A DNA stretch of 64,000 bases from Macrostomum lignano (GCA_002269645.1 NIVC01000469.1:124001-188000); one strand, 5' to 3'; numbered from the stretch's first letter, positions 1 through 64,000 are shown. Notes: generated by a model from the letters alone, not told the origin. Translations and numbers: made by a program.

Positions 1-3000
1 GACTGATAAACACTGAGACTGATAGACACTGAGACTGATGGACACTGAGACTGATGGACACTGAGACTGATAAACACTGAGACTGATGGACACTGAGACT
101 GATAAACAGTGAGACTGATGGACACTGAGACTGATAAACAGTGAGACTGATGGACACTGAGACTGATGGACACTGAGACTGATGGACACTGAGACTGATA
201 AACAGTGAGACTGATGGACACGGAGACTGATGGACACTGAGACTGATAAACAGTGAGACTGATAAACAGTGAGACTGATGGACACTGAGACTGATAAACA
301 CTGAGACTGATAAACACTGAGACTGATGGACACTGAGACTGAAAAACACTGAGACTGATAAACACTCAGACTGATGGACACTGAGACTGATAAACAGTGA
401 GACTGATAAACACTGAGACTGATGGACACTCAGACTGATAAACACTGAGACTGATGGACACTGAGACTGATAAACAGTGAGACTGATGGACACTGAGACT
501 GATGGACACTGAGACTGATGGACACTGAGACTGATAAACAGTGAGACTGATGGACACTGAGACTGATAAACAGTGAGACTGATGGACACTGAGACTGATA
601 AACAGTGAGACTGATGGACGCTGAGACTGATGGACACTGAGACTGATAAACACTGAGACTGATAAACAGTGAGACTGATAAACAGTGAGACTGATGGACA
701 CTGAGACTGATGGACACTGAGACTGATGGACACTGAGACTGATAAACAGTGAGACTGATAAACAGTGAGACTGATGGACACTGAGACTGATAAACAGTGA
801 GACTGATAAACACTGAGACTGATGGACACTGAGACTGATGGACACTGAGACTGATAAACACTGAGACTGATAAACAGTGAGACTGATAAACAGTGAGACT
901 GATGGACACTGAGACTGATAAACAGTGAGACTGATAAACAGTGAGACTGATAAACACTGAGACTGATAAACAGTGATACTGATAAACACTGAGACTGATG
1001 GACACTGAGACTGATGGACACTGAGACTGATAAACACTGAGACTGATAAACAGTGAGACTGATAAACAGTGAGACTGATGGACACTGAGACTGATGGACA
1101 CTGAGACTGATGGACACTGAGACTGATAAACACTGAGACTGATGGACACTGAGACTGATAAACAGTGAGACTGATGGACACTGAGACTGATGGACACTGA
1201 GACTGATGGACACTGAGACTGATAAACACTGAGACTGATAAACAGTGAGACTGATAAACAGTGAGACTGATGGACACTGAGACTGATGGACACTGAGACT
1301 GATGGACACTGAGATGATGGACACTGAGACTGATAAACACTGAGACTGATAAACAGTGAGACTGATGGACACTGAGACTGATAAACACTGAGACTGATAA
1401 ACAGTGAGACTGATAAACAGTGAGACTGATGGACACTGAGACTGATAAACAGTGAGACTGATAAACAGTGAGACTGATGGACACTGAGACTGATGGACAC
1501 TCAGACTGATGGACACTGAGACTGATAAACACTGAGACTGATGGACACTCAGACTGATGGACACTCAGACTGATGGACACTGAGACTAATGGACACTGAG
1601 ACTGATAAACAGTGAGACTGATGGACACTGAGACTGATAAACAGTGAGACTGATGGACACTGAGACTGATAAACAGTGAGACTGATGGACACTGAGACTG
1701 ATGGACACTCAGACTGATGGACACTCAGACTGATGGACACTGAGACTGATGGACACTGAGACTGATGGACACTGAGACTGATGGACACTGAGACTGATGG
1801 ACACTGAGACTGATGGACACTCAGACTGATGGACACTCAGACTGATGGACACTCAGACTGATGGACACTGAGACTGATAAACAGTGAGACTGATGGACAC
1901 TGAGACTGATGGACACTGAGACTGATGGACACTCAGACTGATGGACACTCAGACTGATGGACACTGAGACTGATGGACACTGAGACTGATAAACAGTGAG
2001 ACTGATGGACACTGAGACTGATAAACAGTGAGACTGATGGACACTGAGACTGATAAACAGTGAGACTGATGGACACTGAGACTGATGGACACTGAGACTG
2101 ATGGACACTCAGACTGATGGACACTGAGACTGATAAACAGTGAGACTGATGGACACTGAGACTGATAAACAGTGAGACTGATGGACACTGAGACTGATAA
2201 ACAGTGAGACTGATAAACAGTGAGACTGATGGACACTGAGACTGATAAACAGTGAGACTGATAAACACTGAGACTGATGGACACTGAGACTGATGGACAC
2301 TGAGACTGATAAACACTGAGACTGATAAACAGTGAGACTGATAAACAGTGAGACTGATGGACACTGAGACTGATAAACAGTGAGACTGATAAACAGTGAG
2401 ACTGATAAACACTGAGACTGATAAACAGTGAGACTGATAAACACTGAGACTGATGGACACTGAGACTGATGGACACTGAGACTGATAAACACTGAGACTG
2501 ATAAACAGTGAGACTGATAAACAGTGAGACTGATGGACACTGAGACTGATGGACACTGAGACTGATGGACACTGAGACTGATAAACACTGAGACTGATGG
2601 ACACTGAGACTGATAAACAGTGAGACTGATGGACACTGAGACTGATGGACACTGAGACTGATGGACACTGAGACTGATAAACACTGAGACTGATAAACAG
2701 TGAGACTGATAAACAGTGAGACTGATGGACACTGAGACTGATGGACACTGAGACTGATGGACACTGAGACTGATGGACACTGAGACTGATAAACACTGAG
2801 ACTGATAAACAGTGAGACTGATGGACACTGAGACTGATAAACAGTGAGACTGATAAACAGTGAGACTGATGGACACTGAGACTGATGGACACTCAGACTG
2901 ATGGACACTGAGACTGATAAACACTGAGACTGATGGACACTCAGACTGATGGACACTCAGACTGATGGACACTGAGACTAATGGACACTGAGACTGATAA

Positions 3001-5530
3001 ACAGTGAGACTGATGGACACTGAGACTGATAAACAGTGAGACTGATGGACACTGAGACTGATAAACAGTGAGACTGATGGACACTGAGACTGATGGACAC
3101 TCAGACTGATGGACACTCAGACTGATGGACACTGAGACTGATGGACACTGAGACTGATGGACACTGAGACTGATGGACACTGAGACTGATGGACACTGAG
3201 ACTGATGGACACTCAGACTGATGGACACTCAGACTGATGGACACTCAGACTGATGGACACTGAGACTGATAAACAGTGAGACTGATGGACACTGAGACTG
3301 ATGGACACTGAGACTGATGGACACTCAGACTGATGGACACTCAGACTGATGGACACTGAGACTGATGGACACTGAGACTGATAAACAGTGAGACTGATGG
3401 ACACTGAGACTGATAAACAGTGAGACTGATGGACACTGAGACTGATAAACAGTGAGACTGATGGACACTGAGACTGATGGACACTGAGACTGATGGACAC
3501 TCAGACTGATGGACACTGAGACTGATAAACAGTGAGACTGATGGACACTGAGACTGATAAACAGTGAGACTGATGGACACTGAGACTGATGGACACTCAG
3601 ACTGATGGACACTGAGACTGATGGACACTGAGACTGATAAACAGTGAGACTGATGGACACTCAGACTGATGGACACTCAGACTGATGGACACTCAGACTG
3701 ATGGACACTGAGACTGATAAACAGTGAGACTGATGGACACTGAGACTGATGGACACTCAGACTGATGGACACTCAGACTGATGGACACTCAGACTGATGG
3801 ACACTGAGACTGATGGACACTGAGACTGATAAACAGTGAGACTGATAAACAGTGAGACTGATGGACACTGAGACTGATGGACACTGAGACTGATGGACAC
3901 TCAGACTGATGGACACTGAGACTGATAAACAGTGAGACTGATGGACACTGAGACTGATGGACACTCAGACTGATGGACACTGAGACTGATGGACACTGAG
4001 ACTGATAAACAGTGAGACTGATGGACACTCAGACTGATGGACACTCAGACTGATGGACACTGAGACTGATGGACACTGAGACTGATGGACACTCAGACTG
4101 ATGGACACTGAGACTGATAAACAGTGAGACTGATGGACACTCAGACTGATGGACACTGAGACTGATGGAAACTGAGACTGATAAACAGTGAGACTGATGG
4201 ACAATCAGACTGATGGACACTCAGACTGATGGACACTGAGACTGATGGACACTGAGACTGATAAACAGTGAGACTGATGGACACTCAGACTGATGGACAC
4301 TCAGACTGATGGACACTCAGACTGATGGACACTCAGACTGATGGACACTGAGACTGATGGACACTGAGACTGATGGACACTGAGACTGATAAACAGTGAG
4401 ACTGATAAACACTGAGACTGATGGACACTGAGACTGATGGACACTGAGACTGATGGACACTGAGACTGATGGACACTGAGACTGATAAACAGTGAGACTG
4501 ATGGACACTCAGACTGATGGACACTCAGACTGATGGACACTGAGACTGATGGACACTGAGACTGATAAACAGTGAGACTGATGGACACTCAGACTGATGG
4601 ACACTCAGACTGATGGACACTCAGACTGATGGACACTCAGACTGATGGACACTGAGACTGATGGACACTGAGACTGATGGACACTGAGACTGATAAACAG
4701 TGAGACTGATAAACACTGAGACTGATGGACACTGAGACTGATGGACACTCAGACTGATGGACACTCAGACTGATGGACACTGAGACTGATGGACACTCAG
4801 ACTGATGGACACTGAGACTGATAAACAGTGAGACTGATAAACACTGAGACTGATAAACAGTGAGACTGATAAACACTGAGACTGATAAACACTGAGACTG
4901 ATAAACACTGAGACTGATAAACACTGAGACTGATAAACACTGAGACTGATAGACACTGAGACTGATAAACACTGAGACTGATGGATACTGAGACTGATAA
5001 ACAGTGAGACTGATAGACACTGAGACTGATAAACACTGAGACTGATGGATACTGAGACTGATAAACACTGAGACTGATGGACACTGAGACTGATAAACAC
5101 TGAGACTGATAAACAGTGAGACTGATAAACACTGAGACTGATAAACACTGAGACTGATAAACAGTGAGACTGATGGACACTGAGACTGATAGACACTGAG
5201 ACTGATGGACACTGAGACTGATGGACACTGAGACTGATGGACACTGAGACTGATGGACACTGAGACTGATGGACACTGAGACTGATAGACACTGAGACTG
5301 ATGGACACTGAGACTGATGGACACTGAGACTGATAGACACTGAGACTGATGGACACTGAGACTGATAGACACTGAGACTGATGGACACTGAGACTGATGG
5401 ACACTGAGACTGATGGACACTGAGACTGATAGACACTGAGACTGATGGACACTGAGACTGATGGACACTGAGACTGATAGACACTGAGACTGATGGACAC
5501 TGAGACTGATGGACACTCAGACTGTTGGAC
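1..5530. repeat. 16-bp minisatellite array (GAGACTGATGGACACT / GAGACTGATAAACAGT variants), open at the window start
   Basis: Directly visible 16-bp period with a few recurrent variants (TGGA/TAAA/TAGA, CACT/CAGT, GAGA/CAGA). It explains the MSISLSVHQSQCPSV-type ORFs. Confidence 0.98.
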
Positions 5531-5533
5531 ATT

Positions 5534-6149
5534 CAGACAAATAAGACAGGCAGACAAATAAGACAGGCAGACAAATAAGACATTCAGACAAATAATTGCA
5601 GACAAATAAGACAGGCAGACAAATAAGACAGGCAGACAAATAAGACAGGCAGACAAATAAGACAGGCAGACAAATAAGACAGGCAGACAAATAAGACAGG
5701 CAGACAAATAAGACAGGCAGACAAATAAGACAGGCAGACAAATAAGACAGGCAGACAAATAAGACAGGCAGACAAATAAGACAGGCAGACAGATAAGACA
5801 GGCAGACAAATAAGACAGGCAGACAAATAAGACAGGCAGACAAATAAGACAGGCAGACAAATAAGACAGGCAGACAAATAAGACAGGCAGACAAATAAGA
5901 CAGGCAGACAGATAAGACAGGCAGACAAATAAGACAGGCAGACAAATAAGACAGGCAGACAAATAAGACAGGCAGACAAATAAGACAGGCAGACAAATAA
6001 GACAGGCAGACAAATAAGACAGGCAGACAAATAAGACAGGCAGACAAATAAGACAGGCAGACAGATAAGACAGGCAGACAAATAAGACAGGCAGACAAAT
6101 AAGACAGGCAGACAAATAAGACAGGCAGACAAATAAGACAGGCAGACAA
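5534..6149. repeat. 17-bp minisatellite (CAGACAAATAAGACAGG)n
   Basis: Near-perfect 17-bp period; the antisense ORF repeats every 17 aa (3x17 nt). Confidence 0.97.
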
Positions 6150-6756
6150 GATTGCTCGTACAGACCAGGAGGCAGACAGCGGTCATAAACTAGTCATCAG
6201 GAAAGTACATTGAAGCTCCCTCGGGCTATATTACGGTCAGCGCCTGGTTTAGAGGATCTAGAGATGACCTCTAAAATGATTTTGTCAAACACGCTTATTG
6301 CTTGATTCGAAAAAAACGGTTACTCTGCTCGGAATGCCGCTGTACAGTGATGATTTTTCACAAGGCGCCTCCTGTTTGCTTATCTGCTCAGTGAGCAGCC
6401 CTGCCAGCAATCAGTGGCTTTTGTCCAAGCAATGCCCTGAGTTATAGGCACAAATAAACTTTTCTTGGGAATTCAATTTACCAAGACTACCCGAGGCACC
6501 TGGCGGTCCAGGCACTTTCACTTCCACCGCGTCAGTGGACAGGCATAGAAACGGAAAAGTGGCAAAAAGAGATGTTTTAAAGGAACGAGCCTAGCTTTCT
6601 TTTTTCTCCCGTTCTTGAAGCAAGCTTAATGGACAGTGCGTGACTTCGGACGGCTTGAAGGGGCTTAGGAGAAAGCGAAGTTTGTCAAAGAGAAAGAGAG
6701 GGCGAGAGAGAGGCTTGAGTTGGAGCCAAGTGTGACGGAGCCCATCTACTAATCAC

Positions 6757-6796
6757 TTTATATACCAGTGGCTCTAACGCACCATTCATTCAGTCC
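6757..6796 (+). promoter_or_regulatory. Possible TATA + Initiator core promoter
   Basis: TTTATATA at 6757-6764, followed about 30 nt later by TCATTC/TCAGTC (Inr-like). No downstream gene was identified. Confidence 0.25.
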
Positions 6797-7313
6797 CTCC
6801 CTCTCGCACGCTTCCGCCTCTTCTCCTCTTAATGCTTCTCCATCTGATCTGATGAGCCAGAGCTCTCAGCCTCCCTCCCCATCTCCCCAGACAATGGGAT
6901 GAGGCGAAGGGAAACCAACGAGGGAGGGATTTTTCCAGCAACGTGAGCCTGCTATTGTGAGCTGGCCTCGGGAGGAAGGAAGAAAGGAAGCGAGGCTTCA
7001 AGAGCGCAAATTGATGGATAAAGACCAGCGATGAATGACCGCAAGCTGCCGTCTGAACCTCACGGCCTGAGCCTGCGGGTCCCAGCCGCTCGGTTGGGAA
7101 GAAACTATTTCTTGGGCTGGAGCTTCCAAAGCTTGAATTTCTTGTGTAGTTTATTCTAATACATTGTGTGCACAATGCATTAAGCCAGCCCAGCTCCCGT
7201 GCAGCTGAATGCCTCAGTTTATCGTCTTGTAGGCTGTGGGCTTCTGGGCTGCTTGCTCTTCATCACTGCGCCTTCTTTACTGAGTAAACTATTGTACTGC
7301 TTTTCTCTGGGCC

Positions 7314-9850
<2,537 letters not shown>

Positions 9851-9859
9851 TAGTGTTCT

Positions 9860-12800
9860 ACTGTCTGTGTGTTTACGTGGACTTTTTGGAAGTTCAGTAG
9901 CCTCGTTAGCTGGACCAACCGGTGTAGGTAGACCACTTAGGTGGACCACCAAATAATTTTGTCTCTGGTGGGGTTAAGACGTTGATGAGGATCTCACATT
10001 AATGTCAGGCGGGTCAAGAAAGGCTTAAGCAATTTTGGGATGTCTAGCATGGATTTTTCCAAAGTTATTTGCATTTCAGTTTAGCTGGACCTCCAGCCTG
10101 GTCTACCTAAACCGAGCGAGTCTGGTCCACGTAAACCGAAAAATTTTAGAAAATTTTTCGAAAATCGTCTGTTTGTGTCTGTTTGTGTCTGTTTGTGTCT
10201 GTTTGTGTATAGCAGTTATTAAGCATAGATTCAATGCAAAACTGAATTTTTTACAGATCATTACCTTACGAACAAAGGGCTATGTTGGCATCATATTATG
10301 ACCGCTACTGGCTTTAAAACAATATGCGTTCAGTTCTTTGACATTCAAGTAGGTGCGCAGGTTAATTAAAAATTCTGAAACCTCGTATGCGAAATGAATT
10401 TGATACAGTAAACTTTAAACTCCATTTAATTAGCTCAGTTCCAGCAATTCCGGTATCGTACTCTGAGCACAGACTCACAGAGTAAGACACCAACGTAAAG
10501 AAATCCAATTCGCTAACCATATCAAACGATAAAGACTCCGAGACAAGAAAGATATTTAAGTGAAGCTTAAATAGTATTCTTCAATGACTTCTCAAGAACT
10601 CCCAGTGGTCCTTGATAGCCACACTGTGTAAATGCGAATTTCTAAGGCTCTACCATTACACAAGAAGAAAATAGCAACTTCATGAATTAAGTGCTTGCCA
10701 ATTCTATCCTAAACACTATGGGATATCCTGTTCTATCCTCCTCCAATGTTGGAAGAAGAAGATCCTAAGCTGCAGCCTTTCAAGTGCAAAGTTGAAGATG
10801 CAATTTACCTAATTGAAAAGGACAATTCATACATGTACATGCAAAAGATTTGATCAAGAGGACGCAATTAAGAAGGGCCTTTTAGCTAGCGATCGGGTCT
10901 CTGACTCTCTAGCAAAAGGTCGACTTGATTGCGGTCCCAGTAAAACTAAGAACGCATTAACAGTCAGCCTAACACTCACTGTCTGTTTGGTCCACGTAAA
11001 CACATGTGCAGGAGTATAGGGTTGGAACAGACAGACAGACAGACCTCCCTTTCTATAATTGGCTGGTTAACACTTAGGAGGATAGATCCACCCCAACAAT
11101 GGGACCGACCGCAGCCAATAGGAAACCCGCAAGCGTTCTGAAGGTAAGACAGTGGAGAGAGGGATATATAATGTCTAAGCGGGTGGTCCACGTAAACCAT
11201 GGCGTAGTGAGACCAGACACAGACAGTTTAAAAGAAAGTACTTATAATCCATACTATACAACTCTAAAGGATTGCAATTGTATAGATTAGAACGGTTTTT
11301 TATACTTAATAGGTCTAATGTTAATCCTTACTCCAAGTTTCATCCATATATAAATTTATTGTGCCAAAAACTGTAATCTACAACCAAGATATGATGACCC
11401 GCAAAAAAGGACGCCAAGCCTAAAATAAAAACTAAAAAAACACCGTCGCAAAAAGCCACAGCGAAATCGAAGAAGCCGCATCGCCTGGTGAAAATCATCA
11501 GTCTGCTCGCAAATCCGTCGACACCAAGTCCAGAAAAGTGAGTTTCGTTTGATGATCTCAAAGTAGCTAGCTGCAGGCCTGCAACTCAATTGCTGTAGAG
11601 AAGCTGGTCCACCTAACCTACAGACACAACTGAATCAGCTCTCTCAGTCTGTTTGAGGCTTTGGCTCTCAGAAGGTGGTCCACCTAACCTACAGACACAA
11701 CTCGAACAGATTTCTCTGTCTGTTTGAGGCTCTGGCTCTCAGAGCCGCCGAGAAAGTTTAGTGCCGAGAATGCTTCAGTTTGTTAGAATGCAATCAGAAC
11801 AGATTCCTAGAAAGTGAGCTAGTCCAGCATCGAGGTAGAACATCTGGATGTGTAACGAGAGGCTCTCGGAGATTCCTGGCTCAGATTATCGCCTAGAAGT
11901 GCTGTGGAGTAGCTGGTCCACCTAACCTACAGACACAACTCGAACAGATTTCTCTGTCTTTTTAGGGCTCTGGCTCTTAGGTGGTCCACATAACCTACAG
12001 ACACAACTGAAGCAGCTCTCTCAGTCTGTTTGAGGCTTTGGCTCTCGGTAGCTGGTCCACCTAACCTACAGACACAACTCGAACAGATTTCTCTGTCTGT
12101 TTAAGGCTCTGGCTCTCAGAGCCGCCGAGAAAGTTTAGTGCAGAAATGCTTCAGTTTGTTAGAATGCAATCAGAACAGATTCCTAGAAAGTGAGCTAGTC
12201 CAGCATCAAGGCAGAACATCTGGATGTGTAACGAAAGTCTCTCGGAGACTCCTGGCTCAGATTATCGCCTAGAAGTGCTTTGGAGTAGCTGGTCCACCTA
12301 ACCTACAGACACAACTCGAACAGATTTCTCTGTCTGTTTGAGGCTCTGGCTCTTAGAGCCGCCGAGAAAGTTTAGTGCCGAGAATGCTTCAGTTTGTAGA
12401 ATGCAATCAGAACAGATTCCTAGAAAGTGAGCTAGTCCAGCATCAAGGCAGAACATCTGGATGTGTAACGAGAGGCTCTCGGAGATTCCTGGCTCAGATT
12501 ATCGCCTAGAAGTGCTGTAGAATAGCTGGTCCACCTAACCTACAGACACAACTCGAACAGATTTCTCTGTCTGTTTGAGGCTCTGGCTCTCAGAGCCGCC
12601 GAGAAAGTTTAGTGCCGAGAATGCTTCAGTTTGTTAGAATGCAATCAGAACAGATTCCTAGAAAGTGAGCTAGTCCAGCATCAAGGCAGAACATCTGGAT
12701 GTGTAACGAGAGGCTCTCGGAGATTCCTGGCTCAGATTATCGCCTAGAAGTGCTGTAGAATAGCTGGTCCACCTAACCTACAGACACAACTCGAACAGAT

Positions 12801-15800
12801 TTCTCTGTCTGTTTGAGGCTCTGGCTCTCAGAGCCGCCGAGAAAGTTTAGTGCCGAGAATGCTTCAGTTTGTTAGAATGCAATCAGAACAGATTCCTAGA
12901 AAGTGAGCTAGTCCAGCATCAAGGCAGAACATCTGGATGTGTAACGAGAGGCTCTCGGAGATTCCTGGCTCAGATTATCGCCTAGAAGTGCTGTAGAATA
13001 GCTGGTCCACCTAACCTACAGACACAACTCGAACAGATTTCTCTGTCTGTTTGAGGCTCTGGCTCTCAGAGCCGCCGAGAAAGTTTAGTGCCGAGAATGC
13101 TTCAGTTTGTTAGAATGCAATCAGAACAGATTCCTAGAAAGTGAGCTAGTCCAGCATCAAGGCAGAACATCTGGATGTGTAACGAAAGTCTCTCGGAGAT
13201 CCTGGCTCAGATTATCGCCTAGAAGTGCTTTGGAGTAGCTGGTCCACCTAACCTACAGACACAACTCGAACAGATTTCTCTGTCTGTTTAGGCTCTGGCT
13301 CTTAGGTGGTCCACATAACCTACAGACACAACTGAAGCAGCTCTCTCAGTCTGTTTGAGGCTTTGGCTCTCAGTAGCTGGTCCACCTAACCTACAGACAC
13401 AACTCGAACAGATTTCTCTGTCTGTTTAAGGCTCTGGCTCTCAGAGCCGCCGAGAAAGTTTAGTGCAGAAAATGCTTCAGTTTGTTAGAATGCAATCAGA
13501 ACAGATTCCTAGAAAGTGAGCTAGTCCAGCATCAAGGCAGAACATCTGGATGTGTAACGAAAGTCTCTCGAGACTCCTGGCTCAGATTATCGCCTAGAAG
13601 TGCTGTGGAGTAGCTGGTCCACCTAACCTACAGACACAACTCGAACAGATTTCTCTGTCTGTTTGAGGCTCTGGCTCTTAGAGCCGCCGAGAAAGTTTAG
13701 TGCCGAGAATGCTTCAGTTTGTAGAATGCAATCAGAACAGATTCCTAGAAAGTGAGCTAGTCCAGCATCAAGGCAGAACATCTGGATGTGTAACGAGAGG
13801 CTCTCGGAGATTCCTGGCTCAGATTATCGCCTAGAAGTGCTGTAGAATAGCTGGTCCACCTAACCTACAGACACAACTCGAACAGATTTCTCTGTCTGTT
13901 TGAGGCTCTGGCTCTCAGAGCCGCCGAGAAAGTTTAGTGCCGAGAATGCTTCAGTTTGTTAGAATGCAATCAGAACAGATTCCTAGAAAGTGAGCTAGTC
14001 CAGCATCAAGGCAGAACATCTGGATGTGTAACGAAAGTCTCGGAGACTCCTGGCTCAGATTATCGCCTAGAAGTGCTTTGGAGTAGCTGGTCCACCTAAC
14101 CTACAGACACAACTCGAACAGATTTCTCTGTCTGTTTGAGGCTCTGGCTCTTAGAGCCGCCGAGAAAGTTTAGTGCCGAGAATGCTTCAGTTTGTAAGAA
14201 TGCAATCAGAACAGATTCCTAGAAAGTGAGCTAGTCCAGCATCAAGGCAGAACATCTGGATGTGTAACGAGAGGCTCTCGGAGATTCCTGGCTCAGATTA
14301 TCGCCTAGAAGTGCTGTAGAATAGCTGGTCCACCTAACCTACAGACACAACTCGAACAGATTTCTCTGTCTGTTTGAGGCTCTGGCTCTCAGAGCCGCCG
14401 AGAAAGTTTAGTGCCGAGAATGCTTCAGTTTGTTAGAATGCAATCAGAACAGATTCCTAGAAAGTGAGCTAGTCCAGCATCAAGGCAGAACATCTGGATG
14501 TGTAACGAGAGGCTCTCGGAGATTCCTGGCTCAGATTATCGCCTAGAAGTGCTGTAGAATAGCTGGTCCACCTAACCTACAGACACAACTCGAACAGATT
14601 TCTCTGTCTGTTTGAGGCTCTGGCTCTCAGAGCCGCCGAGAAAGTTTAGTGCCGAGAATGCTTCAGTTTGTTAGAATGCAATCAGAACAGATTCCTAGAA
14701 AGTGAGCTAGTCCAGCATCAAGGCAGAACATCTGGATGTGTAACGAGAGGCTCTCGGAGATTCCTGGCTCAGATTATCGCCTAGAAGTGCTGTAGAATAG
14801 CTGGTCCACCTAACCTACAGACACAACTCGAACAGATTTCTCTGTCTGTTTGAGGCTCTGGCTCTCAGAGCCGCCGAGAAGTTTAGTGCCGAGAATGCTT
14901 CAGTTTGTTAGAATGCAATCAGAACAGATTCCTAGAAAGTGAGCTAGTCCAGCATCAAGGCAGAACATCTGGATGTGTAACGAAAGTCTCTCGGAGACTC
15001 CTGGCTCAGATTATCGCCTAGAAGTGCTTTGGAGTAGCTGGTCCACCTAACCTACAGACACAACTCGAACAGATTTCTCTGTCTGTTTAGGGCTCTGGCT
15101 CTTAGGTGGTCCACATAACCTACAGACACAACTGAAGCAGCTCTCTCAGTCTGTTTGAGGCTTTGGCTCTCAGTAGCTGGTCCACCTAACCTACAGACAC
15201 AACTCGAACAGATTTCTCTGTCTGTTTAAGGCTCTGGCTCTCAGAGCCGCCGAGAAAGTTTAGTGCAGAAAATGCTTCAGTTTGTTAGAATGCAATCAGA
15301 ACAGATTCCTAGAAAGTGAGCTAGTCCAGCATCAAGGCAGAACATCTGGATGTGTAACGAAAGTCTCTCGGAGACTCCTGGCTCAGATTATCGCCTAGAA
15401 GTGCTGTGGAGTAGCTGGTCCACCTAACCTACAGACACAACTCGAACAGATTTCTCTGTCTGTTTGAGGCTCTGGCTCTTAGAGCCGCCGAGAAAGTTTA
15501 GTGCCGAGAATGCTTCAGTTTGTAAGAATGCAATCAGAACAGATTCCTAGAAAGTGAGCTAGTCCAGCATCAAGGCAGAACATCTGGATGTGTAACGAGA
15601 GGCTCTCGGAGATTCCTGGCTCAGATTATCGCCTAGAAGTGCTGTAGAATAGCTGGTCCACCTAACCTACAGACACAACTCGAACAGATTTCTCTGTCTG
15701 TTTGAGGCTCTGGCTCTCAGAGCCGCCGAGAAAGTTTAGTGCCGAGAATGCTTCAGTTTGTTAGAATGCAATCAGAACAGATTCCTAGAAAGTGAGCTAG

Positions 15801-18800
15801 TCCAGCATCAAGGCAGAACATCTGGATGTGTAACGAAAGTCTCTCGGAGACTCCTGGCTCAGATTTTCGCCTAGAAGTGCTGTGGAGTATCTGGTCCACC
15901 TAACCTACAGACACAACTCGAACAGATTTCTGTCTGTTTGAGGCTTTGGATCTCAGAGCCGCCGAGAAAGTTTAGTGCCGAGAATGCTTCAGTTTGTTAG
16001 AATGCAATCAGAACAGATTCCTAGAAAGTGAGCTAGTCCAGCATCAAGGCAGAACATCTGGATGTGTAACGAGAGGCTCTCGGAGATTCCTGGCTCAGAT
16101 TATCGCCTAGAAGTGCTGTAGAATAGCTGGTCCACCTAACCTACAGACACAACTCGAACAGATTTCTCTGTCTGTTTGAGGCTCTGGCTCTCAGAGCCGC
16201 CGAGAAAGTTTAGTGCCGAGAATGCTTCAGTTTGTTAGAATGCAATCAGAACAGATTCCTAGAAAGTGAGCTAGTCCAGCATCAAGGCAGAACATCTGCA
16301 TGTGTAACGAGAGGCTCTCGGAGATTCCTGGCTCAGATTATCGCCTAGAAGTGCTGTAGAATAGCTGGTCCACCTAACCTACAGACACAACTCGAACAGA
16401 TTTCTCTGTCTGTTTGAGGCTCTGGCTCTCAGAGCCGCCGAGAAAGTTTAGTGCCGAGAATGCTTCAGTTTGTTAGAATGCAATCAGAACAGATTCCTAG
16501 AAAGTGAGCTAGTCCAGCATCAAGGCAGAACATCTGCATGTGTAACGAGAGGCTCTCGGAGATTCCTGGCTCAGATTATCGCCTAGAAGTGCTGTAGAAT
16601 AGCTGGTCCACCTAACCTACAGACACAACTCGAACAGATTTCTCTGTCTGTTTGAGGCTCTGGCTCTCAGAGCCGCCGAGAAAGTTTAGTGCCGAGAATG
16701 CTTCAGTTTGTTAGAATGCAATCAGAACAGATTCCTAGAAAGTGAGCTAGTCCAGCATCAAGGCAGAACATCTGGATGTGTAACGAGAGGCTCTCGGAGA
16801 TTCCTGGCTCAGATTATCGCCTAGAAGTGCTTTGGAGTAGCTGGTCCACATAACCTACAGACACAACTGAAGCAGCTCTCTCAGTCTGTTTGAGGCTTTG
16901 GTTCTCAGTAGCTGGTCCACCTAACCTACAGACACAACTCGAACAGATTTCTCTGTCTGTTTAAGGCTCTGGCTCTCAGAGCCGCCGAGAAAGTTTAGTG
17001 CCGAGAATGCTTCAGTTTGTTAGAATGCAATCAGAACAGATTCCTAGAAAGTGAGCTAGTCCAGCATCAAGGTAGAAAATCTGGATGTGTAACGAGAGGC
17101 TCTCGGAGATTCCTGGCTCAGATTATCGCCTAGAAGTGCTGTGGAGTAGCTGGTCCACCTAACCTACAGACACAACTCGAACAGATTTCTCTGTCTGTTT
17201 AGGGCTCTGGCTCTTAGGTGGTCCACATAACCTACAGACACAACTGAAGCAGCTCTCTCAGTCTGTTTGAGGCTTTGGCTCTCAGTAGCTGGTCCACCTA
17301 ACCTACAGACACAACTCGAACAGATTTCTCTGTCTGTTTAAGGCTCTGGCTCTCAGAGCCGCCGAGAAAGTTTAGTGCAGAAAATGCTTCAGTTTGTTAG
17401 AATGCAATCAGAACAGATTCCTAGAAAGTGAGCTAGTCCAGCATCAAGGCAGAACATCTGGATGTGTAACGAAAGTCTCTCGGAGACTCCTGGCTCAGAT
17501 TATCGCCTAGAAGTGCTGTGGAGTAGCTGGTCCACCTAACCTACAGACACAACTCGAACAGATTTCTCTGTCTGTTTGAGGCTCTGGCTCTCAGAGCCGC
17601 CGAGAAAGTTTAGTGCCGAGAATGCTTCAGTTTGTAAGAATGCAATCAGAACAGATTCCTAGAAAGTGAGCTAGTCCAGCATCAAGGCAGAACATCTGGA
17701 TGTGTAACGAGAGGCTCTCGGAGATTCCTGGCTCAGATTATCGCCTAGAAGTGCTGTAGAATAGCTGGTCCACCTAACCTACAGACACAACTCGAACAGA
17801 TTTCTCTGTCTGTTTGAGGCTCTGGATCTCAGAGCCGCCGAGAAAGTTTAGTGCCGAGAATGCTTCAGTTTGTTAGAATGCAATCAGAACATATTCCTAG
17901 AAAGTGAGCTAGTCCAGCATCAAGGCAGAACATCTGGATGTGTAACGAGAGGCTCTCGGAGATTCCTGGCTCAGATTATCGCCTAGAAGTGCTTTGGAGT
18001 AGCTGGTCCACCTAACCTACAGACACAACTCGAACAGATTTCTCTGTCTGTTTGAGGCTCTGGATCTCAGAGCCGCCGAGAAAGTTTAGTGCCGAGAATG
18101 CTTCAGTTTGTTAGAATGCAATCAGAACATATTCCTAGAAAGTGAGCTAGTCCAGCATCAAGGCAGAACATCTGGATGTGTAACGAGAGGCTCTCGGAGA
18201 TTCCTGGCTCAGATTATCGCCTAGAAGTGCTTTGGAGTAGCTGGTCCACCTAACCTACAGACACAACTCGAACAGATTTCTCTGTCTGTTTGAGGCTCTG
18301 GCTCTCAGAGCCGCCGAGAAAGTTTAGTGCCGAGAATGCTTCAGTTTGTTAGAATGCAATCAGAACATATTCCTAGAAAGTGAGCTAGTCCAGCATCAAG
18401 GCAGAACATCTGGATGTGTAACGAGAGGCTCTCGGAGATTCCTGGCTCAGATTATCGCCTAGAAGTGCTTTGGAGTAGCTGGTCCACATAACCTACAGAC
18501 ACAACTGAAGCAGCTCTCTCAGTCTGTTTGAGGCTTTGGTTCTCAGTAGCTGGTCCACCTAACCTACAGACACAACTCGAACAGATTTCTCTGTCTGTTT
18601 AAGGCTCTGGCTCTCAGAGCCGCCGAGAAAGTTTAGTGCCGAGAATGCTTCAGTTTGTTAGAATGCAATCAGAACAGATTCCTAGAAAGTGAGCTAGTCC
18701 AGCATCAAGGTAGAAAATCTGGATGTGTAACGAGAGGCTCTCGGAGATTCCTGGCTCAGATTATCGCCTAGAAGTGCTGTGGAGTAGCTGGTCCACCTAA

Positions 18801-21542
18801 CCTACAGACACAACTCGAACAGATTTCTCTGTCTGTTTAGGGCTCTGGCTCTTAGGTGGTCCACATAACCTACAGACACAACTGAAGCAGCTCTCTCAGT
18901 CTGTTTGAGGCTTTGGCTCTCAGTAGCTGGTCCACCTAACCTACAGACACAACTCGAACAGATTTCTCTGTCTGTTTAAGGCTCTGGCTCTCAGAGCCGC
19001 CGAGAAAGTTTAGTGCAGAAAATGCTTCAGTTTGTTAGAATGCAATCAGAACAGATTCCTAGAAAGTGAGCTAGTCCAGCATCAAGGCAGAACATCTGGA
19101 TGTGTAACGAAAGTCTCTCGGAGACTCCTGGCTCAGATTATCGCCTAGAAGTGCTTTGGAGTAGCTGGTCCACCTAACCTACAGACACAACTCGAACAGA
19201 TTTCTCTGTCTGTTTGAGGCTCTGGCTCTTAGAGCCGCCGAGAAAGTTTAGTGCCGAGAATGCTTCAGTTTGTAAGAATGCAATCAGAACAGATTCCTAG
19301 AAAGTGAGCTAGTCCAGCATCAAGGCAGAACATCTGGATGTGTAACGAGAGGCTCTCGGAGATTCCTGGCTCAGATTATCGCCTAGAAGTGCTGTAGAAT
19401 AGCTGGTCCACCTAACCTACAGACACAACTCGAACAGATTTCTCTGTCTGTTTGAGGCTCTGGATCTCAGAGCCGCCGAGAAAGTTTAGTGCCGAGAATG
19501 CTTCAGTTTGTTAGAATGCAATCAGAACATATTCCTAGAAAGTGAGCTAGTCCAGCATCAAGGCAGAACATCTGGATGTGTAACGAGAGGCTCTCGGAGA
19601 TTCCTGGCTCAGATTATCGCCTAGAAGTGCTTTGGAGTAGCTGGTCCACCTAACCTACAGACACAACTCGAACAGATTTCTCTGTCTGTTTGAGGCTCTG
19701 GATCTCAGAGCCGCCGAGAAAGTTTAGTGCCGAGAATGCTTCAGTTTGTTAGAATGCAATCAGAACATATTCCTAGAAAGTGAGCTAGTCCAGCATCAAG
19801 GCAGAACATCTGGATGTGTAACGAGAGGCTCTCGGAGATTCCTGGCTCAGATTATCGCCTAGAAGTGCTTTGGAGTAGCTGGTCCACCTAACCTACAGAC
19901 ACAACTCGAACAGATTTCTCTGTCTGTTTGAGGCTCTGGCTCTCAGAGCCGCCGAGAAAGTTTAGTGCAGAAAATGCTTCAGTTTGTTAGAATGCAATCA
20001 GAACAGATTCCTAGAAAGTGAGCTAGTCCAGCATCAAGGTAGAACATCTGGATTTGTAACGAGAGGCTCTCGGAGATTCCTGGCTCAGATTATCGCCTAG
20101 AAGTGCTGTGGAGTAGCTGGTCCACCTAACCTACAGACACAACTCGAACAGATTTCTCTGTCTGTTTGAGGCTCTGGATCTCAGAGCCGCCGAGAAAGTT
20201 TAGTGCCGAGAATGCTTCAGTTTGTTAGAATGCAATCAGAACATATTCCTAGAAAGTGAGCTAGTCCAGCATCAAGGCAGAACATCTGGATGTGTAACGA
20301 GAGGCTCTCGGAGATTCCTGGCTCAGATTATCGCCTAGAAGTGCTTTGGAGTAGCTGGTCCACCTAACCTACAGACACAACTCGAACAGATTTCTCTGTC
20401 TGTTTGAGGCTCTGGATCTGAGGTGGTCCACATAACCTACAGACACAACTGGAACAGATTTCTGTGTCTGTTTGATTGTCAGTTAATTTTATTTTCTACC
20501 TTTGTAGGAGCCTGTGGTTGATTTTGTTCGCCTGAGCTCGACGAGACTGACTGCGTTTCACCGAGATGAAGGTTAAAACGAACTGTAAAAGAAGATTTAA
20601 ACCACTAATTGACGAGAAATATAGAAAGGTTCATCATAGAGCTGAGCTGACGAAAGTGGATTCGATGGCTGAGTAAGCTGAAATTCGTGAGAGAGGCAAT
20701 GACAGATCAATAACAGAAGCGGTCCCGGACCACGGAGGCAGGAAAAGTCCAGGAGAATATTTCGTAGAAAAAATAAGAAGATTAAGCCATCATCTGCGTG
20801 AACGAAAAGATGAAAGTCGGTAAAATGATTGGCTTATCATATGATTGCTCACCAACTCATTCAGTATAATAGGACTGATGTAGTCAAATCAATTTAATTT
20901 CAGTTTTAGTAACTTTTGTCGTTATTAAAAATGCCCTTCAACTTCTTGTAGGCTCGTACTCGGATGACCTTTTTAACTAATGGAATCTTACGTTTGTTAA
21001 CATGTATTTGAAGCATACATTTTGACCTAAATTAGTTTTAATGAGTTTACAGTTAGTATTTGATATGATTCTGTATTTATTTTCAAAATGCTTTATTTTC
21101 ATTCACCTTCTTGTATTCACGCGACGCAACTAACTAATGCGATCGTACATTTGTTTAACCCGATTAACCCGATTAGTAATGCTAAATAAATTGGTTTGAA
21201 CTTGGGATATTTTCATTAAATGACGTCGTAACCCTTTTATCTGTTCTTTTTGAGAATTTCTGTTTTAATTAGTTCAAAAGAACAGTTTAAAGCAATAAAT
21301 TTTCTACAACGAAAGAGGTCTAACTAAACCAACTGTTTTTTTGCGGTCCACCTAACCCGGTCCCCAAAACGTAGTTAGTGAACCACCACAGTTTCCCCGA
21401 ACTGGCTATTCCGTCAAGTTAACAAAAAGATAACCCTAGCTAGCCTTTCGCGTTGTCAAAACAGACTCTATTTTTTAACCGGAATTGCGTGGTCCACGTA
21501 ACGCATTAACATAACTCAGGTCCCGCTAAACACACAGACAGT
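9860..21542. mobile_element. Putative non-autonomous TIR (foldback-like) DNA element carrying an internal satellite
   Basis: 9860-9884 and 21518-21542 are inverted repeats (21/25, outer 16 bp perfect). Both ends carry clusters of GGTCC-N3-TAA(A/C)C-type motifs. No transposase ORF. TSD not confirmed (TA on the left, TC on the right). Confidence 0.55.
11606..20474. repeat. Satellite of 238-bp monomers interspersed with ~68-71-bp short monomers, higher-order organised
   Basis: About 48 copies (counted by eye) of GGTCCAC(C/A)TAACCTACAGACACAAC. Long-unit period is 238 bp (e.g. 12528, 12766, 13004). Short A and B units recur at about 11915/11982, 13240/13307, 15040/15107, 17150/17217 and 18789/18857. 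Confidence 0.97.
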
Positions 21543-23138
21543 CGTAAGAGTGTCTGTCTGTCTGTCTGTTTGCCCGGCTGCCCGCTCTTTGCCTTGTGCA
21601 GGTTGAGATAAGGGAGTGCTAGATAGATAGAAGAGAGGCCATGAGAGACGCGTGGAGATGCTGAGATAGAGCTGATGAAATGTGACTGACAGCGCATTAA
21701 CGCGAGCTGTATCTGGGTTACCCTCCGGCGCTCCCGGTGGGCAGCTGGCAGGACTGGCATTCGCGTGATAGCGCTGAGAGAGAAGCGCGGGGTGAGGGTT
21801 GCGAAAGACAGTGGCTGGGCAAGAAGACTGTGTAAGGACTTTTAGCGGCGCAGTCGGGTCTAAATCACTTCTGCGGAAGTCGGTTGCGGGGCACTTCTAT
21901 ATAATTAATTCTCGCAGACACAAGCAGGCACGGTAAACACACTGTACTAACTATTAGTATAAATCTGCTGATTTTTCACACATTGTACAGCGGCATATTA
22001 AGCCTTAGCCTCAATAATCATGAGAAGAAATGTTCTTTACAAATCAATTTTTACTGCTCAAATAGGATAGAATGCATATCCATATTCACGATCGGTCGAA
22101 GAAGATTTTAGATTCAGTCGAGCTTTTCTGTCATCGAAGCTCCGTTGAATGAGGCATCAATTAGAAATGTCTGTAATTAAAGCTCATTTCCTCTCCCCCG
22201 GGAGGAGGGGCAGAATTCGAAGAAAACGGCAAAACCGCATTGCGCTCCCGACTCCGTTCTATTCCGCAGCGGATGAAGAAGGCCCTTCTTCCGGCCCGCG
22301 TCTCCGGCCCGGGTTCCTCCGCGCCTATTTGCATAATCTGAAAGAAGAAAGTTACAGACTGGGGGAAGAAAACTGACAAAGGCCAATGCTATGCCTTCCT
22401 TCCATTGTAAGTCTGCATGCTGCGATGAATTATGGTTCGCAGAAATTAAAGATCTAATTAGTTTGCCCCATTAATTTGGCTGCGGCTTGCCGGGTCTTCT
22501 TGCCCGATGGGACTTACCAAATCCAGCTTCTCCGCCTCACTTGCTCCAAGAAAAAATTCATCTTTGAAGCACTTTTCGTTTCGGGTTATTTTTAAACAAA
22601 GACGAAGAAGTCTTTGGTCTGGTTATTTACAGAATAGCTTGGTTTTGAGCTGCTCACCTCCTTGTGGTGCCAAGCGGGCAGTTGGTCATGTGACCTGTTC
22701 GCTCAAGGAGAGAGGGGTCACATCCGCAATATTGATCTCGCGCTGTGAACATCTGGCGAACAACTCCGACTCACGACTCACGATGCACCTCCTCAAACAT
22801 CATCCTAGTGAAATGCTCGCCGGGTTACAAAGGTCGGGAGGTTGCAGCTTGAGTAGCTTCATGCCTAACTGCGATAACAGGGCCCCAAGAGTTGCAGCCG
22901 TCAGATTAGAGTAGCTTGCAGAGTGCCACGAGTCACGGCGAGAAAAAGCGAGAGGCGAGACAAGACTTACAGAATGGTATTTTCTATATTTTTCTGTGAG
23001 CCGACAGCGCGCGAACTTCGAGTTTAAACAATGCTATTTTATAGTAGACACAATTCAACGAGCTTGACAGCAGGGCAGTGGCGTTGAAGTTTTCCGCGAA
23101 GCCATGGCTTTGCGGAATAGTCGAATCAACGCAGACGA

Positions 23139-23728
23139 TCACTGCTTGGTTTCCGCCGACATTCGCTGCGCTCCGAACGGGTCCTCGCAGTTGCGGCTTC
23201 GCGAGAGACTTCTTGAACCGTGGCCTCCAGTCGCTGCGGCTGCTGCGGCGGCTGCTGCTGCTCCCCCGGCCGCGGCTGCGGCCTTGCCGCTGCAACTGCT
23301 GCCGCCGCCTCCGCCGCTGCCACTGACGGCTGCGCCGCCGGCCTCCGCGGGCGCCCGGAGCTGCAGTCGAATTGCTTGGCCCTCGCCAGCGGCTGCAGCC
23401 TCCATCTCTACCCTTCGGCGGGCTGCGGAGCGTCTGGCGCCGCCCCGATGGCAGACGATGACGCAGTGCCGGTTGCCGCGGCCCCGTCGGCAGGCTCGCA
23501 TCATGATGCTGCGGAATGCGCGGCGGAACTTGAGCGACATCAAGTTGTAGAGGATCGGGTTCACGATTGACGAGCCGAAGAACAGCAGGCCGGAGATGTG
23601 GAACAGGTTCTGGTTGACCCACGTGGCCACGCAGGACTGGCAGTAGGCGTCCTTGGAGACCACGTCAGCCAGAATGCGGGACAGGTGAAACGGAGCGTAG
23701 CAGATGAAGAAGGCAAGAACGATGCCCA
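23139..23728 (-). CDS. PRXamide-type GPCR, exon 3 (TM6, TM7, Ala/Gly-rich C-tail)
   Basis: TTCCAG|TG acceptor (phase 1) gives V-GIVLAFFICYAPFHLSR and NPILYNLMSLKFRRAF; TGA stop at 23139. The spliced CDS of 1365 nt is in frame (454 aa). Confidence 0.9.
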
Positions 23729-24256
23729 CTGGAATTTCGGTTAGAGGATGGATTTTGACTCAACTGTCTCTGCTGTGACAGAAATTTGAACCTAAAACAC
23801 GAGGACCAACTGTACAAACTGGATGAATTCACTTTATCCTATTTTCTTCCCCATTTTACACTGCTTCGTAAAAAACCTTTTTGTGCGTCTACAAGGTCCA
23901 GGTAAACAGTTGCTTCATACAGTGGGAGACTGCCGCCCCCTCCCGAAAATCCTACGAAGTACCTCGACCCTCCGCGTACCCAATCTCTTTGCCACTCTGC
24001 GCTGGTTTTCTGTTGCTTTTCGAATTCCCATCAGCAAGCGAGATGGGAAAAAAGCTGTTCGGCAATTCTCTCTCCCAGCCTCTCTAGTTGCTCTCAGCTG
24101 CATTGAGGCCAGAAATCTATAGTTAGAAGCGATCCAAGTAGGGTACTGCTTTAGCCTGCGCATTCCAAAGTTACTCCTAGCCAGCAGAGCCAAACAAATT
24201 AGTGGAGTCAATATTTTTTTATCCAACGTGTTTGAACCTTTCGTGGGCCATCATAA

Positions 24257-24377
24257 TGGCATCCCAGCAACTCCCCATTGAGCCAATTGGCATCTCAGCA
24301 ACTCCCCATTGAGCCAATTGGCATCTCAGCAACTCCTCATTGAGCGAATTGGCATCAGCAACTCCTCATTGAGCCAG
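24257..24377. repeat. 31-bp tandem repeat, ~4 copies, in GPCR intron 2
   Basis: TGGCATCTCAGCAACTCCCCATTGAGCCAAT repeated, with decay. Confidence 0.85.
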
Positions 24378-25656
24378 AAAAGTGCGCATTTCAAGAAATT
24401 GGACGTCTAATGAACGAACTAAAAGCAGTGAGCCGGTGACAGAGAACAAGATGAAGCTGCCGCAAAATCCACTGTTGACAGTAACTACTAGTTGTCAAAG
24501 GCGTACGAATGCGACTTCATTTATGAAGATTGACTGCAGTTTTCTTCCTCTATTCAGTCTTCATTCTCGCCAAAGCTAGACTTAAAAAGCACACCGGATG
24601 TATGCCTGGGGTTTTTTGCAGCGTCAACACTTTAAAAATATCCAGGTCCTGTTGGTAGTGGTACAAAACTGACTAGCTTGGGCTGGCAAGTAGTGCGCAT
24701 TCGGACAAAACTTTTAGCCAAGGTTGGTACGAAGGCTGCTGCAAAAGTTTCTGGACTGCGTCTACTGTGTGAAAAACAGGAATGTCTAAATGAGCTGAGA
24801 TTTTAGCCGCAACTCCTTGCACATCTGCTCTACTGAATGGAATTGTAAAAATGCACGCATGGGTTTCTTAAAATTCACTATCACTGTCACTGTCCCTGCC
24901 GTTGACATGCCAGACTAAAGTGCCATTGGCTCTCCTTTGATCCCATAGTGCGAAGGAGTTTTCGGTCAATACACTGCTACGTTTGGGTGACTGAAAAATC
25001 AGCAGCTTAAAAGTGCACAAGTTGCTGTGTGCCTCGCCCACAGATTCTTTATTACCTCCGATGAGTCAATTCTAGCATTCGCTATTGTATTTAGCGGCCG
25101 TCCCCGAGGCCCCGAAAACCCAGGGGTTAGGGCCACAGACACCAGCTGCTGCTGCTAATGTCTTGAGAGCAGCAGAGGCTATAGTCTATGGTCAAAACCC
25201 CGGGGTGTTCGCGCTGACGCCAGGCGGGTGGAGTGGCCCATCTAGGCAATATACGCTCGTAGAATCTGTGACCTCGCCTGCACTGCATTCGCTTGACTTC
25301 TCATCGTTTTCCCTACGATTTTCAATCAGCAAGTTGTCTATGGCAAACATCGTTTATAGAACCCATGCGTACATATTTAGAATTTTTATAAGTTTAGCTG
25401 CAGCATATCGAATTCTTCTGCAGTTTCACAATTCAGTAGAGCAGCTGTACAAAGAGTTGCCTCTAAAAGTTCAACTCTTTTAGTAGACATTCCTGTTGTT
25501 CACTGGTCGGTAAACGCAGTCCGGAAACCTTTGCAGGTTTCTGAGACAGATGCGTCCTGCGATGTCATCATAAACATCCCCATATGGTTATGATTAACAT
25601 AATGAAATGTAGTGAATCTGTGAACATTTAAGACGTTGCCCGCCACTGCAACTCAC

Positions 25657-25900
25657 CGAGCAATTTGAGAAGCGTCTTCCTGCCCTGCGCTTTTTGCACA
25701 GCCCGCCGATCGAAGCTGGCATTGCTGTGGCCCGACCCGGCGGAGTCTTTGCGCTGTTTGAGCGACCGGTGGACGGCAGCGCCGATGCGGACGTACATGT
25801 ACAAGATGATAATCATCGGGCAGACGAACAGCAGCAGAGAGGACACCAGGAATGAGTAGGCAATCCGCTTTGGCTTCACAACTTCGCACATTCGAGAGTT
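25657..25900 (-). CDS. PRXamide-type GPCR, exon 2 (ECL2 Cys, TM5, ICL3)
   Basis: NSRMCEVVKPKRIAYSFLVSSLLLFVCPMIIILYMYVRIG...KTLLKLL. Donor G|GTGAGT, phase 1. The acceptor CTGCAG was chosen for phase 0 and its exact position is uncertain. Confidence 0.8.
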
Positions 25901-26622
25901 CTGCAGCACCCTGGGGCTGAACTGAGTTGAGGTGTCGTTTCTAACCAGAACCTGACGGTGTGTTTCATAATAAATATTTGTTCCTGTTTTCCAGGTTGCT
26001 GTTGATACGATTGAACAAAACATTCCTTTCACGATGAAATGGAAATATTTATGAGCATTCGGATTATCTTGACTAAGTAAAAAAGGGGCTGCTTTTGATG
26101 AAATATGGTTGAATAATTATTGCAGTTGCAGCGGTGGGACATGCTGATAAAACGAATTCGAAGCTCTTCTCAATAAAATATTTAGAAACTATATCTTAAC
26201 AAAATTCGAACAGAGCTGCAAAAGAATAGTTAATTTCGGCTGTTATTTAACTGCCCTGTCGTTCATGACACAGCTAATAAATTTTACTGCCGTCTTTACA
26301 TTCTGGACTAGGAGCAACTTGTCTGCTTTTTCTTCATTTATTATTTATCCCAAGCTGTGCGCCGAAAAGCTATGAAACAATGTTCCTTCAGGTTCTGAAC
26401 CAGAGCTATTCAAAAGCAGTTGAGTAGCAAAGTGCAGCAAAGGGTTTCATTGTGTTTCTGTATAGTGTGGAGTGGATTTGTTTCTTAATGCATCCTACAG
26501 AATCCAATTGTGTCCACTGGGGCAGTTCTCTTAGGAAATTTAGGATGCAGAATACGGGAAGCTGTGAGGGATTTAGGAACCGTACATTACAAGTAAGCTA
26601 CACGTAGGGGGCTCAAATTCAC

Positions 26623-27153
26623 CTCAAATCCAAGCTGCGAGCTCATGACGGTCGATAAGCAGGCCGATGCCACCCAGATGCTAGCGATAACCTTCACCGG
26701 TCTGGCTAGGCCTCGGCCTCTGCGCACCTTCATGGGGTGGCAGATGGCGCAGTACCGTTCGGCCGTGAGCGCGGTGACCGTGAGCGTGGAGCAGTAGGTG
26801 CACATCTCGGCCAGGAAGCCGGACCCGACGCACATGGCCAGGCTGTTAGGGAAGGGGTACCGGTGCCAGTGCGTGAGCAGCTCGTACGGCAGCCGGGACA
26901 CCAGCACTACCAAGTCTGAGACGCTCAAATTGAACAGGTAGAAATTGGTGGCAGTTCTCATAAATTGGGTGCGCGCAATCACTAGGCAGGTTATTAAATT
27001 GCCAAACAGGCCGAGAGCAAAGATGACGGCCAGAGCGGTGGTCAGGGCGGTCAGCTGAGGCAGCGTGTAGGTGGTCGGCTGCCCCCACTGCTGCTCAATG
27101 CACTGCTTGTCAGTGGCATTGTCGTCGCACGCGCAAGACTGATACGAAATCAT
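26623..27153 (-). CDS. PRXamide-type (neuromedin U / capa / pyrokinin-like) neuropeptide GPCR, exon 1 (TM1-TM4)
   Basis: GLFGNLITCLVI, MRTATNFYLFNLSVSDL, LTAERYCAICHP (ERY motif). ATG at 27153; GAG|GTGAAT donor, phase 0. Confidence 0.9.
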
Positions 27154-27800
27154 TGCGCCAAAGTTTTAAACAAAAAACACGAGAACCAAAGCTGCTGGCT
27201 GCTTGCTGCTAGACTTCTTACTGTGGCTGTTCCAGTTTTACTCTTTTTCAGCAGTTCCTTACCCCCCCCCCTCTCCTAGAAGAACCGCTCCCGTCCTTCC
27301 AGCTGTGAGAGCCAATCAGTGACGGTGGGCTGACACGGGGATGGGAAGGGATGTAAAATATGGCTGCAGCCAGAGCTGCTCTGAGAGAAATCGCTGTTAA
27401 ATAAATCTGGCGAGAAAAAGTTTCTAAATATCCGCTCGGGTCCACCACTTTCCCTCCCAACTCTTTCAGACTTCAGTGAGCCGAGACCGCTCAGCCCCCC
27501 TGCCTCTCTTAAGTAGATGAGGAAGCGAGTGAATGAATCCGAAATAGTCTGCAATTCTGTTCCCATATCTGGTCAGCTCATTCTCTTCGGGCACTGCTGG
27601 GATCTTGTTTCACTCTTGGACTCACTCTGGAACCTCTTTTTTTGACTTATTGTTGTTGTACCAGCGTAATGCACCCTTGGCGGCACGTGTCTTCTATTCG
27701 GTATCAAAGCAATTATCCTATAAACCATTCCCAGTGTTTGCCAACTGAAATTCCAGGATTTTCTTTACAATTTCTCTCCCATGTCATATTTTTCTAATGC

Positions 27801-28055
27801 CAGTGCGTTGCCACCGGGGGGACAGGGGGGGACATGTCCCCCCCAGAAAAAGCTATGGGGAACATGCCAATGTTTTGTCCCCCCACCCCACCTTGTAATC
27901 CGTTGGGAAAATCAACAATTTTTCTTCAGACGCCAAAATATAGCGCCTTTGGCGCTGAAATGAGTTGCCTACGGCGCCAAAATGAGCACTGACAACACAG
28001 ATTCTCAAAATGATGCACATCTTGGCTTTGCTCCCCCCATCTTAAAATCCATGGC
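27801..28055. mobile_element. Possible degenerate MITE (hAT-like CAGTG start, G/C-run subterminal blocks)
   Basis: Starts CAGTGCGTTGCCACCGGGGGGACAGGGGGGACATGTCCCCCCC and ends CCCCCCATCTTAAAATCCATGGCGATTCCC. The layout resembles common invertebrate MITEs, but the TIR match is poor. Confidence 0.3.
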
Positions 28056-29283
28056 GATTCCCATCCTAATTCCTGCATGCTGAGATAGCTATATAATAAG
28101 ATTTATGAGCCGGGCACATTGGTGAAAGCAAGATCGATGCCATTCTGAACTGCTTGTCAAGGTTTGGCGAATTGTGCTGCTGATTTTCTCACCCCACCAC
28201 CGTCGCCCTGGGGCTAAGAAACCTGAGACACAGCCAAGCTTCCTTCTATACAACCCTCGACCAAGTCGCATTCGTTCTTATCAAATTACCAACCAACCCG
28301 ATTTGTCGGCCAATTGTCAGACAACAAGATTGCAAATTGAATCTAGTCAAATTTATACTACTCACAGCTAAGTAGTCTTGCATAGCTACTTCTAGTAGAC
28401 TGTTTGGAAGCAAGATCAAGAAGCTTACCCGAATTCTGAATGCCGAATCAGCATTTGACTGTACACTGATACCGCGGGTCGATGCAGACTTGAAAATTGT
28501 TTGACTGATCAAAAATTTAACGAGCACTGACGCCTGTCAGAGAGCTTTGATTTGAGAAAAAATCCTTTAGTATAGGGGTACGTAGACTAGAGCTGAGTAA
28601 GTAATCAATGAAGCAATTCAGACAGATCTGCATTATGCATTACGCTTTCTTTCTTTAATTATGATTTTTCATTCAAGAGTAGCGGGCTGTCTGAAGGCAG
28701 CCCAGCCAGAGGCTTGTGTGTTGTCATGCCGTTTGGCTATGGCGGCCGCTGCTTCTAGTGAAAGGCAAAAGGACTTATGCTCTCACGCGATGTCTATTTC
28801 TCAAGTGGTCTCCGCGGATGGGGAGAGAGATGGCCGGCTTCTACCCGGCATTGGCTACTGATTTTTATATGGTCTCTGTCCTAAATGATTTGTCTCCTGT
28901 TGAAAAACTGAACTGGCTTTCCATATAGAATTAGTTATACTCAGCAACAGTCAAAAGTTCCACCCTCCAAGGCAGATGCCCCGCAGAGTCGCGTGCGAGG
29001 GGATCCCACACGCGTCATTAAGCATCGCGATTCTAACTGCATATGGCATAAAAACTTATGATTTTGTGCGAATGACGTTTATTATTGATTCAATCAACTT
29101 TCCCTTCCTCGCGGCGGCTTATTTGCTGTAGTGCTCGTAGTCCGCTTGGCGGGTAAGAATCTTGGCCTCTAAGAGCCGTATATTTGCGATATATATTCAC
29201 GCAGCAGCTGTGCAATCGGGCCGTCGTTGGCCGGATTTACCTCCGTCACCGGCGCCCCCGGCCGCTGATTGCCGTCCAGCTCG

Positions 29284-30231
29284 TCAAGGTCCCAGCGGCT
29301 TCATCTCGGTCACATGCCGCCGAATGACTGCCGTGCCGCGTTGCAGCGTCAGGGTGTCGTCGCTGACTGCCTTGACAAGCCAAGGCCGCGGGTCGAACGG
29401 ACAGCGCAGCTTCGCCTTGCCGCGGTTTCTGAGCAGCACGTGGGCGCCTGCCAGGATGCCGTGTGGCGCAGCCGATCGCCGCGTGTCGGCCGCCTTGCGC
29501 ATCGCCTGCTTGTAGCCGCAGTCGTGGCGCTGCAGCTGCCGTCCGGAGCTGCCGGTTTGCTTTGTCAGGCCGGATGGCAGGATGTCGCCGGTCTCTCGGT
29601 TAAACATGAGGTCGTTGGGCGTGCAGTCGTGCGGTCACAGAGTTGCGGTATCCGAGCAGCCACTCGTGAATCGCCTGCCGCCAGTCCTTGCCGTCGGCCG
29701 TGGCGGCGTTGATGGCCTTGTTGAGGCTGCGGTTGAAGCGCTCCACCTCGCCGTTCGCCGCCGGGTAGAGCGGGGTGATCCTGCGCTGTCGAACCCTGAG
29801 GCCGTCCAGAAACACACTGAATTCCTCGCTCGTGAAGTAGGTGGCGTTGTCCGTAGTGATCTGCTGCGGCACCCCGAAGCGGCTGAATGAGGCCATGACG
29901 CAGTTGATGACGCTGGCGCTGGTGAGGCTTCGCACCACGTAGAGGTCCGGGTAGCGGCTGAAGTAGTCCAACAAGACCACTACGTTCTCGCCCGTAGGGA
30001 ATGGTCCACACACGTCGACGCTGAGCGATTGCCAGGCCCCAACGGAAGCGGAGTCGGCTGCATCGGCGGTTGTTTAACGGCGCCGTCGGTCCGGGCCGCT
30101 TGGCACGTGAGGCAGTTAGTGACGACCGCCTCGACCTGCTTGGTCATGCCAGGCCACCAGATCTTACGCTACAGTCGGTCGCACGTCCTCTTCTGTCCGA
30201 GGTGGCCCTGGTGCGCTAAACCGATTGTCAG
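29284..30231 (-). pseudogene. Gypsy integrase remnant (HHCC, DDE core, GPY/F-like tail) with stops and frameshifts
   Basis: HQGHLGQKRTCDRL*RKIWWPG...CLTC; VDVCGPF; ITTDNATYF; NGEVERFNR; KLRCPFDPRPW. Two in-frame TAG codons and at least two frameshifts. Confidence 0.88.
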
Positions 30232-31476
30232 CTACCGAAGCTCTGCCGGGATCACGATTCTGTTTCGCCGGAGCAGAAGGCCTGCGTGAACGCTCAGTTC
30301 GTCTTTGAGGGACCGAAAACTGTGCACAGGGCTCGCCGCGCCGCAGCTCCAGTTTCCCGTTGCCAAGGCGCGCATGACGACCACCAGAGCTGGGTCTCTC
30401 TCGGTTGCAGCCCGGATCCTGTCAACGGTCAGGCACTTCGGGGTGGCCGCTTGGACAACGGCGTTGCACAGTCTGGTGTCCTCAGCCTCGTCTTTGTGTG
30501 ACGATGCGCTTGGCAGCGGATTGCGGCTCAGCGGGTCTGCCAGGTTGTCCTCGCCTTTGCGGTAGTGCAGCTTGAACGTGAATTGCTGGGGCTGCAGCAT
30601 GATACGCTCGAGCCGGGGCGGCGGCCTTGAGTCTGCTCTGTAGATCCCGAGCAGCGGCTTGTGGTTGGTGTAGATATCGAAGTGCGGGCAGCCTTCCAGG
30701 TAAAAGGCGAACTTCAAGCAGCCGAACTTGACGCCCAGGGCCTCGCGCTCAATCTGGCTGTAGCGCCGTTCGACGTCGCCGGGGACAACGATGAAGCGAA
30801 CCTCCTGGCTGTCCTGGCCGGTTGTCACCTGCAGGCTGCAGGCTCCCAGGATGCTGAGCGGTTCTGAAGAGCGGAAGGCGAATACCTTTCTGCGAGTTGT
30901 CTGCAGCTGCGGGGGTCGCGGAAGTTTCCGCCAGGCTCTCTCTGTCAAGATATTGCAATCGGCCCCGCTGTCGACCAGGACTTCCAGCTGCGTTGAGTCG
31001 ACTAGCACTGTTGTGCGGGCGCCCGCTGTAGCCGTCCCGGTGGCCGCCACGGTCAGACAGAAGATGCTGTCCTCCGGCTCTGAGCTGTCGCTGTCGGCCT
31101 GCAGGGCGCGGACGGCCTCCAACGGCCGGGAGAGGCAGGCCCTCGCCAGGTGGTTTCGCTTGCCGCAGCGCTTGCACGTCTTGCCTATGGCTGCGTTGCA
31201 TGTGCGATGGCCTGGGACTCCGCATCTGATGCACGTGGCTTGCTTGCCTGGCTGCTGCTTGGCTGGTCCCTTAACTAGGCGCTCTACTGATGAGGCCGCT
31301 GCACCAGTGTCTCGAAGCCGAAGTCGCTGTACCGCCGCCTCGTTAGATTCCATGAGGCTTGCCGGAGTCTCTGCTGTCTCCATGGCTCTGGCCACCCGAA
31401 GCGCCTGCTCCAGGTCGACATTGTCGATCGCTAGCAGCTTGCGGCGAAGCTTCTCTGAACTGCAGCCGGCGATCAC
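30232..31476 (-). pseudogene. Gag C-terminus - aspartic protease - RNase H fusion ORF (RT deleted)
   Basis: RDQVIAGC..KLRRKLL; paired knuckles CIRCGVPGHRTC / CKRCGKRNHLARAC; LVDSGADCNIL; then directly ERRYSQIEREALGV...TNHKPL. Confidence 0.88.
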
Positions 31477-32665
31477 CTGGTCACGGATCTGGGGTGTGGG
31501 GTGCTGGGGTCTGTTCGCAGGTCCAAGCGCGCTGGGCTTGGTAAGTTTAGCTGCGACGCCATTGTAGTGCTCGTAGTCCGCTTGGCGGGTAAGAATCTTG
31601 GCCTCTAAGAGCCGTATATTTGCGATATATATTCACGCAGCTGCCGACGTGCAGCAATGAGTTACGTAATACATTGGGGGGTGCTGAGCACGTTGGCTAG
31701 AGAGCAAGAGAAAGTGCATTGTACACGCATAGGCTGCGCACCACATTTGCGTAACTGGAAAGTTGAGTTGTGAGTAAGAAGTTGTCGCAATAAGTAAAAT
31801 TTTCATCTTGTTTGGAGGGTGGAACTTTAGACTGTTTCTGGTGACAGTTGCTGACTGTTGCTTCTGGTGGTGCCGGTGTCCGCAGCGTCCAGGAGGTGAA
31901 TGGTCGCTTGCCCGGTAGCCCTTTGGTAGCGGACGAGCTGGCAGAGATTCTCGGGCATGAAAGCGTCGAAGAGATCCGTGTTGGGGCCAAGGTGGGATCC
32001 GCATTCTCAACACCGGAGAGGCAGGATGGGGTAGCTATGGGGGTAGTCCTAGAGGTAGCAAGGCCTAGCGAAGCAACCGAGACCTAAGGGGCCATGGTGA
32101 CGAAATGACGCCATGGACACGCACTGTTAAAATTTTGCAGCCATCGCATTGCTCAGTCATCGAAGCGGTTACTTTTTAATAGATAAAATTAGTTTTTACC
32201 CCAGGACGAGCCTGCTCGGGTTATGCAAATGCAAGACTGGGTCCATCTGGCTGCATCCTCCTCGTGGCCCGAGCTTCCATTCTCGCAATCAACCCTCCTC
32301 TCCCGCCGCCCCCCCCCACCAGACCGCGTTCTCATCAGCGAAACTGTTAACAAAAACACCTCCCTAGGGAGCGATGCGGTCGAGTTTGATGGGTCCCGGG
32401 GTAAGTTTTCTTGAGGAGGGGGGGGAGAGGGGAGAAATTTTTTAGAGTCGCGCGCCTCACGTCGGATGAGAGCTGAGGAGCTCGTGCGCGAGAGACCAGA
32501 GGGGATAAAATCGAGGCCCAGTCTTCGTTTTTCATTAAAAAGGCTCCGCTAGACAGCCAAGATCGAGCCAGATGGTCCAGATCGGGCAGACCTCTTATGG
32601 GCATCCTTCAATCTCTTCCAGACCCCTTCTCCTGATGACTGGGCCTGCTCTAATCTGCTCGCAAC

Positions 32666-32667
<2 letters not shown>

Positions 32668-32736
<69 letters not shown>
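32668..32736. repeat. (CT)n microsatellite
   Basis: Direct observation. Confidence 0.95.
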
Positions 32737-32739
<3 letters not shown>

Positions 32740-32971
32740 TCTCTTTCTTTTACTCAAACAGGCGGGACCAGTAAATCTGGCCGACGCTGCAAAAAGCAAA
32801 AAAAGCAGTTGGTCTGGCGGTCTTGAACCAAACCAATTTGCAAATAAGCAGATGCTTTAGAAGCCTTGCTGTTGCTTTTAAAATTGGTTCGACTATATCT
32901 TTTTTGCATCCTGTTTGCTTTTTTCTTCATCCCAATTGGTGCGTAGCCGTCAGCAGTCTGCAGTCTGATGT

Positions 32972-33229
32972 GGCCACAGACACCAGCTAATGCTGCTAAT
33001 GCTTGAGAGCAGCAGAAGCTACAGTCTATGGTCTGAACCCCGGGGTTAGGGCCACAGACACCAGCTAATGCTGCTAATGCTTGATAGCAACAGAAGCTAC
33101 AGTCTATGGTCTGAACCCTAAGATTAGGGCCACAGACACCAGCTAATGCTGCTAATGCTTTAGAGCAACAGAAGCTACAGTCTATGGTCTGAACCCTGGG
33201 ATTAGGGCCACAGACACCAGCTAATGCTG
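32972..33229. repeat. 78-bp tandem repeat, ~3.3 copies; a further copy at ~25117-25206
   Basis: GGCCACAGACACCAGCTAATGCTG starts at 32972, 33050, 33128 and 33206. Confidence 0.9.
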
Positions 33230-33864
33230 TTCTTAGTCTCAGTTAATAATCTATAGATTGTAAATATGAATTTTTTAAGGCATTTTTATCGGGTTGAGCT
33301 CAGAGTAAAGAATGCTATAATTGGATTGAATGCATAATTGGCCACAACAATTTGTAATAAATTCAGATATTTCCAGATTAGAGGTTCCGACAGCCAAATA
33401 ACGGATGCAGCAAAATCTGCTTTTTCTGACAGCAGCAAACTACAGCCGCATAATCCAGCCTCACCTCGCTTTGGCGCCAACTGGCTGCGGAAAATTTGGG
33501 AAACAAATAAAACTTCACTTGGCCGCTTCCAGCTTCCAGAGGTGAGGAGGGGGGGGGGGTAGTCGTCCCGTTCTACCTGTTGTTTTTTGCAGTTTTGGCT
33601 ACTCCCAAAAAACAGGGGAGACCGCCTTCCTCCATCCGTCTCTGCCCGCCCGGATGCAACCGATTGGGGAATTGAGTGGGGGGATGGAGAGCCAGGGAAG
33701 CTGTGTGGAAGTCCCGGGCTTGGGAAAACCCGTTGGGCCAGGTTAACTAATAATTAATGAGCCCGGGAGCGCCCTCAGTGCAGCAGACTCCGTATTGTGA
33801 CAAAGCCAGTCCGGAAGGGGGGCTGCACCGGCGCACGGGAGAAGAGAGGCGGACAGAGCCGGCA

Positions 33865-33907
33865 GGGCGGCTGAATACGTGGCTCATTTTTCCGTTTCCT
33901 ATAAAAA
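33865..33907 (+). promoter_or_regulatory. Candidate core promoter of the ZP-domain gene (GC box + TATA box)
   Basis: GGGCGG at ~33865 and CCTATAAAAA with TATA at 33900. I saw no ATG between it and the signal-peptide ATG at 34301. Confidence 0.45.
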
Positions 33908-34300
33908 ACGGCAAATCACCGACTCCAGCTTGGGCTTCTGGAGCGGCGCGAACGAGCTTACAAAGAAAAGAAGAAGAAGGGCGACACAGCTGGAGACCAG
34001 AGGCGTCGTTCAAGGACCTCGACAACCCCGAAGTTCCGAATTGGACAGAAAGCGCTCGAAGCCGCCCAGTGAGTGGCCGTCTCCCTCCGTCTCTCTCTCT
34101 CTCCCCCCTCTCTCTCTCGCCCTTGAGCTTGGAGGAGACCCGTCGGCCTTCCTGCCAACCAACCGAGCCGGGCCAGTCAGAAGCAGACGGAGCCAGAGCC
34201 AGAAGACGGCTGCAACAGGAGAAGAAAGCAGAAATAGATTTCAGAAGAAGCTAATTTTGCCAGACTTGTAGATCTGCAACGAAAAGACTTCAGAGCTGAA

Positions 34301-34397
34301 ATGCTGCGCCTCTTTAACATGCGGACTGGATGGAGAGCAGTTCTGCCCATGATCATTGCGACTCTCCTCTGCCCCTGCGGCTTGGCCATTGATTCGG
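34301..34397 (+). CDS. ZP-domain membrane protein, exon 1 (signal peptide)
   Basis: MLRLFNMRTGWRAVLPMIIATLLCPCGLAIDS, then G|GTGAGT phase-1 donor compatible with the exon at 39979. This exon is not in the ORF track. Confidence 0.65.
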
Positions 34398-34694
34398 GTG
34401 AGTTCTAACGATAAAAGCCAAAAAGGCTCATTCAAAAGTGCTTTTGTTGACAACAAAGAGCGATTGCTGTTTTCGTGTGCCTGTCTGTGCCCAGGTCTCG
34501 TGCTTTGGCTGGCTGCCTATTGCTCAATTGAGCTCATATTGATCCCATTTTATGTAGGATGGGAGTTGAAGCAGGGATGGATGGCATCGAGCACAGTGGG
34601 AACGACTGAGTTCTTTTTTGCATGCAGTTTTGTTAATGCCGATGATAAGGACAAAAAGGCACTAGGACGACAAAGACAGAGCCACTCCTGAGAA

Positions 34695-36632
34695 AAACAG
34701 TCCCATTCATGAGAGACACAGTCCCATTCATAAGACACACAGTCCCATTCATGAGAGACACAGTCCCATTCATGAGAGACACAGTGCCATTCATGAGACA
34801 CACAGTGCCATTCATGAGACACACAGTCCCATTGATGAGAGACACAGTCCCATTCATGAGAGACACAGTCCCATTCATGAGAGACACAGTCCCATTCATG
34901 AGAGACACAGTCCAATTCATGAGAGAGACACAGTCCCATTCATGAGAGACACAGTGCCATTCATGAGAGACACAGTGCCATTCATGAGAGAGACACAGTC
35001 CCATTCATGAGAGACACAGTCCCATTCATGAGAGACACAGTGCCATTCATGAGAGACACAGTCCCATTCATGAGAGAGACACAGTCCCATTCATGAGAGA
35101 CACAGTCCCATTCATGAGAGACACAGTCCCATTCATGAGACACACAGTCCCATTCATGAGAGACACAGTGCCATTCATGAGAGAGACACAGTCCCATTCA
35201 TGAGAGAGACACAGTCCCATTCATGAGAGAGACAGTCCCATTCATGAGAGACACAGTCCCATTCATGAGAGACACAGTCCCATTCGTGAGACACAGTGCC
35301 ATTCATGAGACACAGTGCCATTCATGAGAGACACAGTCCCATTCATGAGAGAGACACAGTCCCATTCATGAGAGACACAGTCCCATTCATGAGAGACACA
35401 GTCCCATTCATGAGAGACACAGTCCCATTCATGAGACACACAGTCCCATTCATGAGAGACACAGTGCCATTCATGAGACACACAGTGCCATTCATGAGAG
35501 AGACAGTCCCATTCATGAGAGACACAGTCCCATTCATGAGACACACAGTCCCATTCATGAGAGACACAGTCCCATTCATGAGACACAGTGCCATTCATGA
35601 GAGACACAGTCCCATTCATGAGACACAGTGCCATTCATGAGACACAGTGCCATTCATGAGAGACACAGTCCCATTCATGAGAGAGACACAGTCCCATTCA
35701 TGAGAGACACAGTCCCATTCATGAGACACAGTGCCATTCATGAGAGACACAGTCCCATTCATGAGACACACAGTCCCATTCATGAGAGACACAGTGCCAT
35801 TCATGAGACACACAGTGCCATTCATGAGAGAGACAGTCCCATTCATGAGAGACACAGTCCCATTCATGAGACACACAGTCCCATTCATGAGAGACACAGT
35901 CCCATTCATGAGACACAGTCCCATTCATGAGAGACACAGTCCCATTCATGAGACACACAGTCCCATTCATGAGAGAGACAGTCCCATTCATGAGAGACAC
36001 AGTCCCATTCATGAGACACACAGTCCCATTCATGAGAGACACAGTCCCATTCATGAGACACAGTGCCATTCATGAGAGACACAGTCCCATTCATGAGAGA
36101 CACAGTCCCATTCATGAGAGACACAGTCCCATTCATGAGAGACACAGTCCCATTCATGAGAGACACAGTCCCATTCATGAGACACACAGTCCCATTCATG
36201 AGAGACACAGTCCCATTCATGAGACACAGTCCATTCATGAGAGACACAGTCCCATTCATGAGACACACAGTCCCATTCATGAGAGACACAGTCCCATTCA
36301 TGAGACACAGTGCCATTCATGAGAGACACAGTCCCATTCATGAGAGACACAGTCCCATTCATGAGAGACACAGTCCCATTCATGAGAGACACAGTCCCAT
36401 TCATGAGAGACACAGTCCCATTCATGAGAGACACAGTCCCATTCATGAGAGACACAGTCCCATTCATGAGAGACACAGTGCCATTCATGAGACACACAGT
36501 GCCATTCATGAGAGACACAGTGCCATTCATGAGAGACACAGTGCCATTCATGAGAGACACAGTGCCATTCATGAGAGACACAGTGCCATTCATGAGAGAC
36601 ACAGTGCCATTCATGAGACACACAGTCCCATT
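34695..36632. repeat. 19-23-bp minisatellite (CATTCATGAGAGACACAGTCC)n
   Basis: Direct observation; unit length varies with the number of GA/CA dinucleotides. Confidence 0.97.
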
Positions 36633-37311
36633 CAACTGTGAAACGCGAGAACACACTGCAGAATGAATCACAGCTCTGCAAATTCATGCCTGATAAATGT
36701 TTACATTAACGAATTACGGTGACAAGTTGCAGGGGGCGGCAGTCCAGTAGCAAGTATCCAGGCTGTTCGTGAGGCTGAATTTATTACAATTGTCCAGCTA
36801 CAGGAGGGGCAGCGGGAGCAGGAGGTAGGGAGACGGCACAGGGGATGCGGAAAGCCAGTTAGTTAGCTGTCTGGCAAGAGAAAGACTCAAGCCAGGGGAA
36901 TTATTGGCAGCTTGGCAGACCCAGCGGAGTCCGTATATTGACCGCTGGCTAACGGAAACATTTTGCTTGTACAACTTGGCCAAGAGGACGAGGGAGAGGG
37001 GGGGGAGAATTCCCGTCCGATTTTGTCGAATGCTTTTCCCGAAAGCAGAAAACGGAGCCAAAACGGACTTGCAATTCGCGTTGTTAACTTTTTTTTTCAA
37101 TTCGCTAGAAAACACTGAGCCACCTGTTGAAGTTCCCTCGGTCTGGGGAGACAGGGGACTTCCTGCTCCTCCCCTCACTCTGCCCCTTGAAGCCACAGGC
37201 ATTGATCCGGGCCAAGAATCCGCACCAGGCCTCTTCGATCTCCATCAATTTGTTGGCACTTCCTGGCTAAATTTGGTTAAAATTTGAATAGCGCTCGTTG
37301 AGTGCCTCTCA

Positions 37312-38288
37312 CATCTGCCTCAGATCTGCCTCAGATCTCTCAGATCTCCCTCAGATCTCTCAGATCTCCCTCAGATCTCTTAGATCTCCCTCAGATCTCT
37401 TAGATCTCCCTCAGATCTCTCAGATCTCCTTCAGATCTCTCAGATCTCCCTCAGATCTCTTAGATCTCCCTCAGATCTCTCAGATCTCCCTCAGATCTCC
37501 CTCAGATCTCTCAGATCTCCCTCAGATCTCCCTCAGATCTCTTAGATCTCCCTCAGATCTCTCAGATCTCCCTCAGATCTCCCTCAGATCTCTCAGATCT
37601 CCCTCAGATCTCTCAGATCTCCCTCAGATCTCTCAATCTCCTCAGATCTCTCAGATCTCCCTCAGATCTCTTAGATCTCCCTCAGATCTCTCAGATCTCC
37701 CTCAGATCTCCCTCAGATCTCTCAGATCTCCCTCAGATCTCTTAGATCTCCCTCAGATCTCTCAGATCTCCTTCAGATCTCTCAGATCTCTCTCAGATCT
37801 CTTAGATCTCCCTCAGATCTCTCAGATCTCCCTCAGATCTCCCTCAGATCTCTTAGATCTCCCTCAGATCTCTCAGATCTCCTCAGATCTCCTTCAGATC
37901 TCTCAGATCTCCCTCAGATCTCTTAGATCTGCCTCAGATCTCTCAGATCTCCCTCAGATCTCTCAGATCTCCTTCAGATCTCTGAGATCTCCCTCAGATC
38001 TCTCAGATCTCCTTCAGATCTCTCAGATCTCTCAGATCTCCTTCAGATCTCTGAGATCTCCCTCAGATCTCTCAGATCTCCTTCAGATCTCTCAGATCTC
38101 CCTCAGATCTCTTAGATCTCCCTCAGATCTCTCAGATCTCCCTCAGATCTCCCTCAGATCTCTTAGATCTCCCTCAGATCTCTCAGATCTCCCTCAGATC
38201 TCCCTCAGATCTCTTAGATCTCCCTCAGATCTCTCAGATCTCCCTCAGATCTCTCAGATCTCCCTCAGATCTCCCTCAGATCTCTCTC
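37312..38288. repeat. 10-11-bp minisatellite (CTCAGATCTC[C])n
   Basis: Direct observation. Confidence 0.97.
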
Positions 38289-38867
38289 ATCTCTGTCATG
38301 AGAGAGATAACACCTAACTGGTGCCTTGCAATTATCCACTCCCACATCATATCCTTCTCATTTTCCGACATAAGTCGACCCGCTTCATGTGAAAAAACTC
38401 ACTTCTTTAGCAGTACATGCATTTTTTCTCTCTTCGTCATCGACCGAATTCGGCTGGGGTGGAGGAGAGGAGAGGTGAGAGAACTTTAAACCTGCTGAAG
38501 TTCGGCGCCAATTCAACCGAAGTTATGGATTCTGGAGAGACAACTGGAGTGAATAATCGGGCATCAAAAAATCCAAAGTTTTCCTGTCGCATCGATTCCC
38601 GATAATTATTGACCGATTTCACCTCTCTGTCTGGCGGAGGCCCCAAACAAGCAGATCAGGATTATTGAGAAGGACAAACTGTTTTTGTCACTTTTCAAAT
38701 GCAGTCCTCTGAGCTCCGAGCTGAGTAGGGGAAGTGACTTTAATCGGAGTTATTGGCTGGCTTAGGAATGTAAGATAGGTAAATATTGTATGGGTCTGAC
38801 ATATATGGATGTTGAGAAGAAAGTGAAAATTCAACACAAACAGAGAGGAATGGGAGAGAAGGAGAGA

Positions 38868-39345
38868 GAAAGGGAGAGAGGCAGGGAGAGAGGCAGGGAG
38901 AGAGGCAGGGAGAGAGGCAGGAAGAGAGGCAGGGAGAGAGGCAGGAAGAGAGGCAGGGAGAGAGGCAGGGAGAGAGGCAGGGAGAGAGGCAGGGAGAGAG
39001 GCAGGGAGAGAGGCAGGAAGAGAGGCAGGGAGAGAGGCAGGAAGAGAGGCAGGGAGAGAGGCAGGGAGAGAGGCAGGGAGAGAGGCAGGGAGAGAGGCAG
39101 GGATAGAGCCAGGGACAGAGGCAGGGAGAGAGGCAGGGAGAGAGGCAGGGAGAGAGGCAGGGAGAGAGGCAGGGAGAGAGGCAGGGAGAGAGGCAGGGAG
39201 AGAGGCAGGGAGAGAGGCAGGGAGAGAAGCAGGGAGAGAGGCAGGGAGAGAGGCAGGGAGAGAGGCAGGGAGAGAGGCAGGGAGAGAGGCAGGGAGAGAA
39301 GCAGGGAGAGAAGCAGGGAGAGAGGCAGGTAGAGAGGCAGGGAGA
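38868..39345. repeat. 12-bp purine-rich repeat (GAGAGGCAGGGA)n
   Basis: Direct observation; source of the RERG/LPLS ORFs. Confidence 0.97.
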
Positions 39346-39978
39346 GAAAAGTCATCGAGATGAAAGAGTCCTTGGAAGGGAGCAGCAGTTTAGTCAAACT
39401 CAACCAGAAAAGGGGATCAGTGACACAGCAGCAGAGATCACAAACAGAGAGAGAAAGTGTCGCCAAAAGACGCACCAGCAGTAGCAGCAGCAGCAGCAGA
39501 CGCATCGGAGGGGATTCGCATGGCAGGTGAATGGATAACCGAGGAGTCCCCCTTCCCCCCTCCCGGAGCAACCAATTGTCTCGGGATCCAACCCCCGATC
39601 TCCGGTGCCTCCTTCCCCGCCCCTTCTCGACCCCTCCCCCATCATGAATCCACCTTGCCCTCCTGCCCGCTCTTCCCCCCTCTCTCTCTACACTGCAGTT
39701 ATTTCCTTTTCAGCCAAAACCCGACGGTTTTGCCCATGCAGTGCAGCCCCCCCCCACCCAGACTCGCTCATCCGGCAGATTCAGTTAGAAATCGGCTATG
39801 ATTTTGGTGCTGCTGCCGCTGCTGATGCCGCTGCTGCAGTTTCCCGAGGTCTCGGCCTCAGCAGCGGCCAAGTCGGCTCCAGCTGCAGCACTCGGCAGCG
39901 GCAGGAGGCGCATCCCGCCCGATCCGCTGCGCGGCCTCGGCACGCCAATTAAAATCGGCAATCGTTATTATTTTCCAG

Positions 39979-40128
39979 GCGACAGCAGCGGCTGCCGCAG
40001 TCCCGGACAGGCCTGTTCAGCTCCTATCGGTGGCGTCTGCAGCCTCACCGGCTCCAAGATCTCCTGCGACTGCACCAGCGATAAAACTGTCACCACGCAT
40101 AACAGCGGAGAGAAGTTCTGCCAGACCA
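39979..40128 (+). CDS. ZP-domain protein exon 2 (Cys-rich EB/EGF-like module)
   Basis: TTATTTTCCAG| acceptor; GDSSGCRSPGQACSAPIGGVCSLTGSKISCDCTSDKTVTTHNSGEKFCQT; A|GTGAGT donor, phase 1-1. Confidence 0.8.
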
Positions 40129-40189
40129 GTGAGTGCATTGGGGCATTGGGGATGCATCTAGGACTTTGTGGCGAATAATACATGGGCTC

Positions 40190-41110
40190 TGTAGATGGGA
40201 TCTCTAGATGGAATCTCTGAATGGGATCTCTAGATGGGATCTCTAGATGGGATCTCTAGATGGAATCTCTGAATGGGATCTCTAGATGGGATCTCTAGAT
40301 GGGATCTCTAGATGGGGTCTCTAGATGGGATCTCTAGATGGGGTCTCTAGATGGGGTCTCTAGATGGGATCTCCAGATGGGATCTGTAGATGGGATCTCT
40401 AAATGGGATCTCAAAGATGGGATCTCAAAGATGGGATCTCAAGATGGGATCTCAAGATGGGATCTCTAGATGGGATCTCTAGATGGGGTCTCTAGATGGG
40501 ATCTCTAGATGGGGTCTCTAGATGGGATCTCTAAATGAGATCTCCAGCTGGGATCTGTAGATGGGATCTCTAAATGGGATCTCAAAGATGGGATCTCAAG
40601 ATGGGATCTGAAGATAGGATCTCTAGATGGGATCTCTAAATGAGATCTCCAGCTGGGATCTGTAGATGGGATCTCTAAATGGGATCTCAAAGATGGGATC
40701 TCAAGATGGGATCTCAAGATAGGATCTCTAGATGGGATCTCTAAATGAGATCTCCAGCTGGGATCTGTAGATGGGATCTCTAAATGGGATCTCAAAGATG
40801 GGATCTCAAGATGGGATCTCAAGATGGGATCTCAAGATGGGATCTCTAGATGGGATCTCTAGATGGGGTCTCTAGATGGGATCTCTAGATGGGGTCTCTA
40901 GATGGGATCTCTAAATGAGATCTCCAGCTGGGATCTGTAGATGGGATCTCTAAATGGGATCTCAAAGATGGGATCTCAAGATGGGATCTGAAGATAGGAT
41001 CTCTAGATGGGATCTCTAAATGAGATCTCCAGCTGGGATCTGTAGATGGGATCTCAAGATGGGATCTCAAGATGGGATCTCAAGATGGGATCTCTAGATG
41101 GGATCTCTAA
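40190..41110. repeat. 12-14-bp minisatellite (AGATGGGATCTCT)n with longer-range repetition
   Basis: Direct observation. Confidence 0.96.
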
Positions 41111-41980
41111 CTGGGATCACAGGATTAAATTAGCAGATGGGATAACTAGATGGGATTACCGATTGGAATTATTGCATGAGCCGGGACTCGAGCTCATTAT
41201 AATAATTGGCAGTCATAGTCTAGCAGCAAACTGAAAGCATTCTCTTCTGCAAAAATAGATAAAAGCAGATTCCTAGCAAGAACAGCCAGAGAGCCTTTGC
41301 GTCGCTCAATGCGCTTTTGGCCACGAAAACATGCCAGCATTTTTTCGATTCTTCAATTAGTGAGAATCCCTGAGCAGTTGCTCAATCAAAGCAATTTTTT
41401 TAGTAATCGCCGAAGTGGTTCGTGCACTCGAAATCGGCATACGGCGTAGGCGTGTTTTAGTGCCAGAATTTGGCCGCTTAAGCCTTCCAAATTAGGAAAT
41501 TAGTAATCAAGCTCATCAACCATATATAAAAATTATGAGCTCTGGCGAGGTCGGGGGGGGGAGGAGGTCAATGAGCTCAAACGGTCAGCTTGCAGTTCTG
41601 TTTAGGGTCTCAACTTGCACCGCTATAAACGGTGAGATAACGATGGGATGCTTGCGGTGGGGTCGCATCCGTAGCTGCGGAGGGAAAACTTCCTAAAAAG
41701 CCAACAGCATCGCTGGGAGGGAGACGACACGGGATACTGATGAAAAAGCCAGCAGACTGCGCTCTCAGACTGACATGGGAAATGCAAATAGAGGAAAGAG
41801 AAGGGGATTCGCGTTGTACAAGCAACCGGAGCTCCTGCTGGCTGCTGCGGCTCAGCCGCGCAAGGGAAAGGGACTGGCGAGCTCTGCCCTCCCCACAGGG
41901 TCTGTGTGCTCAGAGAGCTGCTGTCTTTGCGGCTCAAAGATTGCAACAATGAAGCTGAAATCCTCATTGTCAGTGCTGCA

Positions 41981-42865
<885 letters not shown>

Positions 42866-43267
42866 ATCTAATTTAGTCTAATCTAATCTACTATCCGTAA
42901 GCCATAGCTATTTCTAGGAAAGTATGTCAGTCTAACGCACTGCCAGCACTCCACAGGCCGATATGTAGCCGATTTTTTGGTATCCATAGCAACCCGCATT
43001 AGCTATTGAACTGCTTCAATGAGACCAGCCTCAGTGGGCAGATAGAAAGTCAGCTTAAGCAGTGGGGTTTCGTCAACTCTGCACTGAAAATCTGCATCAG
43101 CGCGAGTCCTACAATGGAACTCGGCAGCAAAAAACTCTTCAGTGTTCTGCTCTGAGAGGTTTGAACGGATTCGCGTTGCTGGCTCAGCTGCCATTCTTCA
43201 TCTGCAGTGCTCGAGCGAGGGAGGGAGTAGAGAGAAAATGGTGATGCTAGACTGCGGGAGTGGGGAG

Positions 43268-43289
43268 AGAAAGTAGAGAGGGGAGAAGC

Positions 43290-43329
<40 letters not shown>

Positions 43330-43333
43330 ACGG

Positions 43334-43430
<97 letters not shown>

Positions 43431-43431
43431 C

Positions 43432-43472
<41 letters not shown>

Positions 43473-43473
43473 C

Positions 43474-43545
<72 letters not shown>
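43268..43545. repeat. 14-bp purine repeat (GAGAGGGGAGAAGT)n
   Basis: Direct observation. Confidence 0.95.
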
Positions 43546-43877
43546 AAAAGACTCACTGAAGTGTGTCCGGATTCTGAAAAAAATCTTTTAAAACTGCATC
43601 AATAAATAATCGATCTTTAAATGCTTATAAACTACACTGAGTAGCCTAAACGCAGTGACAATACGAGGTTTCAATGGCTGCATGCGTGAGGATGCAATTC
43701 TGGGTAATGCTCAAGTTCCAGTGCGGTACTTTTGCTGATTAAAAAAATCTTTCAAGTCAAAGCAGAAAAGTAGGACTTCCAATCCTGTTAGGGGTCGTTT
43801 CCTAGAAAGAGCCAAAATCCTTTAGCTACTGTTTCTTGGGTCATTTTTGAGCGGAATTCGATGCTCAAGAAATCTAA

Positions 43878-44182
43878 ATTTACCCAAACTAGATCTACAA
43901 GATTCGGGAATTTACCCAAACTAGATCTGCAAGATTCGGGAATTTACTCAAACTAGATCTACAAGATTCGGGAATTTACCCAAACTAGATCTGCAGGATT
44001 CGGGAATTTACCCAAACTAGATCTACAAGATTCGGGAATTTACCCAAACTAGATCTACAAGATTCGGGAATTTACCCAAACTAGATCTACAAGATTCGGG
44101 AATTCACCCAAACTAGATCAGATCTACAAGATTCGGGAATTTACCCAAACTAGATCTACAAGATTCGGGAATTTACCCAAAC
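43878..44182. repeat. 31-bp tandem repeat (ATTTACCCAAACTAGATCTACAAGATTCGGG-type)
   Basis: About 10 copies, directly visible. Confidence 0.94.
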
Positions 44183-44431
44183 TTAAGTCATTTAAGCCAG
44201 TTAAGTCTGCATTAACGAATACGCTTATCTGCACGAACCCATCAGGACAAACTCAGTCAGTCTGAGTCGCCGCTCCCAGGACAAGACAATCAATTAGGTT
44301 GGGACAAACTAGCTGAAAAGGAAATTGAAGCAGACAAGGATGGTCCAGTCTGATAGCTCTTGTCACAAATAAGCTTTGGCAATAGTAAGGCAGGCTAGTC
44401 ATATTGATGACCTACAAAAATGTCGATTCAG

Positions 44432-44566
44432 AACTCCTGGACATTGTCTGCCGACGGGACAGCGACGCCTCCTGCCAGCTGGTGAAGGACAGCGTCTGCG
44501 CGGTGCACGAGGCCCGCTGCGTCTGTCTGCCCTACAATGCCTATGTGCCCCATCGGCACCAGTGCA
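44432..44566 (+). CDS. ZP-domain protein exon 3 (EB-like module)
   Basis: TTCAG| acceptor; LLDIVCRRDSDASCQLVKDSVCAVHEARCVCLPYNAYVPHRHQC; A|GTGAGT donor, phase 1-1. Confidence 0.85.
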
Positions 44567-44582
44567 GTGAGTGCGGCCGCGG

Positions 44583-44764
44583 GCAGGTGGCGTGGGTCAG
44601 CTAGAGGTGGTGTGGGTCAGCTAGAGGTGGTGTGGGTCAGCTAGAGGTGGTGTGGGTCAGCTAGAGGTGGTGTGGGTCAGCTGCTAAAGGTGGTGTGGGT
44701 CAGCTAGAGGTGGTGTGGGTCAGCTAGAAGTGGTGTGGGTCAGCTAGAGGGGATGTGGGTCAGC
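44583..44764. repeat. 20-bp tandem repeat (GGTGGTGTGGGTCAGCTAGA)n
   Basis: Fills most of the 236-bp intron. Confidence 0.93.
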
Positions 44765-44802
44765 TGAAGGCATCTCTAAGGCACCGCTCATCGACACTTC
44801 AG

Positions 44803-44896
44803 AGCCCATCTACACCAAGCAATCGCCTCCGAGGCCGTACTGCAAAGCCTGCGAGGCCGAAGGCGGAATTTGCGTCAAGGAGCACGACCTCAGCGA
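44803..44896 (+). CDS. ZP-domain protein exon 4
   Basis: TTCAG| acceptor; KPIYTKQSPPRPYCKACEAEGGICVKEHDLS; GA|GTGAGT donor, phase 1-2. Confidence 0.8.
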
Positions 44897-44913
44897 GTGA
44901 GTGTAACAGTGCC

Positions 44914-44990
<77 letters not shown>

Positions 44991-45011
44991 GTCTTTCTGT
45001 CTGTCTGTCTT

Positions 45012-45050
<39 letters not shown>

Positions 45051-45120
45051 GCCTGTCTGTCTGTCTGTCTGTCTGCCGCTGTGTCCCCTCCGGGACAGCC
45101 CTGCAGCTAAGTCAAGTCAA

Positions 45121-45180
<60 letters not shown>

Positions 45181-45281
45181 GCCGCTGTGTCCCCTCCGGG
45201 ACAGCCCTGCAGCTAAGTCAAGTCAAGTCTGTCTGTCCGTCTGTCTGTCTGTGTGTCTGTCTGTCTGTCTGTCTGTCTGTG

Positions 45282-45320
<39 letters not shown>

Positions 45321-45400
45321 GTGTCTGTCTGTCTGTCTGTCTGTCTGTGTGTCTGTCTGTCTGTCTGTCTCTCTGTGTGTCTGTCTGTCTGTCTGTCTGT
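44914..45400. repeat. (TCTG)n array with two embedded copies of GCCGCTGTGTCCCCTCCGGGACAGCCCTGCAGCTAAGTCAAGTCAA
   Basis: Direct observation. Confidence 0.95.
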
Positions 45401-45432
45401 GGTCATCAGCCGCCCCGCCCTCCCCTCGCCAG

Positions 45433-45563
45433 GAGCAACGGCGATCTGATCACTGAGGACGGTCAGACGTTTCGCCTGAGCTGCGCCTGTCCCAAAGGCA
45501 GAGGGGTGCCCCGCCTCGGTCCCGAAGGCAAATGGGCGGATATCGTTTGCTCAACCCGATTGC
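45433..45563 (+). CDS. ZP-domain protein exon 5
   Basis: CGCCAG| acceptor; [43 protein letters not shown]; C|GTAAGC donor, phase 2-1. Confidence 0.82.
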
Positions 45564-45641
45564 GTAAGCCTTATATAATTTTTACCTAATTAAGAGTTTA
45601 CTATCATAAACGACAAATCAACTCCCCCCCGGCTGCCGCAG

Positions 45642-45799
45642 GCGACATCGGCGAGCTGTGCGATGACTCAACAATGATCTGCCGCAGCAAGAGCGCTGTC
45701 TGTCGGCGACCCGAGACGTCGAAACCGACACCAGGAGCTGCCAGTGCCCGGACCGTTTCGTGCCAGTGTACCAGCCCTGGCTGAAGTACTACGAGTGCT
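45642..45799 (+). CDS. ZP-domain protein exon 6 (EB-like module; apparent 1-nt frameshift near 45712)
   Basis: CCGCAG| RDIGELCDDSTMICRSKSAVCRRP then, in a shifted frame, DVETDTRSCQCPDRFVPVYQPWLKYYEC T|GTGAGT. Length is 158 nt where 159 is needed. Confidence 0.72.
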
Positions 45800-45879
45800 G
45801 TGAGTCCGGGGCCGGCGGCTCTTCTTAGCTGCATGTGGAGACGCGTAGAGACAAGATTTTTCGATGCTAGACCAGATTT

Positions 45880-46350
45880 CATTTAGATTAGATCTCATAG
45901 AAATTAGATCTCATAGAGATTCTCATAAAAATTAGATTTCATAGATTAGATCTCATAGAGATTAGACTTCATAGAGGTTAGATCTCGTAGAGACTAGATC
46001 TCATAGAGGTTAGATCTCATAGAGATTAGATCTCATAGAGACTAGATCTCATAGAGACTAGATCCCATAGAGACTAGATCTCATAGAGGTTAGATCTTAT
46101 AGAGACTAGATCTCATAGAGATTAGATCTCATAGAGATTAGATCTCATAGAGACTAGATCTCATAGAGGTTAGATCTCATAGAGATTAGTTCTCATAGAG
46201 ATTCGTTCTCATAGAGATGAGATCTCATAGAGGTTAGATCTTATAGAGATTAGATCTCATAGAGATTAGTTCTCATAGAGATTAGATCTCATAGAGATTA
46301 GATCTCATAGAGATTAGTTCTCATAGAGATTAGATCTCATAGAGATTAGA
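45880..46350. repeat. 16-bp repeat (AGATTAGATCTCATAG)n
   Basis: Direct observation. Confidence 0.94.
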
Positions 46351-47234
46351 TTGCATCGATACTATCGAGACTACACTGACATTAGATCAGAAATCCACGG
46401 CTTGCAAATAGCTAGTAGTGCTACTAGAGACCAGGCAGAATTTTTTGACGATCTAACCTCTAATCTCTCACTCTGCTCTATACTGCCAGCCTCATTAACT
46501 AATCAATGTATCGACAATTAGGGAATTTAGATTCAGCACTAAGCTGAGGCAGCGGCAGTCATAAAAAACTCGAACCCAGCTCACTCACTCTTCCCCGCTC
46601 CCTAAATGCGGTGTCAGTAAGCGATCTCACCTTCAGTTTTCCATTTTTTATTCTGTCTAAAATGTGTTGAGCGATTGAGTGATCAGGGTCTCGTGTATGG
46701 GGGGGCATGAGGCTTTTGTTCTGGGGCTCCTTGGGGTCTGAAGTGGCCTGCCCCGGGGTTTCCCCCTGCCCGTGAGGAGATATTGCATTCATCGATTTAT
46801 AAACAGCTCTCCGGGGCAAGTTGCCAGGACCCCCCAGCCCTCTCTATTCTTCAATTTCTCCTGGACTGAACTTTCTTTTCGTCTTCTTGTGCAGTAAGAT
46901 TTTTTTCAGCCACTTTGAAGACAAATCAGAAAAGGTCTCCGAGTGCTGCAGGCTGTGCGGTGGGCCTCCTGTCCGGATTTAAGCGGCCCGGCTTGCCTAA
47001 CAGAGAATGAATGAGTTTCTTAAGGGATTATTGTGTGAGGAAGTCGAAAGTTGAATGAGACAGGTTTTGTGTTGGTACAAGCTATCTGGGCCAGTTTGAC
47101 CTCAGCTCGCAATGACCTCCTGTCTATTCTCACTCCACTCTCACTCGGTTCCATTCTCTAATCTCACTGCTCTTCTATCACTCCTCATCATTCCAGAATC
47201 TCTCATCTGTTGACTTCTGTTCGATTGCACCATC

Positions 47235-47470
47235 TGTAATATTCTTCCCTTTCTAATATCCTCTCTATCATCCATTCTTCCCCGTCCAATCTCTTCTCTA
47301 TCATCTATTCTTCCCCGTCTAATCTCCTCTCTATCATCTATTCTTTCATGACTAATCTCTTCTCTATCATCTATTCTTTCATGACTAATCTCTTCTCTAT
47401 CATCTATTCTTCTCTGCCTAATCCTCCTATCAGTTAGTATTTCCTGTCTAATCTCCCCTTCCATCATTGA
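47235..47470. repeat. Degenerate 33-bp pyrimidine-rich repeat
   Basis: TTCTTTCATGACTAATCTCTTCTCTATCATCTA and decayed neighbours. Confidence 0.75.
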
Positions 47471-47561
47471 TTTTTCCTTTTCTACTCTCATCTTTCTCTC
47501 ATCAATTTTCTTTTGCTTATTGTCTTCGATATTTTTCCATTTTCCCGCCCGCATCTCGCAG

Positions 47562-47750
47562 TCGAGCGGCTGTACAAGTCTGAGGAGTGCGGCAGCTGCG
47601 GCGCGGAGTCGTTGGGAATTTGCTACTCAGCCAGCAACGGCAGCCAGCCGGGCTGCCTCTGCCCCAGGCGGCTGTCCACCCCTCCAGCCGCCTCGTCAGA
47701 CGCGGTGGACGGTCCAACAGTGCAGGGCTCGCAGTGCAGCAAACGGCACG
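47562..47750 (+). CDS. ZP-domain protein exon 7 (EGF-like module)
   Basis: TCGCAG| acceptor; ERLYKSEECGSCGAESLGICYSASNGSQPGCLCPRR...QCSKRH; G|GTAGGT donor, phase 1-1. Confidence 0.85.
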
Positions 47751-47771
47751 GTAGGTTTCTTACTACAAAGT

Positions 47772-48650
47772 TATGGGGAATACCCAAACAGAATGGGGAA
47801 TCCCCGAACAGAATGGAGAATCCCCGAACAGAATGAAGAATCCATGAACAGAATGGGGAATACCCAAACAGAATGGAGAATCCCCGAACAGAATGAAGAA
47901 TCCATGAACAGAATGGGGAATCCCCAAACAGAATGGAGAATCCCCGAACAGAATGAAGAATCCATGAACAGAATGGGGAATCCTCAAACAGAATGAAGAA
48001 TCCCCGAACAGAATGGGGAATCCCCAAACAGAATGGAGAATCCCCGAACAGAATGGGGAATCCCCAAACAGAATGAAGAATCCATGAACAGAATGGGGAA
48101 TCCCCAAACAGAATGAAGAATCCATGAAAAGAATGGGGAATCCCCAAACAGAATGGAGAATCCCCGAACAGAATGAAGAATCCATGAACAGAATGGGGAA
48201 TCCCCAAACAGAATGAAGAATCCATGAACAGAATGGGGAATCCCCGAACAGAATGGAGAATCCCCGAACAGAATGAAGAATCCATGAACAGAATGGGGAA
48301 TCCCCAAAAAGAATGGAGAATCCCCAAACAGAATGGTAAAACCCCTTGAACAGAATGGGGAATCCCCAAAAAGAATGGGGAATTCCCGAACAGAATTGGG
48401 AATCCCCGAACAGAATGGGGGATTCCGGAATAGAATGACGAAACCTCTTGAATGGAGAATCCCCGAACAGAATGGAGAAGCCCGAAAAGAATGGGAGATC
48501 CCGAGAACATGGGGATCCCTGTAAATATTGAAGAATACCTAAACAGGCGGGTAATTCCCAAGTAGATTGGAAATCTCGGAAAAGATATGGATTTCCAAAC
48601 ACATTAGTAGCCTCATGAACAGCAGATTCAAAACGAATGGAGAATCCCAA
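47772..48650. repeat. 20-bp minisatellite (GAACAGAATGGGGAATCCCC-type) with 60-bp higher-order period, decaying 3'
   Basis: Direct observation. Confidence 0.94.
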
Positions 48651-49481
48651 TCGGAGAAGTCTTCTGTGAATTCATTTTAAAGTGATAATTGCTATGGTAA
48701 ATAAAAATTCAAAGAGTTCAAAGACAAAACCAGCAACTCTGAAATTTCCATGCCTGCGTGAAGCCGGAAAGCCTTCCCTAATCAAGCGCATTTTATCGAA
48801 GCTGGACGCTTCTCGGCCTCAGTGCGTAGTTGCTAAGGCAAAGTGCGCCAGCTCAGCATCAGGTGACGGTGCTCTAATTATCATTTTTTTCTTGACTTCT
48901 GCCTGGATTTAACAAGGCAAAGCGAGCAGAACAAAGGCGTCGAGACGAGGCCTGCAGAAATGACAGGCTCACAGAATGAAAGGGGTGACAGAAAGCTGCT
49001 CAAGAAACTCCCAGATCCCCGAAGCGTTTTGTCTTCAATGCTGCTACACCTGACGAAAGTGCAGCCAAGTCCTGAGCACTGCCTTGTCCTGACTGCAGCT
49101 GGGCATTCCGTCCACTCGGCAGTTCCTGCGAAAGCATTTGGAGAGACAAGAAAGTGCAAAAGTTGAAGAAGTGGCTGGCGGATGCGCAGCTCATGGCTTC
49201 CTTTATTTCCCAGATGAAAGCAGACAGATGCAGGAACCGATCGATATAAGCAAGCAGTAGAGTAGCTGGCGAAGTTTCCTCGCTAGGAAAATCTTGGGTA
49301 GAATCTTTTTGATTCTTTAAGGCAAGCTATAGCATTTAGTAGGCAGTTGCAGGCGTCTTGTAGGCCACTGCCGCAAATCACAGGCAGTTATGCCGCCCAT
49401 TCCCCTGGCCCCTGAGCACCGACTACTCAATCGTCATGCATATACAGTGTACCAACTGCAATCCTAATCGCACCTTTGCAG

Positions 49482-49726
49482 TGTCTGTGAGCTGCCAGCC
49501 GAATCGAATGACGGTGACCTTTGACCCCGACTACGCCAACCCGCCGTACAGCAAGCTGGCCGAGCGACTCAGCGCCAATCTGTCCGCTGCCTTCGTTGAC
49601 GGCAGTCGAGGAGCCGCCGAGGGCAGGGCCTGCGCTCTGAAGCGAAACTCGGCCGGTCTTTACACGGCCAGTCTGGATGCTCACTCGGACAGCATCTGCG
49701 GCCGGGGCACCATCGAAACGATTCGG
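49482..49726 (+). CDS. ZP-domain protein exon 8 (ZP-N start)
   Basis: TTTGCAG| VSVSCQPNRMTVTFDPDY...ACALKRNSAGLYTASLDAHSDSICG...IR |GTTAGT, phase 1-0. The VSC..MTV pattern is typical of a ZP-N start. Confidence 0.85.
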
Positions 49727-49779
49727 GTTAGTGCTGGCCGATTTGCTTTGGTGCGCGTTGCCAATGAGTGCGCTGTGCC

Positions 49780-50456
49780 TCATGGGTCTTTGTGCAGAAG
49801 CTGGAGAGTGCTCTGTGTCGCTTGGATCTTTGTGCAGAAGCTGGAGAGTGCTCTGTGTCGCTTGGGTCTTTGTGCAGAAGCTGGAGAGTGCTCTGGGTCG
49901 CTTGGATCTTTGTGCAAAAGCTGGAGAGTGCTCTGGGTCGCTTGGATCTTTGTGCAGAAGCTGGAGAGTGCTCTGTGTCGCTTGGGTCTTTGTGCAGAAG
50001 CTGGAGAGTGCTCTGGGTCGCTTGGATCTTTGTGCAGAAGCTGGAGAGTGCTCTGTGTCGCTTGGATCTTTGTGCAGAAGCTGGAGAGTGCTCTGTGTCG
50101 CTTGGGTCTTTGTGCAGAAGCTGGAGAGTGCTCTGTGTCGCTTGGGTCTTTGTGCAGAAGCTGGAGAGTGCTCTGTGTCGCTTGGGTCTTTGTGCAGAAG
50201 CTAGAGAGTGCTCTGTGTAGCATTGGTCTTTGTGCAGAAGCTGCTCCTTGTCGCATGGGTCTTTGTACAGAATCTGGAGAGTCTCTGTGTTGCATGGGTC
50301 TTTGTGCAGAAGCTGGGGAGTGCTCTGTGTAGCATGGGTCTTTGTGCAGAAGCTGGGGAGTGCTCTGTGTAGCATGGGTCTTTGTGCAGAAGCTAGAGAG
50401 TGCTCTGTGTCGCATGGGTCTTTGTGCAGAAGCTGCTCCTTGTCGCATGGGTCTTG
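49780..50456. repeat. 40-bp tandem repeat (GGGTCTTTGTGCAGAAGCTGGAGAGTGCTCTGTGTCGCTT)
   Basis: Fills the intron between exons 8 and 9. Confidence 0.95.
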
Positions 50457-50492
50457 AGGCATGAAGAAAATTGTTTTTGCAACCGATTGCAG

Positions 50493-50650
50493 GGCCAAGA
50501 GAACACCCAGGTTCTCAAGGCCAACCTGGTGGTGCTGTGGAACCGAAACTTCTACTCGTACCCGGACATCACAGTTGCCCTGATGTGCTGGGTTTCGGTG
50601 CCCCTTATCGACAGTGAAACTTTGTCAACGGACAGTGTTTTAGAATCCAA
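50493..50650 (+). CDS. ZP-domain protein exon 9 (ZP-N end)
   Basis: TTGCAG| GQENTQVLKANLVVLWNRNFYSYPDITVALMCWVSVPLIDSETLSTDSVLES AA|GTGAGT, phase 0-2. Confidence 0.82.
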
Positions 50651-50678
50651 GTGAGTGCCTTTTTAGTAACAGCTTATA

Positions 50679-50990
50679 AAAATAATAATAATAATTAATA
50701 GTATAATTGATTACACTAGCCCTAAAGGGATGATGTGCAACCGACAGCTCAGCCCCAGCTATTGCGCGGCGCATCTGAAGGCTGCGTACGGCTGTTCAGT
50801 CCAAGGACTGGGGGGTTACCACACACCCTCAATAACCCCAGCTAATGCTGGCACCTATTTTACAGCTGACTGAACTGAAGCAATGCAGAGTTAAGTGTCT
50901 TACTCAAGGACACAAATTGTTCCGAGAGGATTGAGAATCGAACCCCCGACCTTTCAGTCGTGGGTCCGACGCTCTGACCACTAGGCTACA
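50679..50990 (-). mobile_element. tRNA-derived SINE
   Basis: Minus strand starts TGTAGCCTAGTGGTCAGAGCGTCGG...GGGGGTTCGATTC (A box and B box), followed by a body and a (TTA)n-like tail at ~50680-50700. Confidence 0.75.
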
Positions 50991-51078
50991 ACCCCCTCCT
51001 CCTAGACCAGCACCTTACAGTTGGTTTCTGAAAATCACCGCTCCAATTTTCACGCTAGCGTCGCCCCGAATTTTCCAG

Positions 51079-51233
51079 GAAACCGGACGTCGCCGGCTCG
51101 AATTCTCTACCGCCAACCGGGGTGTCCGGCGTGCGGGTGTCGCTTCACGCTCTGAACAAGGATGGAATGTCGCTGCGCGAGACCAAGGAGGGGGAGCGCA
51201 TCCGGCTCGACATCCTGCTCGATGATTCATCAG
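51079..51233 (+). CDS. ZP-domain protein exon 10 (linker, ZP-C start)
   Basis: TTTTCCAG| KPDVAGSNSLPPTGVSGVRVSLHALNKDGMSLRETKEGERIRLDILLDDSS G|GTGAGA, phase 2-1. Confidence 0.82.
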
Positions 51234-51536
51234 GTGAGAGACTCAGGTCCACTCAGTTTTCGTTGATTCATTCCGCTGGAGCACTGTAAAACTGTCCAAG
51301 CGTGAAAATGGCCCCCAGCTGTGGACACCTGTGTCCTTCCGCATCGTCCGCCTTTCCATCCAAGTTTTCATGCTTAATTAACTTACCTCTGTCCGAACAA
51401 AGGTTCCCATGAAACTCCTTCTGATAGACTCTGAAGCTTGGCTTTCTCAAACTTCAAATCCTCAAAGGTAACATTTTTCCTGATTTAGCTTGCTCTGCAC
51501 CCTAATCATCAACTCAAACCCTGACATTTGCCCCAG

Positions 51537-51705
51537 GCGGCTACAGGCACATGCTGGTGCAGCAGTGCTCCGTGTCAAGCGAGCTGCTGGCCGCTTCCAA
51601 CGCGATGCAATCGGACCAGCAGGGTGTCGGCGCCGCAGGCAGCGCCAGAGGAGGCAGTCGCAGCAACGGCGACTTAAAAGTCGAGAAGCTGATCGACTGT
51701 GGCGG
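51537..51705 (+). CDS. ZP-domain protein exon 11 (ZP-C)
   Basis: CCCCAG| GYRHMLVQQCSVSSELL...KVEKLIDCG GG|GTGAGC, phase 1-2. Confidence 0.8.
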
Positions 51706-52389
51706 GTGAGCTGTCCGGCTGTTTTTGAGGAGAGGGGTTGGCCCACGAAGTCCAGACTGCAGAGAGTGTACATGTCTGGCGGTGACACCTTTAGCGACTT
51801 TAAGCAGTCTGAACCGAAACTCCACTGGCAGAGCAGCAGGCACTGCTGTAGGCCAAGAATAGAAACGAGAGATAGGCCATTAGGGAAATGATAGCGGAGG
51901 ACAACAGGGCCCTGCCTCAGCCATCATCTAGTTAATAGTTTTCAGATGGGGACAGCGGCAGCGGCTTGAAATCCGATAGCAGCTTGCATTAAAGCTCAGC
52001 TTATTAAGACCAGCCGGCTGGGTGATGGAGACGGGCCGAAAGACAGCGGCTCGACTTTCAGAGCTCCACCGAGGATACCGGAGAGCTGGCGAGAGGTCTT
52101 GCTGATACAGACCCACCCCCTCCCCCCCCCTCTGCTGAGCTCAGCAGCTCCCGTGGGAGGAGTTGAGCTGCGGACCTTGGGACGGGAGCGGCAACAGGCC
52201 GGGAGTTTGCGCTAATTAATTATTAATCCCATTTCTCTCCTGGCGACTCAGGCCCGTCTCTTTTGAGGAAAGTTTTCCCCCTGCTAGAAATTGGCCTCCT
52301 TCGCCTGTTTTTTATATCAAAAATGGCTTGTCTGGCCGAAGTAGCAATGCTTAGTTCTGCTTGTCCTCCTGCTGAGGCTGCACTTTCAA

Positions 52390-52893
52390 TACTGAGAATG
52401 TCTGACAGCTGGCTGCTGACACAGGGCTGTCAGCTACTGAGAATGTCTGACAGCAGGCTGCTGACACAGGGCTGTCAGCTACTGGGAACATCTAACAGCT
52501 GGCTGCTGACACAGGGCTGTCAGCTACTGAGAACATCTGACAGCAGGCTGGTGACACAGGGCTGTCAGCTACTGAGAACATCTGACAGCAGGCTGGTGAC
52601 ACAGGGCTGTCAGCTACTGAGAATATCTGAAAGCAGGCTGGTGACACAGGGCTGTCAGCTACTGAGAATATCTGACAGCAGGCTGGTGACACAGGGCTGT
52701 CAGCTACTGAGAATATCTGACAGCAGGCTGGTGACACAGGGCTGTCAGCTACTGAGAATGTCTGACAGCAGGCTGGTGACACAGGGCTGTCAGCTACTGA
52801 GAACATCTGACAGCTGGCTGCTGACACGGGGCTGGGAGCTACTGAGAACATCTGACAGCTGGCTGCTGACACAGGGCTGTCAGCTACTGAGAA
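52390..52893. repeat. 45-bp tandem repeat
   Basis: ACTGAGAACATCTGACAGCAGGCTGGTGACACAGGGCTGTCAGCT, ~11 copies. Confidence 0.95.
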
Positions 52894-53573
52894 TGCAAAG
52901 TTTACAGAAACTGCAGTCGATTCACAGCATGTTTCAAACTAGAGCTCTAGGCTAGAAATAATTGAACCTTTAATAATTGCACGGGGCAAAAAACAGACAG
53001 ACAGACAGCCTTCCTCGCATGTGCCTGGATCCGGGGGAGGGGTTGGTGAACCCTGGGTGCAGCGGGGACCCCCTTAGAGACAATGGCTGCAGAGGAGAAT
53101 CTAGGCAAAGGGGAACGGAAAGATAAAAGACTGACTGCGGCGGACTGCATAGGAAGCAATCCGATACTGAAGGCAAGCCGAACAAGCACAAAATACTGTC
53201 TTCAGCTCGTGCTGTTCCCCATTTTACCCCCCCCCCCTCTGAGCTCAGTGCTCAGCTTTGACAAAAGGCAAGATTGATGGGGCGCACGAGTCAGAAGTTT
53301 GTTAGGTGAAATGAGGCTGTATTATAGCCATGCGTTCTCGCCTCTGTTGACTGGAGACACCTTCTGTTTACTCGTAAGGGCCTCGCGTGCCCTGACCAGT
53401 CTGCGTGACTGTGGCAGTTTCTGGCCCGATTAGACAGCTGTGAGGGCAGGGGTTGGATGCAAAGCTGGATAATTTATTCCTAGTCTTTTTTGTTTGTTTT
53501 CAACTCTTGAACTTTCGGAGCACCTGATTAAATATTTGGTCATTGGCGAATGGTTTTCATAAATGTCTACGCG

Positions 53574-53611
53574 TAACTAAATAACTAACTATCTAACTAA
53601 CTAACTAACTG

Positions 53612-53690
<79 letters not shown>

Positions 53691-53691
53691 C

Positions 53692-53746
<55 letters not shown>

Positions 53747-53747
53747 G

Positions 53748-53823
<76 letters not shown>

Positions 53824-53832
53824 GCTAGCTAG

Positions 53833-53914
<82 letters not shown>

Positions 53915-53915
53915 G

Positions 53916-53946
<31 letters not shown>

Positions 53947-54029
53947 GACTAACCAACCAACTAACTAACTAACTAACTAACTAATTAACTAACTGACTAA
54001 CTAACTAACTACCTGACTAACTAACTAAC
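53574..54029. repeat. (CTAA)n microsatellite abutting the exon-12 acceptor
   Basis: Direct observation. Confidence 0.98.
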
Positions 54030-54044
54030 CTGGCACACCCGCAG

Positions 54045-54222
54045 GGTGGCGCACCCGGACTCGGCCCTGTCCGGAATCCGGTTCCGTTCGACTCGCAGCG
54101 GCGACACCGGGCACCAGCAGACCAACGACTTCTCCGCCTTCCGGCTGGCCAACCTGCCGTCGCTGTACTTCACCTGCTCCGTGCGCCTGTGCAAAGACGC
54201 GGACGCCAAGTTCTGCTCAGCG
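54045..54222 (+). CDS. ZP-domain protein exon 12 (ZP-C core)
   Basis: CCGCAG| ...TNDFSAFRLANLPSLYFTCSVRLCKDADAKFCSA |GTACGG. FxAFR..YFxCxVxLC is the ZP-C hallmark; phase 2-0. Confidence 0.88.
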
Positions 54223-54427
54223 GTACGGACTCGAGTCTTCTGGTTGTTGCCTCTGTCAGAAATGAATAGATTTATTCAGGTTTATCGATTGGTTACTAAA
54301 AATTAATAATCCGATCGTTCTACAATTTGCAGACGAATTTCCAAAGTGAGGAATGTACTTAAGGAAATTGAGTTCTCTTACCTTGTCCTACGCTCGTAAT
54401 TCGAGAAACCTGCAGGGTTGTTCATGG

Positions 54428-55012
54428 TCGAATTCCAGGAAATGGATTGTCTTGTGGTTGAATTCCAGGAAATGGATTGTCTTGTGGTCGAATTCCTGAA
54501 AATGGATTGTCTTGTGGTAGAATTCTAGGAAATGGATTGTCTTGTGGTTGAATTCCAGGAAATGGATTGTCTTGTGGTTGAATTCAAGGAAACGGATTGA
54601 TCTGTGGTCGAATTCCAGGAAATGGATTGTCTTGTGGTCGAATTCTAGGAAATGGATTGTCTTGTGGTCGAATTCTAGGAAATGGATTGTCTTGTGGTTG
54701 AATTCCAGGAAATGGATTGTCTTGTGGTCGAATTCCTGGAAATGGATTGTCTTGTGGTTGAATTCCAGGAAATGGATTGTCTTGTGGTCGAATTCCTGAA
54801 AATGGATTGTCTTGTGGTAGAATTCTAGGAAATGGATTGTCTTGTGGTTGAATTCCAGGAAATGGATTGTCTTGTGGTTGAATTCAAGGAAACGGATTGA
54901 TCTGTGGTCGAATTCCAGGAAATGGATTGTCTTGTGGTCGAATTCTAGGAAATGGATTGTCTTGTGGTTGGATTCCAGGAAATGAATTGCCTTGTGGTTG
55001 GATTCCAGGAAA
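54428..55012. repeat. 30-bp tandem repeat (GAATTCCAGGAAATGGATTGTCTTGTGGTC)
   Basis: Direct observation. Confidence 0.95.
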
Positions 55013-55411
55013 TCTCTATAACCATGGAAATTTGGACATTTGGGAAGTATGAAAAGTCCTAACCAAAGATCATATATACACAAGACGGGCCATTCATTAA
55101 CCACGTACATCTATGTGGCAACTCAAAATTTAAGCAACCCATGTCGGCTTTTTTGCACAAGTGACGAAAAACAGCGGTCGCGCTTTCCCTATTGCCGCAA
55201 TACAAAGTGGCCTATCTAGGGAGTATAAGATCTACGGTCCTGACTAGCTAACTCCCACCCCCACCCGAGAATTTGTTTTTCTATAAGTGAACTAACTGTA
55301 CATGAATGACATTTATTGTTATAATTTAAACTCAGGAAAGCCTTAACTCGACTTTGAATTTGAAACTGAGGCAAAGTTTAACATTTGCGCCGCGTCATCA
55401 ACAATTTCCAG

Positions 55412-55529
55412 GACGCAGCCTGCAAAGACGCGAAAATGTCCAAGCGAAGCCCGAACGACGGCATCCAACTAGTAGAAAGTTGGGCCCACATTGTTGTCAT
55501 GGCAACGGCTAACAGGCGCACTGAAAGAT
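55412..55529 (+). CDS. ZP-domain protein exon 13 (post-ZP region with dibasic site)
   Basis: TTTCCAG| DAACKDAKMSKRSPNDGIQLVESWAHIVVMATANRRTER T|GTGAGA, phase 0-1. Confidence 0.8.
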
Positions 55530-55844
55530 GTGAGAGTTTTGTTGCTTGCACTGGCGTGGGCCGGGACGGGATCTTGACAAATTTGTCTGTACTGAGTCAA
55601 CAGACGGGCAATTTGTTGACTTTAACTGGTAACTCAATACTGCGTTGAAGACACTTATGAATCAAACTAGATGTAGATCACACTCTCTCTCTCTCTCTCC
55701 TTTTACGGAAGTCTCTACAGGGAAGACTTGTAGTTCAGGCTTTGACTTTCCCGACCGAATTGACTGTGTTGTACTCGTAGTGTACAAGAATATGAGTTGG
55801 GCCTGATTGAAGGTATTTTGCGCGACTCTGGATGAGAGTTATAG

Positions 55845-56545
55845 GTAATATTGAAGGGTAATTAGCGAGGCTCTTACCTGGCTGAGAGTTATAGTGAGTA
55901 TTGAAGGGTAATTAGCGAGGCTCTTACCTGGCTGAGAGTTATAGTGAGTATTGAAGGGTAATTAGCGAGGCTCTTACCTGGCTGAGAGTTATAGTGAGTA
56001 TTGAAGGGTAATTAGCGAGGCTCTTACCTGGCTGAGAGTTATAGTGAGTATTGAAGGGTAATTAGCGAGGCTCTTACCTGGCTGAGAGTTATAGTGAGTA
56101 TTGAAGGGTAATTAGCGAGGCTCTTACCTGGCTGAGAGTTATAGTTAAGATTGAGGGGTAATTAGCAAGGTTCTTACCTGGCTGAGAGTTATAGTTAAGA
56201 TTGAAGGGTAATTAGCGAGGCTCTTACCTGGCTGAGAGTTATAGTGAATACTGAAGGGTAATTAGCGAGACTCTTACCTGGCTGAGAGTTATAGTGAGTA
56301 TTGAAGGGTAATTAGCGAGACTCTTACCTGGCTGAGAGTTATAGTGAATACTAAAGGGTAATTAGCGAGGCTCTTACCTGGCTGAGAGTTATAGTGAATA
56401 CTGAAGGGTAATTAGCGAGACTCTTACCTGGCTGAGAGTTATAGTGAGTACTGATGGGTAATTAGCGAGGTTCTTACCTGGTTGAGAGTTATAGTGAATA
56501 TTGAAGGGCAATTAGCGACTCTTAACCTGGTTGAGAGCTATAGTC
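55845..56545. repeat. 50-bp tandem repeat
   Basis: ATTAGCGAGGCTCTTACCTGGCTGAGAGTTATAGTGAGTATTGAAGGGTA, ~14 copies. Confidence 0.96.
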
Positions 56546-56701
56546 AAGATTGAGGGTACATGTAAGTAGCAATACTTGTACCGGCTGAGTTTTAAAAAAA
56601 TCATGAGCAATTAGCGACACTTGATAAAAATTCAGAGTAATTATAGGGACACTTGTTGTACCTGACTGAAAATCTAATGGAAATTAAATGCTCAACTGCA
56701 G

Positions 56702-57324
56702 ACTCCTGCGACTACAGCATGTGCCTCAGCACTGGCCAGGTGGTGGTCATCATCCTGATCCTGCTGGTGATGCTCGCCCTGGTCAGCGGCCTCATCGTTG
56801 TTGTGTACCGTCGCCGGCTGCTGCTCGCCGCCCACCGACTCCGCCTGGAGGCGAACAACGACGACGACACGCCGACTCAAACGCCGGTCGATGCGCTGAG
56901 CAAAGGCTCACTGATGCAGCACCACCGCTACCAGCATCATCAGCATGCTCACTGGCAGCAGCAGCAGCAGCAGAGCTATCACCAGAGGCTGCAGCAGTCG
57001 ATGGCGGGCCACTGCACCCTGCCGAGGCGCTCCAGTCCAGTCGCCAGAGACGGGGCGGCAGCGGCGGCGGCGGCCGCAGCGGCTGCAACTGCGGTAGACG
57101 GTGCGATGCGGTCCTACTCAACGCTGCCCATTCTCGACAGGCGGGCCCTGAAGGATTCGGCAAGCGGGCGGCACTCGGACCTGCTGCTGCACCAGCATCT
57201 GCAGCAGCAGCAGCATCACCGACTCTGCCAGGCGGCCGCCGCCCTGCTAGACAACCGACCAGACGTGTGCACCTGCGATCGGTCGTTACACAGCTCTTAT
57301 TCTATCACATCTTCGCAGGTTTAA
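56702..57324 (+). CDS. ZP-domain protein exon 14 (TM helix and cytoplasmic tail)
   Basis: CTGCAG| YSCDYSMCLSTGQVVVIILILLVMLALVSGLIVVVYRRR (TM plus basic stop-transfer); His/Gln/Ala-rich tail ending SSQV, then TAA. Confidence 0.88.
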
Positions 57325-57939
57325 CTAATATAACTCGTGCTCCAGTCGAAACAATACTTGTAATATGTAATTATGTACCAACTATACTCGACGTAGGATA
57401 GTACATTATATCGAGATTGAAACTATTTTAAAATTCAAATGTTACTATCTCGATGGCCAGTTTGAATTATATAGGTTGTACAATGTACAGTACAGTGGTT
57501 TTCTGTTTGTCACGCAGCTGTTGTACAGTTCAGCTAGCATTCGCTTTTCATAGTTCTCTCAATAATTGATGCACATGCTGAACGCAAACAATACTCCCCT
57601 GATTGCCATCTAGAGAGGATTTCACAAGGTACAATACACCCAAAGCCATTTAGGAAAATATGGCATGTTATTTCTTGTTGTTTTATAAACTCACCTGGGA
57701 AAGCTCATTCCCAGAGATTGCTCGTAAAAAGCCTACTCTCGAACGAGAAGCACTCTTCCTTATTATTGCCTTCAGTTTACATTGAGGGGCTATTTGCAAC
57801 GAGACGGACTTCAACAGTGCTTGTCAGGACTAATTTCATTAGCTGAGATGACTGACGGTAGTGATGAGGAGCCCATTTGAGTAATTTCCCCGTTTTAGTT
57901 TATGATGAACAGGTAAATTTAGTAGAAGGTAATGGTGGC

Positions 57940-58150
57940 GGCCCAGCAACTGAGGGTCTGGGAGGCTGGCCCAGCAACTGGGGATCTTAGGAGGCTGGCC
58001 CAGCAACTGAGGATCTGGGAGGCTGGCCCAGCAACTGAGGATCTGGGAGGCTGGCCCAGCAACTGAGGATCTGGGAGGCTCGCCCAGCAACTGACGATCT
58101 GGGAAAGCTGGCCCAGCAGCTGAGGATCTGGGAGGCTGGCCCAGCAACTG
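57940..58150. repeat. 28-bp tandem repeat (GGCTGGCCCAGCAACTGAGGATCTGGGA)
   Basis: About 7 copies. Confidence 0.92.
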
Positions 58151-58829
58151 ATGATGAGACAAGGGGACGAAACTTTAAGACAGTAATTAACCTTGAAACT
58201 ACAACACTTCTTCGAGTAAATAACTGCTTTTAAAAGTGAAAAAACACATGATTTTAACAAATAAAATGATTAAATATCACCCGGAAGGGGCTGCGGCTGA
58301 GTACCGGTAGACAGATAGACATTTTCTCTCCGATAATATATTTGTTAATTTGTAATATTTATTTTTACCTAGGACAAGCGTTCAGAAAAAAATGAAAAGC
58401 CAAGGGGATTTCACTATTAGGAAAAAATTAAATTATGTGCAGAAAATTAAAACGCACATACGCTTATTATTACTACTTAACACATAACACATAAGTAGTA
58501 CGAAAAGAGCATCTTGGCCTTTTAATTTAATGCAATTTAGTGAACCTTCCGACAGCCAATATTTATAGCCACTTCGATTCCATTAGAAGCCAAAAAGGCC
58601 CTCAGCCAGATTGACTAATACGAGTATGATAGATGTTAGCAGCTAAACATTTCTGCAAATAGATTTGATTATAGATTGCAACTTGTACGTATTTTTTTAA
58701 TTGACAAAGCTGTCGGTAACAGAGAGGCTGTCATGTGAGAGATTTCCCTGACGCTAACCTGTAGGCTTAACTGACCGACTCGGAACTTAGAAGTGCATCA
58801 TTCTTAACTTTACCCAAAAGTACACCAAT

Positions 58830-59648
58830 AATCTCACCCGGAAGTACATCCTCAGTCTCAACCGGAAGTGCATCCTCAATTACAACCGGAAGTTACATCA
58901 ACTCAACCGGAAGTACATCCTCAGTCTCAACTGGAAGTTATCTCAATTATCTCACTGAAATTCCATCAATAATCTCACCCGGAAGTACACCAATTATCTC
59001 ACCCGAAAGTACATAAATAATCTCACCCGGAAGTACATCCTCAGCCTCAACCGGAAGTTAGATCAATAATCTCACCCAAAAGTACATAAATAATTTCACC
59101 CGGAAGTACATCAATAATCGCACCCGGAAGTACATCCTCAGTCTCAACCGGAAGTTACATCCTCAATCTCAACCGAAGTTATATCAATAATTTCAACCAA
59201 AAGTGCATCCTCAATTACAACCGGAAGTTACATCAACTCAACCGGAAGTACATCCTCAGTCTCAACTGGAAGTTATCTCAATTATCTCACCGAAATTCCA
59301 TCAATAATCTCACCCGGAAGTACATCAATTATCTCACCCGAAAGTACATAAATAATCTCACCCGAAAGTACATAAATAATCTCACCCGGAAGTACATCCT
59401 CAGCCTCAACCGGAAGTTAGATCAATAATCTCACCCAAAAGTACATAAATAATCGCACCCGGAAGTACATCAATAATCGCACCCGGAAGTACATCCTCAA
59501 TCTCAACCGGAAGTTACATCAATAGTCTCAACCGGAAGTACATTCTTAATTTCAAACAAAATAGCCTTCTTAATCTTACCCAAGAGTCGATAACCTTAAT
59601 ATCAATTTGAACTTCCTGAATGCCATAGTTATTACGAACCGGAAGTAC
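58830..59648. repeat. Degenerate ~22-25-bp repeat built around CCGGAAGT
   Basis: About 20 exact CCGGAAGT cores with variable linkers. Confidence 0.9.
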
Positions 59649-59744
59649 GCCAGTAAGCCAGGTTAACGCCAGTCATAAAACAATAAATTGTGTTCCCAAA
59701 AAGCAGAGAGAGAAGCAGCCTCGTAACAATTGCAACGCAAAGCC

Positions 59745-60059
59745 TTACTGCTCAGTCTTCTGCTGAGCAGCAGCTAGAGAAGCGAGTTCGGCTCGCACCT
59801 CATCAACGCAAGAGTCCCTATCTACCAGTCGCTCTTTTCGGCTGGCAATGCAGCGCAGTTTCACTTTATTGTCGCGCAGCTCGGACTCGCCAATAATCAG
59901 CGCGATCGGCACTCCGGTGTCCTCGCAGTATTGAAATTGAGTCAGCAATTTTGGATTCGAGCGCAACGAGTGGGCGGCTGGGAGGCCGGCGCGCCACAAC
60001 TGGCCGCAGAGACGAAGCCGCTCCTCTAACAGGTTCTTCTGGGCGCTGCAAACGTACAC
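59745..60059 (-). CDS. HARS1: Histidyl-tRNA synthetase, last exon (anticodon-binding domain)
   Basis: GTCCAG| VYVCSAQKNLLEERLRLCGQLW...NPKLLTQFQYCE..GVPIALIIGESEL...VKLR; stop at 59745. Confidence 0.93.
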   Translation of the reverse strand: MYVCSAQKNLLEERLRLCGQLWRAGLPAAHSLRSNPKLLTQFQYCEDTGVPIALIIGESELRDNKVKLRCIASRKERLVDRDSCVDEVRAELASLAAAQQKTEQ

Positions 60060-60135
60060 CTGGACAGCGGGGACGGGTGGGGTGCAGGTGTGACAGGGCC
60101 AAGGACCTGAGGACAATGGGAGTGCTAAGAGGGGG

Positions 60136-60715
60136 ATCTGAGGACACTGGAGTGCCAAGGTGGGCATGTGAGGACACTGGAGTGCCAGATTGAGAGATCT
60201 GAGGACACTGGAGTGCCAAGGTGGGCATGTGAGGACACTGGAGTGCCAGATTGAGGGATCTGATGAGGACACTGGAGTGCCAGGGTGGGCATGTGAGGAC
60301 ACTGGAGTGCCAGGGTGGGCATGTGAGGACACTGGAGTGCCAGATTGAGGGATCTGAGGACACTGGAGTGTCAGGGTGGGCATGTGAGGACACTGGAGTG
60401 CCAGATTGAGGGATCTGAGGACACTGGAGTGTCAGGGTGGGCATGTGAGGACACTGGAGTGCCAGATTGAGGGATCTGAGGACACTGGAGTGCCGGTATC
60501 TGAGGACACTGGAGTGCCAGATTGAGGGATCTGAGGACAACTGGAGTGCCGGTATCTGAGGACACTGGAGTGCCGGTATCTGAGGACACTGGAGTGCCAG
60601 ATTGAGGGATCTGAGGACAACTGGAGTGGCGGTATCTGAGGACACTGGAGTGCCAGATTGAGGGATCTGAGGACAACTGGAGTGCCGGTATCTGAGGACA
60701 CTGGAGTGCCAGATC
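60136..60715. repeat. Intronic minisatellite with constant GAGGACACTGGAGTG core and three alternating linkers
   Basis: Linkers CCAGATTGAGGGATCT, CCAGGGTGGGCATGT and CCGGTATCT. Confidence 0.93.
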
Positions 60716-60742
60716 GAGACAATCCAGATAAAATCAGCTCAC

Positions 60743-61072
60743 CTGAGTGGCTGTGGTCCGTATCTTCTGCTCTTTAGCCTTGTGCATCTGCTCCAATATA
60801 GTGAACAATCGTTCAACCCCGATGCTGAGTCCAACGCACGGTATGTCCTTCTTGGTGAACATGCCGACCAGTTTGTCGTAGCGACCGCCGCCGGCCACGC
60901 TGCCAACGGTGACGTTGCAGTCCGGCGTTGGCTCCAGTACAGCCTCATAGATCAGGCCGGTGTAGTAGTCAAGGCCGCGGGCCAGGCTTAGGTCAAATCG
61001 GACTTGATCAGGGCAGCCTAACAGGCCCAGGTAGCGAAATAGCCGACTCATGTCGTCTAGGGCTTGCGTTAC
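60743..61072 (-). CDS. HARS1: Histidyl-tRNA synthetase, penultimate exon (motif 3 region)
   Basis: TCTAG| [15 protein letters not shown]...[18 protein letters not shown]...[16 protein letters not shown]...[13 protein letters not shown]...TATQ |GTGAGC, phase 0-0. Confidence 0.96.
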
Positions 61073-61121
61073 CTAGATTGGAGACAGTGGGAGTTTGAGA
61101 TTGAGACTTTGAGATTTCAAT

Positions 61122-61665
61122 GCTGACCAATCAGAGAGCTCCATTATGATTTCTAACCTGCTGACCAATCAGAGAGCTCTATTATGATTTCTAACCTGCT
61201 AACCAATCAGAGAGCTCCATTATGATTCTAACCTGCTGACCAATCAGAGAGCTCCATTATGATTTCTAACCTGCTGACCAATCAGAGAGCTCCATTATGA
61301 TTCTAACCTGCTGACCAATCAGAGAGCTCCATTATGATTTCTAACCTGCTGACCAATCAGAGAGCACCATTATGATTTCTAATCCACTGACCAATCAGAG
61401 AGCTCCATTATGATTACTAATCCACTGACCAATCAGAGAGCTCCATTATGATTACTAACCTGCTGACCAATCAGAGAGCTCCATTATGATTTCTAATCCA
61501 CTGACCAATCAGAGAGCTCCATTATGATTTCTAATCCACTGACCAATCAGAGAGCTCCATTATGATTTTTTAACCTGCTGACCAATCAGAGAGCTCTGGA
61601 ATATGTCTTGTTCGCTGACCAATCAGAGAGCTCTGGAATATGTCTTGTTCGCTGACCAATCAAAG
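61122..61665. repeat. 38-bp intronic repeat containing CTGACCAATCAGAG
   Basis: About 15 copies. Confidence 0.95.
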
Positions 61666-61727
61666 AGCTCATATCACTGACCTGTCAAGCTTTTTGAAAC
61701 ACACCAACAACAAGCTCCAAGCCTCAC

Positions 61728-62213
61728 CATCGCATTCCCCTTCAGTGCGGGATTCTCTCTCAGCTGATCGACAAGATCGGCGCTCCCGCGCGGTGTCAGC
61801 ACCAGCTGTCGAATCCGTTCGATAGGCTCGTCCGCCAGGCCTTTGTCCGACATCTCTTTGGCCACTTCGTCCCAGCTGCACTTGTCCAGCTTGTCAACTG
61901 CCGAGCAGATTGGCCGAAACAGTGCCTCGGACACGCCGCAGCACTGGAAGATGCCGTCTAGCAGCAGGCGGTGATTCACTCGGACAGTGTAGTTGGAAAA
62001 GCCCAGGCCGGACAGGACCTCGGTGAGGATGAGCACGCACTCGGAGTCGGCCAGCATCGGTTCGGATTCGCCGGCGATATCAAAGTCGCACTGGTAGAAT
62101 TCCCTATAGCGGCCGCGGGTCATGGCTGGCTGGTCCCGTCTGTACACCGGGCCGATCTGGTAGCGCCGCATCGACTGCAGCTTGTTCATGGCCACGTAGC
62201 GGGCGAACGGCAC
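61728..62213 (-). CDS. HARS1: Histidyl-tRNA synthetase, catalytic-core exon (motif 2); upstream exons lie outside the window
   Basis: CCGCAG| VPFARYVAMNK...RYQIGPVYRRDQPAMTRGRYREFYQCDFDIAG...VNHRLLLDGIF...SAVDKLDK...GNAM |GTGAGG. Confidence 0.97.
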
Positions 62214-62229
62214 CTGCGGGGGTGCGGGG

Positions 62230-64000
62230 GAAGCGACTGGGGGGGTTATGGAAATAGGGGAAGAGACTGAGGGATTATGGGGATAAAAGAAGCGACTAAG
62301 GGATTATGAGGATAGTGGAAGCGACTGAGGGATTATGGGGATAAGGGAAGAGACTGAAGCGATTAGGGGAATATGGAAAGCGACTGAAGGGTTTTTGGGG
62401 AAGCGACTGGGGGATTATGGGGATAGGGAAGAGACTGAAGGGATCAATGGGGATAGAGAAAGAGACTGAAGGGATTATGGGGATTGGGGAAGAGACGGAA
62501 GGGATCAATGGGGATAAGGGAAGAGACCGAAGGGATCAATGGGGATAAGGGAAGAGACCGAAGGGATCAATGGGGATAAGGGAAGAGACTGAAGGGATCA
62601 ATGGGGATAAGGGAAGAGACCGAAGGGATCAATGGGGATAAGGGAAGAGACCGAAGGGATCAATGGGGATAAGGGAAGAGACCGAAGGGATCAATGGGGA
62701 TAAGGGAAGAGAACGAAGGGATTAATGGGGATAGAGAAAGAGACTGAAGGGATCAATGGGGATTGGGAAGAGACTGAAGGGATCAATGGGGATAAGGGAA
62801 GAGACCGAAGGGATCAATGGGGATAAGGGAAGAGACTGAAGGGATCAATGGGGATAAGGGAAGAGACCGAAGGGATCAATGGGGATAAGGGAAGAGACTG
62901 AAGGGATCAATGGGGATAAGGGAAGAGACTGAAGGGATCAATGGGGATAAGGGAAGAGACCGAAGGGATCAATGGGGATAAGGGAAGAGAACGAAGGGAT
63001 TAATGGGGATAGAGAAAGAGACTGAAGGGATCAATGGGGATTGGGAAGAGACTGAAGGGATCAATGGGGATAAGGGAAGAGACCGAAGGGATCAATGGGG
63101 ATAAGGGAAGAGACTGAAGGGATCAATGGGGATAAGGGAAGAGACCGAAGGGATCAATGGGGATAAGGGAAGAGACTGAAGGGATCAATGGGGATAAGGG
63201 AAGAGAACGAAGGGATCAATGGGGATAGAGAAAGAGACTGAAGGGATTATGGGGATTGGGAAGAGACTGAAGGGATCAATGGGGATAAGGGAAGAGACCG
63301 AAGGGATCAATGGGGATAAGGGAAGAGACCGAAGGGATCAATGGGGATAAGGGAAGAGAACGAAGGGATTAATGGGGATAGAGAAAGAGACTGAAGGGAT
63401 CAATGGGGATTGGGAAGAGACTGAAGGGATCAATGGGGATAAGGGAAGAGACCGAAGGGATCAATGGGGATAAGGGAAGAGACTGAAGGGATCAATGGGG
63501 ATAAGGGAAGAGACCGAAGGGATCAATGGGGATAAGGGAAGAGACTGAAGGGATCAATGGGGATAAGGGAAGAGACTGAAGGGATCAATGGGGATAAGGG
63601 AAGAGACCGAAGGGATCAATGGGGATAAGGGAAGAGAACGAAGGGATTAATGGGGATAGAGAAAGAGACTGAAGGGATCAATGGGGATTGGGAAGAGACT
63701 GAAGGGATCAATGGGGATAAGGGAAGAGACCGAAGGGATCAATGGGGATAAGGGAAGAGACTGAAGGGATCAATGGGGATAAGGGAAGAGACCGAAGGGA
63801 TCAATGGGGATAAGGGAAGAGACTGAAGGGATCAATGGGGATAAGGGAAGAGAACGAAGGGATCAATGGGGATAGAGAAAGAGACTGAAGGGATTATGGG
63901 GATTGGGAAGAGACTGAAGGGATCAATGGGGATAAGGGAAGAGACCGAAGGGATCAATGGGGATAAGGGAAGAGACTGAAGGGATTATGGGGATAAGGGA
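62230..64000. repeat. 31-bp purine-rich minisatellite (GGGATCAATGGGGATAAGGGAAGAGACTGAA)n in a HARS intron, open at the window end
   Basis: Direct observation; variant units recur at intervals of about 9-12 units. Confidence 0.97.

What the first reader, a model, noticed from the sequence alone, without database searches (positions are those of the whole stretch)
9860..21542. 11.7-kb inverted-repeat-bounded element whose interior is a stack of ~48 copies of its own end motif
Seen: the left end ACTGTCTGTGTGTTTACGTGGACTT (9860-9884) and the right end AGGTCCCGCTAAACACACAGACAGT (21518-21542) are inverted repeats (21/25, outer 16 perfect). A motif GGTCC-N3-TAA(A/C)C clusters near both ends (reverse: 9871, 9905, 9924, 9937, 10079; forward: 10100, 10124, 10933, 10989, 11186, 21317, 21345, 21491, 21519). 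Every monomer of the internal 8.9-kb satellite begins GGTCCACCTAACCTACAGACA, about 18/22 identical (one gap) to the end consensus GGTCCACGTAAACACACAGACA. Known: foldback/Galileo-type TIRs, CACTA and hAT subterminal regions carry iterated transposase-binding motifs, and some non-autonomous elements seed satellites. Inference: this is an undescribed non-autonomous DNA-element family that grows by iterating end-like modules, each followed by a passenger segment, giving a repeat-spacer-like architecture.
Basis: partly seen in the sequence, partly recalled or inferred. Interest (0 to 1): 0.8.

Follow-up and report, generated by a model that had tools for sequence, protein, structure and literature searches.

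The report
Non-coding transposon copy carrying a satellite
An 11.7-kb non-coding block with inverted-repeat ends sits inside a (CTGT)n microsatellite of an unidentified animal genome and looks like a defective DNA transposon whose internal 238-bp segment was amplified into an ordinary 8.9-kb satellite, a known kind of transposon-satellite composite.

Summary
The two ends are a 23-nt inverted repeat with the outer 16 nt perfect. The motif GGTCCNNNTAAMC occurs 55 times in the window, 54 of them inside the block. The block holds 48 tandem units.

New evidence shows the block is an insertion. The left (CTGT)n array carries a private variant, AGTGT+CTGTCTG. It occurs 25 times there and once more directly right of the block. 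This gives a candidate 5-bp target duplication (AGTGT). The interior is also AT-rich against GC-rich flanks.

The "passenger" is the same 173 bp in all 33 long units, and the other 15 units are short and lack it, so nothing resembles repeats with varying spacers. The array contains 1.6-1.8-kb internal duplications at 98.9-99.5% identity. That is normal satellite growth by unequal exchange of one motif-bearing segment.

No coding capacity or known RNA family was found. No second copy was found in the window or in the collections scanned, so family status, superfamily and mobility are untested.

The closest known kinds are DINE-1/HINE (Helentron) elements and Tetris-type transposons with internal repeats. 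I rate it a new member of a known kind, of modest interest.

The parts
7313..9856 (+). (CTGT)n microsatellite, the left part of the interrupted target. It carries the private variant TTAGTGT 29 times.
9852..9856 (+). AGTGT, left copy of the candidate 5-bp target-site duplication
   Evidence: in 28 of 29 cases TTAGTGT is followed by C (25 by CTGTCTGTCTGT). Only this last one is followed by TCTACTG, which marks the break point.
9857..9859 (+). TCT, three terminal nucleotides outside the inverted repeat
9860..9884 (+). Left inverted repeat ACTGTCTGTGTGTTTACGTGGACTT. Its inner half is a reverse-strand motif copy (9871-9883).
9904..9947 (-). Three closely spaced reverse-strand motif copies (9904-9916, 9922-9934, 9935-9947)
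10079..10136 (.). Point where motif orientation switches. A reverse copy at 10079-10091 faces forward copies at 10100-10112 and 10124-10136. The region 9920-9953 pairs with 10081-10114 as a 34-nt inverted repeat.
   Evidence: (I1)
10137..10160 (.). 24-nt AT-rich palindrome CGAAAAATTTTAGAAAATTTTTCG
   Evidence: z = -3.0 for 10070-10165
10167..10208 (+). Internal (GTCTGTTTGT)x4.2 microsatellite-like tract
10933..11227 (+). Forward motif copies at 10933, 10989 and 11185. The copies at 10989-11044 and 11185-11227 look like right ends with a 17-25-nt filler between the motif and an ACAG-type tail. An (ACAG)x4.7 tract lies at 11026-11044.
   Evidence: a 15-nt run shared with the left end at 10989
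11606..20475 (+). Satellite array of 48 units in the order SLSsL5SsL7SsL7sLSsL5sLSsL6Ss. There are 33 long units (a 65-bp head plus the same 173-bp tail) and 15 short units (head only, two subtypes).
20476..21316 (+). Unique AT-rich internal sequence (GC 29-42%) with no open reading frame and no repeat elsewhere in the window
21317..21531 (+). Right arm with four forward motif copies (21317, 21345, 21491, 21519)
21518..21542 (+). Right inverted repeat AGGTCCCGCTAAACACACAGACAGT
21543..21548 (+). CGTAAG, six terminal nucleotides outside the inverted repeat
21549..21573 (+). AGTGT (right copy of the candidate duplication) followed by (CTGT)4 TTTG, the remnant of the same microsatellite. It can also pair with the right repeat as a hairpin.
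   Evidence: the only AGTGTCTGTCTG outside the left array; hairpin z = -3.0

Best explanation
The block from about 9857 to 21548 is one copy of a non-autonomous class II (DNA) transposable element. It inserted near the 3' end of a pre-existing (CTGT)n microsatellite and duplicated AGTGT.

Its ends are 23-25-nt inverted repeats whose inner half is a 13-nt motif, consensus GGTCCACSTAAAC. That motif is repeated in the subterminal regions: five copies in one orientation within the left 232 bp, and four in the other orientation within the right 226 bp. This is the layout expected of binding sites for the mobilising protein, but that role is inferred and not shown.

Later, one internal segment of about 238 bp that happened to include a motif copy was amplified in place by unequal exchange or replication slippage. 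This produced an 8.9-kb satellite with a higher-order structure, as happens throughout this tandem-repeat-rich genome.

What is shown: the insertion, the inverted repeat, the motif clustering and orientation, the array structure, and the absence of coding capacity.

What is inferred: mobility, a cut-and-paste mechanism with a 5-bp duplication, protein binding to the motif, and the order of events.
For: Insertion:
- AGTGTCTGTCTG occurs 26 times in the window. Twenty-five are in the left array and one is at 21549, directly right of the block.
- The other (CTGT)n array, at 44913-45400, has none.
- Joining the flanks after removing one AGTGT gives GTCTTAGTGTCTGTCTG..., the array's standard variant (25 of 29 occurrences).
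- Interior GC is 29-44%, against 51-60% in the flanks.

Ends:
- A 23-nt inverted repeat lies 3 and 6 nt from those independently defined boundaries.

Motif:
- 54 of 55 copies lie inside the block, against 0.06 expected, and they are oriented by arm.

Non-autonomous:
- No ORF of 110 aa or more.
- No Pfam match above its cut-off in the ten longest stop-to-stop frames.
- No Rfam match.

Amplification in place:
- The tails are identical across long units, with 97.5% mean pairwise identity.
- Multi-unit duplications of 1638 bp (99.5%) and 1.8 kb (98.9%) are present.
- The motif copies outside the array are not degenerate monomers (nhmmer).
- About half the window is unrelated tandem arrays.
Against: - Only one copy exists in the data, so there is no second copy, no empty site and no autonomous partner. 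Mobility and family status are unproven.
- The inverted repeats are not exactly terminal. TCT on the left and CGTAAG on the right lie between them and the duplication.
- The outer half of the repeat (CTGTCTGTGTGT) resembles the host microsatellite and is in phase with it on the left. The exact left boundary is therefore arguable.
- Forward motif copies also occur in the left part (10100-11197), which is not a clean two-arm pattern.
- The two arms share nothing significant beyond the terminal 25 nt.
- The motif is no more conserved than the rest of the monomer by a meaningful margin: 0 of 13 columns vary against 27 of 225 elsewhere, and the chance of 0 is about 0.2.
Confidence: 0.55

Rival explanations
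1. The block is a Helentron-derived non-autonomous element (HINE, DINE-1-like) moved by rolling-circle transposition. On this reading the inverted repeats are subterminal repeats, the true 3' end lies about 50 nt further right (near the TTT at 21589-21591) after a 3' stem-loop, there is no target duplication, and the central tandem repeats have expanded.
For: The published HINE layout has these features (PMC4067079 read; PMC7492417 read):
- subTIRs 2-4 nt from the 5' end;
- a 3' subTIR 38-60 nt from the 3' end, followed by a palindrome;
- an internal 4-nt microsatellite, often GTCY or GTCK;
- central satellite-like repeats;
- T-rich boundaries.

Features seen here:
- The left repeat starts 3 nt after a T|T junction (GTGT|TCT).
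- A GTCT-type tract lies at 10167-10208.
- The array is central.
- A hairpin follows the right repeat (z = -3.0).
Against: - The AGTGT duplication and the array-private signature on the right flank argue for a staggered-cut insertion whose right boundary is at 21548. On this rival they would be a coincidence of about 1 in 1000 for a given alignment (4^-5, my estimate).
- GC rises to host level right after about 21570.
- The 3' stem is built from microsatellite sequence.
- HINE descriptions read here do not mention 14 dispersed copies of the subTIR core.
- The repeat complementary to the 5' subTIR is 242 nt away (I3). The published distance is 1-22 nt.
Confidence: 0.17
2. The block is not a mobile element. 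It is a satellite array with old unique flanks, where the 'ends' are two monomer-head-like sequences in opposite orientation produced by a local inversion or fold-back repair. The surrounding (CTGT)n would then have grown from ACAGACAG-type tracts that accompany the motif.
For: - Motif plus ACAG-type tail modules recur inside the block, at 10989, 11185 and in every monomer.
- The right end plus its flank weakly resembles a monomer head (nhmmer E = 0.087).
- The right junction is a near-palindrome.
- The left repeat is in phase with the microsatellite.
Against: - The flanking motif copies are not recognisable monomers.
- The right repeat matches the left repeat 16 of 16 at its outer end. By my hand comparison it matches the local right flank at only 13 of 16.
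- The right flank carries the left array's private AGTGT+CTGT signature in the same strand orientation. Outward growth from inverted ends would not produce that.
- There is a sharp GC contrast with the flanks.
Confidence: 0.13
3. The element family actively grows by adding end-like modules, each capturing a passenger segment, which gives a repeat-spacer-like structure.
For: - Each unit contains one motif copy followed by ACAGACA, as at the ends.
- Internal right-end-like modules with different fillers exist at 10989 and 11185.
Against: - All long units share one and the same 173-bp tail, so there is no spacer diversity.
- Growth was by duplication of multi-unit blocks.
- The motif shows no extra conservation within the array.
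Confidence: 0.05

Closest known systems
DINE-1 / HINE (non-autonomous Helentron) elements of insects, mites and molluscs, for example Cg_HINE carrying Cg170-type repeats in the Pacific oyster (PMC4067079, PMC7492417)
   Same: - It is non-coding.
- It has short inverted repeats a few nucleotides in from the 5' end.
- It has an internal GTCT-type microsatellite tract and a central satellite-like tandem array in a fixed orientation.
- It is associated with microsatellites.
- A hairpin follows the 3' repeat.
   Different: - There is an apparent 5-bp target duplication, where HINEs make none.
- The 3' repeat is 0-6 nt from the inferred 3' boundary, not 38-60 nt.
- There are 14 dispersed copies of the repeat core.
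- The array is far longer (48 units, 8.9 kb) than the short arrays typical of dispersed HINEs.
- No Helentron partner is known here.
Tetris, a foldback-type non-autonomous DNA transposon of Drosophila virilis whose TIR-internal 220-bp repeats seeded satellite arrays (PMC4079207)
   Same: - It is a non-autonomous DNA element.
- Tandem repeats of about 220-240 bp lie inside the element.
- The repeats have amplified to kb-size satellite-like arrays.
   Different: - In Tetris the repeats lie within long inverted arms (foldback structure).
- Here the arms share only about 25 nt and the array runs in a single orientation between unique sequences.
Cut-and-paste DNA transposons with subterminal repeated binding motifs, such as Ac/hAT AAACGG repeats and En/Spm (CACTA) 12-bp TnpA sites (from my own knowledge, not checked here)
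   Same: - It has terminal inverted repeats plus many short subterminal motif copies oriented by arm.
- It has a target-site duplication.
- It resembles non-autonomous deletion derivatives.
   Different: - The duplication length (5 bp perfect, or 8 bp at 5 of 8) and the terminal nucleotides fit neither hAT (8 bp) nor CACTA (3 bp, CACTA termini).
- Motif copies extend more than 1.3 kb into the element.
- The superfamily cannot be assigned without a transposase.

Membership tests
Class II TIR (cut-and-paste) transposon, non-autonomous | Terminal inverted repeats at the insertion boundaries | tested here: met
   A 23-nt inverted repeat (16 nt perfect) lies 3 and 6 nt from boundaries that were defined independently by the broken microsatellite.
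Class II TIR (cut-and-paste) transposon, non-autonomous | Target-site duplication of fixed length | tested here: inconclusive
   AGTGT occurs at 9852-9856 and 21549-21553, and removing one copy restores the array's standard variant. With a single copy, the length and its constancy cannot be checked.
Class II TIR (cut-and-paste) transposon, non-autonomous | Multiple dispersed copies sharing the ends, and empty sites | not testable with these tools
   No second copy exists in the window. The organism is absent from the protein and DNA collections.
Class II TIR (cut-and-paste) transposon, non-autonomous | Autonomous partner encoding a transposase with the same ends | not testable with these tools
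   The block has no coding capacity, and the source genome is not available.
HINE / DINE-1-like (Helentron non-autonomous) | A 5' subTIR 2-4 nt from the 5' terminus | tested here: met
   The repeat starts at 9860, 3 nt after the break at 9856/9857. The criterion is from PMC4067079.
HINE / DINE-1-like (Helentron non-autonomous) | A 3' subTIR 38-60 nt from the 3' terminus, followed by a short palindrome | tested here: inconclusive
   A hairpin exists, but it uses the flanking (CTGT)4. The microsatellite signature and the GC shift place the boundary at about 21548-21570, not near 21590.
HINE / DINE-1-like (Helentron non-autonomous) | No target-site duplication, and insertion at TT or T-rich sites | tested here: not met
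   A perfect 5-bp AGTGT duplication flanks the block. The left junction is T|T, but the target is a CTGT array.
HINE / DINE-1-like (Helentron non-autonomous) | An internal microsatellite plus central tandem repeats between the two end modules | tested here: met
   (GTCTGTTTGT)x4.2 lies at 10167-10208, (ACAG)x4.7 at 11026-11044, and the array at 11606-20475.
Foldback / Tetris-like elements | Long inverted arms built of tandem repeats | tested here: not met
   Arm-to-arm alignment is no better than shuffled or real-sequence controls beyond the terminal 25 nt. All 48 array units are on the + strand.
   All 33 long units carry the same 173-bp tail at about 97.5% identity, and the 15 short units have none.

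The most novel reading that the evidence does not exclude
Each monomer head (motif plus ACAGACA plus hairpin) could be a functional pseudo-end recognised by the family's transposase. The array and the internal right-end-like modules at 10989 and 11185 would then arise through repeated aberrant or alternative-end transposition, or replicative end-copying, and not through passive unequal exchange. That would make transposase-driven satellite genesis directly testable.
Probability: 0.06. Interest if true: 0.7.

Novelty: new member of a known kind. Interest (0 to 1): 0.3.

Why it matters
If confirmed as a mobile family, this copy is a clean snapshot of a satellite being born inside a DNA transposon. 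The ends are intact, the insertion is datable within a microsatellite, and the array is young (97.5% identity) with visible block duplications.

Such composites are already documented in Drosophila (Tetris, DINE-1) and in bivalves (HINEs). The value is therefore as another example in an apparently unsampled animal lineage, not as a new principle.

The motif-rich array could matter functionally, as a sink for the mobilising protein or as a source of small RNAs. Nothing here tests that.

Tried and rejected
1. Finding relatives.
- A degenerate end/monomer pattern scanned against metagenome contigs gave 120 loci. None is similar to the element by blastn, so they are chance hits.
- An exact monomer head in GTDB genome contigs gave 0 hits, and the end/monomer pattern in viral contigs gave 0 hits.
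- Sequence strings searched in the literature returned only unrelated primers.

2. Identifying the organism.
- The GPCR C-terminal exon gave no hits.
- The HisRS exon gave a best identity of only 58%. No close relative is in the protein database, so orthologous or empty-site loci could not be fetched.

3. Degenerate-monomer flanks. nhmmer profiles of the head, the tail and the whole unit against the array-masked window gave only E = 0.087 or worse. Rejected.

4. Long degenerate inverted arms. Rejected.

5. Known structured RNA or ribozyme in the monomer or flanks. None found, even at E up to 1.

6. Coding remnants. The only Pfam match is below its cut-off (Ig_GP210, 16.8 bits against a cut-off of 27).

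7. TA duplication (Tc1/mariner). The flanks read TA on the left and TC on the right, and the termini do not start CAGT. Not supported.

8. Extra conservation of the motif inside the array. Not significant.


Full report
CONTEXT

The window is animal DNA. It holds three exons of a rhodopsin-family GPCR (23139-27153, minus strand), a decayed LTR-retrotransposon fragment with zinc knuckle, protease, RNase H and integrase (29600-31476, minus strand), and histidyl-tRNA synthetase exons (59745-62213, minus strand). The best database match to the HisRS exon is only 58% identical. The organism and its close relatives are therefore absent from the collections I could search. About half of the window consists of some 30 unrelated tandem arrays (the fraction is my sum of the listed coordinates).

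THE OBSERVATION

It is real.
- 9860-9882 and 21520-21542 form a 23-nt, 87% complementary inverted repeat. The outer 16 nt are perfect.
- The 23-mer with up to 3 mismatches, and the 17-mer with up to 2, match only these two sites.
The 10-mer CTGTGTGTTT bridges the microsatellite-like and unique halves, and it occurs nowhere else on either strand.
- The left end's next-best inverted match anywhere in the window is a 15-nt run at the internal site 10989.
- The motif GGTCCNNNTAAMC occurs 55 times against 0.06 expected, with 54 copies inside the block.
- Outside the array there are 14 copies: five on the reverse strand within the left 232 bp, and nine forward from 10100 onward, four of them within the right 226 bp.

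THE BLOCK IS AN INSERTION

This is new evidence.
- The 2.5-kb (CTGT)n array left of the block carries a private variant, TTAGTGT, 29 times. In 25 cases it is followed by CTGTCTGTCTGT. The last occurrence, at 9850, is instead followed by TCT and the left repeat.
- The 12-mer AGTGTCTGTCTG occurs 26 times in the window: 25 in that array and once at 21549, six nucleotides beyond the right repeat.
- The window's other (CTGT)n array (44913-45400) lacks the variant.
- So one microsatellite was split. AGTGT is present on both sides, and deleting the block plus one AGTGT restores the array's standard sequence.
- The interior unique DNA has 29-44% GC. The flanks have 51-60%.
- The inverted repeats lie 3 nt (TCT) and 6 nt (CGTAAG) inside these independently defined boundaries.
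- An insertion with a short direct duplication and near-terminal inverted repeats is the signature of a DNA transposon.
- An 8-bp reading of the duplication (CTTAGTGT / AAGAGTGT, 5 of 8 matching) is also possible.

CONTENT OF THE BLOCK

- There is no ORF of 110 aa or more.
- The ten longest stop-to-stop frames have no Pfam match above cut-off.
- There is no Rfam match even at E up to 1.
- The unique parts have no other copy in the window.
- The block is therefore non-autonomous at best.

THE ARRAY

- 11606-20475 holds 48 motif-bearing units in the order SLSsL5SsL7SsL7sLSsL5sLSsL6Ss.
- The 33 long units are a 65-bp head plus one and the same 173-bp tail. The 15 short units are heads of two subtypes without a tail.
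- Long units are 97.5% identical on average.
- Multi-unit blocks are duplicated: 16843-18480 against 18481-20118 is 99.5% identical over 1638 bp, and 13241-15039 against 15040-16842 is 98.9%.
- This is ordinary satellite growth by unequal exchange. It is not an architecture of repeats with varying spacers.
- 'Every monomer begins with the motif' only means that each unit contains one copy. At about one motif per 200 bp of non-array element sequence, that is unsurprising.
- The motif is not detectably more conserved than the rest of the unit: 0 of 13 columns vary against 27 of 225 elsewhere, and the chance of 0 is about 0.2.
- Profile searches show that the flanking motif copies are not eroded monomers.
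- The two arms share nothing significant beyond the terminal 25 nt.

WHICH KIND OF ELEMENT

Published HINE/DINE-1-like (Helentron) elements have these features (PMC4067079; PMC7492417):
- subTIRs 2-4 nt from the 5' end;
- a 3' subTIR 38-60 nt from the 3' end, followed by a palindrome;
- an internal, often GTCY-type, microsatellite;
- central satellite-like repeats;
- no duplication, and TT targets.

The overall layout here is strikingly similar. There is a GTCT-type tract at 10167-10208, a central array, and a hairpin after the right repeat with z = -3.0. Against membership, the AGTGT duplication, the microsatellite signature and the GC shift place the 3' boundary next to the right repeat. I therefore favour a cut-and-paste element with subterminal binding motifs and keep the Helentron reading as the main rival.

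Tetris (PMC4079207) is the closest analogue for TIR-associated repeats becoming a satellite, but it has a foldback structure, and this block does not.

LIMITS

There is one copy, no empty site and no partner element. Mobility, family status, duplication length and motif function are inferences. The left boundary is blurred because the outer repeat half resembles the microsatellite and is in phase with it.

VERDICT

The transposon reading is reasonably supported. The 'module-iteration / repeat-spacer' mechanism is not supported. It is a new member of a known kind of transposon-satellite composite, of modest interest.

Noticed in passing
window 1-64000: About half of the window is tandem repeats. 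Some 30 unrelated arrays have periods from 4 to 335 bp, roughly one per kb from 32 kb onward. Several lie between HisRS exons (60103-60714, 61121-61670). This density is unusual for a gene-bearing region.
   Followed up: partly
window 11115-11202, 11538-11543, 20500-20508, 21185-21190: Gene-like signals bracket the satellite inside the element. There is a CCAAT box (11115-11119), TATATAA (11165-11171) and ACCATGG about 30 nt downstream (11196-11202, overlapping the motif copy at 11185). A lysine-rich open frame (11398-11538) ends at a GTGAGT donor (11538-11543). A polypyrimidine tract plus TAG acceptor lies just after the array (20506-20507), and AATAAA is at 21185-21190. The array may sit in the intron of a decayed or non-coding transcription unit. 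No Pfam match.
   Followed up: partly
window 61674-62213 (-) and 59745-60383 (-): These are histidyl-tRNA synthetase exons (tRNA-synt_His and HGTP_anticodon domains). The best protein-database identity is only 58%, so the source organism has no close relative in the searched collection.
   Followed up: partly
window 29600-31476 (-): This is an LTR-retrotransposon fragment with zinc knuckle, aspartyl protease, RNase H and integrase matches. No reverse-transcriptase domain was reported between protease and RNase H, which suggests an internally deleted copy in a 60% GC stretch.
   Followed up: no
window 23895-23907 (+): A single isolated copy of the motif (GGTCCAGGTAAAC) lies 2.3 kb right of the element, between GPCR exons, with no end-like tail and no neighbouring copies.
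   Followed up: yes
window 44913-45400: A second (CTGT)n array is interrupted twice by the same GC-rich insert of about 60 bp (about 45066-45121 and 45181-45231), so a microsatellite-plus-insert block was duplicated. It lacks the TTAGTGT variant of the first array.
   Followed up: partly
window 1-6149: A 5.5-kb array of the 16-mer GACTGATGGACACTGA abuts a 0.6-kb array of the 17-mer CAGACAAATAAGACAGG. Both are CAGAC/GACAG-flavoured, like the element's ACAGACA tracts. Their relationship to the element is unexplored.
   Followed up: no
window 7313-9856: The (CTGT)n array has its own higher-order pattern. The spacings of the TTAGTGT variant recur (for example 36, 8, 24 starting at 8278 and again at 8838), which indicates block duplications within the microsatellite.
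   Followed up: partly
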